Origin: a virus
Direction: 5' to 3' (one strand)
Virus record (IMG/VR): IMGVR_UViG_3300008114_000042
Location: 34,865 to 98,864 of that record
DNA: 64,000 nt
Shown here: positions 1 to 64,000 of the stretch, piece by piece
Position numbering within the stretch: the stretch's first letter is position 1
How the letters are laid out: each line of letters opens with the position of its first letter
Translations under genes and position numbers: made by a program
Notes under the pieces: model-generated
What the model saw: the letters and a program-made list of their open reading frames with translations, nothing else
Databases searched by the model: none
Told to the model about the DNA's origin: nothing

Positions 1-4
1 TAAC

Positions 5-448
5 ATGACATTCAAGGTAGTTGTGCGTAGGAATGAGTTGCCTCCTATCAATAATGCTACCGGAGGTTATAGGGTAAGGTTTCGCATCGTGTCTGCTGAC
101 CGCAACCGTACATCGGCATGGGTTGCCACCTCCTTGACTCCCTTGACTGCTCGTACCCGTAACCTAGGCTTGGGTATGGTTGCCAAGGTAGACAAGACAA
201 CCAACCCTTCATCCATCACCGCAACTTGGGACTATGACCCTGACACGAAGGATGAGTACGATGTCTATGTAGCATACGACACCGATCAGTGGGAATTCAA
301 GGGTAGGACAGCCATGCTTACCTATACTTGGCTGGCTCCCACCGGAAAATCTACAGCGAAGATAGAGATAAAGTCCCCCTCCTATCCCGTGGGAGAGTGG
401 TCAGAACTGCCCCCACCCCTTTACACGACCTCTGTCAGTCTGGTATAA
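5..448 (+). CDS. hypothetical protein, probably virion-associated (beta-rich, FN3-like)
   Basis: 147-aa ORF; pattern 'ITATWDY...YDVYVAYD...W' suggests a beta-sandwich; may start upstream of the window. Confidence 0.55.
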   Translation: MTFKVVVRRNELPPINNATGGYRVRFRIVSADRNRTSAWVATSLTPLTARTRNLGLGMVAKVDKTTNPSSITATWDYDPDTKDEYDVYVAYDTDQWEFKGRTAMLTYTWLAPTGKSTAKIEIKSPSYPVGEWSELPPPLYTTSVSLV

Positions 449-455
449 TAGGGGT

Positions 456-899
456 ATGTCACGAGTACCCTTGCCAGATAGAGGCAACCCACTAGACGTT
501 ACTTACCTCTACTCCCTCGCACAGGCTATCAACGACATAGCAAGCGAGGTATCTTCTGCCACCTACAACTACACTACCGTCAAGACCCGTGAGATGGGTG
601 ACCAGAATATCAAGACATCCGAAGCACGCATCGTCGCAGGGTACCTAGATGTAGTCAATAACGAGAACGTCCTAGCAGGAACAACCAAGGCATTCTCCTT
701 CAACTATCCCTCTGACTTCAAGTATGCTCCTATCGTTACAGCAACACCAGTCAACGCAGGCAACACTCCCATCGGCAACGATGTCACCGTTGTCCTCAAC
801 TCCGTGACCACCAACCGAGTAGATGGAAACATCAAGTTTAACACTACTGGCACCCTGTCAGTCAGCATCAACTACATCGTCATCGGTATTCCCACTTGA
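456..899 (+). CDS. conserved phage structural-type protein
   Basis: Leaderless ATG just after TGGTATAAT; 'FSFNYPSDFKYAPIVTAT...YIVIG' resembles fibre-associated domains. Confidence 0.6.
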   Translation: MSRVPLPDRGNPLDVTYLYSLAQAINDIASEVSSATYNYTTVKTREMGDQNIKTSEARIVAGYLDVVNNENVLAGTTKAFSFNYPSDFKYAPIVTATPVNAGNTPIGNDVTVVLNSVTTNRVDGNIKFNTTGTLSVSINYIVIGIPT

Positions 900-930
900 C
901 ATTTACCAACTAAAGTGGTATAATGTTACT

Positions 931-1431
931 ATGGACAGACCAAAGAACGCTCAGCGCAGAGCAAAGGTGTGGTTTCTCAACGGAGAAATAGTCTACGTTT
1001 ATCATATGAGTCGTGCGCAAGGGATAGTCACCCTCTACAACAAGACCAGATCGGTAAGGCAGCAGACAACCGTGCAGGAATGGACCCGCAAGCGTAGGAG
1101 AGCCTACACGGTGATGAAAACTAGCGAGTTACTCAACTACCACCGTAAGTCGTTAAGCCGCCTAGCACGCCTAGAAATCATTCCTATGCCCACCCCAGAG
1201 AGCGGCATCCGGGCAATGGGGCACTACGCCTACTATTCAGAAGACGATGTTATAGAAATTAGAAAGATACTGGCTGGCATCCACCACGGTAATGCGAGGA
1301 AGGATGGACTGGTCACCAACAACAAAATCCCCACAGAGCAAGAACTAAAACACAGGATGGGTGATGGTCAGATACTTTACCTTAAAAATGATGAGGGTAA
1401 GTTCGTCCCCGTCTTTAGCGAAACCATCTAG
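931..1431 (+). CDS. MerR-like helix-turn-helix DNA-binding protein
   Basis: TTGACA/TGGTATAAT promoter then ATG 931; 'YTVMKTSELLNYHRKSLSRLARLEIIP...YYSEDDV' fits a MerR-type wHTH. Confidence 0.65.
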   Translation: MDRPKNAQRRAKVWFLNGEIVYVYHMSRAQGIVTLYNKTRSVRQQTTVQEWTRKRRRAYTVMKTSELLNYHRKSLSRLARLEIIPMPTPESGIRAMGHYAYYSEDDVIEIRKILAGIHHGNARKDGLVTNNKIPTEQELKHRMGDGQILYLKNDEGKFVPVFSETI

Positions 1432-1487
1432 GGTCTTGACACCCTATCAAAAGAGTGCTACACTAGTAGCCTACGAAGGAGAAAAGT

Positions 1488-1685
1488 ATGGATGAAACAC
1501 GAATCAAGTGGGCCGCTGGCTACACTTTGAATGTTGGAAACTTCCAGTCCCTACGCCTTGACTGTGAAATCACAGATCATACGCGAGGTGACGAGACAGT
1601 TGTAGAGGCATCAAACCGTGTCTACAAACTGGTGGAAGAGCAACTAGGAAAGAAGTTGGAAGAGGCACGAGAGGCACTAGGGTGA
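1488..1685 (+). CDS. conserved phage hypothetical protein
   Basis: RBS AAGGAG, own promoter, 'GYTLNVGNFQSLRLD' motif. Confidence 0.7.
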   Translation: MDETRIKWAAGYTLNVGNFQSLRLDCEITDHTRGDETVVEASNRVYKLVEEQLGKKLEEAREALG

Positions 1686-1906
1686 ACAGGAAGGCACACG
1701 CTTATAGAGCAATAAACGAACGCCCACTGGTCCTATGTGCATGGGGAAACACCCCATCGCAGGCAATGAGGAAACTTGCTACAATCATTAAGGATGTAAT
1801 GGAGGATTACCCCCACAGCCTCGTCCTTGGGTTGAGCACTCATTATGACGATGACTTTGTGTTCCATATTACAGCGACACTATCGCTGTCTGTCCTAGGA
1901 GAGTAA
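1682..1906 (+). CDS. hypothetical protein
   Basis: ORF coupled by overlaps to both neighbours. Confidence 0.55.
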   Translation: MNRKAHAYRAINERPLVLCAWGNTPSQAMRKLATIIKDVMEDYPHSLVLGLSTHYDDDFVFHITATLSLSVLGE

Positions 1907-2214
1907 TGGCTGACCGTAAGGATCGTTTCAAACTCATCAGAGAGTTTGTATCTCTATACCAGCAACGGTATGGGAAGGTTGCGATTATCAACCGCAACAC
2001 AGAGCAGTGGAATGCAGAGGGCATCATCGACACCTTTGGTATGGATGGCAGCATTGAACTACTGCACTACTATTTCAGTTATGCACAGAGCCCTAACTGG
2101 ACAACCTTCGCCCGAACCTATGACAAAATCTATCTGGCGAAGCAGGCAATGGAAACAGATTTGCGTGAACGCGCAGAGCGACGAGAGAAAGCAAAGGAGT
2201 GGCTGGCGAAGTGA
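1906..2214 (+). CDS. hypothetical protein coupled to helicase (possible loader)
   Basis: RBS GGAG; stop overlaps the dnaB start. Confidence 0.6.
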   Translation: MADRKDRFKLIREFVSLYQQRYGKVAIINRNTEQWNAEGIIDTFGMDGSIELLHYYFSYAQSPNWTTFARTYDKIYLAKQAMETDLRERAERREKAKEWLAK

Positions 2215-3431
2215 TTAATCTAGAAGACAAGGTACTATCTGCTGTCCTTACAGACAGGCAGGTTCATATTCTCCTACAGGCGAACGTGGATGAGGTTCTC
2301 CGTACCCACAAGGACGTATGGGGCTTTATCAAGACCTACTACGAGAATAACCAGTCTACCCCACCCGTTGCTCTTGTTGAGTCAAAGTTTCCAGACTTCG
2401 AATACACTTCGGAGGTAGGTGCCACCAAGTATCACCTTGATGAGTTGCGACAGGACTATCTTGAGGACAACTTCAAGATCGCTCTCCGCTCTGCTGCTAC
2501 TTCTATCCAAGAGGGTAGGACAGCAGAGGCACTTGACCTTCTCATCAAGGATACTAGCGCACTCAAGAAGATCACGGCAGACGTTCGTGACCTTGACATC
2601 GCAGACGTTGATGACGCCGTTGCCTATTTTGAGAAGGTTCGTGAGTTGATGGAGAGTGGCTTCCACGGCATTCGCACAGGACTCGCAGGCTTCGACAACT
2701 ACATCACTTCTGGCATTACCCCCGGACAGTTGGGTGTGCTCCTTGCCTACCCTGCTATTGGTAAGTCGTGGATGTCTCAATACTTCGCAGTTCAAGCATG
2801 GAAGCATGGGCGTACCCCGCTCATCATCAGTCTGGAAATGACGGAGGAAGAGGTACGAAACCGACTCTTCACCATTATCGGTGAGGGCTTCTGGTCCCAC
2901 AAGAACCTTTCCTCTGGTAAGGTAGAACTGGATATGTTCAAGAAGTGGGCACAGAAGACATTTGAGGGAAAGCCACCATTCCATATCATCAGCAGCGACG
3001 GTATGGGAGAGGTCACCCCATCAGTAGTCAGAGGTAAGATTGAGCAATATAAGCCTGATATCGTTTTTATCGACTATATCAATCTAATGCAGTCTAACCA
3101 GCGTTCTGATAGTGAGCCAGTCAAGATGAAGAATATCTCCCGTGAGTTGAAGTTGCTGGCGATTGGAACACACGTTCCTATTATGGCTATTTCGTCTGCT
3201 ACGCCAGATGAGACCAGCAATATGAATACTGTTCCTACCCTTGGACAGATTCGATGGGGAAAGGACCTTGCCTACGATGCTGACTTTTTGCTTGCTATGG
3301 GCCGTGATGCAAACTCCGATACAATTTCTTGTGTCTTTCGCAAGAACCGGAATGGCTTTCTTGGTGAATTCCTTGTTCAGGTGGACTTTGATAGCGGCAG
3401 GTTCAGGGATATCGATTTGTCTGGCGTATGA
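2211..3431 (+). CDS. dnaB: replicative DNA helicase, DnaB-like
   Basis: Walker A 'AYPAIGKS', 'ISLEM', 'IVFIDYINLM', 'DADF', 'KNRNG'. Confidence 0.95.
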   Translation: MINLEDKVLSAVLTDRQVHILLQANVDEVLRTHKDVWGFIKTYYENNQSTPPVALVESKFPDFEYTSEVGATKYHLDELRQDYLEDNFKIALRSAATSIQEGRTAEALDLLIKDTSALKKITADVRDLDIADVDDAVAYFEKVRELMESGFHGIRTGLAGFDNYITSGITPGQLGVLLAYPAIGKSWMSQYFAVQAWKHGRTPLIISLEMTEEEVRNRLFTIIGEGFWSHKNLSSGKVELDMFKKWAQKTFEGKPPFHIISSDGMGEVTPSVVRGKIEQYKPDIVFIDYINLMQSNQRSDSEPVKMKNISRELKLLAIGTHVPIMAISSATPDETSNMNTVPTLGQIRWGKDLAYDADFLLAMGRDANSDTISCVFRKNRNGFLGEFLVQVDFDSGRFRDIDLSGV

Positions 3432-3455
3432 TACAATATATTTGGAGAGATACAA

Positions 3456-3632
3456 ATGAAACACGATGAACTATGCCCTTCTGCCTACACCTTTGGTGTG
3501 TGTGAATGCGATCTTATTCGCAGGGTAATGCAGAGGGAAGAGTCAAAATACGAAATAGAACTTGACAGAAAAAGAATGGAATGGTACAATAATGGCTTCA
3601 GAGAAGGAGAGCGTCATGGAAGAAGATTTTAG
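3456..3632 (+). CDS. small HDxxC...CxC protein
   Basis: Manual translation MKHDELCPSAYTFGVCECDLIRRVMQREE...; RBS GGAG. Confidence 0.65.
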   Translation: MKHDELCPSAYTFGVCECDLIRRVMQREESKYEIELDRKRMEWYNNGFREGERHGRRF

Positions 3633-3918
3633 TAAGCCCCACGATTGGCAGTGCCCGACACAACAGGGACACGAGACTTGCCTATGTGATTTCATCGGGA
3701 GCATTAGGCAGCAGAATGCCGAGGTAGTAGATGGAATGATCCGAAGCGTCCTTCCCCCTATTGAGAATGCATTCCCTCCCCATAATGATGAGGACGAGGA
3801 ATGTCTTGGATGCTCCGTCATCCAGTACCTTCTACAGATGCCTTTCATTCTAAACCCCAATTACCAACCGCGAGAAGCAGGAGAAGATGATGAAGAGACT
3901 GGTGGACCTAACACCTGA
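3616..3918 (+). CDS. small HDxxC...CxC protein
   Basis: RBS AAGGAG; 'PHDWQCP...CLCDFIGSIRQQ'. Confidence 0.6.
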   Translation: MEEDFSKPHDWQCPTQQGHETCLCDFIGSIRQQNAEVVDGMIRSVLPPIENAFPPHNDEDEECLGCSVIQYLLQMPFILNPNYQPREAGEDDEETGGPNT

Positions 3919-4045
3919 GCAGTACGACAAGGTGGTAGATGACGTGATGGTCTTCCTTTCTGCCTACCCGAATGCTGACAATTCAGCGGTAGAGGAATAT
4001 ATGTATTCCATTATCAGAATGTATGACTAGTGGTATAATGTCTCT

Positions 4046-4399
4046 ATGGAAAACTTCGCTCATAAGAAAATAAAGAGGTTTGAACTGGAAGGCCAGATAG
4101 TGGACGACAGTGCTATCCCTCGTATGAGAGAAGAGTACGAGCGGCTGCTCGTCGCAGGTATGAGATGCGACGGGTATGTCCCAAGACTTGACATAGGACC
4201 AGAGTTTACGATACAATATAACCGAACACATTACACTTTTACATTATCCGTATATGGCGTGTACCTAGGAAAGAGGCAAGCAGAATGCATCGAAGGACTG
4301 GACGGCCCCCGGCCCGTCTATTCACAGAGGAACAGATCAGAAGGGTCATCCTCGTTTCGGGAGCAACCATCGAAGGCGAAGTCGGAACAGACTTCCTAG
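4046..4399 (+). CDS. conserved phage hypothetical protein
   Basis: Leaderless ATG after TGGTATAAT; precedes primase. Confidence 0.7.
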   Translation: MENFAHKKIKRFELEGQIVDDSAIPRMREEYERLLVAGMRCDGYVPRLDIGPEFTIQYNRTHYTFTLSVYGVYLGKRQAECIEGLDGPRPVYSQRNRSEGSSSFREQPSKAKSEQTS

Positions 4400-5223
4400 T
4401 CTTTTGCCCATTTCACGGCAACTTCCGCACCCCCGCAGGCGAGGTAGACAAGGAGAAAGGAACGTTCTTCTGCTTCTCGTGTAGGCATGTATGCGACCTC
4501 AACGACTACATCACCAAGGTATCCGGCAAGACCTACTTCCAAGCAGAGCGCCTCATCAAGCAGATGGAGCAGGAAATGGACATCACGGATATCCTTGATA
4601 AGGAACTGGAAGAGAAGCCAGAGTTTGTTCCCTTCGATGAACTGCTCATCAAGCGCCTTCACAACGACCTTGACCTACGGGCACGCACCTACCTCAACCT
4701 TCGACTCATCAACGATGAGAGCATCGACCGCTTCATGCTGGGGTACTCCCGCAAGCAGGATATGATTACCGTCCCGGTGTCTGCTCCTGACGGGATGTGG
4801 GTTGGCTTTGTCGGCAGGAGTCTTGAAGGCAAGCAGTTCAAGAATACGACCGGGCATTGGAGAAGTAAGACTCTCTTTAATCTACATAAGACGCGCAAGT
4901 ACGATCAAGTCTATGTAGTTGAGTCTTCGTTTGATGCGATTAGGCTCTCCCAGAATGGCATTCCCGCAGTAGCCACTCTGGGTGCAAGCGTTTCCAACAT
5001 TCAGTTGGGGCTCTTGGAAAAGTATTTCAGCACTGTTGTCGTCATCGGTGACAACGACGATGCTGGAAAACTGATGAAGGAAAGAGTATTGACACGGCTG
5101 GGAAACCGTGCTATACTAATAACATTGCCAGACAGGTTCAAGGATGTCGGAGACTTGACTGACAGTGACATAGCACAACTAAACACAAAAATATCCGATC
5201 CACTACTATCACTAAGTATTTAA
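4285..5223 (+). CDS. dnaG: DNA primase (CHC2 zinc finger + TOPRIM)
   Basis: 'CPFH...CFSC' zinc finger; TOPRIM 'VVESSFDA', 'GDNDDAG'. Confidence 0.93.
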   Translation: MHRRTGRPPARLFTEEQIRRVILVSGATIEGEVGTDFLVFCPFHGNFRTPAGEVDKEKGTFFCFSCRHVCDLNDYITKVSGKTYFQAERLIKQMEQEMDITDILDKELEEKPEFVPFDELLIKRLHNDLDLRARTYLNLRLINDESIDRFMLGYSRKQDMITVPVSAPDGMWVGFVGRSLEGKQFKNTTGHWRSKTLFNLHKTRKYDQVYVVESSFDAIRLSQNGIPAVATLGASVSNIQLGLLEKYFSTVVVIGDNDDAGKLMKERVLTRLGNRAILITLPDRFKDVGDLTDSDIAQLNTKISDPLLSLSI

Positions 5224-5234
5224 GGAGAAACTAT

Positions 5235-5894
5235 ATGTCGATTATTACAGGTCTCAAGGCAATGGAAGCCGCTATGACCACTAAGGAATACACCAACGAC
5301 GGCCCGAAGGTCCGTTGGGTGAAGTTGGAGGATAGGCAGGTTGTCAAGGCTCGTCCCATCAATGAACTTGATGAAGATTCCAGCAACTATGACCCCTCAC
5401 GAGGTCTTACAATCGTAGTCGTGGAGCACACTAACCCCAAGGACTACAAGAAGAAGGCTGTCTGCACGATGGACACCGAAGGTCGCTGCTACGGCTGCGA
5501 GATGAACCAGAAGGACCCCAAGGCTGGCTGGTATGGTCGCAAGCGCTTCTACATCAACCTGCTCGTAGACGACTCACTTGAGCCTCCCTACGTCGCAGTC
5601 TGGTCACAGGGGCTTGGAAAGCAGTCCTCTGTTCCTACCCTCGTGGAATACTACCACGATACTCAGGCTATCTCCAACCTCTCTTGGAAGTTGAAGCGTC
5701 AGGGCTCTGGCACGGACACCACCTACGTCCTTTTGCCTACCGTTCCCGACACCGAGCCTTTCGACTGGAAGGGTATTGAGCCCTTCCCGCTGGACAAGGT
5801 TGTCCGACAGATTCCTTATGCGGATCAGGAGTCGTTCTACCTTGGGTTCGATAGTGCTCTCTCTTCTGCCACCTCTACTTCCGTAGACTGGTAG
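5235..5894 (+). CDS. single-stranded DNA-binding protein (gp32-like)
   Basis: 'H...C...CYGC' Zn motif, 'KRQGSGTDTTY', C-terminal 'DW' tail; position in replication module. Confidence 0.8.
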   Translation: MSIITGLKAMEAAMTTKEYTNDGPKVRWVKLEDRQVVKARPINELDEDSSNYDPSRGLTIVVVEHTNPKDYKKKAVCTMDTEGRCYGCEMNQKDPKAGWYGRKRFYINLLVDDSLEPPYVAVWSQGLGKQSSVPTLVEYYHDTQAISNLSWKLKRQGSGTDTTYVLLPTVPDTEPFDWKGIEPFPLDKVVRQIPYADQESFYLGFDSALSSATSTSVDW

Positions 5895-5901
5895 AACCCC
5901 C

Positions 5902-5940
5902 GACTGGGGATAGGCTTACTCACTCCACCTATCCCCAGTC
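5902..5940 (+). terminator. 13-bp stem hairpin after ssb
   Basis: gactggggatagg / cctatccccagtc perfect inverted repeat. Confidence 0.6.
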
Positions 5941-5979
5941 AAACCCATCATTCTCACACCGATATGGTATAATATGACT

Positions 5980-6552
5980 ATGAGAATGACGACAAATGTT
6001 GGCGAAACAAATGAATACGGAGTCAAAGTAGTTGGCGGTCCCTACTATGGGATAGCAAGAGGAAACTCTACACGATGGGACTATCTGTGCCCCTTCTGTG
6101 AAGAAACTTTCAGAGCGCCGACCACAAACTTTAAAAAGGCAAAGTCTTGCTACAACTGCCGGGGCTGGGCACTTCGGAAGTCATCAGCAGAAATAACTTG
6201 GCGAAACCATTATGGGATGGTCAAAAGCCGCAAGGCAGCAAAAGAAAAAGGTTTTGATATCACACTAGAGCAGTTTGTAGAGATATCTTCTATGGACTGC
6301 CACTACTGCGGGATAGAGCCGTCCCCCACAAAAGGACACCGGCAATGGTCTGAGACTATTCTCACGAATGGTCTTGACAGGGTGGACCCAAGTGTGGGAT
6401 ACTTATATTCCAACGTAGTCCCCTGTTGCAAAGACTGCAACATAGCGAAGTTAGACAAGACAACTAAGGAGTTTACCTCGTGGCTAACGAGAATAGCACA
6501 GCACCAAGCAATAACTATGTCCCTCTCCACCTCCACTCGCATTTCAGTTTGA
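5980..6552 (+). CDS. HNH-type homing endonuclease
   Basis: 'CHYCG...GLDRVDPSVGY...NVVPCCKDCNIAK'; leaderless after TGGTATAAT. Confidence 0.85.
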   Translation: MRMTTNVGETNEYGVKVVGGPYYGIARGNSTRWDYLCPFCEETFRAPTTNFKKAKSCYNCRGWALRKSSAEITWRNHYGMVKSRKAAKEKGFDITLEQFVEISSMDCHYCGIEPSPTKGHRQWSETILTNGLDRVDPSVGYLYSNVVPCCKDCNIAKLDKTTKEFTSWLTRIAQHQAITMSLSTSTRISV

Positions 6553-9500
6553 TGGATGGAGTTTCTACAACAGAAGAGTATGTATCCCGCGCTATCGATA
6601 ACGGTATGCGCGGCATTGCTATTACTGACCACGGAACACTCTCCGGTCATCGTGCTATGTATCGTGCTGCGACCAGCGCAGGCATCAAGCCGGTACTGGG
6701 AATCGAAGCCTACTTTACCCCTGACAGAAAGGACCGCAGGGACTACGACGAGCGCACCACTCCACTAGACAAGGTGTATAACCATCTTATCATCCTTGCG
6801 AAGAACAACAAGGGTCTTGCTAACCTTAACAAGATGAGCGAGATTTCTTGGAATGATGGCTTCTTTAAGAAGCCTCGTATTGACTTTGAGTTGCTAGAGA
6901 AGTACGGTGATGGACTCATCATTTCCTCTGCATGTATGGGTGGCCTTATCAACCAAGCGATTGAGCAGGACGAACTTGCCGTAGCCAAGGGGCACCTTAA
7001 GTGGTTCGGTGACCGCTTCGGTGACGACTTCTATGTAGAGGTCATGCCACACAACCCTGCTTACATCAACCAGACACTCATCGAACTTGCAGACCACGGC
7101 GGTCACAAGATCATCGTTACTCCTGACTGTCATCACGCGACGGTAGACCAGAAGATCATTCAGGAAGTCATGCTCATCAACAATACTCATCCTAAGCAGG
7201 TTAAGGATACTACCTATGCCAAGGCAGCCAAGATCGACAACCTCATGGATCGCCTTGACTACCTTTACGACAAGGATCGCAAACTAACTTTCAACAAGTT
7301 CGACATTCACTTGCTCTCCGCAGACGAGATGCGTGAGGCCATGGAGAACAGTGGTGGTTTTAGGGAGGATATGTTCTCCAACACAGAGGAAATCCTTGAC
7401 AAGGTAGAGGACTACAAGATGCCTCGTAACCTCAACCTCCTTCCCACAGAGTACCAGAAGCCAGCAGACGAACTTCGCCGTCTGGCCTATGAGGGTCTGG
7501 CAGAGCGTGGGTTCGCAGACAACCCAGAGTATGTCGCACGACTGGATGAGGAACTGTCCATCATCCACGACAAGGGCTTTGAGCCTTACTTTCTCGTGGT
7601 GCGCAACATGCTCAACTGGGCACGCAAGCAGGGCATCATGGTAGGACCGGGTAGAGGATCGGCAGCAGGATCACTACTGTCTTTCTGTCTCTACATCACA
7701 GACATTGATCCTATCCCCCACGGACTACTGTTCTTCCGCTTCATCGATCCTAGCCGTGATGATTTCCCTGACATCGATTCTGACATTCAGGATAGTCGTC
7801 GTGATGAGGTCAAGGCTTATCTGGAAGCACAGTACCGGCATGTGGCATCCATTGCTACCTACCAAGAGTTCAAGGATAAGGGAGTCGTGCGTGACGTTGC
7901 TCGCGTGTTCAACGTCCCTCTGTCCGATGTGAACCGTGCTCTTAAGTCTGTCGATGTGTGGGAGGCATTTGCCTTTAGCCGCAGCACCGCATGGTTCCGA
8001 GAGAAGTACCCTGAGGTGGTCACCGTAGCAGAGCAGTTGCGTGGTCGCATCAGAGGCACAGGCATCCACGCCGCAGGCATGGTCACTGCCAAGTCTCCTA
8101 TCTCCAAGGTGGCTCCTATGGAGACACGAGTGGACCCCGCCAGCAAGGAGCGCATCCCTGTCGTGGCGGTCGATATGGAAGAGGCAGCAGACATTGGCCT
8201 TATCAAGATTGACATTCTTGGTCTTAAGACTCTCTCCGTTATTGACGACACTCTTAAGACTATCAAGGAGCGATGGGGAAAGACCATCGACCTTCACTCC
8301 ATCCCGATGGATGATAAGAAGGTTTACGAAATGATTTCGGCTGGTCACACGAAGGGCATCTTCCAGTGTGAGGCTGCCCCCTACACCAACCTCATTCTCA
8401 AGATGGGCATTCGCAACTTCGATGAACTTGTAGCCTCCAACGCACTCGTGCGCCCCGGTGCTATGAACACCATTGGTAAGTCCTACGTTGCTCGCAAGCA
8501 TGGCAAGCAGGACATCTCCTATGCCTCTCCACTGATGAAGGCATTCACAGAGGAAACGTATGGTACTATTCTCTATCAGGAGCAGGTTATGCTCGCCTGT
8601 ACGGAACTAGGCGGCATGACCATGGAGCAGGCCAATAAGGTTCGTAAGATTATTGGAAAGAAGAAGGACGCTAAGGAGTTTGATGAGTTCAAGGAGTTAT
8701 TCATTCGGAATGCGAGTGGGCCACTTGGCGGGGCGGCTGCTGAAAAGATGTGGCATGATTTCGAAGCCCACGCCGGGTATTCGTTTAACAAGTCTCATGC
8801 TGTCGCTTACTCAACCCTATCGTACTGGACCGCATGGCTCAAGCACTACTACCCGCTAGAGTTCATGTTCTGCGTTCTTAAGAATGAGAAGCAGGCAAAG
8901 GATAGAACACCCTATCTTATTGAAGCAAAGCGCATGGGAATCCCCCTGCGACTACCACACATCAACGAGTCAGACCTTGACTTTAAGATTGAAGGGAAGG
9001 CGATCCGCTTTGGGTTGACTAGCATTAAGTTCCTTAGTGATAAGGTCGGTGGCAGATATATCGATAACCGTCCTTTCCATTCCTACGAACAAGTTAAAGA
9101 GTTTACTCTCACAAAGGGCAACGGAGTAAACACTCGTGCTCTTTCGGCTCTTGATGCAGTAGGCGCTGTGGCGTTCCCTGACAATCCTAGGGATGAGAAC
9201 AGGGTTCGAAGCAACCTCTATGAGTACCTAGAACTGCCAGAGTTTGCAACTGATATCCCATCTCATATCCATGCCTTCATGGACAACTGTGATGACTTCG
9301 ATGAGAAGGGCGTGTTTATCTTCATGGGTGTCGTGCGTGATATCAAGCGGGGTATGGGATGGGCACGGGTAGAAATCCTTGATGCCACCGGCAGCGTAGG
9401 AGTCTTTGATGATCCACAAACAACCATTGAGAAGGGCAAGCAGTACCTCTTTCTCGTTGGGTCTAACCGGGTAGTTGAGGCGATCCCTGTGGATGAGATT

Positions 9501-9788
9501 GCCACAAGCAAGTCAGCCTTCGTAAGGTTCCTCAATTACAAGCAACTACCTTACAGTGAAGGAGAATACTATGTTCTGGCTTTTAAGCGGAGGGTGACCA
9601 AAGCGGGAGCGAACATGGCTACTCTAATTGTATCCAATTCCAACAGAGAGTTGCGGAGCGTTGTTGTATTCAGCCGAGAGTTCCCAGACGCATACACGCA
9701 CCTTGATGAGGGAAAGGCATTCTCCATTGACTTTGGAAAGACCAAGGATGGGGACCTAACCTACAAGGGAGTTCTTACTAATGCTTGA
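6480..9788 (+). CDS. dnaE: DNA polymerase III alpha subunit
   Basis: PHP 'HLHSHFS', 'TDHG'; 'GPGRGSAAGS', 'PDIDSD', 'YSFNKSH'; C-terminal OB folds. Confidence 0.97.
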   Translation: MANENSTAPSNNYVPLHLHSHFSLMDGVSTTEEYVSRAIDNGMRGIAITDHGTLSGHRAMYRAATSAGIKPVLGIEAYFTPDRKDRRDYDERTTPLDKVYNHLIILAKNNKGLANLNKMSEISWNDGFFKKPRIDFELLEKYGDGLIISSACMGGLINQAIEQDELAVAKGHLKWFGDRFGDDFYVEVMPHNPAYINQTLIELADHGGHKIIVTPDCHHATVDQKIIQEVMLINNTHPKQVKDTTYAKAAKIDNLMDRLDYLYDKDRKLTFNKFDIHLLSADEMREAMENSGGFREDMFSNTEEILDKVEDYKMPRNLNLLPTEYQKPADELRRLAYEGLAERGFADNPEYVARLDEELSIIHDKGFEPYFLVVRNMLNWARKQGIMVGPGRGSAAGSLLSFCLYITDIDPIPHGLLFFRFIDPSRDDFPDIDSDIQDSRRDEVKAYLEAQYRHVASIATYQEFKDKGVVRDVARVFNVPLSDVNRALKSVDVWEAFAFSRSTAWFREKYPEVVTVAEQLRGRIRGTGIHAAGMVTAKSPISKVAPMETRVDPASKERIPVVAVDMEEAADIGLIKIDILGLKTLSVIDDTLKTIKERWGKTIDLHSIPMDDKKVYEMISAGHTKGIFQCEAAPYTNLILKMGIRNFDELVASNALVRPGAMNTIGKSYVARKHGKQDISYASPLMKAFTEETYGTILYQEQVMLACTELGGMTMEQANKVRKIIGKKKDAKEFDEFKELFIRNASGPLGGAAAEKMWHDFEAHAGYSFNKSHAVAYSTLSYWTAWLKHYYPLEFMFCVLKNEKQAKDRTPYLIEAKRMGIPLRLPHINESDLDFKIEGKAIRFGLTSIKFLSDKVGGRYIDNRPFHSYEQVKEFTLTKGNGVNTRALSALDAVGAVAFPDNPRDENRVRSNLYEYLELPEFATDIPSHIHAFMDNCDDFDEKGVFIFMGVVRDIKRGMGWARVEILDATGSVGVFDDPQTTIEKGKQYLFLVGSNRVVEAIPVDEIATSKSAFVRFLNYKQLPYSEGEYYVLAFKRRVTKAGANMATLIVSNSNRELRSVVVFSREFPDAYTHLDEGKAFSIDFGKTKDGDLTYKGVLTNA

Positions 9789-9868
9789 TTGCGTTTCAGC
9801 GTTGGTTATGACTTCCGAAGCGTTCTTAACACACATAGAAAAAACTACAACTACCAAGAGGGACTAAA

Positions 9869-10213
9869 ATGAACATCAACCTAGAAGAGTACGCCTTTGC
9901 TATTCATTCTAACGCAGTAGAAAAGGGTTTCTGGTCACCACTAGACAGGATGGAGCCACAGGATCATGTAGTGTTCTATATCAAGCAGTTGGCTATGATC
10001 GACAGCGAGGTAGCAGAAACATTAGAGGCTGTTCGCAAGGACAAGGGAGAGCGTGAGGTAGTGTTCGAAATGGCAGACATCCTCATTCGCCTCCTTGACC
10101 TATGGGCGGGTATGCAGCGTAATGGAGAGGTCCGTACCCTGCTCACCGATGCCCTCGTAGAGAAAATGGCAGCCAATATGGGTCGGCCACAACTTCATGG
10201 AGTAAGAGCATGA
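9869..10213 (+). CDS. MazG-like nucleotide pyrophosphohydrolase
   Basis: 'SEVAETLEA...EMADILIRLLD' acidic motifs. Confidence 0.85.
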   Translation: MNINLEEYAFAIHSNAVEKGFWSPLDRMEPQDHVVFYIKQLAMIDSEVAETLEAVRKDKGEREVVFEMADILIRLLDLWAGMQRNGEVRTLLTDALVEKMAANMGRPQLHGVRA

Positions 10214-10253
10214 GACTCCGTGTTTCGCTTTGGACTATGCTATAATGGTGGTT

Positions 10254-10790
10254 ATGAGAAATCAGCCATTTGCTATTGGGCAAAGACACACACGAAACCT
10301 TATCCTTGATAAGCGCAGGAAAACTTCTTCCACATTTTATTTTGTTAGATGTGATTGTGGAAACGAAAGGTGGATTCGCTCAGACATCCTAAGAAAGAAT
10401 AAGCACGGGTGCAGCAAGTGTTATGCACTAAGCATGAGGAAAAGCGGAGAGGGGCATAGCATTAATTCAGCATGGAAGTCCCTTACTAATAACGCCAGAA
10501 CACGGGGCATCCCAGTTGAAATTTCCAAAGAAGAGTTTGTCATCGTGGCAAAGCAAGAGTGTTTCTATTGTGGAGAACCACCAAAAGAGAAGTCTTACTA
10601 CGATCAGCCAGAATGGGCTACCCCGGCAAAACTAAACGGAATAGATAGAGTAGACAACGCCCGTGGCTATTCCATAGACAACATCGTTTCTGCGTGCGGA
10701 ACTTGCAATCGTGGGAAAATGGATTTGTCGTTAGAAGATTTTAAGAGTTGGATAATAAAACTATCGAAGAGAGAGTGGATAAATGAGTGA
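10254..10790 (+). CDS. HNH-type homing endonuclease
   Basis: 'CFYCG...GIDRVDNARGY...NIVSACGTCNRGK'; leaderless after TGCTATAAT. Confidence 0.85.
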   Translation: MRNQPFAIGQRHTRNLILDKRRKTSSTFYFVRCDCGNERWIRSDILRKNKHGCSKCYALSMRKSGEGHSINSAWKSLTNNARTRGIPVEISKEEFVIVAKQECFYCGEPPKEKSYYDQPEWATPAKLNGIDRVDNARGYSIDNIVSACGTCNRGKMDLSLEDFKSWIIKLSKREWINE

Positions 10791-11796
10791 TCTGCTGGAA
10801 GGAGTCCTTGCTGGACTTAATCCAAAACTAAGAAAAAGAATAACGCTCGGAAGTGAAGTCCCAAGAGTAGAGTTTGCTCCTACTCCCAGTGTTGGATTGA
10901 ATCATGCCCTCAACGGAGGCTTCCCCTATGGACGACAGATACTCGTATGGGGAAACAAGTCAAGCGGCAAGTCATCGTTCTCGCTACAAACCATCGCCGC
11001 CGCACAGAAAGAGGGTAAGGTATGTGCTTGGATAGACGCAGAAATGGCATTCGATCCAGCGTGGGCTACAGCGTTAGGTGTAGACGTAGAGACCTTGATC
11101 GTTTCCACCGCACGCACGGTCAACGATATGGTAGATGTCTGTACGGAACTCCTTAAGTCCGGGGTAGACATTGTAGTCGTTGACTCTATTTCTGCTCTCA
11201 CTCCTGCCATTTACTTTGAGAAAGATAGTGGAGAACTCAAGCAGTTGGAGAATACCATGCAGATCGGTGCAGAGGCAAAGGATATGGCGCACGCAGTCAA
11301 GATGATTAACTATGCCAATAACCAAGTCAAGCAGTCAATGATTATACTTATCAGTCAGGCACGCAACAACATCGGTCAGATGTATACAAAGCAGGAGCCT
11401 ACTGGTGGCCTTGCCGTGAAGTTCTACTCATCTACTATCGTTAAACTGTTCAGCAGCGAGAGCGACAACCAAGCGATCAAGGGAAAGATTTATGTCGGAG
11501 ACAAGATCATTGAAGAAAAGATTGGACGTAAGGTACGGTGGGATGTCCAGTTCAGCAAGACTTCGCCAGCCTTCCAGACAGGAGAGTACGATTTCTATTT
11601 CAGGGGGCAAAGCGTTGGTGTTGACTCCGTTGCAGATTTGGTTGATACATCAGAACTACTTGGCTTTATCGAACGAGCCGGGGCATGGTATACAGTTGAC
11701 TCTCAACGTTACCAAGGTCGTGAGCGACTTGTTCTCGCTGTAAAGGAAGACCTAGGACTACAGGAAACCCTACTAGAGAAGATCAAGAATGCGTAA
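10783..11796 (+). CDS. recA: RecA-like recombinase
   Basis: 'GGFPYGR', Walker A 'GNKSSGKS', 'IDAE', 'VVVDSI', 'TGGLAVKFYSS', 'GAWY'. Confidence 0.95.
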   Translation: MSDLLEGVLAGLNPKLRKRITLGSEVPRVEFAPTPSVGLNHALNGGFPYGRQILVWGNKSSGKSSFSLQTIAAAQKEGKVCAWIDAEMAFDPAWATALGVDVETLIVSTARTVNDMVDVCTELLKSGVDIVVVDSISALTPAIYFEKDSGELKQLENTMQIGAEAKDMAHAVKMINYANNQVKQSMIILISQARNNIGQMYTKQEPTGGLAVKFYSSTIVKLFSSESDNQAIKGKIYVGDKIIEEKIGRKVRWDVQFSKTSPAFQTGEYDFYFRGQSVGVDSVADLVDTSELLGFIERAGAWYTVDSQRYQGRERLVLAVKEDLGLQETLLEKIKNA

Positions 11797-11944
11797 ATAC
11801 TCTCTCTACAAGGGGCTGTTCGTATGCTATGACTGCAAGGGCTCTGTCTCCACCGCCCGGTACTGGACAAGTATTTCAGAACTTACTTGGAAGTGCAACT
11901 GCGGTTACATTAGCAAGGTAAATCTAAACATCAAGGGGTATTAA
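11789..11944 (+). CDS. small Cys-rich protein
   Basis: MRKYSLYKGLFVCYDC...WKCNCGYISKV; overlaps the recA stop. Confidence 0.6.
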   Translation: MRKYSLYKGLFVCYDCKGSVSTARYWTSISELTWKCNCGYISKVNLNIKGY

Positions 11945-12088
11945 TGGAATTCTTATTCATCATAGCAAGCAATGACTTCAAGGCGGCAGCCCGTAGGGCA
12001 GCAGAGATGGACCTCCATATCACTGAATGGGAATGGTGTCCTATCCGCACCGTGCAGAATGCTGTTGTCGTCTTCCTCAGGACAGACG

Positions 12089-12427
12089 ATGACAAACTAT
12101 AACAAGCATGAACAAGCAGAGACAAGGCGCTTGGGTGGAAAGACACACAAGAACAGCGGCAGGGGCCAAGTCAAGGGCGATGCATCGTGGAGAGATTTCA
12201 TTGTTGACTACAAGTTTTCAAACAGGTCGGTAACCGTAAACCAAGAGATGTGGGCGAAGATAGTAACCGATGCTATGAAGACTGATAGGTCGAAGTCTCC
12301 GCTCCTTGTCCTCGTTATAGGCGAGGGTAGTCACAAGATACGCCTTGGCGTACTAGAACTCTCTGTCCTTGAAGAGTTGACTTCCGAGAACCAAGATGGT
12401 ATAATAGTGCAAACAAAGGAAGAGTAA
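12089..12427 (+). CDS. Holliday-junction resolvase-like PD-(D/E)xK nuclease
   Basis: 'NSGRG..KGD...FIVDYK' motif. Confidence 0.75.
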   Translation: MTNYNKHEQAETRRLGGKTHKNSGRGQVKGDASWRDFIVDYKFSNRSVTVNQEMWAKIVTDAMKTDRSKSPLLVLVIGEGSHKIRLGVLELSVLEELTSENQDGIIVQTKEE

Positions 12428-12723
12428 TGCTAACAACACTAGAGAAAACAAGCAACCTGTACGACATAGCCGAATACATGCAGGACGAAGACCTGATGAA
12501 TGCACTAGAGTTTGTCGCCAAGGTTATCTCCAAGCCAGATGTGCCGCCGTCCGTCGCCTCCGCAGAGATAGTGCGGCTACAGGCAATAGCAATGACGTAT
12601 GCCCTCAAGGCGAGTTGGTATACTAATGTTGATAAGACAGACAGGGCACGCAAGAACCTGTGCTACACCCTATCCGAGCAACTCACTACCTTCGTGGCTG
12701 CTCTGAAATATGTGATGAGATGA
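12427..12723 (+). CDS. conserved phage hypothetical protein
   Basis: Helical 98-aa ORF, RBS AAGGA. Confidence 0.65.
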   Translation: MLTTLEKTSNLYDIAEYMQDEDLMNALEFVAKVISKPDVPPSVASAEIVRLQAIAMTYALKASWYTNVDKTDRARKNLCYTLSEQLTTFVAALKYVMR

Positions 12724-12766
12724 AACTTTCCGTAGGCCCCATCATAAAGAAAATGGATATGAGATA

Positions 12767-13546
12767 ATGAGTGATTTGATGAAGCAACTAATGAAGAAGC
12801 CCGAGAAGTCTTGGCTAAATGCTCCGAAGTTTATTGAGCGTTTTGAGGCAGGGTACATGGATGGGACAGGACCCAAGTTCACAAAGAAGAAGTCCTTCTC
12901 CCCCTCTACTCTTGCCTACGGAAACGGTGCCTGCCCCCGCTACTGGAACATCGCCTTTGCAGGAGCAGAGTTTGCCGACGACAGGAACCCCTACTCCGTA
13001 GCGAATATGTCGTCAGGCACGATGAGCCACGAGCGCATTCAGAATGCCATGCTTTCCTCCGGTCTCGCCAAGGAAGTAGAGCGCAAGATCGTATGCGAGG
13101 ACCCGCCTATCTTTGGCTACGGTGACGTTATCCTTGACCTTGATGAGGTTGAGGATGAGGAAGTCGTAGGAGAAATCAAGACGATGCGTGAAGAGTCATT
13201 CGCTCATCGCAAGGCAACAGGCAAGGCTCCTACCTATCATCTAGTTCAACTGCTCATCTACATGAAGGTGCTCAAACTCCGTCGTGGCGTTCTCATCTAT
13301 GAGAACAAGAACTCTCACGAGATAGTCCTTATCCCTGTTGAGATAAACGGTGACTACATCCAGTGGGCAGACCAGTTGTTTGAGTGGCTGCGTGAAGTGA
13401 AGAAGGCATCTGACGATGAGCAACTTCCCACCAAGCCCTACCGCTCCAACTCAAAGATATGCAAGAACTGTCCAGTCAAGGCTGCCTGTGACGAAGCAGG
13501 CAAGGGTGTCATTACTATTCCTGTGATGCCGGTGCTTCCAGAATGA
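12767..13546 (+). CDS. Cas4/RecB-family exonuclease
   Basis: 'CPR...H...GYGD...GEIKT...QL..Y...C..CP...C'. Confidence 0.88.
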   Translation: MSDLMKQLMKKPEKSWLNAPKFIERFEAGYMDGTGPKFTKKKSFSPSTLAYGNGACPRYWNIAFAGAEFADDRNPYSVANMSSGTMSHERIQNAMLSSGLAKEVERKIVCEDPPIFGYGDVILDLDEVEDEEVVGEIKTMREESFAHRKATGKAPTYHLVQLLIYMKVLKLRRGVLIYENKNSHEIVLIPVEINGDYIQWADQLFEWLREVKKASDDEQLPTKPYRSNSKICKNCPVKAACDEAGKGVITIPVMPVLPE

Positions 13547-13812
13547 AGACGTGCGTGTGGTGTATGAATGAGTTTCAGCCCAAGGTGTCCTATCAGGTTT
13601 ACTGTGATGCTGAATGCCGTACACTCGCCACTCGCCACAACGCACGAAATAAGCGTATCAGCGCACGCATAGAGCGCAACAGGCGCAACCCTCGTAGGTG
13701 TGCAGGAGGATGCGGAACCATCATCAGCATCTACAACGATCAGACCTTCTGCCTATCCTGCGGGGTAGACGAAAAGAAAGTAGCCGCTGCTATTGAAAGA
13801 TTGGGTAGATGA
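13543..13812 (+). CDS. Cys-rich hypothetical protein
   Basis: Multiple CxxC pairs; coupled to neighbours. Confidence 0.6.
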   Translation: MKTCVWCMNEFQPKVSYQVYCDAECRTLATRHNARNKRISARIERNRRNPRRCAGGCGTIISIYNDQTFCLSCGVDEKKVAAAIERLGR

Positions 13813-14244
13813 GACTCATCACTATCGACGCATCAACGAAGTCAGTTGCCTTCGGCATTTTCATCGACGGTAGACTAGAGAAATACGGCAAGATAAACAT
13901 TCAGGGTAAAGACATATATGAGAAGTGTGCCAACACAGCACACACCTTGACTTCCTTTGCCCGACTGTACCAGATAGAGAAGGCCATTATTGAGAAGCCC
14001 GTCTATGTGAATAGCCCACAGGTAATGATGATGCTCTCCATCGCACAAGGCGCTCTCATCGGGGCTCTCGCGGTCGGTGGCGTGCGGAAATTTGAGGGGG
14101 TAGTACCTTGCTCGCACGATGAGAAAGCAAAGAGTTATAGACTATGTAAATGACTACTTCTCCTTGTCAATAACAGATGATGACGTAGCAGATGCGTTAG
14201 GAATCGGAATCTACTATTTACGCCGCTCATCTGGTGTGCTATAA
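13809..14244 (+). pseudogene. ruvC: RuvC-like resolvase split by frameshift/deletion near 14108
   Basis: N-part has 'ITIDAS' and 'IIEKP'; C-part with 'DDDVADA' continues in the +1 frame at 14110-14244. Confidence 0.75.
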
Positions 14245-14251
14245 TAGACCT

Positions 14252-14854
14252 ATGACGCAATTAGCAAAGGGCGAACGCCCCAAAGTAGGAGATAAGTTTG
14301 GATGGGTTGAGGTAATAGAAGTAGTCAAGGCGAAGGACTACGGATGGAAGGGCGCTTCTGCCTACAAGGTCCGGTGTGACTGCGGGGCGGTTTGGGTAGT
14401 GAGGACAAATGCTTTTCGTCCTCGCCCAGAGAGAGGCCAGAAGAATGGCATAACTGCCTGTAAGGACTGCTCCCCACAAAAACGCGGGGCAGAGATAAGA
14501 AAAACAGATGACTCCCCAGCGGGGAGAGATGTTATGAATGCTTACAGAAGAAGAGCAAAGGAGCGTGGTTATGCCTTTACTCTGACTGCCGAAGAATTTT
14601 TCTCTATCATCAAATTGCCCTGCACCTATTGTGGAGACTCTCTATCTTGTAAAAGAAGCGCACTAGCAGAATGGAGTCAGGACTTCCGCTACACGGGAAT
14701 AGACCGAATAAATTCCAGTCTTGGTTATGAAACTGGAAACGTCCAGCCTTGCTGTCAGTGGTGCAATCGTGCCAAGAGTGATAAGACAGAAGACGAATTC
14801 ATCAACTGGGTAAAATCTATTGCTGCTTACCTCTTGACAACCGAAGGAAGATGA
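14252..14854 (+). CDS. HNH-type homing endonuclease
   Basis: 'CTYCG...GIDRINSSLGY...NVQPCCQWCNRAK'; leaderless. Confidence 0.85.
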   Translation: MTQLAKGERPKVGDKFGWVEVIEVVKAKDYGWKGASAYKVRCDCGAVWVVRTNAFRPRPERGQKNGITACKDCSPQKRGAEIRKTDDSPAGRDVMNAYRRRAKERGYAFTLTAEEFFSIIKLPCTYCGDSLSCKRSALAEWSQDFRYTGIDRINSSLGYETGNVQPCCQWCNRAKSDKTEDEFINWVKSIAAYLLTTEGR

Positions 14855-14868
14855 GGTATAATAATTTC

Positions 14869-14984
14869 ATGCCTAGATCATCACTATCCCTTCACTCAAG
14901 CGAAGCCTATCTCAAGAAGCGTGTCTACCACGACAAGTGATTTATCGTCAGATGAAGAAGTTTGGAATAAAAGGTGTAAAGTGA
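14869..14984 (+). pseudogene. small HTH DNA-binding protein with internal deletion
   Basis: 'SEAYLKKRVYHDK*' then -1 frame 'QVIYRQMKKFGIK'; central HTH helix missing. Confidence 0.6.
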
Positions 14985-15259
14985 GGTTTCATCGCCATAG
15001 ATGGATGCCTTGGGGCAACCCCTTCATAATAGGTGGAGGGTACTACTATCAGATAATGGAGTGTCAAGCGTGCAAGAGAATGCAAGTAAAGCCAGCAAGA
15101 TAATGCATATAGTTACTGTAGCGTGTCTAGAGTATCAGTGGATACGAGCGTTCGGTCCTTTCGACAGTACCGACGATGCGTGGGACTGGCTCAACACCAC
15201 AGAGTACGTCAAGGGGGATGGTTTCAGAAACCTTATCATGGAGGTAGAGGGCCCAGCAG

Positions 15260-15535
15260 ATGCCCTACTCTGAGGCCCCAGCAGGGGTAGAGATTGCCAA
15301 GGTGTGTGATGACCTGAAAGAATTGCTGATTGCGAAAAATATTGCCTATGGGAATTCGTTTGCCGATCCTATCAATATATTTTCAAAAACTACTCCTGTA
15401 GAGCAGTTGTGTGTAAGAATTGACGACAAACTAAACAGAATTCTCAAAGGTAGAGAATACCCCGGCGACGACACAATCACAGACCTCATAGGGTATTTAG
15501 TCCTATATAAGATATTAGTCAAGAATATCGAATAA
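15260..15535 (+). CDS. nucleotide-modification-associated (DUF1599-like) protein
   Basis: 'KNIAYGNSF...VRIDDKLNR...DLIGY'. Confidence 0.75.
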   Translation: MPYSEAPAGVEIAKVCDDLKELLIAKNIAYGNSFADPINIFSKTTPVEQLCVRIDDKLNRILKGREYPGDDTITDLIGYLVLYKILVKNIE

Positions 15536-15634
15536 CTTTTGCGGTTGGGGCCTTCTCTGATATTCCGGGGGTATAAAATTGCTCTTGACAATCCCGGTAG
15601 AAACTGGTAGAATAGGACTACCTACTAGCAAGGA

Positions 15635-15985
15635 GTGAATGTGGCACCCAAAAAGCCGAAGAATACTAAGACTAAGCGTGCTGTCTACACAGGACCACGG
15701 CAGTCATCAGAGGTATTCCTTTTCCTAGACAAGTTTATCTATTCGGATAGTTTCACTATGCCGAACGGGAAGACAGTCACCAAGGGAGACATTATCAAGA
15801 TCACCGGGGTATGGGGGACGCAGTTCAAGTTCGTCCAGCATACCATCAATAAGCACACCGGAGCAGAGTGGTTCGACTGTGTTGAGTTGCATCGAAACCA
15901 AGTAGCGCAGACACGCAGTTTCAGGACTGACCGTATCAAGTTGATGCCGAAGAAGCGTGGCCCTCGCAAGAAGAAGGTTGCGTGA
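15635..15985 (+). CDS. conserved actinophage hypothetical protein (SH3-like)
   Basis: Own TTGACA/TAGAAT promoter, RBS AAGGAG. Confidence 0.65.
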   Translation: MNVAPKKPKNTKTKRAVYTGPRQSSEVFLFLDKFIYSDSFTMPNGKTVTKGDIIKITGVWGTQFKFVQHTINKHTGAEWFDCVELHRNQVAQTRSFRTDRIKLMPKKRGPRKKKVA

Positions 15986-16410
15986 CAAAACTAAGTCTGG
16001 AATACGCTGCTGGGTTTTTCGACGGAGAGGGGTGTATCTCTATTTCAAAAACAAAAGGCTCAAAGTCTCGTGGAGAATACAAGAGAGATGCTTTTGTTTT
16101 GAGTGTGAGGGTCACCCAAACATCGTTCCCGGTCATTTATTCTTTTCAGGAAACATTCGGCGGGAGTGTGTATGAGAGGGACTACTCTCGTGGCGCTCCG
16201 TATGCTGAATGGGTTGCTACTCACCAAAAGGCCGTGCCGTTTTTAGAGCAGATGCTTCCTTTGCTCGTAGTAAAAAAAGAGCAGGCTTCGCTTGCCCTTG
16301 ACTTCCAGAATAATAAGCAGAGAAACAAGACAGACGAGATGTGGGAGAAAGAGCACCAAGCATATTTGTCTATGAAAATACTTAATACCAGAGGAAGAAG
16401 TCTGGTATAA
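15982..16410 (+). CDS. LAGLIDADG homing endonuclease
   Basis: 'YAAGFFDGEGCISI', 'VTQT', 'LPLLVVKKEQA'. Confidence 0.88.
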   Translation: MTKLSLEYAAGFFDGEGCISISKTKGSKSRGEYKRDAFVLSVRVTQTSFPVIYSFQETFGGSVYERDYSRGAPYAEWVATHQKAVPFLEQMLPLLVVKKEQASLALDFQNNKQRNKTDEMWEKEHQAYLSMKILNTRGRSLV

Positions 16411-16438
16411 TAGAGTGTTGTCGCTACAAGGAGACAAG

Positions 16439-16972
16439 ATGACAAACCGAAACCTTGTAGGCATAACACTGGCGGTAGCCCTAGCGACTACCGCTCTTGT
16501 TTTTCCTACATCGGCTTATGCTAAGTCGAATGAAACTGAAATAGCGAAAATGGGCATACCGCCTGAAACGGCGGCAGCCGTAAATAACTCAATAGTAGAT
16601 AGAGAGTGGGCTATCCAACGCCCATCTCGTGGTGGAGTCGGATACTATGATGACTCCAACGTTCCCGCCGTATGGGCAGGAGTACCGGACAGAGTGAGAA
16701 GCATATGGAGATGTATTCGCTTTCACGAGAGCCGTCACTCCGGTCATTATACGGCAGAAAATCCCGTTTCGACAGCCAGCGGCGCAGGCCAATGGTTGAA
16801 CGGAACTTGGGATGGTCTAAAGAAATGGGTGAAGGTAGACGGAGAATTCGTCGCTCGCCAATACGATGAGGCCAAGGACGCACCAGCATGGGTCCAAGAC
16901 GCTGCATTCGTCCATGTATACAATCATGGTGGATTGCGCATGTGGAGAGGAACGTGGTGCCCCGGCACCTAA
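16439..16972 (+). CDS. secreted lysozyme-like transglycosylase (Rpf/SLT-like)
   Basis: Signal peptide ending AYA; 'CIRFHES...Y.A.N..STASGAGQW...TW...QD'. Confidence 0.8.
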   Translation: MTNRNLVGITLAVALATTALVFPTSAYAKSNETEIAKMGIPPETAAAVNNSIVDREWAIQRPSRGGVGYYDDSNVPAVWAGVPDRVRSIWRCIRFHESRHSGHYTAENPVSTASGAGQWLNGTWDGLKKWVKVDGEFVARQYDEAKDAPAWVQDAAFVHVYNHGGLRMWRGTWCPGT

Positions 16973-17075
16973 TACATTAAAATACCACGGCAGGGTAGAG
17001 AGACCCAAATTCAATTGCGACAACACCTCTCTACCCTGTTCGTGGTATAATTGTATCCTCAACAAAGGAGTAGAT

Positions 17076-17603
17076 ATGCCGGTAGACCTAGTAGCGCACC
17101 TTGATGAAGTGAACAAGGTTGCGGAAGAATACATCAAGGGAAATGATGAGACTGCCATTTCCAAGAACCTTGCTATCCCTCGCCAGCGTGTAGTCAACAT
17201 GCTCAACGAGTGGCGGGATATGGTGTCCAGCAACGAGGCCATTCGCATCAGAGCGAAGGAGGCACTCGCAGGAGCAGACAAGCACTTCTCCGTGCTCATC
17301 CAAAAGGCATACGAAGTCATCGATGAGGCCACGATGAACGGGAACCTAGGCGCAAAAACTAATGCTATTAAACTTGTGATGGATATAGAGAAGACCCGCA
17401 TCGAACAACTACAGAAGGCCGGTCTGCTAGAGAACAAGGAACTCGCAGACGAACTCATTGAGACAGAGCGCAAGCAGGAAGTGCTGGTAGGCATCCTCCG
17501 AGATGTCTCTGGTGAATGCCCCAAGTGCAGAAGCGAGGTTGCACGCCGACTGGCAAATGTCGCAGGACCGACAGAGGTGATTACAGTTGACATCATCACT
17601 TGA
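17076..17603 (+). CDS. probable terminase small subunit (N-terminal HTH)
   Basis: RBS AAAGGAG; directly upstream of and overlapping terL. Confidence 0.7.
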   Translation: MPVDLVAHLDEVNKVAEEYIKGNDETAISKNLAIPRQRVVNMLNEWRDMVSSNEAIRIRAKEALAGADKHFSVLIQKAYEVIDEATMNGNLGAKTNAIKLVMDIEKTRIEQLQKAGLLENKELADELIETERKQEVLVGILRDVSGECPKCRSEVARRLANVAGPTEVITVDIIT

Positions 17604-19386
17604 TCTATCATCATTCCTCTCTATTCTTGATGACGACCCCTTCGATGAGTACCCGGTAGACCTAGACACCTTCGTTCATGGTGAGCACTTCCTCAACCAG
17701 CCGGGGCTGTCAGACATTCAGCGAGACATCGTAGAGGCCATGAGCCAGATATTCAAGGAGGAAGACCTTCGCAGGTTTATGACTTATGAAGAGGCGGCAC
17801 GGCATCACAAGAAGTATACGAAGAATGAGGTCATCCTCCAACTAGGCAAGGGTAGTGGCAAGGACTACACATCGACCGTAGGCGTGGCCTACACCGTCTA
17901 CAAGTTGCTCTGCCTCAAAGACCCCGCACGCTATTTCGGCAAGCCCTCTGGTGATGCTATCGACCTCATCAACATCGCAGTCAACGCTGTGCAGGCGAAG
18001 AACGTATTCTTCAAGGGGCTCAAGTCCAAGATCGAACGCTCTCCGTGGTTCGAAGGGAAGTATGAAGCGAAGATGGACAGCATCGAATTCGACAAGTCGA
18101 TCACCGTATACTCCGGTCACTCCGAGAGAGAATCCCACGAGGGACTCAACCTTATCCTCGCTGTCCTTGACGAGATTTCTGGCTTTGCCATGGAGTCAGC
18201 ATCAGGCAACGAGAATGCTAAGACGGGTGATGCTATCTACAAGGCATTCCGTGGTTCGGTAGATTCACGATTCCCTGACTATGGAAAGGTTCTACTCCTA
18301 TCTTTCCCTAGATTCAAGGGAGACTTTATTTCGAAACGGTATGAGGAAGTCATCCTTGAGAAAGAGACACTAGTAAGGAAGCACACCTTCATCCTCAACC
18401 CTGATCTACCGGAAGACAGCGAGGGTAATAAGTTTACTATTGAATGGGACGAGGATCATATCGTCCACTATGTCATCCCCGGCATCTTCGCACTCAAGCG
18501 ACCAACGTGGGAGGTCAACCCTACTCGTGGGATAGAGGACTTTAAACTTGCCTTCTACACAGACCCCGGTGATGCCCTGATGCGTTTCGCCTGTATGCCT
18601 AACTTCTCTACCGATGCCTTCTTTAAGAACAGGGATATGCTCTGGAAGGCAGCGTCCATTCGCAACCCCATCGACACCTACAAGAGACTGGAAGAGAACT
18701 TCGTACCGAAGGAGGGAGTACGCTACTACCTCCATGCCGACCTCGCACAGGTCCACGACAAGTGTGCTATTGCTATCTCTCACGTAGAGAAGTTCGTTGA
18801 GATAAAGTCATTCAACGACTACCATCAGATCGTTCCCGTCGTTGTGTGTGATGCTGTCGTGTGGTGGGAGCCACGCAAGGAAGGGCCGGTAGACCTAAGT
18901 GAGGTCAAGAACTGGATAGTAAGTTTCAAGAGAGCAGGCTTTGACATAGGCATGGTGACCTTTGACCGCTGGCAGTCAGTAGACATTCAGAAGGAACTAC
19001 AGTCGGTAGGGATCAAGACAGGGGTACTCTCTGTGGCAAAGAAGCACTACGAGGACCTTGCCATGCTCTTCTATGAAGAGCGTATTGTCATGCCCTACAT
19101 CGAACTGCTCTTGGAGGAACTGGCTGAGTTGCGCATCGTCAGCGACAAGAAGGTAGACCATCCTCGCAAGAAGAGCAAGGACCTTGCCGACGCACTCACC
19201 GGCTCTGTCTACAACGCAGTAGCCTACACCCCTCGTCACAACGATCAGTTGGTAGAGGCTCACACCTTTAGCAGCGCTGCACGAGCACGGGCACGGGAGG
19301 AAAGAGAGAATACAGAAGGCATCATCATGCCACCCAAGCGTGACCCCGAAATAGAATACTACTTGGCAAAGGTGGGAGTATTGTGA
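17587..19386 (+). CDS. terL: terminase large subunit
   Basis: 'LGKGSGKD', 'AVLDE', nuclease 'HADLA', 'TFDRW', 'KDLADA'. Confidence 0.92.
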   Translation: MTSSLDLSSFLSILDDDPFDEYPVDLDTFVHGEHFLNQPGLSDIQRDIVEAMSQIFKEEDLRRFMTYEEAARHHKKYTKNEVILQLGKGSGKDYTSTVGVAYTVYKLLCLKDPARYFGKPSGDAIDLINIAVNAVQAKNVFFKGLKSKIERSPWFEGKYEAKMDSIEFDKSITVYSGHSERESHEGLNLILAVLDEISGFAMESASGNENAKTGDAIYKAFRGSVDSRFPDYGKVLLLSFPRFKGDFISKRYEEVILEKETLVRKHTFILNPDLPEDSEGNKFTIEWDEDHIVHYVIPGIFALKRPTWEVNPTRGIEDFKLAFYTDPGDALMRFACMPNFSTDAFFKNRDMLWKAASIRNPIDTYKRLEENFVPKEGVRYYLHADLAQVHDKCAIAISHVEKFVEIKSFNDYHQIVPVVVCDAVVWWEPRKEGPVDLSEVKNWIVSFKRAGFDIGMVTFDRWQSVDIQKELQSVGIKTGVLSVAKKHYEDLAMLFYEERIVMPYIELLLEELAELRIVSDKKVDHPRKKSKDLADALTGSVYNAVAYTPRHNDQLVEAHTFSSAARARAREERENTEGIIMPPKRDPEIEYYLAKVGVL

Positions 19387-19608
19387 ACCCAGATGCGCAC
19401 CTCAACATCCCCGCCGAAGGCGTGGTCATTACCGTAGAGCGGGATGCCTCAGGGAACTATATTGGCAAACTTTGGATAGACGGAGAGCGCAAGGCGTTTG
19501 CCACAGAGCGACGACCGGGATGCGCTGCCCGTACCATGATGCTAGCAATGCAGGGTACATGGGGACCTCCAAGCGATACCATGTACCTTACTGTTGACGG
19601 GTGGTAGT

Positions 19609-19935
19609 ATGGACTCCGAATACGTTGAGTACCTTGAGTCTATCGGTGCTATTGAAAAAACCGGGGTAGACGAAAACGGAGAGCCAGTATGGAGAGTGAC
19701 GAAGGAAGCAAAGGAACTTGTTCCTGACCTTTACAACGCTCACCTCAAAGAGTTCAACAACAACGTATTCTCCCTGTGGATGAAGGACTTTATCGACATA
19801 GAGTTTGATAAGGAAGGCTCACCCCTCATCGCCCTGAATGAAATATCATTAGTCTTAGAGGCACACGCCATGCTTGAGCCCTCAGAAGAGCAGGTATTGA
19901 TGGAGATAATTGAGAATGTTTCCAAACCGGATTGA
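19609..19935 (+). CDS. hypothetical protein
   Basis: Acidic ORF 'YLESIGAIEKTGVDENGE'. Confidence 0.55.
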   Translation: MDSEYVEYLESIGAIEKTGVDENGEPVWRVTKEAKELVPDLYNAHLKEFNNNVFSLWMKDFIDIEFDKEGSPLIALNEISLVLEAHAMLEPSEEQVLMEIIENVSKPD

Positions 19936-19967
19936 CAATTGCCCACTAACAATGGTATAATAACTTT

Positions 19968-20351
19968 GTGTTATCCATACTATGGGTAGTCTTGCTGGTT
20001 TCGGCATCTCTAGCAGTCTGCATCAAGATCATCAAACATCTTGATAGGACCGCTACCGCCACCGAAGCAATAGCCGTGTGCGCCATAGAGGTTTCACAGG
20101 AGTTGCTGGAAGTCATAGCGGAGGCAGAGGATGAAGAAATGGAAGAGCAGCCAAAAAAGTTCGTCGTAGCCTTTGTGGATGGAAAGGCATACTGGGTAGA
20201 AGACAACGAGTTTCTGGAAGCAGAGATAGACGAGGACGGAGACCCAGTACGAAGCACAGCACATCCGGTAGACGCAATAAACATGCCATTCAAGGACGTG
20301 ACGAAACTACTCTACGTCCTTGATAACTTAAAAGATAAGGAAAAGCAATGA
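19968..20351 (+). CDS. membrane-anchored hypothetical protein
   Basis: N-terminal hydrophobic helix; leaderless GTG after TGGTATAAT. Confidence 0.6.
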   Translation: MLSILWVVLLVSASLAVCIKIIKHLDRTATATEAIAVCAIEVSQELLEVIAEAEDEEMEEQPKKFVVAFVDGKAYWVEDNEFLEAEIDEDGDPVRSTAHPVDAINMPFKDVTKLLYVLDNLKDKEKQ

Positions 20352-20695
20352 AGGTATTGGTATTCGGGAGTAAGTCCTTCGATGACTACCCCGTCTTCAC
20401 ACGCGCTATGAGCGTTGCCCTGTCGTCCTGTGACGATGGGCGCTTCTTTGTGCATACGGCTGGCCCTGCACGCATCAACTCTTACACAGCAGAGTTTATG
20501 AATGTAACGGAAAATGGACTGCGAGGGAGAGGCATCAAGCCGTTCTTCCAGAAGGTTCCCTACCCCAAGGACCCGCTCACCCTTGCCGACTATGACTTTG
20601 TAGCCTACCTGTCTAAGCCAGTAGAGCGGAAGTTGCCCTCTGTCCTAGAAGCGGCTGAAAGAAAAGACATAGACTTTGCTGTCTTTCGTTATTAA
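20348..20695 (+). CDS. SLOG/YspA-like protein
   Basis: 'KVLVFGSKSFDDY' N-terminus. Confidence 0.6.
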   Translation: MKVLVFGSKSFDDYPVFTRAMSVALSSCDDGRFFVHTAGPARINSYTAEFMNVTENGLRGRGIKPFFQKVPYPKDPLTLADYDFVAYLSKPVERKLPSVLEAAERKDIDFAVFRY

Positions 20696-20734
20696 CCCCT
20701 TGACAAACCCCATCGTTTAGGGTAGAATAGCACT

Positions 20735-21118
20735 ATGAAACTTTCCAACCAGTCCCGTGCCCATTTGGCGACTGCCCGTTTCCTCGCATCAAAGTCAGAA
20801 GCGAAGAAGACTCACGGAGCAGTAGTAGTCAAGGGAGGCAGGGTGGTCGGAGTTGGATGGAATAAGAATAGAAATGATCCTCAGGCAATGAGCGAAGAGC
20901 ATATCAAGACTGATGCTTCGTATCATGCCGAGGAAGTAGCACTACGCGAAGCAGGCGACAATGCCCGTGGAGCCATACTCTATGTTGCCCGTGTGAATAA
21001 GCAGGGGGAAGATAGAGACAGTAAGCCTTGTTTCCTTTGCAGCACTCTAATGGTGAGTGCGGGGATAAAGAAGGTTATCTACACCACAGAAGGAGTAGTA
21101 GAAGATGTTTATTACTAG
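20735..21118 (+). CDS. zinc-dependent cytidine/dCMP deaminase-family protein
   Basis: 'HGAVVV', 'HAEE', 'SKPCFLC'. Confidence 0.85.
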   Translation: MKLSNQSRAHLATARFLASKSEAKKTHGAVVVKGGRVVGVGWNKNRNDPQAMSEEHIKTDASYHAEEVALREAGDNARGAILYVARVNKQGEDRDSKPCFLCSTLMVSAGIKKVIYTTEGVVEDVYY

Positions 21119-21314
21119 TCTAGAAGAGATGGAGAGCATCGTTGCCAACTCCAAGCGCCTCGCTTGGGATGGATGGGATGTTATCCACGCTACGCCTAAG
21201 GCAAACGCCATGCTCACGCCTACGGGAAGGTTTATTCGTGGCGCGTGGAACGCAGTCACCACTTTCCCTCTGACTGAGCAAGGATGGAAGATTCCTAAGT
21301 CGCTGATGAGGTAA
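21105..21314 (+). CDS. conserved actinophage hypothetical protein
   Basis: 'LAWDGWDV...GW.IP'. Confidence 0.6.
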   Translation: MFITSLEEMESIVANSKRLAWDGWDVIHATPKANAMLTPTGRFIRGAWNAVTTFPLTEQGWKIPKSLMR

Positions 21315-21319
21315 TCCTT

Positions 21320-21619
21320 ATGAGCAACTCATGGAAGTTAGATGGAAAGTGTCTAAACTTTGACACAAACCTGTTCTTCGAAACCTACGAGGAAGACAAA
21401 CTCATAGCAAAGCAGATAGATAAACTCTGTGTCGGATGCCCGGTTGTGAAAACCTGCTACAAGCATGGTGTTTCCAACAAAGAGTACGGCGTCTGGGGCG
21501 GGGTATATTTAGATGGTGACGGAGACTGGGACAGAGAGTTTAATAGCCACAAATCAGAGAGAGACTGGACAGAAATCCGCTTCTCTCTATCAATGGATTG
21601 GGAAGAGGAAGTGAAGTAA
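21320..21619 (+). CDS. whiB: WhiB-family transcription regulator
   Basis: Four conserved Cys and 'GVWGG'. Confidence 0.92.
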   Translation: MSNSWKLDGKCLNFDTNLFFETYEEDKLIAKQIDKLCVGCPVVKTCYKHGVSNKEYGVWGGVYLDGDGDWDREFNSHKSERDWTEIRFSLSMDWEEEVK

Positions 21620-21620
21620 G

Positions 21621-21902
21621 ATGAGCAAAATGCCTGTGCAAGAGCGTATCGCCATAATGCGAAATGCCTATCGAAACATCCATAAGCCTGTGCGCTTCAC
21701 TATGGATGTAGTCTATTTCGATGAGATTGATCCAGCCGTTATCCTGCTCCGCTTCTACCACGCAGAGTGGGTCAACCTCACAGAAGATGAGAAGATCGAA
21801 GCAGCGCTGTATATGGGCAGAGTAAAGGATGTAGTGGAGCAACACGGCTTCCCCTGCTCCCTTGATCCTGTCATTGATGATATGTCAAGTCAAATCGTAT
21901 GA
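21621..21902 (+). CDS. hypothetical protein
   Basis: 93-aa ORF following whiB. Confidence 0.55.
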   Translation: MSKMPVQERIAIMRNAYRNIHKPVRFTMDVVYFDEIDPAVILLRFYHAEWVNLTEDEKIEAALYMGRVKDVVEQHGFPCSLDPVIDDMSSQIV

Positions 21903-21967
21903 TACAATAGATAAGTTGGCGATCCCAACAAATCCAATAAAACAATCCCACAAGGAGAAGATTAGTA

Positions 21968-22126
21968 ATGAAGAGTTTTGCAAAGTTGCTTAGTTCACTG
22001 TTTGATGATAGTAATACCCACAACACCATCAGCGCCTTTGAGCGTGATTGGCACAAGTATCGGAGTGAGGCTTTGACCCCTTCACACCGGGCAGAGATAG
22101 ACGAGATTTTCGCTCGTCACTCTTGA
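21968..22126 (+). CDS. small hypothetical protein
   Basis: RBS AAGGAG; MKSFAK...HRAEIDEIFARHS. Confidence 0.6.
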   Translation: MKSFAKLLSSLFDDSNTHNTISAFERDWHKYRSEALTPSHRAEIDEIFARHS

Positions 22127-22181
22127 CATCCGGGCGGGGGTAGTGTAGAATAGACTCATACCTACTAAAGAAAGAGCACTT

Positions 22182-22385
22182 ATGCTACCCCCGCCAATCG
22201 ACACCAGAGATTTCCCCAGCGCCGCCTGTCTTAACTGCGGAGGCGACCTTTTCATTGCTAAGGTCATCTTTGATGATGACTACAATATCGGTATGTATAT
22301 GACTGAGGGCGAGTGCGCCTATTGCCATTCGCTCGTCAGGCTCCCTACCCCACTAGACCACCCCGACTACGAAGAGAGTTACTGA
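22182..22385 (+). CDS. small zinc-ribbon protein
   Basis: CxxC...CxxC, 'PTPLD'; own promoter. Confidence 0.65.
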   Translation: MLPPPIDTRDFPSAACLNCGGDLFIAKVIFDDDYNIGMYMTEGECAYCHSLVRLPTPLDHPDYEESY

Positions 22386-22719
22386 TGATTAGCGGAGTCC
22401 AGCGATGGGAAGCCGATGAAAGAGGAAACACGCCGTGAAGCACTACGCGAGGTTTAGGTATTGCAACAAGGGAATGTTCACTCTGCGAGTGACCATCTAC
22501 TCCATCACCGACAACGATGGTTTTACTACTGACAAGATAGTCGCTGACCGCATGTTCTTCACCTACACGGGCGGGTACAGATGGGCACGACGCAAGTTGA
22601 TCCATTATTCCCTAGACAATAATACATCGCTCTTCCTGCGTGATGGGGACATTCTCTCCCTGCACCCTTGACTTCTTTCAGGAAATGTAGTATACTAGAG
22701 ACATAGAAAAGGAGAACGA

Positions 22720-22890
22720 ATGAATAACGAGCAAGAGCGTGCGCTATCCGAACTTCGCGCAGCAGCATCAGTAATCCACAAGAACATCGGCGGCAAGGCC
22801 GGTACAAGTGGAGAGAAGATTTACGGGCAGGCATACAATCGTTGCGTTGCTCTTGGAATCAAGCCCAAACTAAGGAAGAAGTACACCTAA
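22720..22890 (+). CDS. small basic hypothetical protein
   Basis: Promoter + RBS AAAGGAG; MNNEQER...KPKLRKKYT. Confidence 0.6.
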   Translation: MNNEQERALSELRAAASVIHKNIGGKAGTSGEKIYGQAYNRCVALGIKPKLRKKYT

Positions 22891-23169
22891 TGACCACCAC
22901 GCTTGACTGGACATTCGATATCGTCACCCCCGAAAAGGGAGGCAAGTACCACCTTCGTGGAGACTTCCAAGAGACTTGGTGCGGGAAGTATTACGACCTC
23001 ACTTGGAATGGTGAATGGAGGCTCATCGGAGCATACTCCATTGACTCCATCAAGCGCATGGTAGAGCGCCCTGCGGCTAACAGCATGTGCGTCAAGTGTG
23101 CTAAGGTATGGAAGACAACATAGACTTACCTAATATCAGGTAATATCCACAACTACACAAAGGAGTAAT

Positions 23170-23580
23170 ATGAGTAAGGCAGCAAAGATTCTTGCTATCA
23201 TCCTCATCACTTTTGGTGGCGTGTTCACACTCGTAGGAGTTTCTTCCTACCTTACCGTGGGCAACGTCCTCACAGCGCAGGCAATCACGGTTGCCGACGA
23301 TGCTTCCTGTCTCGCAGGAGCAACGGTGAACAACCCACTAGCAGCATGGTGCCAGCAGGATATCATCAACGATCACGCCCTCCATGCCACGAATGGGCTG
23401 TCATACGCACAGATGGACCGTGAGGACCCGCTACGCGAGGTTGCTATGAATGGGTCGGTGCTTCGTGCATCGCTCTTCACTAGCGTTATTGCCTTCGCTC
23501 TCAGCGCCCTCGTGGCTGTGCTTGGAGTGCTCTTCGCCCTCGTTGGCGTGACATTCCTCGTCTACAAGCCGAAGGCGTAG
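23170..23580 (+). CDS. two-TM membrane protein resembling an actinobacterial host family
   Basis: Two hydrophobic helices flanking 'ITVADDA...HALHATNG..YAQM...LRASLFTS'. Confidence 0.65.
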   Translation: MSKAAKILAIILITFGGVFTLVGVSSYLTVGNVLTAQAITVADDASCLAGATVNNPLAAWCQQDIINDHALHATNGLSYAQMDREDPLREVAMNGSVLRASLFTSVIAFALSALVAVLGVLFALVGVTFLVYKPKA

Positions 23581-23616
23581 GCAAACTACCTGAGCATGTA
23601 GTCAAACTGCTCCCGC

Positions 23617-23700
23617 AGGGGAATATCGGCGCTGTCTTATAAACAGTGGATAATAATGCCGTAGCGGTCCAGTTGGGTTCAATTCCCATTTCCCCTACCA
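23617..23700 (+). tRNA. atypical tRNA-Ile (UAU) without canonical D-arm, long variable region
   Basis: Acceptor aggggaa/ttcccct + ACCA; anticodon arm gctgt-ctTATaa-acagt; T-loop ttcaatt. Confidence 0.7.
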
Positions 23701-23701
23701 A

Positions 23702-23774
23702 GCCCCCGTAGTTCAGCAGATAGAACAGCGGATTTCTACTCCGTAGGTCGTGGGTGCAATTCCTACCGGGGGTA
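23702..23774 (+). tRNA. tRNA-Arg (UCU)
   Basis: Cloverleaf; gcgga-ttTCTac-tccgt. Confidence 0.88.
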
Positions 23775-23943
23775 CAAAAATATTGTGGTATAATACTTGA
23801 CTACAACGACCAAACCTGTTATACTTTACACATAACACAATAGCGAGTTCGATGGGACATAGGGACTTGTGAGGATATGTGCCTCAATAAAAACCATCCC
23901 TCCCCATCCCCTGTTGATAGTCAGGGAAAACAAAACTATCCGG

Positions 23944-24015
23944 TAGGGAGAGCCAATGGATAGGCACTTTGTCTCCAAAACAAAGCAAAACAGGGTTCGA
24001 CTCCCTGCTCCCTTG
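23944..24015 (+). tRNA. tRNA-Trp (CCA)
   Basis: tttgt-ctCCAaa-acaaa; T arm caggg-ttcgact-ccctg; slightly irregular 5' end. Confidence 0.75.
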
Positions 24016-24042
24016 CAAAAGATTCCAAAGTGTGGTATAAGC

Positions 24043-24113
24043 GCTCCCTTAAGTTAATAGTAAACTGGTAGTTTTACACACTACTCACGGCGGGGCGGTA
24101 CCGTCAGGGAGTA
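24043..24113 (+). tRNA. tRNA-Val (UAC)
   Basis: gctccct/agggagt; gtagt-ttTACac-actac; divergent T loop. Confidence 0.75.
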
Positions 24114-24120
24114 CGCACAA

Positions 24121-24187
24121 TGCTCTAGTTGGTACGGCGGGGTCCTCATAAGTCCCCTAGCCTTAGGTTCGAATCCTGATAGAGCAA
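24121..24187 (+). tRNA. tRNA-Met/Ile2 (CAU) with truncated D-arm (possible pseudogene)
   Basis: tgctcta/tagagca; ctCATaa loop; GGTTCGAATCC; 5' strand of D-stem missing. Confidence 0.6.
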
Positions 24188-24232
24188 CGGTTTCCAAGTA
24201 GCGAGCGCTTTGGAAGTGTGGTATAATGGAGT

Positions 24233-24655
24233 ATGAAAATTTGTGGAACCTGTAAAGAAGAAAAGCCAATTAGCGAGTTCTCCCTCAAAAAGGGAAAGCC
24301 CCAGTACAACTGTAAAGAATGTCATTCAAAGTATAGAAAAGCACACTACGAAAACAATAAGCAAAAATACATAGACAAGGCTGCTAAGAACAAGAAAGCA
24401 TATGCCAGAGAGTATTACGACTGGCTAAGTGGCAAATGTTGCGCTGACTGCGGGACGACAGACATAAGAGTCTTGGAACAGGACCATCTCAAAGATAAAA
24501 AGTTTAATATCTCTTTGCTAATAGGGAGGGTGAGACTCTCTACGATGATGGAAGAATTGAATAAGTGTGAAATCGTGTGCGCCAACTGCCATATCATCCG
24601 TACCGGAGAAAGGGCGGGGTGGCTGAAACAAGAATACTACGCGAATATAGTTTAG
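24233..24655 (+). CDS. HNH endonuclease inside tRNA cluster
   Basis: 'CADCG...DH...CEIVCANCH'; stop lies within tRNA-Gly. Confidence 0.85.
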   Translation: MKICGTCKEEKPISEFSLKKGKPQYNCKECHSKYRKAHYENNKQKYIDKAAKNKKAYAREYYDWLSGKCCADCGTTDIRVLEQDHLKDKKFNISLLIGRVRLSTMMEELNKCEIVCANCHIIRTGERAGWLKQEYYANIV

Positions 24656-24711
24656 AGGTAGAACCAGTGATTTCCAATCATTCAGCCGGGGTTCGATTCC
24701 CCGTATTCGCT
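24641..24711 (+). tRNA. tRNA-Gly (UCC)
   Basis: gcgaata/tattcgc; agtga-ttTCCaa-tcatt. Confidence 0.88.
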
Positions 24712-24840
24712 CGCAAGGTATGGCTCAGTAATGTGAGGTGACGATGTTGATGCCTATGTCGCACATAGAGACATCGAAACAATATCATTATTCATCCCCA
24801 GCCACGCACCTACCAAGGGTTGCCGCCCGAGGGTAGAGAG

Positions 24841-24868
24841 GGGGAGAGGTCGGCAAAGCCTCTCCCCT
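24841..24868 (+). terminator. GC-rich hairpin
   Basis: ggggagagg ... cctctcccc inverted repeat. Confidence 0.5.
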
Positions 24869-25200
24869 TCATAATAATGGTATAATAACTCTATGTGGTG
24901 TGACGTACATCGACAGAAATTTGATTTAGATGAGAATGGATGGCCTACATGCGAGGACAAGGAGAAAGAGAAGGACTAAGAAAGTCCTTGCCCTATCTCT
25001 TGTTCTGGTTGCTGTGTGGGGGATGATACATTACCGTGTCGTCCCAGTTATGTACTACAATATTCTATGTTTCTTTGATACGGAATACAACGCAATGAGG
25101 ACCGATGCAGGACACCAAGAATGTTTGGAGTCCTATCACGAGCGATAAGGGGCGGGACGGATCAGACCTCCTGCCCTTTGTCTATACCTCAATATTCAAG

Positions 25201-25284
25201 GGAAGATTGGCAGAGTGGCTAATGCAGCGGCTTGCTAAGCCGTAGGTCCGTAAGGGTCCGTAGGTTCGAATCCTACATCTTCCT
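25201..25284 (+). tRNA. tRNA-Ser (GCU)
   Basis: ggaagat/atcttcc; ttGCTaa; long variable arm. Confidence 0.92.
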
Positions 25285-25362
25285 CTGTGGTTTAAAAGTG
25301 TGATACAATTGAACTGGCCTGAAACCAGTCAACGCAGGGGACCGCAATGGTTGCCCTGCCAA

Positions 25363-25435
25363 GGTCCGTTAGAGTAGCGGTAATCTCGCTTCCCTCTCAA
25401 GGAAGAGAACAGGGGTTCAAATCCCCTACGGACTA
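25363..25435 (+). tRNA. tRNA-Glu (CUC)
   Basis: ggtccgt/acggact; cttcc-ctCTCaa-ggaag. Confidence 0.9.
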
Positions 25436-25440
25436 CGCAA

Positions 25441-25521
25441 GGCCTAATGGTGGAACGGTATACACGCACGACTCAAAATCGTGTGCTTTGCGGCATGTGG
25501 GTTCGAATCCCACTTGGGCTA
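25441..25521 (+). tRNA. tRNA-Leu (CAA)
   Basis: cacga-ctCAAaa-tcgtg; long variable arm. Confidence 0.92.
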
Positions 25522-25613
25522 CAAATGAGAGCATCTTGTGATGCGAATAAAAGCATTCCGTAAGGTCGGAGTGCTATACTTAGAAGAATGCGCAACCAAT
25601 CCAAGGAGAAATA

Positions 25614-26177
25614 ATGAAGAAGACTCTATCAGCACTAGGACTAAGTTCAATCGGATTAATCGCTGTTACGGCTACCGCACCAGCCTTCGCTACCCCGTCA
25701 GAGATGGTAACCGTCTGCCACGTTACTCCCGGCAATTCGGTAACGCTGACTATCCCAGAGGATCAGGCCAATGGTCACCTAACAGGCAAGGCAGCAGGAC
25801 ACGACCTGAACGGCCCTGTAGAGGACTATCTTGGTGAGTGCAAGCCTACCCCTACGCCTACACCAACACCTACCCCAACACCTACTCCAACCCCAACGGA
25901 GACATCTACACCAACACCAGAACCAACGCCAGAGGCTACTTCGGTGAACCCGGAGGCGGCTCTACCGCTGGAAGTTCTTCCTGCCACTATTGCTGATCCC
26001 ATCATGGTCAATATACCTCAGAAGGCAACCTTACCAGTAGAGGTTAATGCTGGTGGCGGGGGTAGTCAGGATGAAGGCCCATCACCATTAACACTAGTAG
26101 GACTACTACTAATGTCTGCTGGTGTGGTAACCGCAACATTCTCCGGTATCCAGATGCTTGCTAAGCGTGGAATCTAA
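25614..26177 (+). CDS. secreted/cell-surface protein with Pro-Thr linker and C-terminal anchor
   Basis: Signal peptide, 'VTVCH...GH' domain, (PT)n repeat, C-terminal TM + basic tail. Confidence 0.75.
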   Translation: MKKTLSALGLSSIGLIAVTATAPAFATPSEMVTVCHVTPGNSVTLTIPEDQANGHLTGKAAGHDLNGPVEDYLGECKPTPTPTPTPTPTPTPTPTETSTPTPEPTPEATSVNPEAALPLEVLPATIADPIMVNIPQKATLPVEVNAGGGGSQDEGPSPLTLVGLLLMSAGVVTATFSGIQMLAKRGI

Positions 26178-26874
26178 ATAAACCAAAGGATAGGAGGGGC
26201 AGGGACTTGACAACCTGCCCCTTCTTCCTGTATAATAGAGACACGTTGAACAAAGGAGAAGCACTATGCGGGACTTTTCTCTCACAGAGGAATGGCTAAG
26301 CAAGTTCATTAAGGACACTAATCAAGAAATCATTCTTCTTTATGGAAAGATTACAGACCTAGAAAAGAAGGTAGAGCATTTTGCCTCCAAGAAGTAAGCG
26401 AGCCCCGGTAGTCAAGGATGGTGGGATGTTCGTCCCCACTCCCGATGTTCAACTAACCAGAAAGTCTGGTTGGTGTATGGAGTTCCCAGCGGCGCATGAT
26501 AGATGTCCTTATCAACTTCTTTCGGGCAAGTGTGGGTGTGACTGCGGTCATCCCCATTACAAAGGAAATAAGTAATGTCTGTTTCAACTCTAAAAATGTG
26601 CTCTTGTAAGTGTAACAAATCCAAATCAGATAATCTAATGATAGAATTCCTACGAAAGAGAAAAACTAATGCCTAATGCCGAAACATCAAAGCGCACCTT
26701 CTACACTACACCCGCTCGCTTCTGCGAGGATGCTCTTGCCATTATGGGCGAGGTATACGGAATCGGAGAAGACAGCGAGCAGCACCCTGAGGACGTTTTT
26801 GTCAACCTTAGTGTTGTTATGCAGATAATGAGTCTCAATACTACCAAAATTATGAATGCCTATTGGAGGCGTTG

Positions 26875-27054
26875 ATGCCCAACTACAGTTATGTGTGTGC
26901 CTATTGTGGGCCAGCAAACATCTTTCAGCAGATAACGGAGAAGCCCTTGACTTCCTGCCCGGAATGCGGCAAACTAGGGTTTAGGAAGTTGTTCACCGCC
27001 CCCGCTATTTCCTTTAAGGGAAGCGGTTTCGCAAGTAACGATAAGGGGAAGTAG
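26875..27054 (+). CDS. FmdB-like zinc-ribbon protein
   Basis: 'MPNYSYVCAYC...CPECG...FKGSGF..ND'. Confidence 0.85.
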   Translation: MPNYSYVCAYCGPANIFQQITEKPLTSCPECGKLGFRKLFTAPAISFKGSGFASNDKGK

Positions 27055-27509
27055 TGAGATATTTTATGGCTGATCCCGACAATAAGGAAAGATTGCTTAA
27101 GGTTCCTCACCGGGTAGTTATTGAAATCCAGAAAGACTACGCCGTTCAGACGTTTGAGGAAATGAAAAGAGTAGAGTCTTTTGCCTACATCAATGCCTGC
27201 ATCTCAGCAGGAGAGCGGATCATGGACTATGCTGATGAGTCTGAAATGGCTAAGGACTATTCTAACTACAAAGTCATCGATGGTATGAGATACATCGAAG
27301 TCAGCACAGCGGTACAGTGTGCGCTTGTCCCAATTTCCACTATGCTTGGTGGGAAGGACGATGAGAGGACGGATGATGACTGACCACGAACCGATGTGCC
27401 CGTGCAACAATGCCGACGAGCGCGGCTGCTTCCTCATCAGCGCCAACACTGGCAAGTGCGTGTCCTGCGTGTGTGGAGACAAGATGGACACGGCTCTAGG
27501 CGGTGAGCG

Positions 27510-27764
27510 ATGACTCACGACCCGCTGTGCACCACGGTACTGAATACCGAGATGAGCGAAGCGTTCTGTGACTGCGCCCTGATCGCCCGTGTCCGCGAGG
27601 ACGAGCGGAAGCATGAGATTCCCACCACGCTCTCCTACGCCGCTGGCCTGTCCGCTGCGCGGGAAGCAGTGGTTGAAGTCCATCGCAAGTGGGGATACCC
27701 GCAGCAACTCATCGACAGCAACGTAATCATCGCCGCTATCGACGCATTAAAGGAGGAGTCATGA
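27510..27764 (+). CDS. HDxxC...CxC module protein
   Basis: 'HDPLC...CDCALIARVREDER'. Confidence 0.65.
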   Translation: MTHDPLCTTVLNTEMSEAFCDCALIARVREDERKHEIPTTLSYAAGLSAAREAVVEVHRKWGYPQQLIDSNVIIAAIDALKEES

Positions 27765-28033
27765 GCATCCAGCGGTGGCGCATCGACACAAGCGGGAGCG
27801 AGTACGTCACTTACGCCGATTACGTCGCTGCCCTAGCCGACGCTGAACAGCGAATGGAACGAATCACCCGTGAGGACGACAACCGGGCGCTGTGGGACAA
27901 CCGCCAGTGGAACGCCGCGCTGGACGCTGTGCGGAAAGCGGTTGTCGCTACGGATGCTCCATGCAGCGGCCTGTGTGAGTGCATACCGCACGCCCTCGCC
28001 GCTATTGACGAACTCGCCCGAGAAGGAGAATAA
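27761..28033 (+). CDS. hypothetical 'SIQRW' module protein
   Basis: RBS AAGGAGG; paralog of the 30288 ORF. Confidence 0.6.
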   Translation: MSIQRWRIDTSGSEYVTYADYVAALADAEQRMERITREDDNRALWDNRQWNAALDAVRKAVVATDAPCSGLCECIPHALAAIDELAREGE

Positions 28034-28036
28034 CTA

Positions 28037-28393
28037 ATGAAGCGACTACTCATCACGGGTTCACGAACGTGGACAGACTACGCAGTGATCTATACTGCCC
28101 TACTTGAATACCAGAAGAAGGTAAATGAGTCCATCACTGTTGTCCACGGTGGTGCTCGTGGTGCTGACTACCTTGCTCACACGGCAGCAAAGCGACTACT
28201 TCTCTTTACTGAGCCGCACGGGGCAAAGTGGGAAGACTTTGGTAGCGCCGCAGGACCCATCAGAAACAGGGAAATGGTGGAGTCAGACATAGATGTCTGC
28301 TTCGCTTTCATTCGCAAGAACAGCAAGGGAGCAACTGGCTGCGCACGCATGGCTGAGCAGGCAGGGATTCCCACAACCTATTGGAGAGAATAA
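28037..28393 (+). CDS. SLOG/YspA (DUF2493-like) protein
   Basis: 'ITGSR', 'VHGGARGAD', 'AGPIRN.EM', 'SKGATG'. Confidence 0.85.
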   Translation: MKRLLITGSRTWTDYAVIYTALLEYQKKVNESITVVHGGARGADYLAHTAAKRLLLFTEPHGAKWEDFGSAAGPIRNREMVESDIDVCFAFIRKNSKGATGCARMAEQAGIPTTYWRE

Positions 28394-28917
28394 TGAGAAG
28401 CGATATTGACTATGATTTTGACGAGGCACTCGGTGCCCTGCGCGATGCGGAGGCTGCTGTTGAGCGTGCTCGCTACACCTATAAGGATAGCGCACCAGAG
28501 CCCATCGACCCCAAGGACATAGAGCAGGCTATTGACAGATGTGTAGAGAACTACACAAAGATGCGTGATCGTCAGCCCACTACCGCTGAACTTGCTGATG
28601 CTATTCTGAGTGCTGTGGCCTTCTAAAATATAATTCCTTTTTAAACTGTTCGTGCTATAATGCAAACGAAAATTAGTTTTTGGGAGTGAGCAGCATGTAC
28701 GGGCGAGGACGAGTAATAGAAGCAGATGCCATTGTTTTTCTCATCAACGAGCAGAGAAGTGCTATTGCTGAATACAGTACAGACTATGAAGTAGGGTATG
28801 AACGTGGTCTAAAAAAGGCAATGGAAATCATTTGCCGTTACGTCGCAAAAATCTATGGGGGCGAGATAGCCACGATCCCTCCCATCGTCATTAAGACTGC
28901 CCCGAAAAGGAGATAAG

Positions 28918-29661
28918 ATGGAAGAACGCAGAGTAGCGCATAGGCGTAAGTGGTCATCCCCCGAACGCCGGGTAAGGTTAGGAAGTCGTCAGCATCCAGT
29001 AATAGCAACCATTATTACGACTGCTGTTGCTTCTGCCGTTGTCGTGGGTATTGCCTATGCTGGGGCCAACATCGACAGCATCCTCAAAGGAACGCCCTAC
29101 GAGGCCGCTGGCTGGTGTTCAAATAACCCCGTATCATTTACCCTAGACCTAGGTGCTCTCCCGCCAGAGAGCCATTCTAGGGCCATTAAGGACGTAAAGT
29201 GGGCCTTCGACCAGTGGAATAGCGCCACTGGCTACACTTTCGCCTATTCAGGGGAGGTTTCCACTGACTTCAATGTAGCAGAACAGACGATAACTCCATC
29301 ACAAACACTAGACAATAACATCTACATGGACTTCGCTCCTGTTCTTGATGAGAACCCCAAAATCGCAGGGCTTGCTGGTCCTATCGAACTCTTGCCCGGT
29401 AGAAATGAAATAACATCTGGCTTTGCTGTATTCAAGTCAGACTATTTCCAGTCTGCCCCCACCTATATGCGTCGTCACCTCATCCTTCACGAGTTAGGGC
29501 ACGCACTAGGACTAGGACATAGCACAGACGCGAATGATGTCATGTATCCCATACTCAATAAGTCACAGGTGCTTTCCACGGATACGACCATGACGCTTGA
29601 GTCCTTCAAGAAGATGTGCGAAGTCCAGCCAACCATTACCACAGATAGCATCGGAGAGTAA
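28918..29661 (+). CDS. membrane-anchored matrixin-like zinc metalloprotease
   Basis: TM helix; 'HELGHALGLGHS' + Met-turn 'DVMYP'. Confidence 0.85.
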   Translation: MEERRVAHRRKWSSPERRVRLGSRQHPVIATIITTAVASAVVVGIAYAGANIDSILKGTPYEAAGWCSNNPVSFTLDLGALPPESHSRAIKDVKWAFDQWNSATGYTFAYSGEVSTDFNVAEQTITPSQTLDNNIYMDFAPVLDENPKIAGLAGPIELLPGRNEITSGFAVFKSDYFQSAPTYMRRHLILHELGHALGLGHSTDANDVMYPILNKSQVLSTDTTMTLESFKKMCEVQPTITTDSIGE

Positions 29662-30015
29662 GATGATTGACACAGATAAACTCTTTGCTGCCTACAACAC
29701 AAAGAGGCAGAGAGAGAATGAGGACCCAGAGGCATACCCATCATTCGTCTACAACGCAAAGGGAGACTATTTCAAGTGCGACCACACGGGGGTGTTCTTC
29801 CGTGGGGGAGTCCTTGATGATGATTCCCCAGATGAGGTAGCATCCTTCCTGTCGATGGTGTGCCGGGTAAAGGTGACGGACGCTACAGTATCCCACTTGA
29901 AAAAAGTCCGTGAGGCTGTTGACTTTTCCACAAAAATTCTGTAGAATAGTCCTATGAACAGAAAAGACTACTCACAGAACGAGCAAACACTTTCAAGAGT
30001 TATGGGACTGATGAG

Positions 30016-30291
30016 ATGCTACGAGTAACGATAGAACTGGTGCCCTTCGGTATAGAGGAAGAGGCACGGGAGATAGGCAAGATGGTTATTGCCAACGACG
30101 GTAGCAGAGGCTATGGCGTAGGAGACTATGCCTATGCTTTCACCTACACAGACAGACCCGCCAATGTTTCTACCGGCACCATCAAGAACTTCACTCGTTC
30201 ACTTGGAGCATGGTCGCTGGTAAAGCGCATCCTCAACAAGCGCACAGAAGAAAAAACCCCACTTACAGAAAGATTGGAAGAAAGACTGTGA
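30016..30291 (+). CDS. conserved phage hypothetical protein
   Basis: 'MLRVTIELVPFG...IANDG'. Confidence 0.65.
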   Translation: MLRVTIELVPFGIEEEAREIGKMVIANDGSRGYGVGDYAYAFTYTDRPANVSTGTIKNFTRSLGAWSLVKRILNKRTEEKTPLTERLEERL

Positions 30292-30653
30292 GCATCCAGC
30301 GGTGGCACCCCGTAACCGACTACAATACCGCGTGGGCCGAACCCGATCCAGAGGGCAAGTGGGTCACCTATGACGACCATCTCGCCGCCCTCGCCGCCTT
30401 GAAAGCAGAATACAGTGATGGGGCATCGACGACTGCTATTGGAGCAATGGTGGCTGGCTTGGACCATGCACCTGTAAGAAAGGGGCAGGCAATGATGAAC
30501 GAGCAGCATGACCCCTTCTGCCCTAAGAACACAGAGCGATGGACACCATGCCAATGCTCCTTCATTACCCTCGTTCGTGAAGACGAAAGAAACAGGAAAC
30601 CATCCAAGCAGATGGGAATAGCAGACGGACACCTCAAAGGAGAAACATGCTAG
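30288..30653 (+). CDS. SIQRW + HDxxC-CxC fusion (or two in-frame genes)
   Basis: GTG 30288; both modules in one frame. Confidence 0.55.
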   Translation: MSIQRWHPVTDYNTAWAEPDPEGKWVTYDDHLAALAALKAEYSDGASTTAIGAMVAGLDHAPVRKGQAMMNEQHDPFCPKNTERWTPCQCSFITLVREDERNRKPSKQMGIADGHLKGETC

Positions 30654-31529
30654 TCTGGGTACAAGCACGCGACAAGGAGACAAAGGAAGAGTTCAACGCT
30701 ATTCAGTCATTCGACAACACCGCTATTGTAGTCGGGTACTTGGCAGGAATGACCGCACACAGCGAGTTGATAAGTATTAGTCTAGAGTACAGTGATGAAG
30801 ATGAAGACCTTGCAGGGGCATGACTATGACAACGGTATGTGCGTGCGCTGCAAGCGCAGTTATTTCCAGACGATAGGCACAGTGTGCGACAAGGAGAAGA
30901 AATGAATACGCTTGTATGCAGATGTAGAGGATGCACCGTGGCCTACAACGCCGGTAGACAGGATGCTGCTGATGCTGTGGATAACCTTCCCCTACTCCCT
31001 TACCAAGGTGAATGGGCAGTCAAGTACAAGGATGCTATTGAGGCAGCCTTGGGCACACCCGTCAAGCACATCACCGGAGCAGACTTAATGAGGGATAAAT
31101 GATTATTTTCATTGAGGTAGAAAAAGGGCATTCCATACGGCAGGGTGATCCCAAGCCGGGAGGCAGAGGGTTTGAGATTTGGTGGAGGAAAGATAGGGAT
31201 AACTGGTCTGACTTCCTTGGCTGGATTCCCCCAGAAAAATTTGAGGCAGAATACAACTACCACTTATCCACAGGCGATCAGGTGTTTGTGAAGTACCTTG
31301 TTGACGATGGAGTAACCGGGCATCCTGTATAATGGGGGTATGAAGATAAGCACCCGCTATCAGAAGTCAATTGACTCCTATGTCTTCCGTGAAGGAAACA
31401 TTCCCCGCAAGGACATAGCGAATCTCACCGACAAAAACCTCATCACCATCATCAAGACTTGGACACATCACACGCTCACGGCTGCTGAAATAAAGGAATG
31501 GCGTAACCACGCCAAGCATGGCTACAAAT

Positions 31530-32210
31530 GGTAGAAAAATTCCCACAAAAATTTTCAACTTTGGAGCCAGATGATTTCCAAAGATAATTTCAATAAAGAT
31601 TTTCCAAGAAAAATTTCCAGCAAAAATTTGGGAAAAAATTTTCCAAAGAAAGTTCAGGGCAGTATGCCCTACAAACGCTTCAAGAAGCCACACGAGGACA
31701 GGACAAGGAAGAGCAATGAAACCCCCACCGAACATAACAAGCAAGAGTAAGGGTACTGTAGCAGTAGTCACCACCCCTCGCCGGGTAATCAAGGAAGGCC
31801 GTCAACCCATCATAGGCGACAGTGCCCACTTCATCACGGTACAGACACACAGGCAAGCAGGCTATTGGCCCCAAGCCAAGAAACAGACTAATGATGCGGC
31901 GCAGCCGCCCACCAAGGCCCGGTAGTCAGTATTAACCCCCCTATAAGAAACATACACATATATATATACCCTGATAGAAGGTGTTGATAGCCCTGTGGAT
32001 AAGGTGTTGACAAGGGATGGATGTTACTCTACTTACAACTAGATGGTTGTGTATGGTATTAGATTGGGTGGGGTGTGTGCGCGGCAATATACTTAATCTT
32101 CGTAATCTTTATCAAAAAACAGCCTATTTCCCCCTATTTACTGCCAAAAACACCCGATTCTTGCCATATTTCCTCCAAAACAGGGTGTTTTTTGCCATTT
32201 CCCACAATCC
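31530..32210. other. largely non-coding AT-rich convergence zone with phased A/T tracts, DnaA box and ~31-bp imperfect repeats
   Basis: A/T tracts 31535-31650; TGTGGATAA 31994-32002; 'aaaac' ending 32120/32151/32181. Confidence 0.55.
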
Positions 32211-32232
32211 TTGACATTTGAGCGATTATGTG

Positions 32233-32745
32233 CTATGCCTTGACGATATCCACAGGCAGACAGCAATAGGAGTCATAGAGACAGGCTGCTTCCACTGCCT
32301 TATGTATTCTCTTATATGGGGATTTGACACTATCAGAGGTGAATAGGCTTCCTAACGCTACCCCGAAACCTGAGCCAGTAGCAGTCTCCTTCACCTCTAT
32401 CACTCCCCAATCATCCTGCTGCACTTCCCATAGCATCCCCTTAGCACCAATGAGAAGGCTTGCAGCCTCTCCCTTCTTGTTGCCAAAGGCTTCGATAGCA
32501 GCCTTGTACTGCTCTACGATACTCAGACGCAGTGTGCCATACATATCACCATCGTCAGGTGTGGGGATATCAAGGAAATCAAACAACTGCCCGTTCCCGA
32601 ATGAACCAGAGTAGCCGTAGGCCCATCCATTGTTCACTCCCACCTTAGGCCGGGTAGTCGGAACAATAACTCCCCCTCCTGATGCCCCTCTATCTCCCCC
32701 TATGTATGTACTACCATTATGGGTAAGACCTACGATAACCGTCAT
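32233..32745 (-). CDS. Ntn-hydrolase (HslV/proteasome-beta-like peptidase)
   Basis: N-terminal M-T, 'GGDR', 'K', 'GSG', 'ALGSL'. Confidence 0.8.
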   Translation of the reverse strand: MTVIVGLTHNGSTYIGGDRGASGGGVIVPTTRPKVGVNNGWAYGYSGSFGNGQLFDFLDIPTPDDGDMYGTLRLSIVEQYKAAIEAFGNKKGEAASLLIGAKGMLWEVQQDDWGVIEVKETATGSGFGVALGSLFTSDSVKSPYKRIHKAVEAACLYDSYCCLPVDIVKA

Positions 32746-33929
32746 GTGCTCCTGCCTTCCATTAAGTGGTTCGTAATATCCATTATACAGGATACCCTGC
32801 CGATACCCGAAAATCTGTGCAATATTTCTGTGCGGTTCGTAATCTATTTTCCTGCAATTCTGGGGGTCCTTCGTAAATGGAGGGTGGTGTCCGATATGGT
32901 AGGGTTTGGGAGGATTTGTGCATGAAATTTTCTTGGGCTAAATGGGCGAAATGTCCGATTTGTTAATGTGCGAAATGTCCGATTTGGGTGATATTGTCCA
33001 CAGGTTATGCACAGGGGCCGCGCCCCGCCTCACTTTTCTAGACTATGCTCACTTAACGAACTCTCCCCATCCCCGAACACCAACAGTGTGCATCCCCCCA
33101 TGAGAAAGAACACGAAGATTAGTGCGATCACTCCCCCCACGAATGTAGTAATGAAGTCATCACCCCTCTGCTGATTCATCATTGTCTCCCATCTCTACCG
33201 CCGAATACACGATGGTGAACAGCCGACTAGTGAGTTCTGGTGACTCCCAGTAGGTCCGACGAACATCATGCTTGATCGTTTCTTCCTTTGTTGTCTGTAG
33301 GTAGCGCTCCAACTTATTCGTCGCCATTGTTCCACGCCTCCGTAACGTCAGCAATAAGAATACCACGGTGGTCATAGAGATAGACTGAGGCATACTCGGG
33401 GTAGATAGAGTCAGACTCAATAGACTCTACCCAATAGACCTTATCGCCTTCCTGTACCCGGCTCCAAAACTCATCCTCATCGAATGGCCCCTGTGGGAAT
33501 GAGATGTGAGACTTGCCTTCATCATTCCACGCAAGCGAATAGCACTCGCCCATTTCTCCAAGATCGTGGACCTCGGGGTCCAGTACCCATACTGTCATTT
33601 CACTCCTTTGCTTGGTTCTATTCTACCAGAAACGGGGGCAGTTGTCAATACTAACTACCCCCGCTCTGGGACACCGACCCATACAGGCCAGCGGCGGTTC
33701 CCATCCCAAGGAACACTAATCAATCCGGCACTCAGGCCAGATTGTAGCCAGCACTTCCACCATCTGCCTACACTTTATATCTTGGTATGCTTCCGGTGTC
33801 CAAGACTCGGGATAAAACCATTCCTCAGCAGCAGTGTCCCAGACATTGCCGTCAAGATACTTGGTCTCATCCTCAACAGACCACTTGTGGGTATGGTCGT
33901 TGTATGACACGATGTAGTGATATTCCATC

Positions 33930-34244
33930 TTAAATACCTTCAATCAGATTGACGGGAGTAGTGATACGTCCACGGAAGCGACCACATGGCCTATCAAGTT
34001 GGACAACAACCTTGGTCCTATTGATCTGGACGATAGTTCCCTGCTCACCAGCAAGGTACTTGGGCCGGGTATTGGAAGTGTAACGCACCCTATCCCCTAC
34101 ATTGTAGTCAGTAGCCTTGGGAGCAAGCGCATCCATCCTACTCTTGATAGTCTGCATCATACCATCAAGGTACTCATCAAACTCTCCATTCAGAATACCC
34201 GCTGCAATAATGTAGTAGTCATCGAACTTGATCTTGGTTTCCAT
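33930..34244 (-). CDS. SH3/KOW-like hypothetical protein
   Basis: 'VGDRVRY...GTIVQINRTKVVV'. Confidence 0.6.
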   Translation of the reverse strand: METKIKFDDYYIIAAGILNGEFDEYLDGMMQTIKSRMDALAPKATDYNVGDRVRYTSNTRPKYLAGEQGTIVQINRTKVVVQLDRPCGRFRGRITTPVNLIEGI

Positions 34245-34258
34245 TTCATTTCCCTTCA

Positions 34259-34846
34259 TTAGATACCCCACGGTGGCTTCGCACCGTCACGCTTGGGGTC
34301 TGCCCCCATACGCATAAGTGCTGTTTCCAACTTAACAATAAGACGACCAGCGGGAGTCTGCCAGTAGTCGGCGGTCTCACAGGTCTGGTAGTCATAGCAA
34401 CGAACCAGATGGAGCGCTTGGTCCATACTCTCAGGGTCATAGTCGTCATAGTGACGCTGAGTAGAGGCAAACGGCTTCGACCAACGATAGGAGGGGGTCC
34501 GACCTCGCTCGCCATAGCGATAGTTGATAGACCTGTGATTCTCCTTCCAGAGCATCTTCCCCATGTTGGTCTTGTCTGCCTTGGATACCCCCAGCATATC
34601 AGCCCAATACACAAGAGCGTCAATGTGACGCTTGCTTACGATCCATGCACTCATGCCAGTTCCTCTCCATCCATCGGGACCAAGGAGGGTGTAGTTCCCC
34701 CAGCCAAACTCTTCCTCTGCCCATGACTCAATAAGTGAGATAACTTCTTCGTCAGTAGGATCAATGTCCATTTCCCGCAGGTAGGTGCGGGCATCCTCAA
34801 CGTTATAGGTAAACGTCTGCTGGGCCATGATATACTCTGGTAGCAT
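34259..34846 (-). CDS. hypothetical protein (possible fusion; second start at 34654)
   Basis: 'MSAWIV...EN.RS..YRY...CYDYQTCE...W'. Confidence 0.6.
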   Translation of the reverse strand: MLPEYIMAQQTFTYNVEDARTYLREMDIDPTDEEVISLIESWAEEEFGWGNYTLLGPDGWRGTGMSAWIVSKRHIDALVYWADMLGVSKADKTNMGKMLWKENHRSINYRYGERGRTPSYRWSKPFASTQRHYDDYDPESMDQALHLVRCYDYQTCETADYWQTPAGRLIVKLETALMRMGADPKRDGAKPPWGI

Positions 34847-35366
34847 TATGCCTCCTGCCAGTTAAAGTAGACACGGGGAGCGTGAGTAAACTCAAGTGTG
34901 CCCTGCACACCGTCAGACTTACGATTCACAACAACAAACGGAGCAACGAAACCAAGAACCTCAAAGTCCTCTTGCAGTTCTTGGGTGTTCCACTCAGTCT
35001 TCATAGTCATCCTCATCCTACTCACGGGGAGCATCGTCCATAATTTGCAGGGTACCGGAGGAAAGCAGCCATTCCAACTGTCCCATACCGTCCAGAATCT
35101 CATCAGACTCAAACTCATAGTCTGCCTCGTGCCCACCGCACTCAATGTAACCGGAGTAAATCATCACTCGTCCTCATCCTCAGGCTCCTCAACACTGTCA
35201 ATTTCGTAGTTGTCAAATGGCATAGTGTAGCCACCGTTGGCAGAGTAGGCCGACCAATTCTCGGAAAACTCAATAGAGGCAGTGTTAAGAGCCTCATCGT
35301 AGGAGTTAGCCTCTACCTCAAACGAGTCAGAGAAGTAGGCATTGACGTACACAACGTAGGTTCCCA

Positions 35367-35729
35367 TCACGCACCGCTCCAAGAGAAGTTGGAAACATCA
35401 TCGACATCAATGCTGATGTTGTCAATGTCGGAGGTATAGGAGGAGAAGTGGACCTCACCAGAGACCTCGGCCTCAATGTCATCGCAATCGAAGCCCACCA
35501 GCGGCACGGTAACGTAGCCAGAGAAGTGGAAGTCACCCTCAACGTAAATCTCCTGCGTGAGAGAGAAGCCAAAAATCTTAGCAATAGGCTCAGCATGATC
35601 CTCAAGGTCCTCAATGTTTTCCTTGAGATACTCTTCCAACTCAGCAATCATGCGGTTCTTGGTGTTCACGGTCTGTTCCAGCCGCTCAATGCGCTCAGAC
35701 ATTGCCAGCACCTCTTCGTACTCGGGCAT
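35367..35729 (-). CDS. acidic hypothetical protein
   Basis: RBS GAAAGG; own promoter. Confidence 0.6.
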   Translation of the reverse strand: MPEYEEVLAMSERIERLEQTVNTKNRMIAELEEYLKENIEDLEDHAEPIAKIFGFSLTQEIYVEGDFHFSGYVTVPLVGFDCDDIEAEVSGEVHFSSYTSDIDNISIDVDDVSNFSWSGA

Positions 35730-36050
35730 TTGTTCCTTTCACGGAGGGCGTTTCCCTCGCTTCTATAGGTCTAAGTATACCCTACTCTGACCCACAGCGC
35801 AAGAGTTTCGCCAGAAAAATCTTAGAATTTTTTGCCCAAGAAGTTCGGGATAAAATTTGTGGAAAAAATTGTAGATAAATTTTCGGGGCCGCGCCCCGCA
35901 AAATTTTCCAGAAAGATTCTGACGCACATACCGACCACGATCACAAGACAAATTTGGTGAGAGGAATCCTCTGCGCAAATTGTAATACTGCCTTGGGATT
36001 AATGAAGGACGACCCCGAGATTCTCAGGGCCGCCCTCCACTATTTAGAGA

Positions 36051-37055
36051 TTACAGGCCAGCGACCTGCTTAACAATCCCAAGGAGCCGGTTCTTCTCCG
36101 CATTCGTGGCGGCATCAAAACCAGAGGCAGCAGCCAGAACGGCGGTTGCGTCACCCTTGCGGGGGTTCCTGTACCAATCCAGTCGTTCGGTCAGGGCATT
36201 CAGGCATCCCCACGCAGTACCGGCGATCATGCCGTTAGTCTCACCAGTGTAGATAGAGTTGATCGTGTCAACCTTCTTCTCCCACTTGGAGAACGAGCCC
36301 TTAGCATCCTTGTCAGGAACCGGGTAGGCAGCGGTGATGATGTCGAAGAACTGCTTATCGCTAATCTCCTTGGCAATCATCTCAGCAGCCTGCTTGTCGA
36401 ACTCATCCATGTAGGCGTGAGCCAGACCAAGAGCCTCACGAGCAGCAGCAATACGGCCCTCAAGAGTCTGAGTGTGACGGATACGGTAGGACTGCTTTGC
36501 AGCCTTGCCACGAGCGCCAACAGCCATGTTGAGCGTGTTCTGGCAGACCACACGGACGGGGGTAACGCTGGCCTGAATAGCAAGCGAGCCGTCATGCGAG
36601 GTATGAACCAGCAGGTAAGACTTCACCTTATCACTGACACCCTTGGGGTCAAGGACAGTCTCACGCTCAAGAGCGAGGGAGCCGAACACGACGGTACCAT
36701 TCTTGATAGCGCCAGCAGTCTCCCAGCGAGCACCGTCAAGGATGTTATCACCGAAGGCAAACAGTTCCTCATTCTGGAGCACCTTGTAACGCTCGCCCAC
36801 GACACCAAGAACGTCCTTCTGAGAACGGTCAAACGGGTTGGTGCGAACGGTAGAGAACCAGTCCTTATGACTGTTGGTATTCTTAGGGAACTTGATCGGC
36901 TCAAGCCGAACGTTCCAATCGTTGAGGTGTGCTGCTGCCAGCATTTCCTCGGTAGTGACCTCATCCTCAAGGATGGTGCCCAGACCATGCCATGCAGGCT
37001 GACGCAGGGAGGCGAAGGTCGCCATATCCTCGTACTGCTCAAGCATATGTGCCAT
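36051..37055 (-). CDS. DUF932-family phage/plasmid protein
   Basis: 'PAWHGLG', 'LQN', 'SHDGS', 'RVVCQNTL', 'TAWG..NA..E..DW'. Confidence 0.88.
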   Translation of the reverse strand: MAHMLEQYEDMATFASLRQPAWHGLGTILEDEVTTEEMLAAAHLNDWNVRLEPIKFPKNTNSHKDWFSTVRTNPFDRSQKDVLGVVGERYKVLQNEELFAFGDNILDGARWETAGAIKNGTVVFGSLALERETVLDPKGVSDKVKSYLLVHTSHDGSLAIQASVTPVRVVCQNTLNMAVGARGKAAKQSYRIRHTQTLEGRIAAAREALGLAHAYMDEFDKQAAEMIAKEISDKQFFDIITAAYPVPDKDAKGSFSKWEKKVDTINSIYTGETNGMIAGTAWGCLNALTERLDWYRNPRKGDATAVLAAASGFDAATNAEKNRLLGIVKQVAGL

Positions 37056-39041
37056 TTTGTTACTTCCTTTCGTGAGGGACAATCCCTCGTTGTTGTTATA
37101 GTCTAAGTATACACGATCCGGCGCAGGTTGTCAAGAGGAAAATTCATTTTTCCTGCGATATTTTTAGTTAGTCCGTAATCCGTTTCGGGCAGGGTGTCCG
37201 GTTTGACCCAGTTTGGGGGAGGATCGAATGTCCGTTTTGCCCGTTTTGGGTGTCCGAACTGTCCGATTCTCCCCTTTTTGCTACTCTAAGTATACCGGAC
37301 TTGGAAACCATTGTCAATGTGAGATAGATCACACGGGGCGCGGGTAGGGTTAGGGTACCCTTACTCCCTATTCAGTGCAGCCTCAGCATAGAAGTCCTCA
37401 TAGCCCATCATAGGCTCATCAAAGGATGCCTTCATCTCGGCATGGTCCTCGTCTGTGAGGTCTTCCCACATTGTCTCGGGGTACTCATAGGGATCACCGT
37501 AGTAGCCGTACTGCTCATCAGTACCCCAGCCACACGACTCCATCACGAAGTCAAAATCGTCATTCATCGAACGTACCAGTCCTCATCAGAAATATTGCTA
37601 CGGGTAATGGGGGCCAGCATCTCAAAGCCCCACAGAGCGGTGGTGCGCTCGCCACACACCGGGCAAGGACCATAGGCAACGTTGGTCCAGTCCTCCCCAC
37701 GCTGGTGGATGCCAGCGAAAGGCATGGCGTTGTGGAGGCCACGACCCTCATAGGCGCACTCTACACAGTCGATAGTGGCGGGGCTGTGAACCGCTTCCTT
37801 GGTCTCATTCATAGTTCTACTATAGCATCGATGGGGGCTGTAGTCAAGTCCTGAGAGTGTGATGTGTAACACACGGGGGCGCGGGGCCTACTCGTCCCCG
37901 AAGCCCCACGAGTCAAGGGAATCCTCATCGAAATGACCCCGCATCATCTGCTCAGTGTACCAGCCTTGAGCGTCGAAGCCGTCTGAAAACTCGAAAATAG
38001 CCATTATTTTCCCTTTCTGTTGACACTACAATACCACATAATTGCTCTGGGAGTCAACTTCTGGTGTTGTGATGTCGGTCACAGGGCGGGTCGCGCCCCG
38101 CAAAAAGTATTTGAGTAGTTTTACATCATACTCAGGATGTTGGTCGAAAGGAAAGAGGGAAAGGTACCTCACATCTTTCGTCCATTCCCCACTATGACCA
38201 GTAGTGAGGAAGTTGAAGGCCACCTTTATCCCCTTGCTTGGGTGGCATATGGTAAGAGTCTTATCTCTATCTCATAGAGTGGGGTCTTACCGTTTTTTAA
38301 TTAGACAGTAACGTTGGCACGGATGCCCCGTGGGAGGGTAGAGAAGATAACGTCGTCATTGACGGTCATCTCCACGATCTTCCGACCGTTGTGCTTGTGG
38401 ATATCTAGAACGGTACCACGGAGGCCCGAACGGGAGGTACGGTAGGTGTCGCCAACCTTGACTGACTTGGGCTTGCTCGGCATATGTATTCCTTAGTGCT
38501 GTAGTGGGTCTTTCTGATGACTCAAGTATACCGGATACCGGCGCTATTGTCAAGTCACGTTTCGGTAACGCTACTCTTCGTAGTCGGGACTATCCAACAC
38601 AATACAGGGAAGCGTATCGGTATCAGATACCTCAATAGACTTAAACTCGGACCACTCATCTAACAGATGAATGATGTACCCGCTGCCGGTGGGAAACATG
38701 GAATTAATGACGTACTCACTGCCACGGATAATTACCCTGTCCCCTACTTCAAGCGAATAGACTTCTATTCTATCAATGACCTTCATGCGCACCCCCCAAA
38801 CAACGGGGTATAGAAATAGATGTGAATGTCTAGGGTTGACTTCCAGAGTGAAATCCAGTCCCCAAACTCATCCCCATCGACATAGCACAGGAAGTCGTTA
38901 TCAGTGTAGACGATCCATTTGTCCTCGTCATCATCATAGGGCATTTCATAGACGTGTGCGTTCATCCGAACCACAGCGCCAAAAAGCCGGTAGCCATGAG
39001 AACGATGTTTTCCAACAGGAAGGGGGGAATTTTAATCTTCA

Positions 39042-39287
39042 TTACTTATCCCTACTAAAACCGTTGTCGGTCTCATCAATAGTATCTTGGGCAAACCCAA
39101 TGAGGCTTGCCTCAAACTTGCGTGCATGATGAGCACAGAATTGCAAGGGAAGACCCTTCTTGTTTGCCACCCGCACCCATGCTCGCTGAATACAACGGTC
39201 GCAACGGTCCATCAAGGAAAGGACAGGGGCAGGAGGGACAGGCTCATAATCGGCGTTGTCGATAAGAGTCTGAACAGGACTTCCCAT
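39042..39287 (-). CDS. small Cys/His actinobacterial-type protein
   Basis: 'DRCDRC..RAWV...LQFCAHH'. Confidence 0.65.
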   Translation of the reverse strand: MGSPVQTLIDNADYEPVPPAPVLSLMDRCDRCIQRAWVRVANKKGLPLQFCAHHARKFEASLIGFAQDTIDETDNGFSRDK

Positions 39288-39864
39288 TAGATTTCTCCTC
39301 TCAGAATAGCAGCCTTGATATAGTTAAGGTCAGAGGTATTGTCATAGGTATACTCAAGGATTTGATTGAGCACGCTTGCCTCATCAGGAGTAACCATGAG
39401 GGTGGCATAGACAAATTCAGTATTCGGCATTACGGTGCTTGGCCTTCCTAGTATACTTGCTCTTATTACGATGGGGCTGGGCAGCATTGGACCGGCGAAG
39501 GTCCTGCCAATACTGCACTTCCTCACGGGTCTTCTTTCTTGTTTTCATCATGGTAATACTTTACCACACTTTTCGTTGGATGGGAAGAGGCAAAACGGAC
39601 ATTGGAGTGTGATGATTGTCACATTGGACCGCGCCCCGCCTCAGATTTTTACCCTACAGCACTCAACGCATCAGCAATATCATACTTGACATTCTTTAAT
39701 CCGATAGTCACAGTCTCTATGCGATCCTCTGCGTTCTCATTCACAAATGCAAGACTCTCAAGACTGTCAATGATCTTGTTGACCTCATTTGCCGCACGGT
39801 AGAGAGCGTGACGCATAGCAAACTGAGTCTCAGTAAGTTCCTTGTTAGACTTCACCGGAAATCA

Positions 39865-40257
39865 CTATTTCCTTTCATCGTTCCAGCGCTGGATGCAACT
39901 CTTGCACCTACGCCTACCATCTACATATTTTGTGTTCTCGTCATTGTATGGGTGCCCCCACTTGCAATGGGTCTTGGCTTGGTTGGCGTGTCGGCCCTTG
40001 GACACCATATCTCCAACGTTGTCAGCAGGAGAGCCTGCTCGCAAGTGCCGTGGATTCACACAGGAACGATTATCACACAGGTGCATAACAACATCGGGCC
40101 ACTCTCCATAAGTCAGGAAATATGAGAGTCTGTGTGCCTTCCAATAGTTGTATTGTCCATACCCGCCGGGATTGACATACCCTGACCACTCCCAACATTC
40201 ATCGGGAGCCCCCATGACTACCCTCGCCCAGAACCGGGCAGGAGCCTTAGAATACAT
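39865..40257 (-). CDS. HNH endonuclease (HNH_3-like)
   Basis: 'CWEWSG...GYG...AHRLSY...H.CDN..CVNP.HL...N..D'. Confidence 0.88.
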
Positions 40258-41039
40258 CTGAAACATCCAGAATCTCAAAGTCCTCAGGAGAAAACTCCTC
40301 ACGACTACGAATGTAGTCTAGGGCAGCATCCCTATTGGGGAAGGACCGCTGAAAGACGTTCAGGTAGTAAACTCTATACTGACTCATTGTTCTCACTTTC
40401 ATAGTTCATCTTAGAAGGCTTACGACAGTAGGAGCACACCCACTGTCCACTATTGGGGTCAAGTGTCCATCCATCCTTGGCACTATGACCCTTCGTACTA
40501 CCCTCACACCACGCTGTCATCGGCTTTGCAGCCTTGTAGTGATAGTATCAATGAGAGCGGAACAGCGCTGCTCAATTTCTTTGAGGTACTCCACCGCCTC
40601 CTCATCTTCACTGCACGTTCCCATGAGGTCCACAGCATTTTCCATACGGTCGTTCAGGGTGTCTGCAATGAAGTGCCAGACATCCTCCCGAAACTGAATA
40701 CTCACGGGCAAGGCGGGGGACCTTCCAATAATCTCGTAGTCATCAAATGTGGTGCCGTCGCCAGCCAACTCAACACGGCTGTTAATCTTCTCAACAGCAT
40801 CCTCCCATGAGCGGGTAGAGAATACAGGGCGACCTAGGAAGTGAACCTCATAACTCATGCGAGTGTCCCCACAAACTCTACGTCAACCAACTTGGTTGCA
40901 ATGGAAGGATGCACACCCTTGATAACGTCAGCCACGTCATGCAGGTCGTTCTCTTGGATAATGGTTCGATCCTGATTGTTAAATCGGTAAGTGATAACCC
41001 AGACGTTCATTGTGTAACCTTTCGTTGTTTCTTGGTTTT

Positions 41040-43755
41040 ATTCTAGCAGGGGGGTCTGACATTGGAGGCTTGGAAATGCTATCAAATCGGACAGGTTGTA
41101 TAACGAGATGGTAACAGAGTTATCCACAGATTTCCCAAGTTATCCACAGGTGAAAAGTTGTTTAGTACCAACAACTTTCGGCCCTCACCATGGACTACGC
41201 CCATAGCCAATAACCGTTATATCCCAACGCTTTTGGACTGCCCCATTCTCAGCCATGAATGCATCAATGAGTTCATCAGGCACATAGCCATAGACAGAAG
41301 TGCCACCAATGCTACCGTCGTGGTAGTCAGCGAACGGCTCAATGGGATCGCATACCCATTTGCCATTGAGGAAGAAAGCAATCTCACTAGAGATACCCTT
41401 GCGGCACATATGGTATTCGCTGTTCTGCACACTGATCTCATCAGCCTGCGGGTGAACGATAGTGTAAGTAGGCATTTATGCTCCAATCGCATTGTGAATG
41501 ACAGCGCCATTCTCTACGGAAATGGTCAGGGTATTGACGTAGGTATCGCCATTCCAAATCTCAATGTCGATAGTCTGGTCAGTATCGAATGACCACACCT
41601 TAGCGGTGATGGTATCGACTACTGCCTCTGCGAAATCATGCTTGGTAATCATTGTGTTTCCTTTCTACCAGCGTCCGAATGACTTGACAGGCTCACGATC
41701 CCCAAGAGCGGAGCGGAGTTCGATAGAGCCGCAATCCCGCATGGAGACTGGCGTACCGTCAATCTCAACCCAGAAACGACCCTGACGGTGCTTAGGCATC
41801 CAAGTGACGATGCCCTCCATTCCACCAGAAGTGAAAACGTGGTCGCCAACCATGAGGTCGGTAGTGCAAATGCGGATCATTTTCTTACCTTTCTTGTTTC
41901 TTTCTATACCCTCATCCTAGCAGAGGGGTCTGACATTTAGTTCGGGGGAATCGGGTGATATCGGACACCCAATCAGAACCGTTACCTAACCGTTACTTTC
42001 GGTTGAGGTAGCCCTTGTGAGGGCAATCACGACGGTCATGGCGACTGTCGCAACCAGAGCAGAGAATCTGAGTCATTGTCTTTCCTTTCTTTCTATGCCA
42101 TCAGTCTAGCAGGGGGGTCTGACATTCTTGGCCTCAGAATGTGTGCAAAACGGACACACGCAGAAAAAAGTTTATGTGATGAATCTCACAGGACGGGCCG
42201 CGCCCCGACCCTCAGGAGTTGTTTAATCCCAACACTTATTCTCCCCAGAAGTCGTCAAGCAGTACCCGGCAGTCGTTGCACAGGTGTCGTTCGGTGCGAG
42301 TGTTGGCAACAATTCCAAGCGCAACAGTCTCTACCTGCATCCAGCCAACAGCATCGCAACTGTTGGGACTCACTGTTGTCTCGCACACGTTGCAAGTGAT
42401 CCAGTCTATACGCTCATGCCACCTCACAAAATATCCTCTTCCTCTTCGCACTCACCTTCAATAGTCAGGTCGGGGTACTCATAGCCTTCACCGAGGTAGT
42501 AGCAGTAGTAGTCGAATGCTGATTCGCAGAATGCGGTCTCAACCAAAACCCCATCACGCTTGCTAACGATGCTATGCATGACTAGAACGGTGCCTTCCAG
42601 TATTCCTTGCCGTCTACGACAACGTAGTCAGCGTCCTCAATGGGCATGAGTGGCTTAGTCTTGGTCGGCTCATCAATGAGAGTAGTGAAGTGCTTGACGT
42701 TGGCGGTAGGGACATAGATGATGTCCATATCCTTATTGTCTACCTCCCAAGAGATGTAGGCAGCCTTGACGATCAGGCTATCCTCCACAACGTGAGCATA
42801 GACGCCTGCGGTACCGTCCTGAAAGAAAATCTGAATACGCATTGTGTGAATCCTTACTTGTGAGAAGAGCAGTGAGCGTGCCCATGCGAGCACTCGAAAT
42901 AACCGAAGTCGATATCCTCATCCTCAAGCATGAGGGAGGCATAGACGTTTTCCTCTTCCTGACGGGCGAGGACGTATGAACATTCATTGTCCATATACTC
43001 CCATGAAGAGCCACAGCAGCAGCCGCCCTCATTGAAGTCAAAGTGATGAGAAATGTTAGACATTAGCGTCCATCCAATCCCACACGTCAGCGATGACGTG
43101 CGTGTTGCGAGTGAGTGAAGAGCAAGTACCCATGTAGGTTGCAGAGAAGCGGCGGGACTCCTCAACGTGATCGGCGTAAACCTCAACGTCATACTCCCCA
43201 TCAGAGTACGGGCCGAACACAAAAAGCGTGAACGGCAGCCGACCGAGAGCGGTGTCGTGATAGATATGGAAGGTTGGGAGGGTCATTGTATAGCCTTTCG
43301 TTTGTTTCTTAGTTTCATTGTAGCAGGGGGGTCTGACATTCAGACAGGCGAATGTCCGTTATGTCGCATTTCGCCTAGTGTGACAAGAATCACAATGGGG
43401 GTCTGACAGTCGGAACTTGTACGACCCATGGCGGGGACGGACAATGAAAGTAAAGGTAGTGCCATACATGGTGAATGACTCCACACGGTACTGAGTATGC
43501 TCACGCCCATGGCGGCTAGATGCCTTGAGGACACGGTAGTTCTTACGCATTACCGTCCATCCCCCACATCTGCTCCCAATAGTCCTCATCCTCGAAGTCA
43601 TCCCAAGCCTCACGGCTCTGAATGATGAGTTCGCACTCAGGCAGATCGAAGATATCAATGTCTGTGGTGATGCGACCACAGGCGCTCTTGACTGTGACGA
43701 AGGTTGACATTCCTTGTCCTTTCTCTTGATCGAAGTCTAGCAGAGGGGTCTGACA
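41040..43755 (-). promoter_or_regulatory. five TGTCAG-N10-TAnnnT promoters (PafBC/RecA-NDp-like)
   Basis: 41040-41061, 41914-41935, 42103-42124, 43317-43338, 43734-43755; degenerate copy ~43387-43408. Confidence 0.8.
41120..41148 (+). promoter_or_regulatory. two perfect DnaA boxes
   Basis: TTATCCACA at 41120 and 41140. Confidence 0.7.
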
Positions 43756-43756
43756 G

Positions 43757-44155
43757 TCACCGTGACCGATGGGCACGATTGCGTTCATTCTTGCATAGGC
43801 GACAGGTCTTGTCCCCACGCTTGTTGTGATACCAGTTCTCAGGCATCCATTCATGGCCCCGCACACAATGGGTCTTGTTCTGCCATGCAGCACGGCCACG
43901 GGTGATCATGTCGGCGGTATTGCTCAGATTGGACCCCTCCTGCAAGTGACTAGGGCGAACGCATCCACGATTGTCGCAGGTATGACGAACAAGGGTAGGC
44001 ATCTCCCCATAGTAGAGAGCATAGACAAGCCTATGCGCTCTATAGGTTTCGCCATTCATCTTGATCCTTCCATATCCTGAAACAAACTTAGATCCAGTCC
44101 ACTCCCAGCAATCGCCAGAGGTGTCTACCTTGTCCAGAATGGTGCTAATGTCCAT
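43757..44155 (-). CDS. HNH endonuclease (HNH_3-like)
   Basis: 'CWEWTG...GYG...AHRLVY...HTCDNRGCVRPSHL'; leaderless after TGGTATAAT. Confidence 0.88.
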   Translation of the reverse strand: MDISTILDKVDTSGDCWEWTGSKFVSGYGRIKMNGETYRAHRLVYALYYGEMPTLVRHTCDNRGCVRPSHLQEGSNLSNTADMITRGRAAWQNKTHCVRGHEWMPENWYHNKRGDKTCRLCKNERNRAHRSR

Positions 44156-44403
44156 AGTGACCATTATACCATCCTTTAGACAAGTTCGGGCACAAGCGAA
44201 AGAAGACTGCCCTCCTCGCCCAATGTTTCTACGTTTGCAACCCTGCCATAGAAACACACATGGTCAGTAGGGTCACCAGCGGTAACCACACGAACAGACT
44301 TACCAGAGGTAAGATGGACCAAGTAAACGAACATTGTCTAACCTTTCTTTCTACCCTTAGGGTACCACAGGTAGGTGCCAGCCCCTATTGAAGATTTGAT
44401 GAG

Positions 44404-44475
44404 CGGAACCAACGGGGATCGAACCCGTGTTACCACCGTGACAGGGTGGCGTGTTAACCTCTACACTATGATTCC
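44404..44475 (-). tRNA. tRNA-Asp (GUC)
   Basis: ccacc-ctGTCac-ggtgg. Confidence 0.92.
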
Positions 44476-44476
44476 T

Positions 44477-44551
44477 TGGCTGGCATGGGAGGATTCGAAC
44501 CTCCAACCTTTCGATTAACAGTCGAACGCACTGCCGTTGTGCTACATGCCA
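44477..44551 (-). tRNA. tRNA-Asn (GUU)
   Basis: ttcga-ctGTTaa-tcgaa; encoded CCA. Confidence 0.92.
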
Positions 44552-44556
44552 CAGAG

Positions 44557-44628
44557 TTGGGGTACATGGATTCGAACCATGAATGACAACGTATCAGATT
44601 GTAGTGATGACCTTTTCACTATACCCCA
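44557..44628 (-). tRNA. tRNA with GAU (Ile) anticodon on a Gln-like body
   Basis: tggggta/tacccca acceptor; acaat-ctGATac-gttgt; A73. Confidence 0.7.
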
Positions 44629-44633
44629 TGGAG

Positions 44634-44705
44634 AGCCTAGAGAAGGAATCGAACCCTCAACCAACGCATTACAAGTGCGCCGTTCTACCATTGAACTACC
44701 TAGGC
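44634..44705 (-). tRNA. tRNA-Thr (UGU)
   Basis: gcgca-ctTGTaa-tgcgt. Confidence 0.92.
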
Positions 44706-44710
44706 AAGAG

Positions 44711-44781
44711 TGGAGATACAGGGATTTGAACCCCGAACGATTGCTTGCAAAGCAACTGTGATACCTTTTCACCATATCCCC
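44711..44781 (-). tRNA. tRNA-Ala (UGC)
   Basis: ttTGCaa loop; G3:U70. Confidence 0.92.
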
Positions 44782-44798
44782 GTCGTCTGGGCCGCTAG

Positions 44799-44869
44799 TG
44801 GGGGCACAGGGAATCGAACCCCGATCTGCTGATTAAGAGTCAGCGGTTTTACCGTTAGACTATACCCCC
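44799..44869 (-). tRNA. tRNA-Lys (CUU)
   Basis: gctga-ctCTTaa-tcagc. Confidence 0.92.
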
Positions 44870-44874
44870 GAAGT

Positions 44875-45305
44875 GTGTGTGGTAGGAATATTCTCAGGCT
44901 TCCCTACCTTCCCGGTGACTGGCCTATCCCTTGCGGGTGCTACTGAGAGCCGGGGGTTCAAGGGGATTACTATAGGCATTGGTGGCGAGAACCTCATTTA
45001 ACATTGAACGTGTCACTATTTGTACCTACTACCCTTGTGTTTTGGGGTTTCGGGGACTAGGCTAACCCGGTCTAACCGGAGCGTTCGTTCCACCCTTCTG
45101 AGTACCATTGCCACTACGGCTTTCCTCAGTTTTCCCAAGTTTGTGAGCGGATTCTTACCGCTTTCAGATTTCGGTCTGTGCGTGCCTAGCGTTTCTAGTT
45201 TCGACTGGCGCATCCTGTGCTTTCCAATTCCCAACTAGTGCTTCGGGGCTTTCAGACTCCCAATCTGCGCTTCCTAGCGCTTCTGGATACTCTCTATTTT
45301 CTTAT
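44875..45305 (-). ncRNA. candidate large structured ncRNA upstream of tRNA cluster
   Basis: Own promoter, no credible ORF, many hairpins and GAAA/GCAA loops. Confidence 0.6.
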
Positions 45306-46497
45306 GTCTTAAGAGTACCACACTTTGGTCTGGTTTGCAAGTCCTGAGGCTTATTTGCTGTGTGAGGCTCATCACATTTTCTGTGCTTACTTGCTCACGC
45401 AGGCTCATCCTTGACCTTGCTCACTCTCTATTTTCTTATACCTTAAGGTTACCACGGATGGGGGCAGAAAGCAAGTTGAAAATGCATACAAAACGGACAA
45501 CTTTATGTGATGTGTGTCACAACGGGTCGCGGCCCCCGTTAATATTCCTGACTATACACCTGCTCAGCAATATCCTTGTATTCAGCCTTCATTAGATACC
45601 CCTGCTCAATAAGCATATCCAGAGCGCTCAGTACCATTTCCCATGATCCACGAGGCATCTCTACTCTAACCACAATATCTTCCTTCTCCATACCCTTGCG
45701 GAATCAGCGTAACGAAACCATCGTTGGCATCGTCATTAGTAAAAACAGCGTTGATAAAGCGTAGGCCGCATGACTCGTCATACCAGTCTACGATATCCTT
45801 GAGGTTGGGAGCATATGTCTCATAGTCCCATTCCTCCATTTGCCTAACCTGCTCATCATCCATAGACAGGTAGATTTTATGACAACCGTCAAAATGCATA
45901 CCCTTCGCATTACGGAGCATTTGCTCTACCAGCCACCAGCGGTCATCCATTGTATTCCTCCATTGCCTGAGTGTATGAGAAGTCTATTACCTCATACTCT
46001 CTAATAGCCCCATCATTGCTATTGTATGTCTGAATGAATAGTGGGCGGCAGTCAAGGCATCCCGCTACTCCACACCCGCCGATTAGTGTGCGTTCGATAG
46101 TCATTAGTAGTACCGTCCTTCATTCATCATTTCATCGGTAGGGTAGTGGTAAATAGGATGGGCGCAAAGCCATGCAGACATGCCATGCTCGCAGATATCC
46201 TCCTCAGGATCGGGAGGATATTCCATATTATCCATTTGATATGCCCCCAATAGTCCACGGTAGTCATTATCTACAGACTCACAAGGGAATTCGTCAGTAA
46301 TCATTAGAATACACTCCCACACACGAGACAGATAGCCTTATACCTAGGTTCGATATCCTCGCAGCCGATACACGGCTCCCACGGTAGGTCGGGGAAATAC
46401 TTATAGACAAATTCTTCGACAGCCCTCTGGCCCTTATCTTGATAGATAGCGTAGCAAACGTCATCCAGACCGATAGTGTCATCCATGATTATTTTCC

Positions 46498-47244
46498 TTA
46501 TTTCTTTGATCGTGAGAATGAGATATTGGCCTTATTATCAACGCATAGACGGCAGACACTACAGGCGCTACCCTCGGTGCTAATAAGGGGAATTTGCTTA
46601 CGCTGCTCAGGACAGATAGCACCGGGCCTGCCGGTAATATCCTTGACAGCCGCCTGACTTTCTGCAAAAGTCTCAGCAACGAAAGCGACCTTAATTCCAT
46701 AAGTACGGTAGAGCATATCTGCTACCGGCTTATTATTGGGGTCGCCACTAAAGTAAAGCGACAGATTAGGCAGATTAGCCTTGTGCAGCCTGACGGCAGC
46801 ATTAGCATTACGGGTATAGACCCAGAATTGGATATGCGGGTACAGGATGATAATGTTAATCCATGCCTCAATATAGGTTTCAGAGAAAAAGTCCCCGTCC
46901 CAATGGATGCGATAAATACGCTCAGAGCCCTTTTTCTCAGACTTAGTATCGAATTCCCAGATAAGGGCGTTCAGCATATCGAAAGTGTCGATAAGGTTGG
47001 CATCCTTAAGGGCATTGTAATTGTGGAGCATGGCAGCCCCGACACCCTTAAAAAGGTTTTCCAATTTGCCAGCGTAGCAAATTAGTTCGCAATATTCGGT
47101 AGCACCGACGCAGGAATAGTCAATTCCATTGGCAAGGCCCATAGTATTTGAGAAAGCGGCCTGCTTTCCATTTTTAGTAACGCAGGAAGCCACTTTCCGG
47201 TCATTAGAAGCGGCTAGGACGGGGAGCATTGTTTTCGTAGTCAT
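46498..47244 (-). CDS. Gp88-like Cys-rich protein
   Basis: 'SCVGAT..C...CYA', 'RIHWDGDF', 'WVYTR', 'CP...C..C..C'; leaderless ATG 47244. Confidence 0.75.
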   Translation of the reverse strand: MTTKTMLPVLAASNDRKVASCVTKNGKQAAFSNTMGLANGIDYSCVGATEYCELICYAGKLENLFKGVGAAMLHNYNALKDANLIDTFDMLNALIWEFDTKSEKKGSERIYRIHWDGDFFSETYIEAWINIIILYPHIQFWVYTRNANAAVRLHKANLPNLSLYFSGDPNNKPVADMLYRTYGIKVAFVAETFAESQAAVKDITGRPGAICPEQRKQIPLISTEGSACSVCRLCVDNKANISFSRSKK

Positions 47245-47856
47245 AGGTGTAACTATACAGGATAATATGGGTATGGTCAAGGGGCAAAACGGACATTGGC
47301 GTGTGAGTAATATCACAGGGGGCGCGGCCCCGGCAGGGTAGTCAGGAGGGTAGTGTAGCAAGGTAGCAGGTAACAAGGTCATAGGGTACAAGGGTGTAGA
47401 ACACAGAGTGTCCATGGTCCCTTACCACTACAGCCTCATGGTCAGCGAAGAAGGGCACAAGGGTAGCGCTAGCACGGTCATGCTTAAAGAACACAACGGT
47501 ACAGTTGCGAGGGTAGTTGTATACCTGAAACGACGTATGCTCATCCCCCTCTGGGAGGTAGTGCTGTACCCTACCTACCCTAGTAGTCATATCCACCACA
47601 GCACCACATGCAGCCTTCCTTGTGGTCATCCTCATCCTGTACCTTCTCTTCTTCAATGTCAAGGTAGTCCATGATTCCATCAGTAATGGAGTAGTACCTA
47701 TCCTTGCGATGACGGATTTCGTTAGTCCATTCTCCATCACCCTTGTACCGTCGCCATGCTACGTCGGTATGCCAGTTAATGTGTGCCTCACCATGCTTGT
47801 CCTTGACGTATGCTATCTGCACACGGGCAGGGCGAGTCTTATCAGTCTTGCTCATA

Positions 47857-48321
47857 CTAGTCCTCCCATGAGGGTACTACGGTAGTGGGGATACCATGCT
47901 CTGCCCAGAGGGCCAGCACAGCAGGGTTGTCATCAATGGCATGGATCACATCGTACTCCTGCTGTATGCGGTGGAGTATGTCACTCTTGACATCGTAGTC
48001 AGGGCGACCGTCCTTGTCCCCTCGCATGAGCATGAGGTCTGACGGTACACCATGAAGGGCGAGCCACCATGCTGTTGCATGACGGTACATAGCACGCCTA
48101 GCAGTAACGATGATGATGGTAGTACCTAGCATGTGTGCCCTATGCACCTGATCCACCACATGGGCATGAGCAGGCACGTTGACGCTCTCACTATGAAAGG
48201 CATGGAAGTCCTTGTGCCACCCCTTAGGCTTGGGGGTAGGGGGAAGGATGTAGTGCCTGATACCACTCACATCGGCAAGGGTACCGTCCATATCAACGAT
48301 CATAGCCTGTCTCTTACTCAT
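47857..48321 (-). CDS. HAD-family phosphatase (PNKP 3'-phosphatase-like)
   Basis: 'IVDMDGTLA', 'VTAR', 'MR...D.R.D..VK', 'IDD'. Confidence 0.88.
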   Translation of the reverse strand: MSKRQAMIVDMDGTLADVSGIRHYILPPTPKPKGWHKDFHAFHSESVNVPAHAHVVDQVHRAHMLGTTIIIVTARRAMYRHATAWWLALHGVPSDLMLMRGDKDGRPDYDVKSDILHRIQQEYDVIHAIDDNPAVLALWAEHGIPTTVVPSWED

Positions 48322-48520
48322 AGTCTAAGACTACAGCATGGAGAGGGATAAGTCAAGTTGTGATGGTGTGATGATTGTCACAGACAATATAGGCGCACTA
48401 AACGCTGACGCATAAAGGACAAATAGGACGTATCGTACAAATAGTCTCAAAATTAAAGTTTGTCGATATTAATAAACAAAATAGTGAGAAGTAATAAAAA
48501 TAGTGTGATATAATGGGTAT

Positions 48521-49048
48521 ATGATAACATGCACCCGATGCAAGAAGACAAAGGCACCGAACGATTTCTACAAGAATAGGAATAACAGCACCGGGTTTCA
48601 CTCTTGGTGTAGAGAATGTGTGTCCGACAACTACTATGAGCGTAAGGGGGCGGGGAGGGATAGGAAAAAGAGAAACTATCCTGTTGGCGGCGAGAAGAAG
48701 TGCCCATTGTGTGAGAAGAACAAGCCCCTGTCAGAATATCCTAAAAACAATAACTATTGCTCTTCGTGCAAGAAAGACTACGATAGGAAGATAAAGACTT
48801 CTCGTAGATGGAATATATCAATAGATACGATAAACGATATGTATTCTCATGGATGCGCTGTATGCGGGAAGACGGAGGGGAGAATGTGCATTGACCATGA
48901 CCATGCGTGCTGTCCGGGCCAAGGCTCGTGTGGCAAATGTGTGAGGGGAGTGCTATGCACAAAATGCAATGCAGCACTTGGAATGGTAGATGACAGCATT
49001 GAGAGACTGCAAGCGCTTATCGCTTACTTGGAAATACAAAAATTTTAA
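48521..49048 (+). CDS. recombination endonuclease VII-family (HNH) nuclease
   Basis: 'CAVCG...IDHDH..C....SCGKCVRGVLC..CN..LG'. Confidence 0.9.
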   Translation: MITCTRCKKTKAPNDFYKNRNNSTGFHSWCRECVSDNYYERKGAGRDRKKRNYPVGGEKKCPLCEKNKPLSEYPKNNNYCSSCKKDYDRKIKTSRRWNISIDTINDMYSHGCAVCGKTEGRMCIDHDHACCPGQGSCGKCVRGVLCTKCNAALGMVDDSIERLQALIAYLEIQKF

Positions 49049-49624
49049 ACTTTGCCACGGGCGGCCTGTACACGGGCAGTGCTCTGGGTATACGTGTTGA
49101 CAACCCTGACATCAGGGTGACGTGGTACCCCACCCGCTTCTACATCCTGAGGAACCCGACGGTCAACACCATCGTGACTGTCGTCGAATTTGAGTGCGAG
49201 GTCCGATGAAACTTCCCAGATGGAAGTGGAGTGCCCGTAGTCATGCACCGCAGTGCCACCAAGCGTGGACTGGCAGTAAGCATTCAGGCACCGTAAAGTC
49301 CAAGTTAAAAGTTATGCGCATGACCCCTTTTAGGTAGTTTCAACTACACTTTTAGGGGTTTTTGTGCTACACTATGCTTATGAGAAAACTACTTATGACG
49401 ATAGCCCATCCCCCAGCGCTACCCCTTCTCCAAGTGCTACATTGACGTACATGGGGCGAAGCGTGTTGCGATGCTTGCTCCCTACCAGATAGGCACACTT
49501 TAATAACAGAAGCATAACATTCAGTCATTTACAAAAGTTTGACCGGACAAAGTTTAGCCAATAAGCGCTTACATCTTGTGTTTTCCGTCACACAGGTGCT
49601 ATAATGATGCTTGTTATATAACAT

Positions 49625-49670
49625 GGTAGGGCTAAGGTAAGCAGGGAACATGAGTGCTCTTAGCCCTACC
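49625..49670. terminator. 12-bp stem hairpin
   Basis: ggtagggctaag / cttagccctacc. Confidence 0.5.
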
Positions 49671-49802
49671 ACTACAAAGACTCTACCTAAATAAACGAAA
49701 CTACATCCCTCTCCTGATATTTATACAGTAAAGAGACTACCGAACGTAGTGAGGTAGTAAATGATACAGCCACAATTGCTTGCCTTGCGAGCATAGTATA
49801 GA

Positions 49803-50693
49803 ATGAAGCATATGAAACTTGGAATGAACATCACGCTAGACAATGCAAACCCCGATGTGGATGTTGTGCGCCTCTGGGATGTAGGCGTTCATTGGGGCGC
49901 TATTCACACTGCTCCCGGCGTATTCAACTGGGACAGGCTGGACAGGCTTGTCGCGTTCTATAGTGGGAAGAAAATAGTCTATGTCGTGTCTGGCACTCCT
50001 GCGTGGGCAGCACACAACCCCCATACCACCACCGCAGCACCGTGGCTCGGGCCGGGTAGTAACAGTATGCCTTCCAAACTTACCCACTTCACCGCCTTCA
50101 TGGACGCACTCGTCACACGCTACCATGGGCGCATCTGGTGCTATGAGATAGGAAACGAGCCACAACTCGCAGAGTTCATGGACCCTGCCGAATGGAAGGC
50201 ACACGGCCCCAACATTCTTGCGATAATGACCGTGCTCGCTGCCTCTTCCATCAAGGCTATCGACCCGTCGGCGCAGATCATCTCTGCGTCAGTCCTCCCC
50301 CGTGCATCAAGCGGCGGGATGCGCAAGGCGATGAAGTTGCTTGCGGCATTCAAGAACCATAAAGTAGATAACGTTGTTGATGGTTATGCTGTTCATCTCT
50401 ACCCAAGGAAGGCGATAAAGGAAACCTTCTCAATGCTCATCAGAGACACGCAGGCGGCATTTGTAAATAGTGGGCTCCATCACCACCCACTATGGGTTAC
50501 GGAGGCTCTGCCTGCCCTTCTAGAAGCAGGAGGGGCTATTGGTGACCTCACCGGGGTCTATAAGACGATAAATCAGACATCACATTCATCCTTCCCCATT
50601 CAGGAATGGATGTGGTACGCCTACAACAGACCAGACCTCAAGGGTATTACTGTCACCGATGAAGTCATCGGTATCCTTCGTGGTATAATGTAA
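49803..50693 (+). CDS. clan GH-A glycoside hydrolase (GH5/GH39-like)
   Basis: 'VRLWD', 'YEIGNEP' acid/base, 'VHLY', 'LWVTE' nucleophile. Confidence 0.8.
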   Translation: MKHMKLGMNITLDNANPDVDVVRLWDVGVHWGAIHTAPGVFNWDRLDRLVAFYSGKKIVYVVSGTPAWAAHNPHTTTAAPWLGPGSNSMPSKLTHFTAFMDALVTRYHGRIWCYEIGNEPQLAEFMDPAEWKAHGPNILAIMTVLAASSIKAIDPSAQIISASVLPRASSGGMRKAMKLLAAFKNHKVDNVVDGYAVHLYPRKAIKETFSMLIRDTQAAFVNSGLHHHPLWVTEALPALLEAGGAIGDLTGVYKTINQTSHSSFPIQEWMWYAYNRPDLKGITVTDEVIGILRGIM

Positions 50694-50718
50694 CCATACT
50701 TATAGGGAGTGAAAATGC

Positions 50719-50934
50719 ATGAAACTACCAACGAGCGCACACGTATGGCTAGGAATGGCTCTATTGACAGGAATGCTGTTCTTGGGCGTCGGCGGGGCCA
50801 TTGCAGCGATAGAAGGAAATGGACCTACTGACGGGATGATTACTGCCGTCAGCACGCTTCTCTCTACCCTCGCTGGTGGTCTTATCGGTGGGGCAGCAGG
50901 GTATCAAGCAGGAAAGAACAACAAGGAGGAATAA
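50719..50934 (+). CDS. small two-TM membrane protein (holin-like)
   Basis: Two hydrophobic segments, charged C-terminus. Confidence 0.5.
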   Translation: MKLPTSAHVWLGMALLTGMLFLGVGGAIAAIEGNGPTDGMITAVSTLLSTLAGGLIGGAAGYQAGKNNKEE

Positions 50935-51302
50935 TGAGTTTTCCAGTAATCCACAACTTCGACCATTATTACAAGGACACACTAGAGTTTCTCCTTGTCC
51001 CCCGTAACCGGGACGGTAGTCTATTTGACCTTACGGACTTTGAGGCAACTGCCAATATTGCAAGTGATCGCAGAGGACCAGACAACCCAACTGCTGCACC
51101 GGACCTCACACCGCAGAAAGCGGAGATAAGAAATGGAAAGGTCGCTGTTGCTTTTGATACTATCAACCTAGATCAGCCTGAGGACTGGACTACTCCTTGG
51201 GTCTACGATGTCCAGATAAAGACAAAGGTAGGTGTGTCTCCACCAAGGACGCACACCCTCATCACAGGAAACCTCAGCGTGATGGGTGATGTGTCCCCAT
51301 GA
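50934..51302 (+). CDS. virion-associated adaptor-type protein
   Basis: 'FDLTDF...YDVQI...LITG' pattern typical of fibre-attachment proteins. Confidence 0.6.
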   Translation: MSFPVIHNFDHYYKDTLEFLLVPRNRDGSLFDLTDFEATANIASDRRGPDNPTAAPDLTPQKAEIRNGKVAVAFDTINLDQPEDWTTPWVYDVQIKTKVGVSPPRTHTLITGNLSVMGDVSP

Positions 51303-51712
51303 TGACCATTGACGTTATCGTGGAAGATTCTCAACTCCTTGTACTCGCAGGGCCACAGGTCATTGAACTACAAACCGATGTTGGACCTACTGGCAGACGA
51401 GGAAGCCTTATCTTCATGGGAGCGGGGACTCCTTCTAACGCTACTCTGCCTCCCAACCAAACCATCCAAGAGTACGACGCATACATCGACACTTCTACCA
51501 AGAAGATGTTTCAGTTTGAAGTCAAAGCAGGCGGCGGTACATGGGTAGAAAAGATGGACCTTACAACTACCGTCGTAGGTGGTGGATCAGGAGGGTCATC
51601 GCTACATCCTTCTCCATCACCGTCTGTCGGTGTGGGGCCGGAAGGCACTGTTCTTGCTACTATCGGAGGCGTAGCCAAATGGGTGCCTCTGTCGCAGGTA
51701 GGTACTTCTTGA
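51299..51712 (+). CDS. virion-associated hypothetical protein
   Basis: 'GPTGRRGSLIF.G.G.P...D.YID'. Confidence 0.6.
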   Translation: MMTIDVIVEDSQLLVLAGPQVIELQTDVGPTGRRGSLIFMGAGTPSNATLPPNQTIQEYDAYIDTSTKKMFQFEVKAGGGTWVEKMDLTTTVVGGGSGGSSLHPSPSPSVGVGPEGTVLATIGGVAKWVPLSQVGTS

Positions 51713-51752
51713 CGTGGTATAATAACACTATCACACTTGGAGGAAACCCGCT

Positions 51753-54700
51753 ATGACTACACCACTACCCGACGCACCATGGGAAGATACTTACTACTGG
51801 GATGGGGTTACTTGGTGGAAGGCGTCGTGGGGACAGCGACCAACCCCCTATGCTGTTGTTGGTCCCACCGGACCCAAGGGTGATAAAGGCGATACAGGTT
51901 TACAAGGCCCACCCGGTAGTGCTCTTCATGCTAGTGGAGTTGTGCCTACATCTTCCTACCTTCATCAGACTCGTCCACTGGATACTCTCATCACCCAGAA
52001 TGATGGTCATGTATGGGTGTATCAACCGAATAGCCGTAGTGCCTACCAGAACACTCACATAAAAGGCCAGCATTTCCTCCCCGATATTGCCAACCCCAAC
52101 TTCGATGGTTCTCAGCCAGTAGACCCAACAAACAACCCCAAGACTATCCCTGATCCCCGCATCGGATGGGTAGACCTAGGTGCCATGACTGGCCCACAGG
52201 GTCTCACTGGTCCTCCCGGCAGGACAGTCTCCATCGCCTTCGAATACGATGGAGCGAGCGTCGTTGACTACGTTGACGCCAAGGCAGACCCCGGACGCTA
52301 TCAGCCCCTCAGGGACTGGTCACTTCCCACTCCCAAGGACCCCAACGGAGTTCCCTATGATGAGGTGTGGATTCTTCCCATGGTCGCCGGTCCAGAAGGG
52401 CCAGAAGGACCTGTAGGACCCGAAGGACCTCAGGGTAGAGATGTAGACATCCCCAACCCGCAGAAGGGCTACATTATCACCAACAGGGACGGAAGCCTAT
52501 CCGCAGAGTGGGTAGACCCAGCAGACATTCAGTGGGTAAGGAACGATGCCACCCATCCTCTCAAGGACGGAGATGTCCCAGTTTACGATGTCGCTGCTGG
52601 ATTCTCACAGAACTACTGGGTAGGCAAGACTCCTACACTCGCAGGAGACTTGTCCGGTGACGCTTTCCTCAGGGACGTTATTCCTAATTCCAGCCTAAAA
52701 AATGGAGACATCGTAAAGTACGACACTCTCTCATCCTTATTCATTATCGATTCTCAGAGCCTAGTTGAGCACAGCGACGTGGTTCTTGGAAAGCCCCTCA
52801 ACAAGGGGGAGACACTTACTTGGGCTGTTGACCCAGATGGGACACACGGACGTTGGGAGAACCAAATGTCTGGTGTCTCCACAAAGTACGTCGATGACGC
52901 AGTAAGCGCAGCCGTTCTTGGTCTATCTCATGGTGTTTCAGTAAAGTCCTATCGCTCCACTCCACCTACTTCCCCCGCAGAGGGTGATGTCTACATCATC
53001 AAGCCGGGAGATACTACCAATCCTGTTACAGGTGACTGGGTAGGGCATGAGAATGCTCTTGCTGTGTGGCATGTTGTAGGAGCAAAGGGGTCGTGGACAT
53101 TTGACCCTGCTACCTCCGCAACCAAGCCAAAGGAAGGTCAGTCCCATCTAGTAGAAGACACCTACATGCTTATGGCATGGAGCGACAACTCAGATGGTAA
53201 GGGCACTGGTGCGTGGGTAAAGGCAGCACTCGCATCCACAAGTGGCGGCGGCAGTTATGGTGTAGGCGAAATCGCCATGTTCCCCAAATCAGCAGGACTA
53301 CCATCCTCCTACCTTGTATGCGACGGCTCTACCTTTGATATCACAACTTACAAAGAACTCTATGAGTTTCTGGGGAACAGTAATGTCCTACCAGACCTTC
53401 GGGGTAAGTTTGTAAGAGGTTGGACTTCCACCCGTCTACCCTTGACAGCAGAAGCACAGGCAACTGCCAAGCCTACTACTGGTCTTGCGAGGGGTAGTGT
53501 GATTGCAGAAGAGGATGCTGCTCGCAACCCTTCTGTTACTATTGCTGGCGAAGCAGGACACACTCACGGGTTCCACACAAATGATGATGGAAACCACAAC
53601 CATAGCATAACCATAGACCAGCAGGGCTCCCACGTCCATGTTCAACTTCTGGGTGCGCACGACGGCAACACAAACTTCACCTCTTGGGGGAGGGCGTCGG
53701 CAGCCCCCAACCCAATCAAGTGGTACGCCCCCGGTGGCAACATGGAAGCAGCCGGTGATCATAGTCATACCGCCACCGCTGGACACCCCGGTCACCACTC
53801 ACACGCAGGCACTACAAATGCTGGTGCTTCTCACACTCACACAGCAACGGTAGGCAACCACTGGCATAATGTTGACTTCCGTGCTGACTGGGATGATGAA
53901 ACTCGTCCTGCTAACATAGCAGTTGTCTACGCCATTAGAGCGTTCCCCATTGCCTCAGGCGCAGTAGGAAGGCAAGGTGTTCAGGGGCCCAAGGGTGACA
54001 AGGGCGACAAGGGAGATACAGGACCAATAGGAAAGGGACTGCAAATAAACACCACCGTGAAGGACAAGACCGTCCTACCATCTCCTCCACAGGCAAACCC
54101 AATGGATATGATCCTTACCCTTGACACAAAGCATCTATGGATTTATGACCCAACCAATCCCAAGGCAGAAACCACAACTGGTCCCGGTAAGGCAACTATT
54201 GGATGGGCCGACCTCGGAGCACTTGGTAGTGAGGTCATAAGTGGTGGAACGATGGTCGGCGCTATTGCCTACTTCCCCGCTACTGCTATGCCCAAGGGAT
54301 GGTTGATGTGTAATGGACAGCAGTTTAGTGCTGCTGACTACCCAGAACTCGCCAAGTATTTCAAGGATGCAGGCATTCACCCAGTCGATCGCACACCAGA
54401 CCTACGAGGTCAGTTTGTCAGGGTACTGAGTGCAGGACATATTCCATTAGAGATGGTGCAGTTCTCCACCGCCATTCCCAAGACACTCTTTACCTTTACT
54501 AACACTCTTGCTGCGACAGCAGAAGCGGCAGGCAACCACAATCACAGCACGAATACCTCTGCTGGTGGTGACCATACTCATAATACTGATAGGCCGGGAA
54601 ACCACTCCCACGCAGCGACGGTAGATAGTCAAGGAGCACATACTCACGGCTACAACCATGTCAACCTACACGACCATAACTGGAAGGGTGGAGGTGGATG

Positions 54701-57380
54701 GTCTGCTGATGCTACGGCAATAGGGCCATACGCAAACACTACCACTTCGGCAGGAGGACATACCCACAACATTACTGTCCCTGATAATGGAAACCATACT
54801 CACACAGCACTATCAAGTGGAAACCATTCCCATACTATTACCGCAGAAGCAGCACATACTCATACCATTACTGGTACGGTTACGACAGTTATGGGTGGTG
54901 GAGATACTGAAACTGCTCCCCAGCACATCTACCTTGTAGCAGCCATTTGTGGCAAGGATAGCGGCCTTATGGGTGAGGCAGGGCCACCCGGACCAGCAGG
55001 CCCACCCGGTCAGACGCTTGTAGCAAAGGGCGTAGTAGCGACAGTAGCAGACTTGAAGAAGATCGCCTCTCCTGTTGCCATGGACGCTCACCTTGTCCAA
55101 GACACCGGAGACCTATGGGTCTACGAGCCAAACGTTACTCCCGCAAGCACCGTAGCACCGGGATGGGTCAATATGGGGCACATCCAAGGGCCAAAGGGCG
55201 ATCAGGGCGTCGGACTTCCTACAGGCGGTCTACCCGGTCAGATAGTCTCCAAGACAGCAACATCAACGGCGTGGATTGACAACGACCCACTACCCAAGGG
55301 CACAACACAGGGAGATTCACTTGTGTGGAACGCCACCACCAATAAGTGGGAAGTGGGCGCACCAGCAGGCAAGTGGCAGGAAGAGCAGACAGAGTACAGA
55401 GGTGTAGGTGCCTTTGCTCCTGCCAATATCAACAACAAGGCAAACAACTATGGAATGCCTGCCGGTACTCTTCCTGATCCGAAGGTAGAGAAGCCAAAGG
55501 CAGGAGACCTTTACATTAATACCGGCGCTCCCGCAGAGATAGTCTACTTCTCAGAGACCAACACCGGCCTTTCCTACTACACAGAGACTCGTGAGATAGG
55601 TGCCACCGCCAAACTTCCGCAGGTATTGGGAACAAAGGACGGTAAGAAGTGGGAAGCAATAGACTCCCCACAGGTCCTCACTATTGCTGATGTCAAGGCA
55701 GAGATAGACAAGAGCGTGTCTGGTTTGACTCACGGCCTTGCTGTCATCGACATTACCAATAACCCACCAGCAACACAGACACTTGAAGACCTCTACATCG
55801 TAGGCTCATCCCCCATCGGTGCGTGGTTAGGACAGGCAAACCAACTCGCACACTGGGACGGTGCGAAGTGGGTCTTCACAGCACCAGTCAAGGGAGAAAC
55901 CCATCTCAACGACAACGGTAATGAGAACTGGACTTGGAATGGTACTGCTTGGGTCAAGGTTTCCAACGGTATCGTAGCAAAGGTAGGCGCTGGCTCTATG
56001 ATAGGAGCAGTAGCATTCTTCCCTGTTACTTCCCTGCCTAATGGATGGTTGGAGTGCAACGGACAGACATTCAGCGCTACTACCTACCCCGAACTCGCAA
56101 AACTCTTTTCCTCGCTTACTGTTCCTGACTTGCGAGGCCAGTTCATCCGGGCAAAAAATGTAAGTCAGACTGCCCTTACCAAGGTTGCAGGGTCTACGGC
56201 AAAGCCTACTGTGGGTCTTTCTACTGGGTCGGTGTTCGCTTCGGCTGGTGTTCATTCGCAGCACGGTCACACGGCTGCGGTGACAGACTCGCAGGGCGGG
56301 CATCGGCACATTGAAGGTGGCACGCACTGGCACCTGAGTGACATGCCTTGGGGCGGTGTCAATGCAACCGACGGTGTATCTGGGCCACTCCCACATGAGT
56401 CAGGCTGGCGGCATCCGTATACCGGCAGCGCTGGCGAGCACACTCACTCCATCACCGTGACGGCTGGCGGTGACCATTGGCACGACGTAGAGTTCCGTGC
56501 TGCTTGGGACAGCGAAACTGCACCACAGCACATCCTTATGGTTGCTGCTATCTGTGCCATGGATATGGGAACAGAAGGTCAGAGAGGACAGACAGGGCCC
56601 CAAGGGACACCCGGACTTAACGGTCAGAAGGGTGATAAGGGTGATAAGGGTGATGCTGGCGAGACACTTAAGGTTTCTGGTGCTGTAATAAACAAAGCAG
56701 GACTCCCTGCTACTCCATCACCACTTACCGTGCTTATCACGCAGGACGACTCGCATCTGTGGATTTACGATCCCACATCAAGCGCAGCAAGTGCAGTAGT
56801 ACCTATTGGATGGGTAGATATGGGAAAGGTCCAAGGACCCGCTGGACCGCAGGGTATAGCAGGAGCGACCGGAACCATCACTATCTCCAAGGTAAAGCAT
56901 CTTGCCTCTGGTGCTACTCCTACCGTCGTCAACACAGGAACGCCAGATGCGGCAGTTTTGGAAATAGGCATCCCCGAAGGCCAAACTGGGCCACCCGGTC
57001 CTGCCGGTCCAGCAGGCACAGCAGCAACCATCACTATCGGAACAGTCGCCACTCTTGCTCTACCCAGCGATCCTGCGACGGTAAGGAATAGTGGGACTGC
57101 CTCAGCAGCAATCCTTGACTTCGAACTCCCCAAGGGAGATAAGGGCGACACAGGAGCAGCAGGCAGGGATGGTGACGACGGATATACTGTTTGGAAGAAG
57201 GCACAACTTGCTCTCACTCCACCAGCAACCAATGTAGCACTATCAGACTACATGGATGCTATCAGGGGACCAAAGGGAGATGATGGCACTTCCATTACAA
57301 TATGGAGGGGAACTCAGGCAGCGTTTGATGCGCTTGGTACTCAAAGCGCAACAACTCTCTACCTGATTGAAAAGCCATGA
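51753..57380 (+). CDS. large fibre protein: collagen-like repeats, two DUF2793-like domains, three tail-collar + His-x-His modules
   Basis: G-X-Y runs; 'G.I..F.....P.GWL.C.G.......Y.EL...PDLRG.F.R' three times; about 20 HxH motifs. Confidence 0.88.
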   Translation: MTTPLPDAPWEDTYYWDGVTWWKASWGQRPTPYAVVGPTGPKGDKGDTGLQGPPGSALHASGVVPTSSYLHQTRPLDTLITQNDGHVWVYQPNSRSAYQNTHIKGQHFLPDIANPNFDGSQPVDPTNNPKTIPDPRIGWVDLGAMTGPQGLTGPPGRTVSIAFEYDGASVVDYVDAKADPGRYQPLRDWSLPTPKDPNGVPYDEVWILPMVAGPEGPEGPVGPEGPQGRDVDIPNPQKGYIITNRDGSLSAEWVDPADIQWVRNDATHPLKDGDVPVYDVAAGFSQNYWVGKTPTLAGDLSGDAFLRDVIPNSSLKNGDIVKYDTLSSLFIIDSQSLVEHSDVVLGKPLNKGETLTWAVDPDGTHGRWENQMSGVSTKYVDDAVSAAVLGLSHGVSVKSYRSTPPTSPAEGDVYIIKPGDTTNPVTGDWVGHENALAVWHVVGAKGSWTFDPATSATKPKEGQSHLVEDTYMLMAWSDNSDGKGTGAWVKAALASTSGGGSYGVGEIAMFPKSAGLPSSYLVCDGSTFDITTYKELYEFLGNSNVLPDLRGKFVRGWTSTRLPLTAEAQATAKPTTGLARGSVIAEEDAARNPSVTIAGEAGHTHGFHTNDDGNHNHSITIDQQGSHVHVQLLGAHDGNTNFTSWGRASAAPNPIKWYAPGGNMEAAGDHSHTATAGHPGHHSHAGTTNAGASHTHTATVGNHWHNVDFRADWDDETRPANIAVVYAIRAFPIASGAVGRQGVQGPKGDKGDKGDTGPIGKGLQINTTVKDKTVLPSPPQANPMDMILTLDTKHLWIYDPTNPKAETTTGPGKATIGWADLGALGSEVISGGTMVGAIAYFPATAMPKGWLMCNGQQFSAADYPELAKYFKDAGIHPVDRTPDLRGQFVRVLSAGHIPLEMVQFSTAIPKTLFTFTNTLAATAEAAGNHNHSTNTSAGGDHTHNTDRPGNHSHAATVDSQGAHTHGYNHVNLHDHNWKGGGGWSADATAIGPYANTTTSAGGHTHNITVPDNGNHTHTALSSGNHSHTITAEAAHTHTITGTVTTVMGGGDTETAPQHIYLVAAICGKDSGLMGEAGPPGPAGPPGQTLVAKGVVATVADLKKIASPVAMDAHLVQDTGDLWVYEPNVTPASTVAPGWVNMGHIQGPKGDQGVGLPTGGLPGQIVSKTATSTAWIDNDPLPKGTTQGDSLVWNATTNKWEVGAPAGKWQEEQTEYRGVGAFAPANINNKANNYGMPAGTLPDPKVEKPKAGDLYINTGAPAEIVYFSETNTGLSYYTETREIGATAKLPQVLGTKDGKKWEAIDSPQVLTIADVKAEIDKSVSGLTHGLAVIDITNNPPATQTLEDLYIVGSSPIGAWLGQANQLAHWDGAKWVFTAPVKGETHLNDNGNENWTWNGTAWVKVSNGIVAKVGAGSMIGAVAFFPVTSLPNGWLECNGQTFSATTYPELAKLFSSLTVPDLRGQFIRAKNVSQTALTKVAGSTAKPTVGLSTGSVFASAGVHSQHGHTAAVTDSQGGHRHIEGGTHWHLSDMPWGGVNATDGVSGPLPHESGWRHPYTGSAGEHTHSITVTAGGDHWHDVEFRAAWDSETAPQHILMVAAICAMDMGTEGQRGQTGPQGTPGLNGQKGDKGDKGDAGETLKVSGAVINKAGLPATPSPLTVLITQDDSHLWIYDPTSSAASAVVPIGWVDMGKVQGPAGPQGIAGATGTITISKVKHLASGATPTVVNTGTPDAAVLEIGIPEGQTGPPGPAGPAGTAATITIGTVATLALPSDPATVRNSGTASAAILDFELPKGDKGDTGAAGRDGDDGYTVWKKAQLALTPPATNVALSDYMDAIRGPKGDDGTSITIWRGTQAAFDALGTQSATTLYLIEKP

Positions 57381-58072
57381 GCGTACTGAATGCTCCCAAG
57401 ACTTTGCGTGCCTTCTATAACAGCAAGGAGTTGAGCCGTATCTATCTTGGTTCTGACCAGATATGGCCTGTTGTTGTTGTGACCAAAAAGGTAGCGACAC
57501 CGTTCCTTGTGCCGTCGAACGAGTTGCAGGACTACCTCGAAGATGGCAGCGAGATGGTTCCGCTGATGGCTGGTGGACCGCCTGCGCTGGTCACGGACGG
57601 TACGGCGATCTTCGCGGTGGGCTTGCAGGGCAACGTTCCCGCGTTCGGCGCGAACGATGCTCGGGTGCACCTGAGGGCAGCGTCGGACGCTGGCACCTAC
57701 TACCGGATGATGTGCTACAGCGACGATGACACGTGGGACAAGGTTATGAGTCCCGACGGCACGGTCAAGTCGTGGGGCCTAGACCGGGTGAAGAGCACGA
57801 TCATCAAGGACATCGATCCCAATTCACCAGAAGCCCACTACGGCACGTACTTCGCGCTGACCCCGATCCACCCGTTCAAGTACGGGACGAACGCTGACGA
57901 CAACTGGACCGACGGTAGTGGTCACGCACCGGAGTTCGGTGGCATCGTCCCCCCGAGGAAATACTGGGCGCAAGATCAGATCGACATTCAGGCTGTGACT
58001 AGTGACTCTGCCCCCACCGAAGCCGTTCACTTCATCGTCGTCATCTTTACCCTGACAGAGGCAAGTCCGTGA
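57377..58072 (+). CDS. fibre-associated protein
   Basis: 'IYLGSDQIWP' N-terminal motif; GC-richer internal segment. Confidence 0.6.
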   Translation: MSVLNAPKTLRAFYNSKELSRIYLGSDQIWPVVVVTKKVATPFLVPSNELQDYLEDGSEMVPLMAGGPPALVTDGTAIFAVGLQGNVPAFGANDARVHLRAASDAGTYYRMMCYSDDDTWDKVMSPDGTVKSWGLDRVKSTIIKDIDPNSPEAHYGTYFALTPIHPFKYGTNADDNWTDGSGHAPEFGGIVPPRKYWAQDQIDIQAVTSDSAPTEAVHFIVVIFTLTEASP

Positions 58073-58209
58073 TAGAGAACATCGTGGCAAGGATAAGAGC
58101 ACAGATAAGCAACTACCTTATAGGCAAGTCCGACTATGAAGTAGGGTATGATAGAGGCTTGAAGAAGGCAATACAAATCATAGAAGAAGAAGAAGAAGAT
58201 GTAACATGA
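58069..58209 (+). CDS. small hypothetical protein
   Basis: 'SDYEVGYDRGLKKAIQII', paralog of the ORF ending at 28916. Confidence 0.5.
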   Translation: MIENIVARIRAQISNYLIGKSDYEVGYDRGLKKAIQIIEEEEEDVT

Positions 58210-58428
58210 GAGCACTTTATTTAGATGTAGTGAAGGAACGAGACACAATCTTCTTCGTTACCCCATGAGGCAACTCAAATAGTCATCTGGTATAATGATA
58301 GTTGCACAACCTATTAACAGGAGGCATTACTATGAGCGAGCAGCCAGTTCTTCACGTCGATGAGGATGGAAACGAATACGAGCCACTGCCCTTCGAAGAC
58401 GGGCACGAGGAAGATAAGGATGAAGACA

Positions 58429-58830
58429 ATGCGTGATGTAAAGTCAGCACTTGCGTGGATGCACGATCAGTCCCTACATGGAGGCCCAAAGTGGCAGCAC
58501 AAATGCCAGTCCAGTGTGCGCAGCGCACTCGGTCTTCCTGCGTGGGCAACATCGGCTCGCAAGGCATATGAGATGACCCCGAAGTCAGAACTACACTACA
58601 CCCCAGTATCCGAAGTACCAACAGGCGCAATATGTTATGGTCTTTTGAATACCACCTATGGTCATGCTTGGCTTGCGGCGGGTAATGGAATGGGATACTC
58701 CGTAGACTACAAGCGTAGAGGATATATTGACCTTTGCCCACTGTCTCTTCCAGCATGGACGAAGGACAATAAGGTCCACTGGTCTACATGGACTCCTATG
58801 GGTCATGTGAAGGTCGTAAAACCACGGTAG
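58429..58830 (+). CDS. Cys-His (CHAP/NlpC-P60-like) peptidoglycan hydrolase
   Basis: 'KCQSSVR', 'SA..A', 'P.GA', 'YGHAW'. Confidence 0.7.
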   Translation: MRDVKSALAWMHDQSLHGGPKWQHKCQSSVRSALGLPAWATSARKAYEMTPKSELHYTPVSEVPTGAICYGLLNTTYGHAWLAAGNGMGYSVDYKRRGYIDLCPLSLPAWTKDNKVHWSTWTPMGHVKVVKPR

Positions 58831-58892
58831 TCAATAACTCCTATGGTATAATAGGCAGTGACGTAAGTCAATAACTTATAGGAGTCATCACT

Positions 58893-60974
58893 ATGGCACA
58901 GGCACCCATGAATGGGAACGTTGGTACCATTCCCTTCTCACAAAGAGGAAGCAATTTGTTTGAGAAGGAATATTACTGGGACGGCTATCGTTGGGTGCGT
59001 TATGGCATGACAATGCCTGCCCCCGGTAAGACCAGTGGTTCGGGGCTGTCTATCGTTCCCAGTTATGCTCGTGGAGATGCGCAGAAGGCAGCATCCCAAC
59101 TGGCAGCATCGGTAGACGAAGGCTCCTTCCTTCTTGATGAAACAACAGGCGCTATATACCAGTCCAAGAACGGGGTAGCCATTCCTATTGGCTACATGGC
59201 CCCAGACGCATCAAGCACTCCTTCTGTTTCCGCACCAGCGCAAACGCTCTATGCTAAGTTAGACACAACAGGCAAGGTAGTAGGTGTTGAGTGGAAGCCA
59301 GCGACCGGCGCTGAGGGGAAGCGTGGACAGCCGGGGCCTAAGGGAGATAAAGGTGACAAGGGAGACAGGGGCTCAACTGGCGCTCAAGGAAAAATTGGAA
59401 GGACCGGACCACAGGGACCAAGAGGAACTGCTCTTTCTGTAAAGGCTAGCGTCAAAGAAGAGAAGGACTTGCCAACAAACGCACCAATCGATGAAATGCA
59501 CTTGGTTACGTCCAATGGAACTTTCTGGGTCTTTGTTGGACTCAACGAGGTAGGAGAGAAAGACGTAAATGCAAATGGCTGGCTGAAACTTGGAGTAATC
59601 CAAGGGCCAGAAGGAGCAATGGGCGAGCCCGGTCAGGACGGACGTGACGGCAGGGACGGATACGACGGCAGGGACGGGGTAGATGGACCAAAGGGAGACA
59701 CAGGCGACCGAGGCCAGTCTCCATATGAGGAATGGCGAGACAACCAAGCAGCGATGTCGCTTCCTGCTGGTTTCGGTGACTGGCTTGAGGCAATTCAGGG
59801 CGATCCGGGTCCAGTACCAGAGATGCTCATTGGAAATGTCAAGACCATTGACTATGCTGACTATGAAGATGGGACACGCTCACCAGAAGTTGTTATCGCA
59901 TCTGGCGACGGTAGTCAGGCATTTCCATTCGAACTTGGCTTCACACTCGTCACAGGACCAGAAGGTCCAGTAGGTCCAGAAGGACCCCAAGGCGACAAGG
60001 GCGACTACTCAAACATAACAATAGACCCAGTAGTGGACACGCTACCACCACAAACGGATGCCACCGTTACTGTGACTGCTGCTGGCCCCGGAAATTCAGA
60101 CGTAATTGTCAAGTTTGCTATTCCCCAAGGAGAGAAGGGCGATCAAGGAGACAGAGGTCCACAGGGTGATGCTGGTGTAAACGGTCTGGACGGTCGTGAC
60201 GGCGCTCCCGGCCTTGATGGATTGGAAGGAGCAGACGGAGCAGACGGAACAGACGGTGTGGATGGAGTAGATGGAAAAGATGGTGTGTCACTCTACATTA
60301 CAACAATAACAGGGAACATTCCTAATCCACTACCTGTCGCTGCCCCAAATCCATTAGGAGAGGTGCGTGTCTATGACAACGGCTCTATTGTGTGGGATGG
60401 TGCAAAGTGGGTAACCGGCCCAAACCTACGAGGACCCCAAGGCGTCAAGGGAGACACTGGACTCTTCACCATCAAGAGTGGTAAGGGAAAGCCAGTAGCA
60501 GCAACAACCACAGCAGTTCCCAACACTCTCTATGTAGACACCGACACGGGAGAGGTGTGGGAGGTAAAAAGCACAAATATTGGGGCAGGAACATCAAACT
60601 TGTGGGTAAGCACAAGCGTCAACCTCAAAGACCTTATTGGTCTTGCCCCCACAGCAGAAAATTCCATATACTACTCCGTAAAGGATGGGACTGGAACACC
60701 ACAAAAATACAAGTTGGCAGAACTAACAGCGGGTACTGCTGGTCAAGTGCTTCGTGCTGATGCCAATAGAAAGCCAGAGTGGGCTAACCCAGATACCCTT
60801 CCTACACCAACAGCAGAAGGGCAGTTGCTTATAGCAAAAACCTCTGGCAGTAATATAGTGTGGGAGCCACTCGCCCCTGCACCAGCAATAGCATCAGGAG
60901 GAACAGAGGAATACGTCCTCACCTTTACAAGCACAGGGTACGGATGGAAGAGAATTAGCATGGGCGGCATCTAG
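58893..60974 (+). CDS. collagen-like fibre protein
   Basis: Extensive G-X-Y repeats. Confidence 0.85.
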   Translation: MAQAPMNGNVGTIPFSQRGSNLFEKEYYWDGYRWVRYGMTMPAPGKTSGSGLSIVPSYARGDAQKAASQLAASVDEGSFLLDETTGAIYQSKNGVAIPIGYMAPDASSTPSVSAPAQTLYAKLDTTGKVVGVEWKPATGAEGKRGQPGPKGDKGDKGDRGSTGAQGKIGRTGPQGPRGTALSVKASVKEEKDLPTNAPIDEMHLVTSNGTFWVFVGLNEVGEKDVNANGWLKLGVIQGPEGAMGEPGQDGRDGRDGYDGRDGVDGPKGDTGDRGQSPYEEWRDNQAAMSLPAGFGDWLEAIQGDPGPVPEMLIGNVKTIDYADYEDGTRSPEVVIASGDGSQAFPFELGFTLVTGPEGPVGPEGPQGDKGDYSNITIDPVVDTLPPQTDATVTVTAAGPGNSDVIVKFAIPQGEKGDQGDRGPQGDAGVNGLDGRDGAPGLDGLEGADGADGTDGVDGVDGKDGVSLYITTITGNIPNPLPVAAPNPLGEVRVYDNGSIVWDGAKWVTGPNLRGPQGVKGDTGLFTIKSGKGKPVAATTTAVPNTLYVDTDTGEVWEVKSTNIGAGTSNLWVSTSVNLKDLIGLAPTAENSIYYSVKDGTGTPQKYKLAELTAGTAGQVLRADANRKPEWANPDTLPTPTAEGQLLIAKTSGSNIVWEPLAPAPAIASGGTEEYVLTFTSTGYGWKRISMGGI

Positions 60975-61022
60975 TGCTTCCTATGGTATAATGAAGACAA
61001 ATAAAACTCAAGGGGCAGGACA

Positions 61023-61856
61023 ATGGCAGCGACATCAACAGCAGTAGCGGCAGGGAAGAAGAACGCAGGGAAGTCATTTATGATCCCCGCAGTAACAGAT
61101 GACCTCAGCGTAGTACGGGCTCTCACAGACTTTGCAGCCGACCTTCCTGATCTTGTTCCTACCCCCGTAATGGCAACAGACAAGAACAGGGTTCTCAAGG
61201 TGAATGCCGCAGGCACTGCCTTTGGATGGGAAGCGGAATCCAAGGAACTTCCAGCACCCACAGCAGGCACGGTAGACGCAAATAAGGTGCTTGCTCTTGG
61301 AACAGACGGGCAGACAGCAGAATGGAAGGCAATTACAGACATCACTGAACTCAAGCCTGCCGTCGCAAACGCTGCCGCACTTCCCGCAACAAGCAACAAC
61401 TACGGAGACATTCGCGTCACACTTGACTCTGGGAGAATGCACATCTGGGTAAAGGGAGTTCCTGACAGTTGGGATGATATCGGTCCAGCCGCCGCAGGCG
61501 GTGCAACAGTAGCAACAACAGAGGTTCCTCTCGCCCCTGCTGCTGTCGCCAAGGTAGGCTCAGCCAGCGGTGTCGCTGCTCGTGCAGACCACGTTCACCC
61601 AGCAGAACTTCCTGCTCACGCAGTAGGACAGAGTGGTCAGGTGCTCACAGTAGACGCTACCGGAACAGGTGTTGAGTGGGCAGCAGTAGACGCTCTACCT
61701 AGTGGAGTAGAAGGAAACATTCTCGTCCATAATGGAACGGGATGGGTAGTCATGGCTCCTCCATCTGTCACAGGAAACCCCAAGGTAGTCTTGTCATTCG
61801 TAGGAACTCAGCCAGTCTGGATGAAGATGACACAAGCAGGAATAACCACACTATAA
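61023..61856 (+). CDS. fibre/decoration protein
   Basis: 'ARADHVH', 'VL.....G..EW' repeats; paralog of next gene. Confidence 0.7.
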   Translation: MAATSTAVAAGKKNAGKSFMIPAVTDDLSVVRALTDFAADLPDLVPTPVMATDKNRVLKVNAAGTAFGWEAESKELPAPTAGTVDANKVLALGTDGQTAEWKAITDITELKPAVANAAALPATSNNYGDIRVTLDSGRMHIWVKGVPDSWDDIGPAAAGGATVATTEVPLAPAAVAKVGSASGVAARADHVHPAELPAHAVGQSGQVLTVDATGTGVEWAAVDALPSGVEGNILVHNGTGWVVMAPPSVTGNPKVVLSFVGTQPVWMKMTQAGITTL

Positions 61857-61869
61857 GGAGAATGAATAA

Positions 61870-64000
61870 ATGACTACCGGAGAGAATTACACGATTCCAA
61901 CAGGGAAGCCATTAGCAGGGAGTACAGTCGTTGTCCCCAAGACAGTAGACCCATTGGACGTAAGGCAAGCAATAGTCGATCTTGCTGACTCTCTACCCGC
62001 TGCCCCTGCTGGTGTTGCCCTTGCTACTACTGCTCCCGCCGATCCAGCCGCATCAGCGGCGGTAGGCAGCGGAACAACTGCTGCAAAGGCAGACCACGTA
62101 CATAAGAAGGAACTCCCTGCTCACGCGGCGGCTAACGCAAATCATGTTCTGCATGTTGATGCGACTGGGCTGGTCACGGAGTGGAGAGCACTCACTGACC
62201 TCACAGAGTTGAAGTCGGCGGTGGCGAACGAGGCCGCTCTCCCTGCTACGGGGAACACGGTTGGCGACATTCGTGTGACGCTGGACGACGGCAACATGCA
62301 CGTATGGATCGCTGCGACGGCGACGCCTGCTGTCGCGGCGCATTGGGACAAGATCGGTCCTGCTGCTGCTGGCGGTGCTACGGTGACAAGCACGGTTGCT
62401 GGAAAAGACCCTGCGCCTGCTGCGGCGGTGGGTGCGAGTACAGATGCGGCGCGAGCGGATCACGTCCACAAGGCTGAACTACCTGCCCACGTCCTCGCTG
62501 ACGCGGCAAAGCACCTCGCGGTGACTGCTGCGGGAACGGCGGTGGAGTGGGTGGCGCCGCTCGCACTCGCTACGACTGCTCCTGCTGACCCCGCTGCTGC
62601 TGCTGCGGTCGGGACGGGCACCACGGTCGCTCGCGCCGACCACCAGCACAAGGCTGAACTACCCGCTCACACAGCGACGGACAAGCATCAGTCGCTGTGG
62701 CTTGGGCTGAACGGTACTCCTGAGTGGAGGGCTCCAAGCCCGACCACCGCGCCACTAGGCGTACATTTCATAGACACTCCTACATACGGGTTCTTCACCG
62801 TGAACGCGGTGTCTACGACTGCCAAGGTGAGCATCACCAACCTCGCCGCCCTCCCCGTTGAGCACCGCCAGTACTTCGTGGCTGGTGGGCTTTTCCGGTT
62901 GCCAAGAACATACATGGGAACGCCACGGACCTACCGCATCGTCAAGGACTTCCCTGCTGCTGTCTGGACTGCGACTGATCCGATCCCGGAGGCTACTTGG
63001 GGCCCGCATGGACCGGACGAGTATTTCGCTTGGGAAGACGTTGCGGCTGCTGTCGCTGAGGGCGGCACGCAGGGCAAGTACGATTACGCCGTCCCGGAAA
63101 TCCCCCCGCATGTCGCTGCGGACGCAGGCAAGACCCTTGTCGTGAACCCGACGGGTACTGCGATTGAGTGGGGGACGCCGAAGGCTCCAAGCCCGAGCAT
63201 CTCTCCACTAGGCGTACAGTTCAAGGTACCTTTGGCGTCCTTGTTCACCCTGAACGAGACCCAGTTGACCTTCACCAACCTCGCTTCCATCCCCGTTGAG
63301 CACCGCCAGTTCTTCGTGGCTGGTGCGCTTATCCGGACAAGGCTTCCGTTGATCTCGGGGAAGATACGGACCTACCGCATCGTCAAGGATTGGCCTGCTG
63401 CTGTCTGGACAGCGGCCCCTCTGACAGATGCTACTTGGGGTCCGCATGGAGCGAAAGAGTATTTCGCTTGGGAGGACATTAGGGATGCTCTCGCTGAGGG
63501 CAACACGTTCGCAGGGTGGGAGTATTCCGTCCCGGAAGTCCCCCCGCATACACAGGTCAAGAACTTCAACGACATTCTACGGGTCAACAATAATAACAGT
63601 GTTGAGTGGAGGAGTCCCACTCCGTTTACTGAGCCCACGTTCACCGGGGATCGCATTCCCCATGTAGGGGATATCCACTTTGGGCCGTTCGGCTCGGACT
63701 TGCAAGCAGAGTTCGCCAACGTGTACCACTCCACTCACAGGGCGTTGTTCAAAGCCGGTAACGTCATGAAGGTAACGGCGGATGATGGGACTGGTGACTA
63801 CTACCTTCGCATCATCAAGGACTTCCCCGACACCGTTTTCGACACCCTTCCGGGAGCCAACGGATTTGTTGATGAAACCGCAATTGGTGAAGCGACTGAC
63901 TACATCGCTTGGGAGGATATGGCCTCCATTGCCGCTCACCGCTATAAGGCGAACCCTGCGGGTTCGGGCTGGCTACAAGGCCCGTTCAGTATTCGGGCGA
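61870..64000 (+). CDS. fibre protein with tandem repeated domains (runs off window)
   Basis: Open from ATG 61870 to window end; 'ADHVHK.ELPAH' x3 and three related 'RI(V/I)KD...AWED' domains. Confidence 0.8.
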   Translation, partial: MTTGENYTIPTGKPLAGSTVVVPKTVDPLDVRQAIVDLADSLPAAPAGVALATTAPADPAASAAVGSGTTAAKADHVHKKELPAHAAANANHVLHVDATGLVTEWRALTDLTELKSAVANEAALPATGNTVGDIRVTLDDGNMHVWIAATATPAVAAHWDKIGPAAAGGATVTSTVAGKDPAPAAAVGASTDAARADHVHKAELPAHVLADAAKHLAVTAAGTAVEWVAPLALATTAPADPAAAAAVGTGTTVARADHQHKAELPAHTATDKHQSLWLGLNGTPEWRAPSPTTAPLGVHFIDTPTYGFFTVNAVSTTAKVSITNLAALPVEHRQYFVAGGLFRLPRTYMGTPRTYRIVKDFPAAVWTATDPIPEATWGPHGPDEYFAWEDVAAAVAEGGTQGKYDYAVPEIPPHVAADAGKTLVVNPTGTAIEWGTPKAPSPSISPLGVQFKVPLASLFTLNETQLTFTNLASIPVEHRQFFVAGALIRTRLPLISGKIRTYRIVKDWPAAVWTAAPLTDATWGPHGAKEYFAWEDIRDALAEGNTFAGWEYSVPEVPPHTQVKNFNDILRVNNNNSVEWRSPTPFTEPTFTGDRIPHVGDIHFGPFGSDLQAEFANVYHSTHRALFKAGNVMKVTADDGTGDYYLRIIKDFPDTVFDTLPGANGFVDETAIGEATDYIAWEDMASIAAHRYKANPAGSGWLQGPFSIRA
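62730..63550 (+). repeat. tandem duplicated ~390-bp domain
   Basis: Identical blocks e.g. 'ccccgttgagcaccgccagt', 'acggacctaccgcatcgtcaagga', 'gagtatttcgcttggga'. Confidence 0.85.

Follow-up and report, generated by a model that had tools for sequence, protein, structure and literature searches.

Candidate CRP-, PafBC-, BldC- and DnaA-type sites in control cassettes of the small-gene arm of an uncultured lake phage of actinobacteria

Borrowing of single host regulators by phages is already known: lambda shows effects of DnaA and CRP, and cyanophages carry NtcA and PhoB boxes. The phage GIL01 uses LexA boxes (PMC4551915). In T4-type phages, promoter-early stem-loop (PeSL) cassettes bring together a strong promoter, small non-essential genes and shuffling (PMC2839356). 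On the side of the hosts, actinobacterial PafBC promoters follow the consensus tGTCgg(N10)tA(N3)T and are read through sigma adaptation (PMC8635444), and BldC operators include the whiI site TGTGTCCGAATTG and an optimised site CAATTCGGACAATTCGGACA (PMC5859096). For CRP, the class I/II promoters of E. coli and the actinobacterial CRP/GlxR sites provide the nearest comparison.

The phage described here is an uncultured 99-kb lake phage of actinobacteria (genome 98,864 bp); coordinates refer to a window of 64,000 nucleotides of this genome. Its leftward arm (31367..48400, minus strand) holds about 45 small genes and six tRNAs (ORF model, Pfam, tRNAs, strand skew) and is split into short transcription units (ORF model, strand skew). 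Pfam assigns, all on the minus strand, a PNKP-type HAD phosphatase as the first gene of the arm (47857-48321), a GP88 gene (46498-47415), an HNH endonuclease gene (43757-44164) and a DUF932 gene (36051-37055); about 40 small arm proteins are without a family in Pfam and PHROG scans of called proteins, and for many small proteins of the phage the fold is not recognised. The phage is probably lytic, and its arm genes are presumably early. Against a baseline of 100 dinucleotide shuffles of the whole 98,864-bp genome, four site classes are strongly enriched in the arm (about 31.4-48.4 kb); related loci were represented by 15 non-redundant lake-phage loci (296 kb in total). The small-gene arm is probably tied to the state of the host via predicted CRP, PafBC, DnaA and BldC sites, and host-read control cassettes built from such candidate sites are the overall explanation that we favour with moderate confidence. 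A preliminary description of this DNA had proposed one grammar for most gaps between the arm genes, running from a GC quasi-palindrome through operator(s) and promoter to short ORFs. This order, with a GAAAGG ribosome-binding site between promoter and ORFs, is found in most gaps, but the GC hairpins are short and mostly no stabler than shuffles.

CRP-type boxes, as already pointed out in that description, are present well beyond chance, with 9 perfect copies of TGTGA-N6-TCACA versus 0.16 expected (100 dinucleotide shuffles, whole genome), all of them within 37318-48382 and none in the rest of the genome. Together with one copy carrying a single mismatch (37858), ten boxes start at 48367, 47302, 45506, 45361, 43379, 42175, 39608, 38068, 37858 and 37318; one of them lies at the first promoter of the arm. 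Measured from box centre to the start of the -10 element, the distances (31, 41, 41, 41, 51, 52, 52, 62, 64 and 74 nt) are phased with a Rayleigh R of 0.91 at a period of 10.5, and boxes at both promoter classes share one helical phase relative to the -10 element. The relatives hold 68 copies versus 0.4 expected (15 loci, 296 kb), with the same mean phase (R 0.69, p 4e-8). The perfect 16-bp palindrome is common to the phage and to actinobacterial CRP/GlxR sites, and the phage palindromes are more perfect than any CRP site of the candidate hosts. As in E. coli class I/II promoters, the box lies whole helical turns upstream of the promoter; if the -10 element is taken to start at -12, the phage centres fall near -43, -53, -64, -74 and -86, which is 2-3 nt off the E. 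coli CRP positions. The palindromes are predicted to provide an activator-like input. Canonical promoters (TTGACN or TTGCNN, 17-18 nt, TAnnnT; span 33620..48356, minus strand) are predicted by pattern mapping with -35 hexamer starts at 48356, 47280, 45474, 45340, 38553, 38057, 37847, 37317, 37134, 35802 and 33648, along with an extended -10 promoter near 39558-39586 (minus strand, predicted by sequence reading).

The five PafBC-type promoters of the preliminary description are confirmed as a class, since TGTCAGACCCCYCTGCTAnnnT occurs in 5 copies versus 0.02 expected (100 genome shuffles). These hybrid promoters (41040-41061, 41914-41935, 42103-42124, 43317-43338 and 43734-43755, minus strand) keep the invariant GTC of the PafBC-type hexamer as TGTCAG in all five, place it exactly 10 nt from TAnnnT in 5/5, lack, on sequence reading, any TTGAC-like hexamer where a -35 element would lie, and are each followed by a GAAAGG ribosome-binding site 20-30 nt downstream. 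A truncated copy is seen at 43398-43408 (minus strand), and no match to the strict older form, TGTCRGTG-N8-TAnnnT, exists in the phage genome. The geometry equals that of the PafBC consensus, and the GTC-containing hexamer, N10, TAnnnT and lack of a -35 element are shared with PafBC-dependent RecA-NDp / recA P1-type promoters (PMC8635444). What sets the phage apart from those promoters is that it has five almost identical copies, conserved in the spacer as well, located before small genes without assigned function. The box is constant well past the host consensus (GACCCCYCTGC); this excess constancy is also compatible with a recent duplication of cassettes or with a reader specific to the phage. 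Among the relatives, TGTCAG-N10-TAnnnT is found 111 times in sense orientation versus 1.8 expected, and 7 times in antisense (15 loci, 296 kb), with only 4 N9 and 1 N11 spacer variants versus the 111 of N10. In front of the orthologous DUF932 gene lies a canonical promoter in this phage and a TGTCAG promoter in relatives, and the closest relatives in culture, Streptomyces phages BillNye and Braelyn, are without the TGTCAG class. An earlier publication reporting PafBC-style promoters on a virus was not found, nor was one on the PafBC-, CRP- and DnaA-type sites of this phage clade.

The TGTCCG repeats, left unassigned in the preliminary description, had to be redefined: the bare hexamer is not enriched (34 versus 46 expected), but the longer unit TGTCCGTTTTG, with one mismatch allowed, occurs 11 times versus 1.5 expected (100 genome shuffles), every copy lying in the arm. 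Single units of the form TGTCCGWTTTG (47285-47295, 45489-45499, 42146-42156, 41083-41093 and 39591-39601, minus strand) sit between CRP box and promoter, 6 nt behind the CRP box in three cases and with the TGTCCG start 32 nt ahead of TGTCAG in three cases; a looser copy, TGTCCGATATC, is mapped at 41957-41967 (minus strand). In the opposite orientation (plus strand; AAAWCGGACA on the transcript), an array at 37195..37270 lies within an untranslated leader between two promoters and shows 9-bp spacing at 37251/37260 and 37229/37238, while a second set (32888, 32952 and 32976; 32888..32990, plus strand) follows the GC hairpin at the far end of the arm and adjoins a TTGTCCACA box (32994-33002). Across the clade, 27/43 neighbouring pairs of TGTCC units are 9 bp apart, many units of this phage being single, and ATGTCCG is found 57 times in the relatives versus 8.4 expected (15 loci, 296 kb). 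The unit equals the whiI and optimised BldC sites mentioned above, and its logo AAAWCGGACAT, set against CAATTCGGACA, gives an AATTXXXX(C)-type match to the whiI site. We therefore assign it as a putative BldC operator type, so that the fourth input differs from the GlnR/MtrA of the preliminary description; such units would be predicted to bring in a repressor that oligomerises on DNA. With the Streptomyces BldC operators (whiI, smeA-ssfA; PDB 6AMA, 6AMK; PMC5859096) the phage shares an AATT-like tract followed by CGGAC, 9-bp head-to-tail tandems, and a location around -50 to -80 with respect to the promoter. It differs from them in having mostly single units beside a CRP box and arrays in transcribed leaders, and BldC operators are known from sporulating streptomycetes, which the likely host of this phage is not.

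DnaA boxes were also described correctly: TTATCCACA occurs 6 times versus 0.76 expected (100 genome shuffles). Two perfect boxes 20 nt apart (41120 and 41140; 41120..41148, plus strand) precede the TGTCAG promoter at 41061 by 59 and 79 nt, and three more (30976, 31264 and 31994; 30976..32002) surround the convergence point of the two arms. In the relatives the count is 88 versus 3.7 expected (15 loci, 296 kb), box pairs are spaced by 11-12, 21-22, 32-34 or 41-42 nt, and one relative has nine boxes in 200 bp. The block at 41040-41148, presented as a stack of four kinds of site, does contain the DnaA pair together with a TGTCCG unit and the TGTCAG promoter, but its supposed GTNAC site is imperfect (GTTAC-N6-GTTAT). 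The GTNAC-N6-GTNAC boxes are at chance altogether (2 versus 1.35 expected in the phage genome, 4 versus 4.8 in 296 kb of relatives, where the GNAAC form likewise gives 3 versus 4.8), and the matches at 41981..41996 and 38554-38569 are judged to be chance. The GlnR/MtrA (nitrogen) input was dropped for this reason.

The GC quasi-palindromes GGGGCGCGRYCC (33015, 35886, 38088, 39626, 42195, 45524 and 47319; span 33015..47330, minus strand; 7 versus 1.2 expected) are positioned directly 5' of a CRP-type box, with a variant at 37877 (minus strand). They fold into short hairpins of -8 to -9 kcal/mol that close the preceding unit, and only the one at 35886 has the flanking A and T runs of a classic terminator. 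This GC tag differs between phage lineages and is nearly missing from relatives (1/20 loci). In contrast to GTNAC, the CRP-, PafBC-, DnaA- and TGTCCG-type motifs are kept in the 15 related loci, and the site words persist across phages differing by more than 10 points in GC. The order of two DnaA boxes, CRP box, TGTCCG unit and promoter recurs there, and the promoters of the relatives bear the boxes in mixed combinations. CRP-, DnaA- and PafBC-type sites are restricted to the arm region, with none over the remaining genome.

That no such regulator is encoded by the phage holds for CRP, WYL/PafBC, DnaA and BldC homologues, in this phage as well as in complete relatives. Six-frame searches covering the phage plus, for each domain, four or five relatives (of which three or four are estimated complete) returned no cNMP_binding or Bac_DnaA_C domain at E <= 0.1 and no HTH_BldC at E <= 0.01; WYL was absent from five relatives and gave a sub-threshold match of 13.6 bits in this phage. 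In this phage, HTH_Crp_2 was not found at E <= 1 (six-frame), and Sigma70_r2 gave only a 13.4-bit match below cut-off. As the phage makes none of the four regulators, those of the host are the most likely readers of the sites. The only transcription factor recognised in Pfam and PHROG scans of called proteins is a WhiB. Members of the WhiB family bind sigma region 4.

Candidate hosts with a matching set of regulators are available. Small (1.3-1.5-Mb) Actinomycetes genomes have a single 230-aa CRP (21/21), orthologous to M. tuberculosis CRP and identical to it in the recognition helix, and a tandem pafBC-like WYL pair (14/14); BldC is above cut-off in 6/6 small CRP-bearing genomes, its DNA-reading segment being identical to that of PDB 6AMA. 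recA is preceded by TGTC(A/G)G-N10-TAnnnT in 18/18 of the small genomes, most commonly as TGTCAGTGGCnCCTGCTACCTT, which has CTGCTA in common with the phage promoters. ATGTCCGWTTTG is located at three syntenic places, including the leader of bldC itself, and pairs of TTATCCACA 10-12 nt apart flank dnaA in both candidate host groups. Perfect palindromes number 0-1 in each small CRP-bearing genome, so no host promoter site is as perfect as those of the phage. Luna-type Microbacteriaceae genomes (five searched for CRP) showed no cNMP-binding proteins, true CRP, BldC or palindrome excess; the CRP and BldC readings would fail with such a host, because the genomes searched are without both. The nearest RecA relative comes from a contig that binning assigned to an Aquiluna MAG, and k-mer likeness to candidate hosts is weak. 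Based on this weak likeness and on the coherence of the site set, the 1.3-1.5-Mb actinobacterial type appears to be the likeliest host.

The sites might alternatively be read by phage proteins of unrecognised fold, with the palindrome as operator of a phage regulator and the TGTCAG promoters served by a phage sigma adaptor or appropriator. T4 uses AsiA and MotA in this manner. Perfect, dense and genome-restricted sites are what operator sets of phages typically show, the candidate hosts have almost no perfect palindromes, the constancy of the TGTCAG box exceeds the PafBC consensus, and both the family-less arm proteins and the WhiB would be at hand. We consider this unlikely, however. Each of the four site types, unrelated among themselves, fits the consensus of its own conserved actinobacterial regulator, and these regulators are found together in one lineage of candidate hosts. 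Even secondary features of the phage sites, namely CTGCTA, box pairs at 10-12 nt and 9-bp repeats, return in the host sites at recA, beside dnaA and at bldC. The six-frame searches gave no HTH, WYL, CRP or BldC domain, and a CRP-type box is present already on the first promoter of the arm.

A role mainly as decoys, titrating host CRP, BldC, DnaA or PafBC while copies of the phage genome build up and so reprogramming the host, was the other option of the preliminary description. Perfect-consensus sites better than any in candidate hosts, the tandem BldC-type arrays in non-coding leaders (37195-37270 and 32888-32990) and the nine clustered DnaA boxes of one relative would fit it, but the strict helical phasing of CRP boxes to the next -10 element in both promoter classes and the placement only upstream of promoters weaken this option, as do the strand-specific TGTCAG, always 10 nt from the -10 element and about 25 nt from the ribosome-binding site, and a load of just some 10 copies per site type and genome, which together make it improbable. 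That the repeats serve above all as recombination handles for mobile, PeSL-like promoter/stem-loop cassettes, their likeness to host sites being secondary, agrees with a 57-nt unit of promoter, leader and start codon present twice (41007-41063 and 43283-43340), the promoter swap at DUF932, the lineage-dependent GC tag and the overall plan of PeSLs in T4-type phages (PMC2839356), yet it leaves the four host-consensus matches, the phasing and the retention across more than 10 GC points unexplained, and appears very doubtful as the main role, though compatible with host-read cassettes rather than opposed to them.

According to the host-read explanation, host RNA polymerase would read the arm as a chain of short transcription units, each opening with a control cassette. 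There would be two promoter classes, an ordinary -35/-10 class and a -26/-10 hybrid class (TGTCAG-N10-TAnnnT), the latter made readable through sigma adaptation by actinobacterial PafBC, an activator triggered by single-stranded DNA. The upstream inputs would vary, with a CRP-type palindrome on one helix face, BldC-type unit(s) and, in one cassette, a DnaA pair, and CRP, PafBC, BldC and DnaA of the host would presumably be the proteins that read the sites. Separate cassettes may then respond to separate host signals; for the five PafBC-type cassettes, the trigger might be single-stranded DNA that arises in the course of infection or upon DNA damage. What was observed are the sites with their enrichment, conservation and phasing, the lack of homologues in the phages, and the regulators and shared words in candidate host genomes; binding events, direction of effects, timing and host are inferred. 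The stronger form, in which the arm acts as a logic board on cAMP-CRP, ssDNA-activated PafBC, BldC and DnaA at once, the PafBC-type cassettes as ssDNA switch and the infection course following the energy, damage and replication state of the host, is put forward tentatively. The idea of separate cassettes tuned to host state is partly supported: CRP-, DnaA- and PafBC-type look-alikes are kept, the TGTCCG input is replaced, and nitrogen is rejected.

If true, abundant lake phages would read the physiological state of their host via four combined host-type inputs spread over a dozen cassettes, and compact natural promoters would become available with which sigma adaptation, CRP, BldC and DnaA can be studied in streamlined freshwater actinobacteria, a group difficult to handle genetically. 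A further use of the site set is as a clue to the host, since it is sensible only in one with CRP and BldC.

In layout the phage cassettes partly resemble PeSL cassettes (PMC2839356), with stem-loop and promoter between small genes and, as signs of duplication and shuffling, a 57-nt duplicate and a promoter-type swap, but the hairpins are weak, and PeSLs have a single promoter class and no stack of host-regulator sites. With GIL01 (PMC4551915), lambda and cyanophages, the phage shares sites for host transcription factors on phage promoters. In those phages one factor acts at one or a few promoters, whereas here four site types are mixed over about 15 cassettes.

The leftward genes between about 48.4 and 31.4 kb (some 45 small ORFs, with GAAAGG as ribosome-binding site, and six tRNAs) carry control cassettes with four types of site, each of which corresponds to a different conserved regulator of actinobacteria. 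For each site class, the whole genome was dinucleotide-shuffled 100 times to obtain the expected count. Perfect TGTGA-N6-TCACA palindromes of the CRP type were found 9 times (0.16 expected), GGGGCGCGRYCC 7 times (1.2) and TGTCCGTTTTG, with one mismatch allowed, 11 times (1.5), all of them within this minus-strand arm; TGTCAGACCCCYCTGCTA occurs 5 times between 41040 and 43755 (0.02), and the DnaA box TTATCCACA 6 times (0.76), including copies at 41120 and 41140. The CRP-type boxes, DnaA boxes and five PafBC-type promoters of the preliminary description, which had proposed a sensor panel for several host regulators, are thus borne out. On the other hand, the GTNAC-N6-GTNAC boxes it attributed to GlnR/MtrA are at chance level (2 versus 1.35), and its TGTCCG repeats hold as TGTCCGTTTTG but not as bare TGTCCG, which is not enriched (34 versus 46). 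The order described for the gaps, a short GC hairpin followed by box(es), promoter, ribosome-binding site and ORFs, is seen in most minus-strand gaps; the hairpins are weak, and only one has the look of a classic terminator.

The five PafBC-type promoters read TGTCAG-N10-TA(G/C)nnT without a -35 element (0.02 expected), and their geometry equals that of the ChIP-derived PafBC consensus tGTCgg(N10)tA(N3)T (PMC8635444); in this phage, conservation of the TGTCAG box extends past the host consensus. The block at 41040–41148, reported as a stack of four kinds of site, has a pair of DnaA boxes together with a single TGTCCG unit and a TGTCAG promoter; its 'GTNAC' element is imperfect. Elsewhere, there is no confident gene in the roughly 1.4 kb that separate the divergent arms (48400–49800), where a single near-CRP box (49577) and dispersed copies of TGTCCG occur. 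At 44875–45540, two promoters of the canonical class that have CRP-type boxes (45340 and 45474) are followed by some 430 nt in which no credible gene is seen, and next by the six-tRNA cluster.

Conservation of the motifs in related phages, which the preliminary description had named as a check, was assessed in 20 IMG/VR loci retrieved with the DUF932 protein, of which 15 are non-redundant (counts over 296 kb; GC mostly 36–39%, one locus at 48%). All four motifs are enriched. TGTCAG-N10-TAnnnT is found 111 times on the sense strand versus 1.8 expected and 7 times on the antisense strand (2.5), and sense-strand spacers of N9 and N11 yield 4 (1.6) and 1 (1.7) occurrences, respectively. TGTGA-N6-TCACA occurs 68 times (0.4), TTATCCACA 88 times on both strands (3.7) and ATGTCCG 57 times on the sense strand (8.4); GTNAC-N6-GTNAC is again at chance (4 versus 4.8), and LexA boxes display no enrichment in these relatives. 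The exact box TGTCAGACCCCCCTGCTA is found too in relatives of 36–38% GC. The stacking order of two DnaA boxes, CRP box, TGTCCG unit and promoter recurs, for instance directly upstream of DUF932 in one relative (L013), and two complete relatives have their TGTCAG promoters within a single block of about 10 kb on a single strand. The word CGACACGCC recurs directly upstream of some TGTCAG promoters (L004, L012), and the relative of 48% GC holds nine TTATCCACA boxes inside 200 bp in a layout like that of a replication origin (L021:3713–3909). The cultured Streptomyces phages BillNye and Braelyn were rejected as a ready model, TGTCNG-N10-TAnnnT not being in excess there, and the isolated 'Ca. Planktophila' phages, of 39 kb, belong to another family.

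The distances from the CRP-box centre to the first -10 base in this phage are 31, 41, 41, 41, 51, 52, 52, 62, 64 and 74 nt (Rayleigh R 0.91, period 10.5). The relatives share the same mean phase (R 0.69, n = 32, p ~4e-8), and one phase is common to both promoter classes. Pairs of DnaA boxes are spaced 11–12, 21–22, 32–34 or 41–42 nt. This phasing and regular spacing argues for sites that act together with RNA polymerase, and not for loose decoys.

The window makes up the final 64 kb of an IMG/VR virus record of 98,864 bp, which has terminal repeats of 114 bp. In the phage, genes for DnaE, DnaB, a primase, RecA, a WhiB, GP88 and DUF932 are present; the DnaE shares 53% identity with its counterparts in Streptomyces phages, with none closer among cultured phages, and at the DNA level the GenBank phage collection yielded nothing closely similar. 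Rfam searches returned tRNAs only. Pfam scans of the called proteins contain no integrase or repressor family, and therefore the phage is probably lytic. Source runs with window DNA are lake and freshwater metagenomic DNA, some labelled 'fungus metagenome', with no RNA runs among those listed.

A phage protein of unknown fold may read the sites. Six-frame searches of this phage and four to five relatives (three or four of them estimated complete) returned no match to cNMP_binding, Bac_DnaA_C or HTH_BldC, and zero regulator matches above curated cut-offs; WYL gave a sub-threshold match of 13.6 bits in this phage and none in five relatives. In this phage, HTH_Crp_2 had no match and Sigma70_r2 only one of 13.4 bits, under cut-off. 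WhiB is the sole transcription factor in Pfam and PHROG scans of the whole genome's called proteins. The earlier statement that no such regulator is encoded in the window stands for CRP and DnaA, and for WYL subject to that sub-threshold match.

Two host candidates were compared. The k-mer scores slightly favour a set of CRP-bearing genomes of 1.3–1.5 Mb and 44–49% GC within the class Actinomycetes, which we infer from size, GC and habitat to be 'Ca. Nanopelagicales'-like. Each carries one CRP (21/21), an orthologue of M. tuberculosis Rv3676 with identical recognition helix. A tandem WYL pair is present in 14/14, and BldC scores above the NCBIfam cut-off in 6/6, its DNA-reading segment being that of PDB 6AMA. 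TGTC(A/G)G-N10-TAnnnT precedes recA in all 18 genomes considered (commonest form TGTCAGTGGCnCCTGCTACCTT), and pairs of TTATCCACA flank dnaA. All four regulators thus occur together in one candidate lineage, whose own key loci carry the words seen in the phage. Microbacteriaceae have WYL pairs, TTATCCACA around dnaA in small members, and the recA motif (25/30 exact; aGTCAGACC in the Aquiluna MAG), whereas the small Luna-type members are without cNMP-binding proteins, true CRP, BldC or palindrome excess; marginal HTH_Crp_2 matches in the family are DtxR and GntR proteins. Directly before the recA LexA box in Microbacteriaceae lies GACACGCCG, which may be where the preceding gene ends. Aquiluna as host was rejected: the RecA contig of one relative is binned in an Aquiluna MAG, but its GC is 0.42 versus 0.56 and other relatives sit in unrelated MAGs (Methylococcus, Beijerinckiaceae, Bifidobacterium, Lishizhenia), so that this binning is treated as noise. 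A 57-kb phage-like contig of GC 0.42 (G006:C2, L028) in an 'Aquiluna' MAG of GC 0.56 is probably mis-binned.

About 20 actinobacterial genomes of 1.0–1.5 Mb (G045–G336) keep the CRP orthologue and hold 0–1 perfect TGTGA-N6-TCACA each, versus 5–20 in the large genomes of the class; this class-wide tally took in seven unpublished genomes (G042, G050, G059, G065, G067, G071, G298), on which none of the individual claims depends. With 0–1 perfect palindromes in each candidate host, the CRP-type sites of the phage are unusually strong. The CRP and BldC readings hinge on which host lineage, itself deduced, is the true one.

The TGTCCG unit, left without a factor in the preliminary description, was matched here to BldC, which binds head-to-tail 9-bp repeats (Schumacher et al., PMC5859096); its site at whiI reads TGTGTCCGAATTGCTCGGATTG and the optimised version CAATTCGGACAATTCGGACA, with AATTXXXX(C) as consensus for one protomer (PMC5859096). 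The logo of the phage unit is AAAWCGGACAT, and 27 of 43 neighbouring units across the clade lie 9 bp apart. Single units in this phage lie 6 nt after a CRP box and 32 nt before TGTCAG, and 9-bp tandems occupy two untranslated leaders (37195–37270 and 32888–32990). In the CRP-bearing small genomes, ATGTCCGWTTTG has nine copies versus zero for the control, and three Luna-type genomes have none. These copies map to three syntenic places. One is the leader of a MerR-like gene with a 71-aa product, which is BldC; the second lies ahead of an ECF-type sigma gene, and the third falls between phoH and an SLT-like gene. The box lies inside bldC's own leader in L132–L134, and about 110 nt upstream of the sigma gene in L137:789–800, L138:781–792 and L140 (small freshwater-type genomes G284, G074, G300). 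Judged from sequence, these two placements hint that actinobacteria which do not sporulate have a small, conserved BldC regulon. The untranslated leader after the phage promoter at 37317 (37165–37285, minus strand) has a long hairpin fold (-35 kcal/mol, z -2.2) with a stem of GGGGAG paired with CCUCCCC that encloses the CGGACA repeats; from this predicted fold it may represent a small RNA that bears an anti-Shine-Dalgarno-like tract. A looser relative, also containing AUCCUCCC, lies at 32880–33000.

The sites match four regulators that co-occur in the candidate hosts, and none of the four is encoded by the phages; on the most economical view of these sequences, host CRP, PafBC, BldC and DnaA would act on the cassettes. 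Single-stranded DNA switches PafBC on (PMC11804915), and on this basis expression of the five TGTCAG cassettes may be delayed or triggered by damage. We found no description in the literature of PafBC-type promoters or a host-factor site panel on a phage.

A 57-nt unit of TGTCAG promoter, leader, ribosome-binding site and ATG exists in two copies of 90% identity (41007–41063 and 43283–43340), which suggests that the cassette was copied recently. For the orthologous DUF932 gene, the promoter is of the canonical type in this phage (TTGACA-17-TATACT) and of the TGTCAG type in relatives. Because of this duplication and this difference in promoter type, the cassettes appear to move and swap, and in this they resemble the PeSL cassettes of T4-type phages (PMC2839356).

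Follow-up and report, generated by a model that had tools for sequence, protein, structure and literature searches.

The locus analysed here raises the question of which protein, and from which partner in the infection, recognises a series of short palindromes that stand upstream of phage promoters. The window is a stretch of 64,000 nucleotides (positions 34,865 to 98,864 of IMG/VR record IMGVR_UViG_3300008114_000042) from an uncultured, lytic-looking 99-kb phage of actinobacteria. Nine perfect matches to TGTGA-N6-TCACA are present in the window, where dinucleotide shuffles lead to an expectation of 0.15 (at least nine in none of 100 shuffles), and the same nine are the sole perfect sites of the complete 98,864-bp (98.9-kb) phage genome. 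All are confined to a single 11-kb minus-strand arm made of small genes (Table 1); transcription of the arm runs along the minus strand, and the boxes were read accordingly. An earlier note on this DNA had described nine perfect sites and one with a single mismatch within 11 kb, and our search returned exactly those coordinates; its chance expectation of 0.06 per 64 kb holds as a uniform-composition figure (64000/4^10) and rises to the value above when dinucleotides are shuffled. Besides the one-mismatch box at 37858, two further one-mismatch sites absent from that note were found at 42016 and 49577, of which the former is a possible eleventh site, a chance match being just as likely. The arm, with its tRNA cluster, is presumed to be expressed early in infection.

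Table 1. Boxes, promoters and neighbouring features, from the upstream to the downstream end of the arm
Feature	Position	Strand	Remarks
Perfect box	48367-48382	.	Farthest upstream in arm; 10 bp above -35
Sigma70-like promoter TTGACT-17-TAGTCT	48328-48356	-	Drives first operon of arm
HAD/PNKP-type phosphatase gene	47857-48303		First gene of operon behind 48328-48356 promoter
G+C-rich quasi-palindrome, GGGGC-CGC-GCCCC type	47318-47333	-	Against upstream side of 47302 box
Perfect box	47302-47317	.	21 bp above -35
TGTCCGTTTTG	47285-47295		Between 47302 box and its -35
Promoter TTGACC-17-TATAGT	47252-47280	-	Ahead of GP88-family gene
GP88-family ORF	46498-47415		Homology from about residue 54-67
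Perfect box	45506-45521	.	31 bp above TTGCTT-17-TAACCT (45446-45474)
TGTCCGTTTTG	45489-45499		Below 45506 box
Perfect box	45361-45376	.	20 bp above TTGCAA-17-TACTCT (45312-45340)
Six tRNA genes (Lys, Ala, Thr, Ile, Asn, Asp)	44403-44869	-	
Perfect box	43379-43394	.	40 bp above TGTCAG-N10-TACAAT promoter (43317-43338)
Perfect box	42175-42190	.	50 bp above TGTCAG-N10-TAGACT promoter (42103-42124)
TGTCCGTTTTG	42146-42156		Below 42175 box
One-mismatch site	42016-42031	.	CGTGA half-site on transcribed strand; 80 bp above TGTCAG promoter at 41925
Perfect box	39608-39623	.	21 bp above TTCCCA-17-TAAAGT (39558-39586; TG precedes -10)
TGTCCGTTTTG	39591-39601		Below 39608 box
Perfect box	38068-38083	.	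10 bp above TTGACT-18-TATTGT (38028-38057)
One-mismatch box, A5->T	37858-37873	.	10 bp above TTGACT-17-TATAGT (37819-37847)
Perfect box	37318-37333	.	Abuts TTGACA-17-TATACT (37289-37317)
Box-less second promoter	37106-37134		Between 37289-37317 promoter and DUF932 gene
DUF932 gene	36051-37055		Downstream of 37289-37317 promoter
Similar G+C-rich elements	45522-45540, 42191-42211, 39624-39642, 38084-38101, 37874-37888, 37334-37349		

The -35 and -10 assignments are consensus matches, and positions relative to the transcription start were derived from them. On the minus strand the gaps between box and -35 hexamer put forward in the earlier note, 0 (37318), 10 (37858, 38068, 48367), 20 (45361), 21 (39608, 47302) and 31 bp (45506), are all correct, as are the distances of 40 (43379) and 50 bp (42175) to TGTCAG. 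A consensus scanner independently called four of the promoters (37317, 37847, 38057 and 47280). The homology of the GP88-family ORF begins well inside the reading frame, so that its true start is probably near 47244, and the tRNA cluster is reached from the 45340 promoter via a non-coding leader of ~430 nt. Measured to the -10 element, the ten boxes of this phage lie at 23, 33, 33, 34, 43, 44, 44, 54, 56 and 66 bp (Rayleigh R=0.91 at 10.5 bp, p ~5e-5; p=4.5e-4 with duplicate values collapsed).

Further evidence came from 100 related viral loci (1.68 Mb), which hold 446 perfect boxes; the control with the reversed sequence gave 5 and that with swapped half-sites 0. In complete relatives the boxes are likewise restricted to a single arm of ~9 kb. 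The box-to-(-10) distances in these loci peak at 33-34, 44, 54 and 64-65 bp, with a minority class at 49 bp that is half a turn out of phase. For the 319 unique sites of this phage and its relatives together the period is 10.3-10.6 bp, with a collapsed R of 0.52 against a null maximum of 0.345 (2000 trials). Whole-turn jumps in spacing are seen within orthologue groups, and spacers of equal length are just 37-46% identical between groups, i.e. they are unrelated sequences. The phasing of boxes to promoters is therefore real, and the same-face periodicity of ~10.3 bp, proposed from the window, is strongly supported beyond it.

The box itself behaves as a protein site. Palindromes with TGTGA half-sites number 297 as compared with 24 for all 15 compensatory variants combined. 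The logo of 315 unique sites in the relatives, TGTGA(T/G)nT(A/T)n(A/C)TCACA, has a symmetry that extends to positions 6 and 11 and shows no flank conservation beyond the dyad. Among one-mismatch sites, changes of T3 and G4 are no commoner than background and the GTG/CAC core is fixed, with A5->G (n=90) and A5->T (n=50) tolerated across the family; the latter is the substitution carried by the 37858 box. It is highly improbable that the palindrome instead acts as a hairpin in DNA or RNA, for instance as part of the preceding terminator, and that the phasing was inherited through duplicated promoter cassettes. Seven boxes do adjoin a G+C-rich quasi-palindrome where the preceding unit ends, and these elements may mark the ends of preceding transcription units; they are not called by the terminator scanner because no T tail follows them. 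A TGTCCGTTTTG module is also common to several promoters, as duplication of cassettes would predict. However, such a stem would have no more than 5 bp, pairing is not kept by compensatory change, and the bases beside the half-sites show symmetric preferences; the flanks are unconserved in the relatives, and neither the unrelated spacers nor the whole-turn jumps are what cassettes would leave. Hairpin and cassettes alike are already largely refuted by the compensatory-variant and spacer-identity results.

The symmetric 16-bp dyad agrees with sites of the CRP/GlxR type. The motif of mycobacterial CRP, CRP(Mt), requires G4/C13, which discriminate CRP from Cmr, and tolerates A5->G, with positions 1 and 5 degenerate and the flanks uninformative (PMC5758884); the mismatch pattern of the phage boxes follows these rules. 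Their logo also agrees with the GlxR consensus; the closer a site comes to that consensus, the greater its binding and activation (PMC7999487). Actinobacterial Crp/GlxR sites (M. tuberculosis Rv3676, C. glutamicum GlxR, Streptomyces Crp) thus share with the phage boxes the consensus, the GTG/CAC core, the tolerance at position 5 and the unconserved flanks (PMC5758884, PMC7999487). The phage boxes differ from those regulons in being nearly all perfect palindromes and far denser, with ~800 per Mb in the arm as against ~1 per Mb in sampled Actinomycetota genomes. Position 6 of the phage boxes avoids A; many listed cellular Actinomycetota sites read TGTGAA. Across 301 Actinomycetota genomes the ratio of perfect boxes to those of the reversed control is ~10:1 (hand tally).

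Evidence for an actinobacterial host comes from the WhiB gene of the phage, from the homologues of GP88 and WhiB, nearly all of which belong to Mycobacterium, Streptomyces and other actinobacterial phages, and from the use of RecA-NDp-like promoters. Four unrelated phages with WhiB (39-48 kb, GC 42-59%; G335, G337, G338 and G339) carry 2-5 clustered boxes each, at gaps of 9, 10, 20 and 30 bp, and share with this phage no gene that tracks with the boxes. Since unrelated actinophages phase the same box in this way, a conserved host regulator probably tunes the promoters.

A binder encoded by the phage seems unlikely. The phage proteins showed no CRP-type HTH or cNMP-binding domain, no HTH regulator, Cro/CI protein or sigma factor was found among the ~149 ORFs, of which WhiB is the only one recognisable (by Pfam) as a transcription factor, and there is no WYL gene. 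When this phage was compared with box-bearing relatives no protein co-varied with the boxes: its early genes are wholly different from those of 89 box-bearing loci, and the only early-arm proteins that it shares with box-bearing relatives, GP88 and DUF932, also occur in box-less phages. The sole candidate for co-variation across whole genomes is an acidic 113-aa ORF of the late arm. The recognisable proteins thus include no cognate regulator that is encoded and inherited together with the boxes, and this, with the occurrence of the same box and steps in unrelated phages, favours a conserved host factor.

It is improbable that the boxes are instead operators of a small dimeric phage DNA-binding protein that is unrecognisable by sequence and that, made early, would switch the arm off or retune it, much as phi29 p4, the phiC31 repressor at its conserved inverted repeats (CIRs) or the stoperators of mycobacteriophages do. 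The phiC31 CIRs and the stoperators of cluster A are short sites present in many copies across the intergenic regions of a phage regulatory arm, often adjoining the end of the preceding unit, and p4 acts from phased upstream positions. The layout of the boxes resembles these arrays, but here no cognate phage regulator was found and the motif is shared with unrelated phages and with cellular CRP regulons. Small phage regulators are often missed by Pfam and dozens of orphan ORFs are present. Moreover, L025/G001, the relative nearest to this phage in gene content, lacks boxes, with GTTAC-type direct repeats occupying the same slot, a swap that is also typical of phage-encoded regulators, as in the exchange of regulatory modules. 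Cultured Streptomyces BE-type phages and one mycobacteriophage, whose hosts have Crp, show only background counts and no clusters. CRP is also missing from some streamlined actinobacteria: 0 of 13 sampled genomes of 1.3-1.4 Mb, which may not be of the host lineage, contain a canonical CRP, and seven low-GC ones have neither CRP domain. Against such an operator stand the negative searches and the identity of the motif in unrelated lineages. A box is present at the very first promoter of the arm too, so an activator would be needed there before any phage gene is expressed, and sites centred 43-86 bp upstream leave the core promoter unoccluded.

The putative binder is therefore best sought in the host, and it is probably a dimeric CRP-family regulator of the actinobacterial Crp/GlxR type. 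A dimer of this kind bound at the box would sit on one face of the helix, whole turns upstream of the core promoter, where it could contact or wrap RNA polymerase; this contact would modulate, and most likely boost, transcription of the small-gene arm and so tie the start of infection to a global regulator of the host. The earlier note had gone further and taken the periodicity to be as expected for cAMP-CRP. Such a reading is still the most likely in view of the motif and its mismatch pattern, the lack of a CRP or HTH protein among the phage gene products and the box shared by unrelated phages; the words ‘as expected’ do not quite hold, given near-consensus promoters and a commonest centre of about -53.5. 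Also against a host Crp/GlxR weigh the CRP-less streamlined genomes, the cultured phages without box clusters, the box-less L025/G001, the half-turn class at 49 bp and the avoidance of A at position 6.

The E. coli class I and II CRP promoters (lac, galP1) have the same 16-bp site, TGTGA-N6-TCACA, likewise upstream of sigma70-type promoters, in one-turn steps and with one position abutting the -35. They are, however, weak, whereas the phage core promoters are near-consensus: -35 elements of TTGACA, TTGACT or TTGACC, 17-bp spacers and TAnnnT -10 elements give 10-11 of 12 matches. Promoters of this kind should not need an activator, and two equally strong ones in the arm have no box. In E. coli, CRP sites lie at about -41.5, -61.5, -71.5, -82.5 and -92.5. 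The centres derived for the phage boxes, -43.5, -53.5, -64.5, -74.5 and -86.5, keep the same-face periodicity but are shifted from these by 2-3 bp and include an abundant class at -53.5, a position from which, to our knowledge, E. coli CRP does not work. A further difference is that the phage boxes are serial along one arm of a lytic-looking actinophage.

These departures from the E. coli rules, together with promoters that should be strong unaided, would also suit a host protein that binds the boxes otherwise than as a cAMP-dependent activator, be it a ligand-independent CRP/FNR paralogue or a CRP that represses or traps RNA polymerase, or boxes that serve as titration sites. Ligand-independent regulation by an actinobacterial CRP has reportedly been described. 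We consider this doubtful, as a pure titration sink would need no strict helical phasing, the G4/C13 core fits CRP-type and not Cmr-type specificity, and the GlxR of C. glutamicum uses a site with a consensus like that of the phage boxes for activation (PMC7999487).

If a Crp/GlxR-type regulator of the host does gate these promoters, abundant freshwater actinophages would link the onset of infection with the physiology of the host through a global regulator borrowed from the host in place of regulators of their own. This would provide a testable handle on infection versus host nutrient state in lakes and a sequence signature for assigning actinobacterial hosts. More than 300 natural promoters would also reveal spacing rules for CRP-type sites on actinobacterial RNA polymerase that are unlike those of E. 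coli. No paper describing phased CRP-type boxes at phage promoters came to light in a literature search. More tentatively, several unrelated actinophage lineages may build their first promoters round a modular upstream slot for the sites of different host global regulators, with the occupant (CRP-type dyad, GTTAC-type direct repeats, DnaA-like boxes or a RecA-NDp/PafBC element) changing with the host. Energy, nitrogen, replication and DNA damage would then be the aspects of host state that the phage might read in setting how hard infection starts.

The RecA-NDp motif reads tTGTCRgtg-N8-TAnnnT. In the relatives 204 of the 315 boxes, and in this phage two, sit upstream of TGTC(A/G)G-N10-TAnnnT, which has the same spacing as PafBC/RecA-NDp promoters. 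We know of no description of a RecA-NDp-type promoter paired with a phased CRP-type box. The RecA-NDp motif is non-palindromic and is conserved across Actinobacteria (PMC6789036, PMC8223512). In this phage the two TGTCAG promoters lie ~2 bp off the phase of the other promoters.

The earlier note on this DNA described nine perfect CRP-type boxes (TGTGA-N6-TCACA) and one single-mismatch site, and proposed from their spacing that an activator contacts RNA polymerase from the same face of the helix. All ten sites were recovered, the nine perfect ones against 0.15 expected, and the gaps between boxes and promoter elements are correct when the boxes are read on the minus strand. No other perfect box exists anywhere in the 98,864-bp genome, and two further one-mismatch sites were located. 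Four of the boxed promoters were also called independently by a consensus scanner. Over the ten sites the distance from the box to the -10 element is periodic (R=0.91 at 10.5 bp, p ~5e-5). The observation is therefore confirmed, and is extended here by a covariation test, a mismatch spectrum, whole-turn jumps within orthologue groups, a negative result from gene-content profiling, the swap of what occupies an upstream slot in the nearest relative and a caution over CRP in small actinobacterial genomes. No published account of actinophage promoters with CRP-type boxes was found.

Further evidence came with the retrieval of 100 related viral loci using two conserved genes of the box-bearing arm. 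Perfect boxes number 446 in the 1.68 Mb of these relatives, compared with 5 matches to a reversed control and none to swapped half-sites, and complete relatives of 99-116 kb carry 4-8 boxes each, again restricted to ~9 kb. Box-to-(-10) distances in the relatives peak at 33-34, 44, 54 and 64-65 bp; a smaller 49-bp class in the phage family lies half a turn out of phase. Counting every pairing of an orthologue group with a spacing a single time gave R=0.52 at 10.5 bp, whereas 2000 null trials did not exceed 0.345. Phasing of this kind could have been inherited with a promoter cassette. This reading was rejected as spacing jumps by whole turns inside single orthologue groups (for example 34, 44, 54 and 62) and equal-length spacers from different groups are 37-46% identical, shared promoter elements included. 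The jumps and the dissimilar spacers show that the conserved property is length, and hence helical phase. Together with the 10.5-bp periodicity they strongly support the same-face inference.

The viral record is complete, with direct terminal repeats, and the window corresponds to its bases 34865-98864. Its DnaE-type polymerase shares ~53% identity with the polymerases of Streptomyces BE-type phages (Stanwilliamsviridae) and other genes encode a DnaB-like helicase, a primase, a terminase, long tail fibres and WhiB. Homologues of GP88 are nearly confined to Mycobacterium and Streptomyces phages, and those of WhiB occur only in phages of actinobacteria, a distribution which indicates an actinobacterial host. 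The arm spans ~32.2-48.4 kb on the minus strand with some 50 small ORFs, and Pfam matches in it comprise a HAD/PNKP phosphatase, GP88, DUF932, DUF7455, endonuclease VII and two HNH endonucleases. Its gene make-up and strong sigma70-type promoters suggest that it is expressed early. A megablast search with the arm gave no match among cultured phages.

In the direction of transcription the typical unit runs from the end of the preceding gene through a G+C-rich quasi-palindrome to the box, a spacer and the promoter. The quasi-palindrome has no T tail, the box follows it at 0-2 nt, and the core promoter takes one of two forms, a near-consensus -35/-10 pair or TGTCAG-N10-TAnnnT. Four of the spacers contain the 11-mer TGTCCGTTTTG, 6 nt past the box in three and 18 nt in the fourth, and relatives have TGTCCGATTT at +6/+7. 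All six copies of a second repeat (see table) have TAnnnT 10 nt downstream of TGTCAG, a spacing that we take to be that of the actinobacterial RecA-NDp (PafBC) promoter. Among the relatives 204 of 315 unique boxes precede TGTC(A/G)G-N10-TAnnnT; a WYL gene or PafBC protein was sought in the phage and none was found. One boxed promoter (45312-45340) is followed by ~430 nt (44875-45311) without a credible ORF before the tRNA genes, and another (45446-45474) lies in tandem just upstream of it. In low-GC relatives, paired matches to the DnaA-box consensus lie immediately upstream of some boxes.

Positions of boxes and other features. Coordinates are those of the window unless a related locus (L) is named; G denotes a genome.
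Feature	Position	Strand	Remarks
Perfect boxes	37318, 38068, 39608, 42175, 43379, 45361, 45506, 47302, 48367		Gap to -35: 0 (37318), 10 (38068, 48367), 20 (45361), 21 (39608, 47302), 31 bp (45506); to TGTCAG: 40 (43379), 50 bp (42175)
One-mismatch sites	37858, 42016, 49577		Gap to -35: 10 bp (37858)
TGTCCGTTTTG	37229	+	Within genome confined to arm
TGTCCGTTTTG	39591, 42146, 45489, 47285	-	Within genome confined to arm
TGTCAGACCCC, six copies	41051, 41925, 42114, 43328, 43398, 43745	-
Unboxed promoters, TTGACA-17-TATACT	38525-38553, 37106-37134	-	11/12 matches; in arm
Six tRNA genes	44403-44869		In arm
TTATCCACA / TGTGGATAA pairs	L005 3296-3335; L013 2700-2745; L014 2660-2710
GTTA(C/T)-N6-GTTA(C/T) repeats	L025 9690-9765, 10900-10972, 12040-12114; also 5600-5800		Between CGCGCCCCGC and -35 or TGTCAG
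GTAAC-N6-GTAAC pair	41975-41995
67-aa ORF	22182-22382	+	35-44% identity with G338, G339, G010 and box-less G001

The boxes of the relatives give the logo TGTGA(T/G)nT(A/T)n(A/C)TCACA with uninformative flanks. A dyad of this form could function as a hairpin. Among unique 5-N6-5 palindromes TGTGA is represented 297 times, against 24 for all 15 compensatory single-pair variants combined; this is background, and a hairpin function is thereby excluded. In one-mismatch sites T3 and G4 are essentially invariant, A5 is changed to G in 90 sites and to T in 50, and position 1 also varies. This spectrum matches the behaviour published for M. tuberculosis CRP, whose motif is (C/T)GTG(A/G)-N6-..., for which a change at G4 or C13 abolishes binding and to which flanks make no contribution; its paralogue Cmr prefers 4C/13G (PMC5758884). 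GlxR is 79% identical to the M. tuberculosis protein (PMC5758884). The GlxR consensus is the same as the phage motif, and sites nearer that consensus give more binding and more promoter activity (PMC7999487).

A phage-encoded CRP is rejected as there were no HTH_Crp_2 or cNMP_binding matches, and Pfam searches of ~149 ORFs from the whole genome gave WhiB as the sole transcription factor, with no XRE/Cro/CI-type HTH, sigma factor or RNA polymerase. The box grammar is common to this phage and the box-bearing loci while the early genes are entirely different: 53 early-arm ORFs have no homologues in 89 box-bearing loci besides GP88 and DUF932, both of which are present also in box-less relatives and box-less cultured phages. 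When ORFs of the whole genome were profiled across G001, which has no boxes, and four complete genomes that have them, a single small ORF showed the expected distribution (19594-19932). Its 113-aa product is a poor candidate, being acidic, without a family match and encoded in the late arm adjoining terminase. Scanning of the viral collection for a box, 10 bp and TTGAC retrieved family members together with complete WhiB-encoding phages of 39-48 kb, in which ~0.05-0.1 boxes per genome would be expected by chance. Five boxes lie within 3.4 kb in one of these (G335, GC 59%), four in G338 and two apiece in G337 and G339, and the boxes that the scan did not itself select have gaps to the -35 of 9, 10, 20 and 30 bp. 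All that these phages have in common with the present one is WhiB, a 67-aa ORF and a short repetitive match; the ORF is absent from genomes G006, G008 and G009, does not track the boxes and seems to be a small mobile gene. One motif with one phasing is thus used by at least three unrelated actinophage lineages of 36-59% GC, for which the simplest common cause would be a conserved host protein. We consider that the putative binder is probably a host Crp/GlxR protein, the best-supported reading, since this is the known actinobacterial protein with the specificity of the boxes.

Several findings sit less well with a host Crp/GlxR regulator. Box counts are at background in cultured Streptomyces BE-type phages and a mycobacteriophage, which indicates that box use is peculiar to certain lineages and not general among actinophages. 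The relative nearest in gene content is L025/G001, which has ~15 early ORFs in common with this phage and no boxes in 76 kb. A substitute palindrome was looked for in box-less relatives and none was found; in L025/G001 the slot upstream of the promoter holds direct repeats of response-regulator/GlnR-like geometry. This swap is compatible with adaptation to a different host regulator and also with exchange of a phage regulatory module. Core promoters with a box are close to consensus, and a box is missing from two promoters of the arm that are just as strong, suggesting that the box is a modulator and not a requirement. Taking the -10 element as -12 to -7, box centres fall at ~-43.5, -53.5, -64.5, -74.5 and -86.5, 2-3 bp off the E. 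coli CRP series, and to our knowledge E. coli CRP makes no use of the -53.5 class.

With regard to the host regulator, canonical CRP was found in none of 13 streamlined Actinomycetota genomes, a sample that may not include the host lineages. Among these there were one FNR-like helix, one high-GC genome with a CRP-family protein and one stand-alone cNMP domain next to adenylate cyclase; seven low-GC genomes had neither a CRP-type HTH nor a cNMP domain. CRP is thus not universal in small actinobacterial genomes. No acI-like host group was recognised from GC-sorted small genomes or the two orders inspected. At least one perfect box is present in 206 of 301 sampled Actinomycetota genomes, with ~700 boxes in total against ~75 reversed controls. 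Ten genomes marked as unpublished (G132, G013, G185, G236, G060, G248, G030, G094, G273 and G100) are counted in this hand tally; no single statement made here depends on them, and nor does the overall contrast. No close cellular relative of the phage WhiB was found, and the WhiB profile matched only phage contigs binned in metagenome-assembled genomes (MAGs) of assorted phyla. Contigs in public MAGs (L138-L146), with WhiB 40-53% identical to that of the phage, are labelled Polynucleobacter, Saccharibacteria, Acidimicrobiaceae, Chitinophagaceae, Methylococcus, Bifidobacterium and Arenimonas, and look like mis-binned phage contigs.

Follow-up and report, generated by a model that had tools for sequence, protein, structure and literature searches.

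Promoters matching the PafBC DNA-damage type precede small genes on a phage that most likely infects lake actinobacteria

Promoters that depend on the activator PafBC have the in vivo consensus tGTCgg(N10)tA(N3)T, in which the 5′ part lies at −28 to −23 and no −35 element is present; the GTC triplet is invariant and is read by two arginines of PafB (PMC8635444). PafBC is located between the DNA and region 4 of sigma-A, and single-stranded DNA (ssDNA) activates it (PMC8635444, PMC11804915). PafBC-type promoters as such are already known; our literature search returned no paper with the motif described here as a promoter, with PafBC-type promoters on phages, or with a link between PafBC and phage early genes. 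To our knowledge, ‘sigma adaptation’ of the PafBC type is known only for host DNA-repair genes.

The stretch of DNA analysed here, referred to as the window, comprises bases 34865-98864 (64 kb) of a 98,864-base IMG/VR virus record. Its region 41040-43755 holds five exact copies of TGTCAG-ACCCC(C/T)CTGC-TANNNT, all on the minus strand, with positions, spacers and −10 hexamers exactly as a first-pass annotation had given them. They are listed below with their weight-matrix scores:

P1: 41040-41061, minus strand; TGTCAG, spacer ACCCCCCTGC, −10 TAGAAT; 35.7 bits
P2: 41914-41935, minus strand; TGTCAG, spacer ACCCCTCTGC, −10 TAGGAT; 33.5 bits
P3: 42103-42124, minus strand; TGTCAG, spacer ACCCCCCTGC, −10 TAGACT; 32.8 bits
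P4: 43317-43338, minus strand; TGTCAG, spacer ACCCCCCTGC, −10 TACAAT; 35.0 bits
P5: 43734-43755, minus strand; TGTCAG (43755-43750), spacer ACCCCTCTGC, −10 TAGACT (43739-43734); 29.0 bits

The pattern TGTCAG-N10-TANNNT occurs five times in the 64-kb window as against a mean of 0.51 after shuffling, and none of 100 shuffles reached five. Relaxing the box to TGTCRG brought in no extra site in the window, and the whole record of 98,864 bases contains no further copy at up to two mismatches. A weight matrix derived from 747 related phage sites and applied to the full phage genome gave 29-36 bits for the five sites and at most 12 bits for everything else.

All five sites are intergenic, P5 beginning 1 nt past the stop codon of an HNH gene. 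Behind each site come an A-rich leader 23-33 nt long, a GAAAGG, 7 nt and then the ATG of a short ORF, which bears out the GAAAGG ribosome-binding site and short ORF that had been described behind every promoter; at P1, the start site is predicted near 41033, with GAAAGG at 41018-41023 and the ATG at 41010. The lack of an obvious canonical −35 was likewise borne out, as P1-P5 are absent from the matches of a −35/−10 consensus scan, and the hexamers 17 nt upstream of the −10 (CCTCCA, AACTAA, CCAAGA, GTCTGA and CGGTGA) agree with TTGACA at no more than two of six positions. A TGn extended −10 (CTGC-TANNNT) is found at all five sites.

Several other elements lie on the same strand, the last of them listed for contrast:

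43397-43408, minus strand: degenerate sixth copy (family D9), TGTCAGACCCCC, with its −10 lost
41153-41179, minus strand: terminator-like hairpin (10-bp stem, 7-nt loop, then TTTT), closing the P2 unit ahead of P1
41084-41093, minus strand: upstream element TGTCCGATTT, with its start exactly 32 nt ahead of the P1 box (TGTCAG)
38525-38553, 37289-37317 and 37106-37134, minus strand: canonical TTGACA-17-TATACT promoters of the same leftward arm, from the −35/−10 scan

The degenerate copy runs into a TGTGA-N6-TCACA box at 43379-43394. The same upstream element, TGTCCG(A/T)T(A/T)T, is also present at 41958-41967 before P2 and at 42147-42156 before P3, and in the wider phage family its positions peak at −32 and −23, corresponding to helical phase; the same factor, or another one, may have a second site here. 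With the TTGACA-17-TATACT promoters, two promoter classes stand side by side in one leftward arm.

The genes of the region are arranged in the following units:

43757-44257, minus strand: HNH endonuclease gene (Pfam/PHROGs), directly upstream of P5
43543-43710, minus strand: first gene of the P5 unit, 55 aa, tail acidic and aromatic; without a family in Pfam or PHROGs
43359-43550, minus strand: second ORF of the P5 unit, 63 aa; ORF call uncertain
42236-43286, minus strand: P4 unit of five small ORFs, given in the next five lines
43056-43286, minus strand: P4 unit ORF, 76 aa
42854-43063, minus strand: P4 unit ORF, 69 aa, Cys/His-rich
42582-42842, minus strand: P4 unit ORF, 86 aa
42424-42579, minus strand: P4 unit ORF, 51 aa
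42236-42451, minus strand: P4 unit ORF, 71 aa, Cys-rich
41993-42076, minus strand: single ORF of the P3 unit, 27 aa, CxxC...C..H
41665-41880 and 41476-41652, minus strand: ORFs of the P2 unit (41185-41880), 71 aa and 58 aa
41185-41475, minus strand: last ORF of the P2 unit, 96 aa; virus-only family of hypothetical proteins
40855-41010 and 40517-40858, minus strand: ORFs at the start of the P1 unit (40517-41010), 51 aa and 113 aa

The 63-aa ORF is an uncertain call, since the degenerate copy and the TGTGA box both coincide with its 3′ part. The first gene of the P5 unit has homologues in 17 other phage loci, again within promoter-driven blocks of this kind. Searches of Pfam and PHROGs with the ORFs of the region (10-13) matched the HNH gene only, and a protein atlas placed the downstream ORFs in virus-only hypothetical families or nowhere. 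The suggestion of the first-pass annotation that these might be counter-defence genes gained no support, as none of the 13 downstream ORFs has a family in Pfam or PHROGs.

The phage that carries this region has a G+C content of ~49%, 12 tRNAs and a terminal repeat of only 114 bases, and is present in lake-water metagenomes, whereas no RNA run was listed as containing it. Its replication-competent genome encodes a DnaE-type polymerase III alpha subunit, DnaB, a primase, RecA, a Gp88-family protein and long tail-fibre proteins. Its DnaE shares 53% identity with the DnaE of Streptomyces phages from the BillNye and Paradiddles groups, and neither near nor distant DNA searches of the region brought up a cultured phage. 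One further gene bears on the host:

21332-21505, plus strand: WhiB-like gene, 46.2 bits, over the cut-off

WhiB proteins are a hallmark of actinobacteria and their phages, so this gene indicates an actinobacterial host. WhiB was also the only protein we found on the phage that is a candidate partner for sigma-A region 4. A search of the phage for WYL proteins gave none, only a 13-bit match below threshold came from the sigma-70 region 2 family, and the T7-type RNA polymerase family had no phage match in a search that was equally blank in 14 of 14 control genomes, so that its absence is not shown. Neither a tyrosine integrase nor another lysogeny module was found in the phage. We interpret the phage as most probably virulent and infecting a lake actinobacterium.

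The same promoter recurs in other phages. The exact 18-mer TGTCAGACCCCYCTGCTA is carried by more than 120 IMG/VR contigs among the matches listed, always with a −10 hexamer directly downstream. The positions that the 18-mer leaves free were judged on its 118 unique sites among the matches listed, where the last −10 position is T in 100% and the fourth is A in 89%, and where AAA precedes the box in 71-81%. An A-rich leader and a GAAAGG-type ribosome site are common to all these phage sites, and the genes behind them, among the matches listed, form 33 unrelated small-protein clusters; eight representatives of these downstream clusters, taken from other phages, had no family in PHROGs. Across 1.1 Mb of listed phage loci we counted 869 occurrences of the general pattern TGTCRG-N10-TANNNT, compared with 10 in the reversed control. 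Because the spacers of 738 other phage sites vary widely, the classic TGTCAGTGG flavour included, the common requirement would be the TGTC box together with the −10. Common to the family are AAA-TGTCAG, TATAAT-like hexamers and the TG at −15/−14, with T in 73% and G in 84%.

A relative represented by a 48-kb fragment, which has the HNH gene and one Cys-rich ORF in common with our phage, carries 26 sites in a 9-kb stretch, all on the same strand, where the control has 0. All 26 read TGTCAGACCC(C/T)-NN-TG-N-TANNNT, and since they are all alike, the constant part in this lineage is the 11-nt box plus the extended −10. When other lake phage contigs are aligned to the region, only the promoter and leader match, with divergence setting in exactly at the upstream edge of the box. 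The cultured relatives BillNye, Paradiddles and Anthony show no such promoters above control, and a 37-nt promoter query against cultured phages returned only two chance matches in Listeria phages. The box is a putative promoter element common to many phages, not a private repeat.

It is also present in bacterial chromosomes. In a scan of one genome per prokaryote species, the exact phage 18-mer was found at 53 loci, which after set-asides belong mostly to Actinomycetota and Myxococcota. Eleven Kitasatospora/Streptomyces loci were dropped as a single inherited chance match, lying inside a conserved opposite-strand coding frame (a NuoN-like membrane subunit, read by eye); four or five matches in low-GC bins were set aside because they look like mis-binned phage contigs, and one because it lies inside a lexA gene. 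By Pfam, the exact 18-mer stands upstream of genes for RecA, SSB (twice), a RecN-like SMC protein, RecJ, DUF222-HNH and WGR-PARP proteins and, at five loci, ribosomal protein S6 (rpsF). We take rpsF to head an rpsF-ssb operon in actinobacteria, hence the link of the five S6 loci to ssb; a search of Rfam downstream of the actinobacterial 18-mer copies that precede rpsF gave no family. The RadA and RmuC genes are preceded by copies with two mismatches. Bacterial repair genes with the box carry a separate LexA box, and the bacterial sites are without the AAA before the box, which is a phage trait. The recA promoters read as follows:

Planktophila, recA promoter: TGTCGGTGGCCTCCTATAGTGT
Mycobacterium, recA promoter: TGTCGGTGGGGTCGATTAGCGT
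Kitasatospora, recA promoter: TGTCAGTGGGACGCGCTAGCGT
Actinobacterial MAG (G005), recA promoter: TGTCAGACCCCCTTGTTAGGGT
Myxococcales MAG (G004), recA promoter: TGTCAGACCCCTCTGCTAGCTT

In the actinobacterial MAG, the general pattern occurs 33 times, recA included, as opposed to 2 in the control, and the phage flavour (TGTCAGACCCC) stands alongside the classic one (TGTCRGTGG). In the lake actinobacterium Planktophila, for which one genome was analysed, the recA promoter is of the TGTCGGTGG flavour, the phage flavour precedes SAM-IV riboswitches instead of repair genes, and the general pattern shows no enrichment (12 sites versus 13 in the control).

P1-P5 share with the published consensus the TGTCAG placed 10 nt before the −10, the invariant GTC, the TANNNT hexamer and the lack of a −35 (PMC8635444). 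The proposed match to the PafBC (RecA-NDp) promoter type is thereby upheld: consensus and position are identical, and the 18-mer stands before repair genes of bacteria that encode PafBC homologues. In the genomes whose recA promoters are listed above, the WYL genes are paired, and the form in the Myxococcales MAG is a single fusion of 689 aa. The Planktophila pair consists of PafB (WYL-WCX) and PafC (HTH_PafC-WYL-WCX) and adjoins trmI. The R-x-x-x-R helix that holds the GTC-reading arginines (RMFERDK or RKLERDK) is kept in all four PafB parts. Judged by sequence, the phage box would be that of the bacterial DNA-damage regulon whose known reader is PafBC, and since the same 18 bases precede recA, ssb and other bacterial repair genes, the virus probably borrows the PafBC switch of its host. 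The 11-nt box together with a fused PafBC homologue in Myxococcota suggests that this regulon type may reach beyond Actinobacteria.

We predict, with moderate confidence, that a PafBC-type activator of the host drives P1-P5. The five would form a ‘−26 element plus −10’ class read by the host sigma-A RNA polymerase, with transcription occurring only when a WYL activator of PafBC type, supplied by the host, occupies the space between the TGTC box and sigma region 4 (‘sigma adaptation’). The trigger would be ssDNA in the infected cell, arising from DNA entry, end resection or phage replication, and the five small-gene units would switch on once it appears; we infer PafBC binding, trigger and timing alike. 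The canonical −35/−10 promoters of the leftward arm would be served by sigma-A alone and would need no ssDNA signal. In actinobacteria, a TGn extended −10 can work without an upstream element, and since all five sites have one, some basal PafBC-independent activity is likely. Counting against a PafBC role are the flavour of the Planktophila recA promoter, the SAM-IV placement and the lack of enrichment in that genome, as well as the presence of WhiB in motif-bearing phages and the cultured relatives without such promoters.

The WhiB gene raises the possibility that sigma-A is adapted to the TGTCAG box by a factor encoded on the phage, either WhiB or a small early protein that escaped recognition, much as MotA/AsiA do in T4, in which case the likeness to PafBC would reflect convergence or mimicry of geometry. 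WhiB proteins bind region 4 of sigma-A, and WhiB is encoded both here and in all four other complete motif-bearing phages that were checked; moreover, such a factor could be concealed among the many small ORFans of the arm, and the AAA that sets phage sites apart from bacterial ones would also fit. Yet the identical 18-mer precedes repair genes in bacterial chromosomes, including those of Myxococcota, for which no WhiB proteins are known to us. Nor do we know of sequence-reading of DNA by WhiB proteins other than WhiB7, and the first promoters of an infection cannot need a phage product unless it is injected. Given that the same box is present in Myxococcota and in uninfected chromosomes, we favour a host reader and regard a phage adaptor as unlikely. 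That box at a fixed distance in hundreds of sites, 11 nt long, needs a reader, which also makes it improbable that P1-P5 are constitutive extended −10 promoters of sigma-A whose TGTCAGACCCC part is bound by a host factor unconnected with damage or tunes promoter strength through DNA shape. In the usual geometry, sigma region 4 cannot reach the position of the box, and in bacteria the box marks repair genes; the TGn at all five sites, its frequency in the phage family and the Planktophila SAM-IV riboswitch units driven by the same flavour would, on the other hand, suit a constitutive promoter.

Repressor binding deserves mention because the sequence is asymmetric, repeated, confined to one strand and placed at gene starts, much as cluster A mycobacteriophage stoperators are, and because other operator-like boxes (TGTGA-N6-TCACA, TGTCCG) lie nearby. 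That the site is an operator for a repressor, of phage or host, and overlaps the promoter is nevertheless very unlikely in our view, as every site keeps the same distance to the −10, neither an integrase nor any other sign of lysogeny was found, and the bacterial repair genes that bear this box have a LexA box besides. The caveat, raised by the first-pass annotation, that the copies might stem from one promoter cassette duplicated recently and carry no particular regulatory meaning, could draw on the leaders of P1 and P4, which are 92% alike over 39 nt. We reject it and give it hardly any credence: the flanks are otherwise unrelated, the element is common to more than 100 unrelated phage contigs with unrelated flanks of their own, and similarity ends exactly at the box edge.

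Returning to activation by host PafBC, a wider proposal would be that lytic phages of lake actinobacteria, including the present one, use this ssDNA alarm activator of the host to trigger a class of their genes, possibly titrating PafBC away from host genes; we hold this wider proposal to be evenly balanced. If it is true, a repair and defence signal becomes a timing signal for the phage, providing a new way to time viral genes without a regulator encoded by the virus, and if phages carry such arrays, the host ssDNA sensor acts as a phage developmental switch. The arrays would also give a simple sequence signature of actinobacterial hosts in viral metagenomes, and the extended box TGTCAGACCCC plus TGn is a candidate for a ‘strong’ PafBC promoter. 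The case in the window is small (five promoters) but clean.

Among described systems, SOS-coupled phage genes, with their LexA boxes and RecA-cleaved repressors, are likewise tied to the damage signal of the host, a tie that we infer for the present promoters. They work through removal of a repressor in prophages, whereas here no integrase was found and the effect would be activation via a WYL-type ssDNA sensor. The WYL regulators DriD (Caulobacter), SiwR, CapW and BrxR also sense ssDNA and are linked to damage and phage defence, but differ from PafBC in their operators and mode of action, and we know of no use of them by phage promoters. In the middle promoters of T4 (a MotA box at −30 plus a sigma-70 −10), a box just downstream of the −35 position similarly replaces the −35, and the ‘sigma appropriation’ in which an adaptor bridges the box to sigma region 4 resembles what we propose here; the T4 adaptors AsiA and MotA are encoded by the phage and remodel sigma, whereas no phage adaptor was found here and a host activator is the likely reader. 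The closest likeness is to the PafBC-dependent (RecA-NDp) promoters of Mycobacterium and other Actinobacteria, which have the same TGTC(A/G)G at −28 to −23, the same 10-nt spacer, TANNNT and no −35 (PMC8635444, PMC6789036, PMC11804915). Compared with these, the phage promoters lie on a lytic phage and before small ORFans in place of repair genes, and their box is longer (TGTCAGACCCC rather than TGTCRGTG), is joined by a TGn and is often preceded by AAA, the likeness being one of sequence.

The phage genome has eleven copies of an element reading TGTCCG(A/T)T(A/T)T; they are found on both strands, and every one falls within the small-gene arm (window 32888-47295). P1-P3, three of the five candidate PafBC-type promoters (P1-P5), each have one copy exactly 32 nt upstream, and other copies are spaced differently, ahead of promoters of the canonical or the extended -10 type. 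The intergenic blocks of this leftward arm also repeat perfect CRP/GlxR-type boxes, TGTGA-N6-TCACA (about 0.06 expected by chance), usually in the order GC-rich hairpin, box, TGTCCG element:

39607-39623, TGTGA-N6-TCACA box
42174-42190, TGTGA-N6-TCACA box
43379-43394, TGTGA-N6-TCACA box
45505-45521, TGTGA-N6-TCACA box
about 47305-47320, TGTGA-N6-TCACA box
48366-48382, TGTGA-N6-TCACA box

DnaA-box-like sequences lie at two places, one between the P2-unit terminator and P1, the other adjoining three TGTCCGAT repeats near 32888-32985; two sets of tRNA genes are also present:

41115-41150, minus strand, two CTGTGGATAACT repeats 21 nt apart (other strand, TTATCCACA)
32990-33010, plus strand, DnaA-box-like TTGTCCACA
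44403-44869, minus strand, six tRNA genes, immediately preceding the HNH gene and promoter block
23702-25522, plus strand, six further tRNA genes

The first gene of the P5 unit (55 aa) carries a 30-nt in-frame insertion at window 43639 in contigs from three other lake and freshwater runs; this small protein varies naturally in length.

Beyond the phage, its flavour of promoter (TGTCAGACC..GCTATTCT) recurs in the lake bacterium Candidatus Planktophila (genome G001), where SAM-IV riboswitches at two loci begin 12 nt after the promoter's end:

L185:1501-1651, phage-flavour promoter and SAM-IV riboswitch
L190:1368-1518, phage-flavour promoter and SAM-IV riboswitch

A third promoter copy in this genome has the same leader as these two loci. 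This arrangement unexpectedly connects genes under SAM control with a promoter of the PafBC type. Contig 18 of Mycobacterium sp. G002 holds two box promoters (L179 and L184), 22 kb apart, that share their -10 and leader TATTCTCTAAAATAGAGA; a WGR-PARP gene lies downstream of one of them.

A scan of one Myxococcales MAG (G004) returned 14 near-copies of the phage 18-mer box versus 2 for the control (loci L183, L188, L193, L200, L203, L206 and L215), with recA, RmuC-like and IS200-like transposase genes downstream. In other Myxococcota (further entries L147, L163, L165 and L171), ssb, recN-like and recJ genes follow the box. In Myxococcota, too, the box is thus the mark of a damage regulon. The PafB-PafC homologue of the MAG is a single 689-aa fusion with the domain order WYL-WCX-HTH_PafC-WYL-WCX; in Myxococcus, a WYL pair, MXAN_1359/1360, is listed in PMC12288472. 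The Myxococcota box and the fused homologue may represent the still uncharacterised route, independent of LexA, that has been discussed in Myxococcus.

Follow-up and report, generated by a model that had tools for sequence, protein, structure and literature searches.

We cautiously propose that the region ahead of a six-tRNA cluster in this phage is a non-coding transcription unit whose functional part would be a structured RNA of ~170 nt (44971-45139, minus strand), fused here to the tRNAs. This core is probably a genuine small phage RNA, known from two genomes and apparently new. Judged from the sequence comparison, the core appears to be under structural and sequence constraint while its flanks are free to vary, a pattern that would fit best with a self-contained non-coding RNA gene. 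Positions refer to the window, that is, the whole 64-kb stretch of DNA analysed, which forms the right-hand part of an IMG/VR phage record (G000) that is complete at 98.9 kb and carries direct terminal repeats.

Conservation of a candidate core RNA in a related phage

We used the neighbouring GP88-family gene (46498-47415) as bait and retrieved 80 IMG/VR loci, only one of which showed DNA similarity to the region. This locus lies on a 76-kb IMG/VR contig (G001), and its GP88 protein is 74% identical to that of G000. Comparison of the two phages divides the unit into the following features, given in the direction of transcription:

45506..45521, minus strand: CRP-type box TGTGACACACATCACA upstream of promoter copy A, a perfect TGTGA-N6-TCACA palindrome
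45446..45474, minus strand: promoter copy A (TTGCTT, 17-nt spacer, TAACCT, TG before the –10), with the same layout as copy B
45423..45439, minus strand: leader copy 1, 17 nt, AUAAGAAAAUAGAGAGU, beginning 6 nt past the –10; putative transcript start
45361..45376, minus strand: CRP-type box TGTGATGAGCCTCACA upstream of promoter copy B, a perfect TGTGA-N6-TCACA palindrome
45312..45340, minus strand: promoter copy B (TTGCAA 45340-45335, 17-nt spacer, TACTCT 45317-45312), read from the sequence
45289..45305, minus strand: leader copy 2, 17 nt, predicted RNA 5΄ end; counterpart in G001 AUAAGAACAUAGAG
45140..45288, minus strand: 5΄ variable part with short hairpins and A-rich linkers, without a counterpart in G001
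44971..45139, minus strand: conserved core RNA, ~170 nt, supported by the comparison with G001, the covariance model R1 and the consensus fold
44870..44970, minus strand: 3΄ variable part, ending at the 5΄ end of tRNA-Lys and unalignable with G001
44403-44869, minus strand: six tRNA genes (Lys-CTT, Ala-TGC, Thr-TGT, Ile-GAT, Asn-GTT and Asp-GTC), found by ARAGORN and by the Rfam tRNA model (59-73 bits)

Similarity between the two phages in this region is limited to the transcript start (first ~14 nt, AUAAGAAnAUAGAG) and the core. G001 lacks the ~150 nt that separate leader and core in G000, and the ~100 nt between core and tRNA-Lys have no counterpart there, so that 60% of the 430-nt length is without a counterpart in the sole relative found. 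The core itself is conserved well above the genome background: its identity to G001 is 84% overall, 91% when the P2 loop is left out and 86% over a 130-nt BLAST HSP, and it holds a 62-nt stretch with one change. In the whole-genome blastn comparison of G000 and G001, coding HSPs were 65-76% identical and the six tRNAs were 69-82% identical to tRNAs of G001; identities above 80% were reached only by tRNAs, by one protein domain (25704-25844) and by the core.

The block containing GP88 and a 50-aa gene is inverted between G000 and G001, and the RNA unit lies at the breakpoint. The inversion spans 45539-47415 of the window versus G001:C1:19372-26133. In G000, one strand carries the RNA and the tRNAs together with GP88 and the 50-aa gene, whereas the RNA of G001 points away from the tRNA array, from GP88 and from the homologue of the 50-aa gene.

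The second conserved non-tRNA block, at 25704-25844, was set aside as a candidate RNA, being protein-coding. It belongs to a gene (25614-26177, plus strand) for a 187-aa protein that combines a signal peptide with a Pro/Thr-rich linker and a hydrophobic anchor at the C-terminus; at 84% identity to G001, the DNA encoding its N-terminal domain is the only block above 80% that is neither tRNA nor the RNA described here.

Predicted fold and covariation of the core

The two core sequences were folded jointly with RNAalifold, which gave 7 helices with 35 pairs. Helices P1-P4 of the RNA are predicted to make up a three-way junction, after which P5-P7 would form a long irregular hairpin:

45134-45136/45045-45047, minus strand: P1, domain 1 (three-way junction)
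45125-45129/45098-45102, minus strand: P2, domain 1
45090-45095/45052-45056, minus strand: P3, domain 1
45075-45082/45065-45071, minus strand: P4, domain 1, hairpin GCUCCGGU-UAG-ACCGGGU
45023-45029/44972-44978, minus strand: P5, domain 2 (long irregular hairpin)
45013-45016/44985-44988, minus strand: P6, domain 2
45005-45008/44993-44996, minus strand: P7, domain 2

All 10 substitutions within helices keep pairing: four pairs are changed on both sides (8 substitutions), two are changed on one side and none of the 35 is broken. Of the compensatory pairs, two are neighbours in P3 (GG/CC to UA/UA); the other two, the closing pair of P4 and one in P5, each changed from U-A to C-G. When the 3΄ partners were slid, no compensatory pair was obtained, and four were reached in 0.7% of 300 conservation-preserving column shuffles. 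The pair-shuffle control was able to reach only 29/500, and the covariation rests on four pairs in two sequences; the consensus MFE (z = –1.1) is not significant. The covariation is thus suggestive, and supports the structure of the core without amounting to proof. The earlier note had listed covariation among homologs as one check; the pair changes in the core point to it (four compensatory, two one-sided and no broken pairs; n = 2), and the flanks have no counterpart in G001.

The internal loops of domain 2 (6 × 6 and 4 × 4) are invariant between the two phages. In domain 1, the P2 stem is kept and its loop is swapped for an unrelated sequence of another length, which in G001 includes the P4 module again. 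This hairpin module (ACGCUCCGG-loop-CCGGGUUAGC) is thereby found two times in the G001 RNA, in P4 itself and within the P2 loop (L091:8508-8541 and 8471-8488), and may be a repeated protein-binding unit. For the long-range pairing GUUCAA/UUGAAC proposed in the earlier note, G001 offers a possible compensatory match (GUUCGA/CGAAC); this pairing is in competition with P7 and would create a pseudoknot spanning P5-P6.

Folding of the opposite strand is almost as favourable (–31.0 versus –32.9 kcal/mol), and that strand likewise shows four compensatory pairs, so that the strand assignment rests on the promoter, the orientation of the tRNAs and the G-U pairs, which make up 12 of the 70 paired cells on the transcribed strand. 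This near-equality of the strands would be compatible with the conserved element being a site acting in DNA, for replication, recombination or protein binding, and such a site would also agree with the position of the core at the breakpoint of the block inversion and with the density of operator-like motifs in the surrounding arm. However, the 12 G-U cells would become mismatches in a duplex or in hairpins of the opposite strand, the promoter and the transcript start ahead of the core are conserved, and compensatory changes across 40-90 nt (P3 and P5) are unexpected of a duplex binding site. We therefore regard a DNA-level role as very unlikely.

A different explanation is that the sequence is a plain pre-tRNA leader or spacer without a function of its own, in which case the conserved block would be a recently exchanged patch and its pairings due to chance. 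The exchange might have occurred, for example, through gene conversion driven by homing-type HNH endonucleases beside tRNA clusters. Homing endonucleases of phage tRNA regions are known to spread flanking DNA (PMC2330249), and an HNH gene (43757-44164) lies just past the tRNAs. The unit sits at a rearrangement breakpoint, its folding energy is at shuffle level, and its 5΄ and 3΄ parts are unconserved and contain recent-looking duplications, all of which agree with a mere spacer. However, recent transfer predicts uniform identity, and the block instead has its 8 two-sided substitutions arranged as four compensatory pairs, with a replaced loop and indels beside the nearly invariant 62-nt stretch. 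Moreover, the geometry from promoter to leader is conserved as well, and the unit is kept in G001 without adjacent tRNAs. A functionless spacer is consequently possible but, in our judgment, unlikely.

Folding energy and comparison with known RNA families

The earlier note described the whole 430 nt as highly structured. Every one of the short pairings that it listed was found in the sequence, as was the recurrence of GAAA on the transcribed strand, where we counted 10 occurrences against none on the other strand. Windows of the genome average 1.4-2.0, and this count ranks in the top 0.25% or better; GAAAGC occurs four times across the whole leader. The energy of the 443-nt RNA gives a different picture, since its MFE of –120.1 kcal/mol equals that of dinucleotide-shuffled sequences (–119.1 ± 6.7 kcal/mol; z = –0.15), and the core alone gave z values of –0.54 and +0.41. 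With only ~170 nt conserved, the description does not hold for the full length.

A search of Rfam 15 with the window, with 1.4 kb and with the 451 nt at 44870-45320 returned no family match at gathering thresholds or at E values up to 10, apart from tRNAs and noise. RNase P RNA, tmRNA, 6S RNA, group I intron, T-box and CRISPR-DR models were unmatched over 44870-45320 at E values up to 10, ARAGORN found no tmRNA within the window, and the RNA unit of G001 matched neither GOLLD, ROOL nor any other Rfam family at E values up to 10. The cmscan comparison proposed in the earlier note (GOLLD, ROOL, RNase P, group I) thus places the sequence outside known families, so far as covariance models can tell. 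Likenesses seen by eye, namely tRNA-like, T-box-like and CRISPR-repeat-like readings of GCCACCA, of GGGUGGAAC and of a hairpin followed by GAAAGC, were rejected, as no model matched them.

GOLLD (RF01998) and ROOL (RF03087) are often found in phages and prophages near tRNA genes (PMC5737381), and the likeness of the present RNA to them consists only of its non-coding nature, its occurrence in phages and, in G000, its tRNA neighbourhood. They measure ~580-800 nt and have many multistem junctions and pseudoknots, whereas the core described here has ~170 nt, one three-way junction and one hairpin. The earlier note read the entire 430 nt as one large ornate RNA, which might be a new class comparable to these two. 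The stretch does adjoin tRNAs in a phage, is non-coding and contains many short hairpins; however, it has no Rfam match at E values up to 10, its MFE is that of shuffled sequence (z = –0.15), 60% of its length lacks a counterpart and its adjacency to tRNAs is not conserved, which makes a single large RNA extremely unlikely. What stands of the proposed new class is that the RNA is non-coding, outside Rfam and in part supported by covariation; its size and its kinship with GOLLD and ROOL do not, the conserved part being ~170 nt. In this respect the first reading is corrected: the RNA is not GOLLD- or ROOL-sized.

The hairpins GCGCU-AGGA-AGCGC, CAGA-UUGGGAG-UCUG and GCA-CAGGA-UGC, with GGA in their loops, resemble those of CsrB and RsmZ. 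These hairpins lie, however, in the non-conserved 5΄ part, and GGA is not enriched: 11 copies were counted in 443 nt, a number equalled or exceeded in 12-27% of genome windows. A faint cmscan match to CsrC (10.3 bits, E = 2.5) is far below its gathering score of 61 bits. The idea of a CsrA sponge was dropped, as GGA lies within the genome background.

Coding potential

In agreement with the earlier note, which saw no credible gene in the 430 nt, none was found at 44870-45538. The longest ORFs on either strand have 72 aa and TTG starts, those with ATG starts have 44-45 aa, and the ORFs belong to no PHROG family and are not conserved in G001. The core differs from G001 by indels of 7 nt and 10 nt that break every reading frame, and hence no ORF is common to the two phages; the conserved ORF that would have spoken for a protein instead is absent.

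The nearly invariant stretch might nevertheless be the start of a small protein, beginning at GTG 45016 or ATG 45004 (MTRSMLNEVLATNA...). The start of this ORF coincides in the two phages (30 aa in G000 and 44 aa in G001), and the single substitution in it is synonymous (TCA to TCG). One synonymous change is, however, no evidence for coding; the products are unrelated past residue 14 and of unequal length, the upstream sequence offers no more than a weak AGG where the leadered genes of this phage use GAAAGG, and there is no family hit. A small protein is accordingly a highly improbable explanation.

An ORF of 44 aa lies between the promoter copies (45274-45408, minus strand) and overlaps copy B. 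It has a plausible AAGG ribosome-binding site and an internal 25-nt repeat (MSLREQVS / MSLTQQIS), and it matches no family.

Promoters and putative transcript start

The TTGCAA-17-TACTCT promoter (45340-45312) is present exactly as described in the earlier note, and the CRP box assigned to it (45361-45376) is a perfect TGTGA-N6-TCACA palindrome, one of nine perfect boxes in the window. Copy B has a TG two bases upstream of its –10. The whole promoter is duplicated, since a second box, a second promoter and the 17-mer AUAAGAAAAUAGAGAGU are found 134 nt upstream; promoter copies A and B form a 33-nt repeat with 88% identity, and the leader copy at 45423..45439 is identical to that at 45289-45305. 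Because the 17-mer begins 6 nt after the –10 in both G000 copies, it is likely to mark the start of the transcript. The geometry is conserved in the relative, where AUAAGAACAUAGAG also begins 6 nt past the –10 (TAGAGT), and the leader motif (with up to two mismatches) stands behind a promoter at only three places, the two G000 copies and G001. Transcription would thus most likely start at the A of AUAAGAAAAUAGAGAG, 6 nt past the –10 of either tandem promoter, each of which carries a CRP-type box.

A simple generic sigma-70 scan does not call copy B. The layout of a box, a –35 and TGTGGTAnnnT recurs at other boxed promoters of G000, and we take this recurrence as better promoter evidence than the scan. 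The nine perfect palindromes fall within ~11 kb of the minus-strand arm (37318-48382), and most of them are followed by a –35 hexamer and an extended –10 of the TGTGGTAnnnT type.

Linkage to the tRNA cluster

The earlier note claimed a 430-nt RNA co-transcribed ahead of six tRNAs. The six tRNAs are present on the minus strand, and a promoter/terminator scan called no terminator-like or promoter-like site from core to tRNA-Lys, nor from promoter to tRNA-Lys; since nothing was called over this distance, co-transcription of the RNA with the six tRNAs in G000 is plausible, and to this extent we infer it. The two variable parts of the leader differ in content: the 5΄ part holds a degenerate direct repeat of ~40 nt, with copies 88 nt apart (45284-45248 and 45196-45160), and the 3΄ part contains hairpins read from the sequence (CCCGG...CCGGG, CCC-GCAA-GGG and GGUAGG...CCUACC).

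The tRNA linkage is not conserved between the phages. The unit of G000 adjoins the six tRNAs; that of G001 is not beside tRNAs, its 18-tRNA array being on the opposite strand ~2.2 kb away. The G001 unit is served by a promoter of its own and begins, as in G000, with AUAAGAAnAUAGAG 6 nt past the –10; its core follows 25 nt from the putative start, a distance that differs by 140 nt between the phages. The G001 core is succeeded on its 3΄ side by ~330 nt of non-coding DNA of unrelated sequence, beyond which lies a leaderless gene with a separate promoter.

This arrangement bears on the possibility that the core is a cis-acting element working on its own transcript or on the polymerase transcribing it, for example a put-like processive antiterminator that takes the polymerase past the GC-rich hairpins at the module borders, or a platform for processing of the tRNA precursor by RNase E or RNase P. 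The put RNAs of HK022 are cis-acting antiterminators of ~70 nt that lie just downstream of early phage promoters, consist of two stem-loops and act on downstream terminators. Like them, the core would be a structured RNA close to the promoter of an early phage transcript, with conserved loops on its stem-loops: it comes soon after an early promoter (at 25 nt from the putative start in G001), short hairpins alternate with A-rich single strands, the module borders carry GC-rich hairpins without U-tracts, and in G000 it precedes RNAs that require processing. Unlike the put RNAs, however, the G001 unit has no dependent downstream gene, as the 330 nt that follow are unrelated and non-coding and the next gene, leaderless and with its own promoter, gains nothing from read-through. 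In addition, the start-to-core distance varies by the 140 nt noted above, and no similarity to the put RNAs or to the antiterminator RNAs in Rfam was detected. Because the next gene is leaderless and has its own promoter, the G001 unit could hardly be an mRNA leader, which argues against a purely cis role; we give such a role a small chance of being correct.

Under the reading that we favour, the core as a self-contained RNA, the nearest functional analogues would be RNA C and RNA D of T4, which are transcribed from the tRNA region of T4 and still have no known role (PMC3014915). The leader of G000 has a layout of this type: it is non-coding and runs directly into the six-tRNA cluster on the same strand, and neither a promoter nor a terminator was called in between. 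Both cases would concern a small phage non-coding RNA transcribed with a tRNA cluster, and release by tRNA-processing enzymes would be expected here; the likeness is one of functional kind and not of sequence or model homology, since no T4 RNA C/D family was matched in Rfam. What sets the present RNA apart is its position 5΄ of the tRNAs, a boxed promoter of its own and the lack of tRNA linkage in G001. To our knowledge, RNA C and RNA D have gone unexplained for decades.

Search for further members

We built the covariance model R1 from the G000 and G001 core pair, and it finds a single copy in each of these genomes (231 and 228 bits). Over the full records of 79 other GP88-bearing IMG/VR contigs, including seven complete genomes, R1 found no match. 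Because these more distant contigs lack the element, the core would appear to be dispensable for this phage group.

Sequence searches gave a similar result. A 'distant' blastn search of 50 697 GenBank phages returned only tRNA hits or chance 29-mers, pattern scans of IMG/VR gave either nothing or G001 and chance coding hits, and scans of the JGI metagenomes and of the GTDB genomes gave only two chance hits each. A search for related loci with the neighbouring 76-aa protein found nothing. Closer relatives of GP88 (61-78% identity) exist in Logan, ENA and JGI assemblies. As for targets in trans, no site of at least 11 nt complementary to the core was common to both genomes.

Proposed maturation and role

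The RNA gene would have become the 5΄ leader of a six-tRNA precursor in G000, and it would stand alone in G001. Release of a leader by RNase P follows from established tRNA processing. Because the RNA unit is fused to tRNAs in G000, RNase P would be expected to release it by cutting at the 5΄ end of tRNA-Lys (44869/44870), yielding a leader of ~435 nt, or of ~570 nt from the upstream promoter. The core might then persist as a stable small RNA acting in trans, binding a protein or another RNA through its invariant loops. Transcription, release by RNase P, stability and action in trans are all steps that we infer from sequence.

A more speculative extension, to which we assign a low probability, is that the core is the founder of a family of phage regulatory RNAs, expressed from early promoters under cAMP-receptor-type control, whose invariant loops capture a host protein or RNA. 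A decoy for tRNA-directed or RNA-guided host defence is one possibility within this idea, and the P4 module occurs twice in G001. If it is true, the tRNA linkage in G000 would serve to mature the RNA and to make it stable.

Apart from tRNAs, few non-coding RNAs are encoded by phages, and for most of these no role is known. The core would add a tractable example, compact and strongly conserved, with its own regulated promoter, from an uncultured tRNA-rich lineage of ~99-kb phages. It is short enough for synthesis and probing, its two natural versions are ready-made compensatory mutants, and its fusion to tRNAs in one phage and not in the other constitutes a natural experiment on RNA maturation.

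Other features of the two genomes

Several promoters have an ATG 6-7 nt past the –10 (window ~48340, ~47265 and ~39570; L091:8047), which implies leaderless mRNAs. Such a leaderless habit is typical of actinobacterial-type hosts, and these promoters hint at a host of that type. ORFs for HNH-type endonucleases lie inside the first tRNA cluster (24233-24655, plus strand) and just past the second (43757-44164, minus strand), a placement that recalls the homing endonucleases in the tRNA region of T4. The 489-nt gap between tRNA-Gly and tRNA-Ser (24712-25201, plus strand) contains weak ORFs of at most 72 aa, has no DNA similarity to G001 and may be another non-coding spacer in a tRNA precursor. G001 carries a tmRNA gene (L091:4120-4422) with the tag ANTQTAFALAA, and 26 tRNAs within 16 kb.
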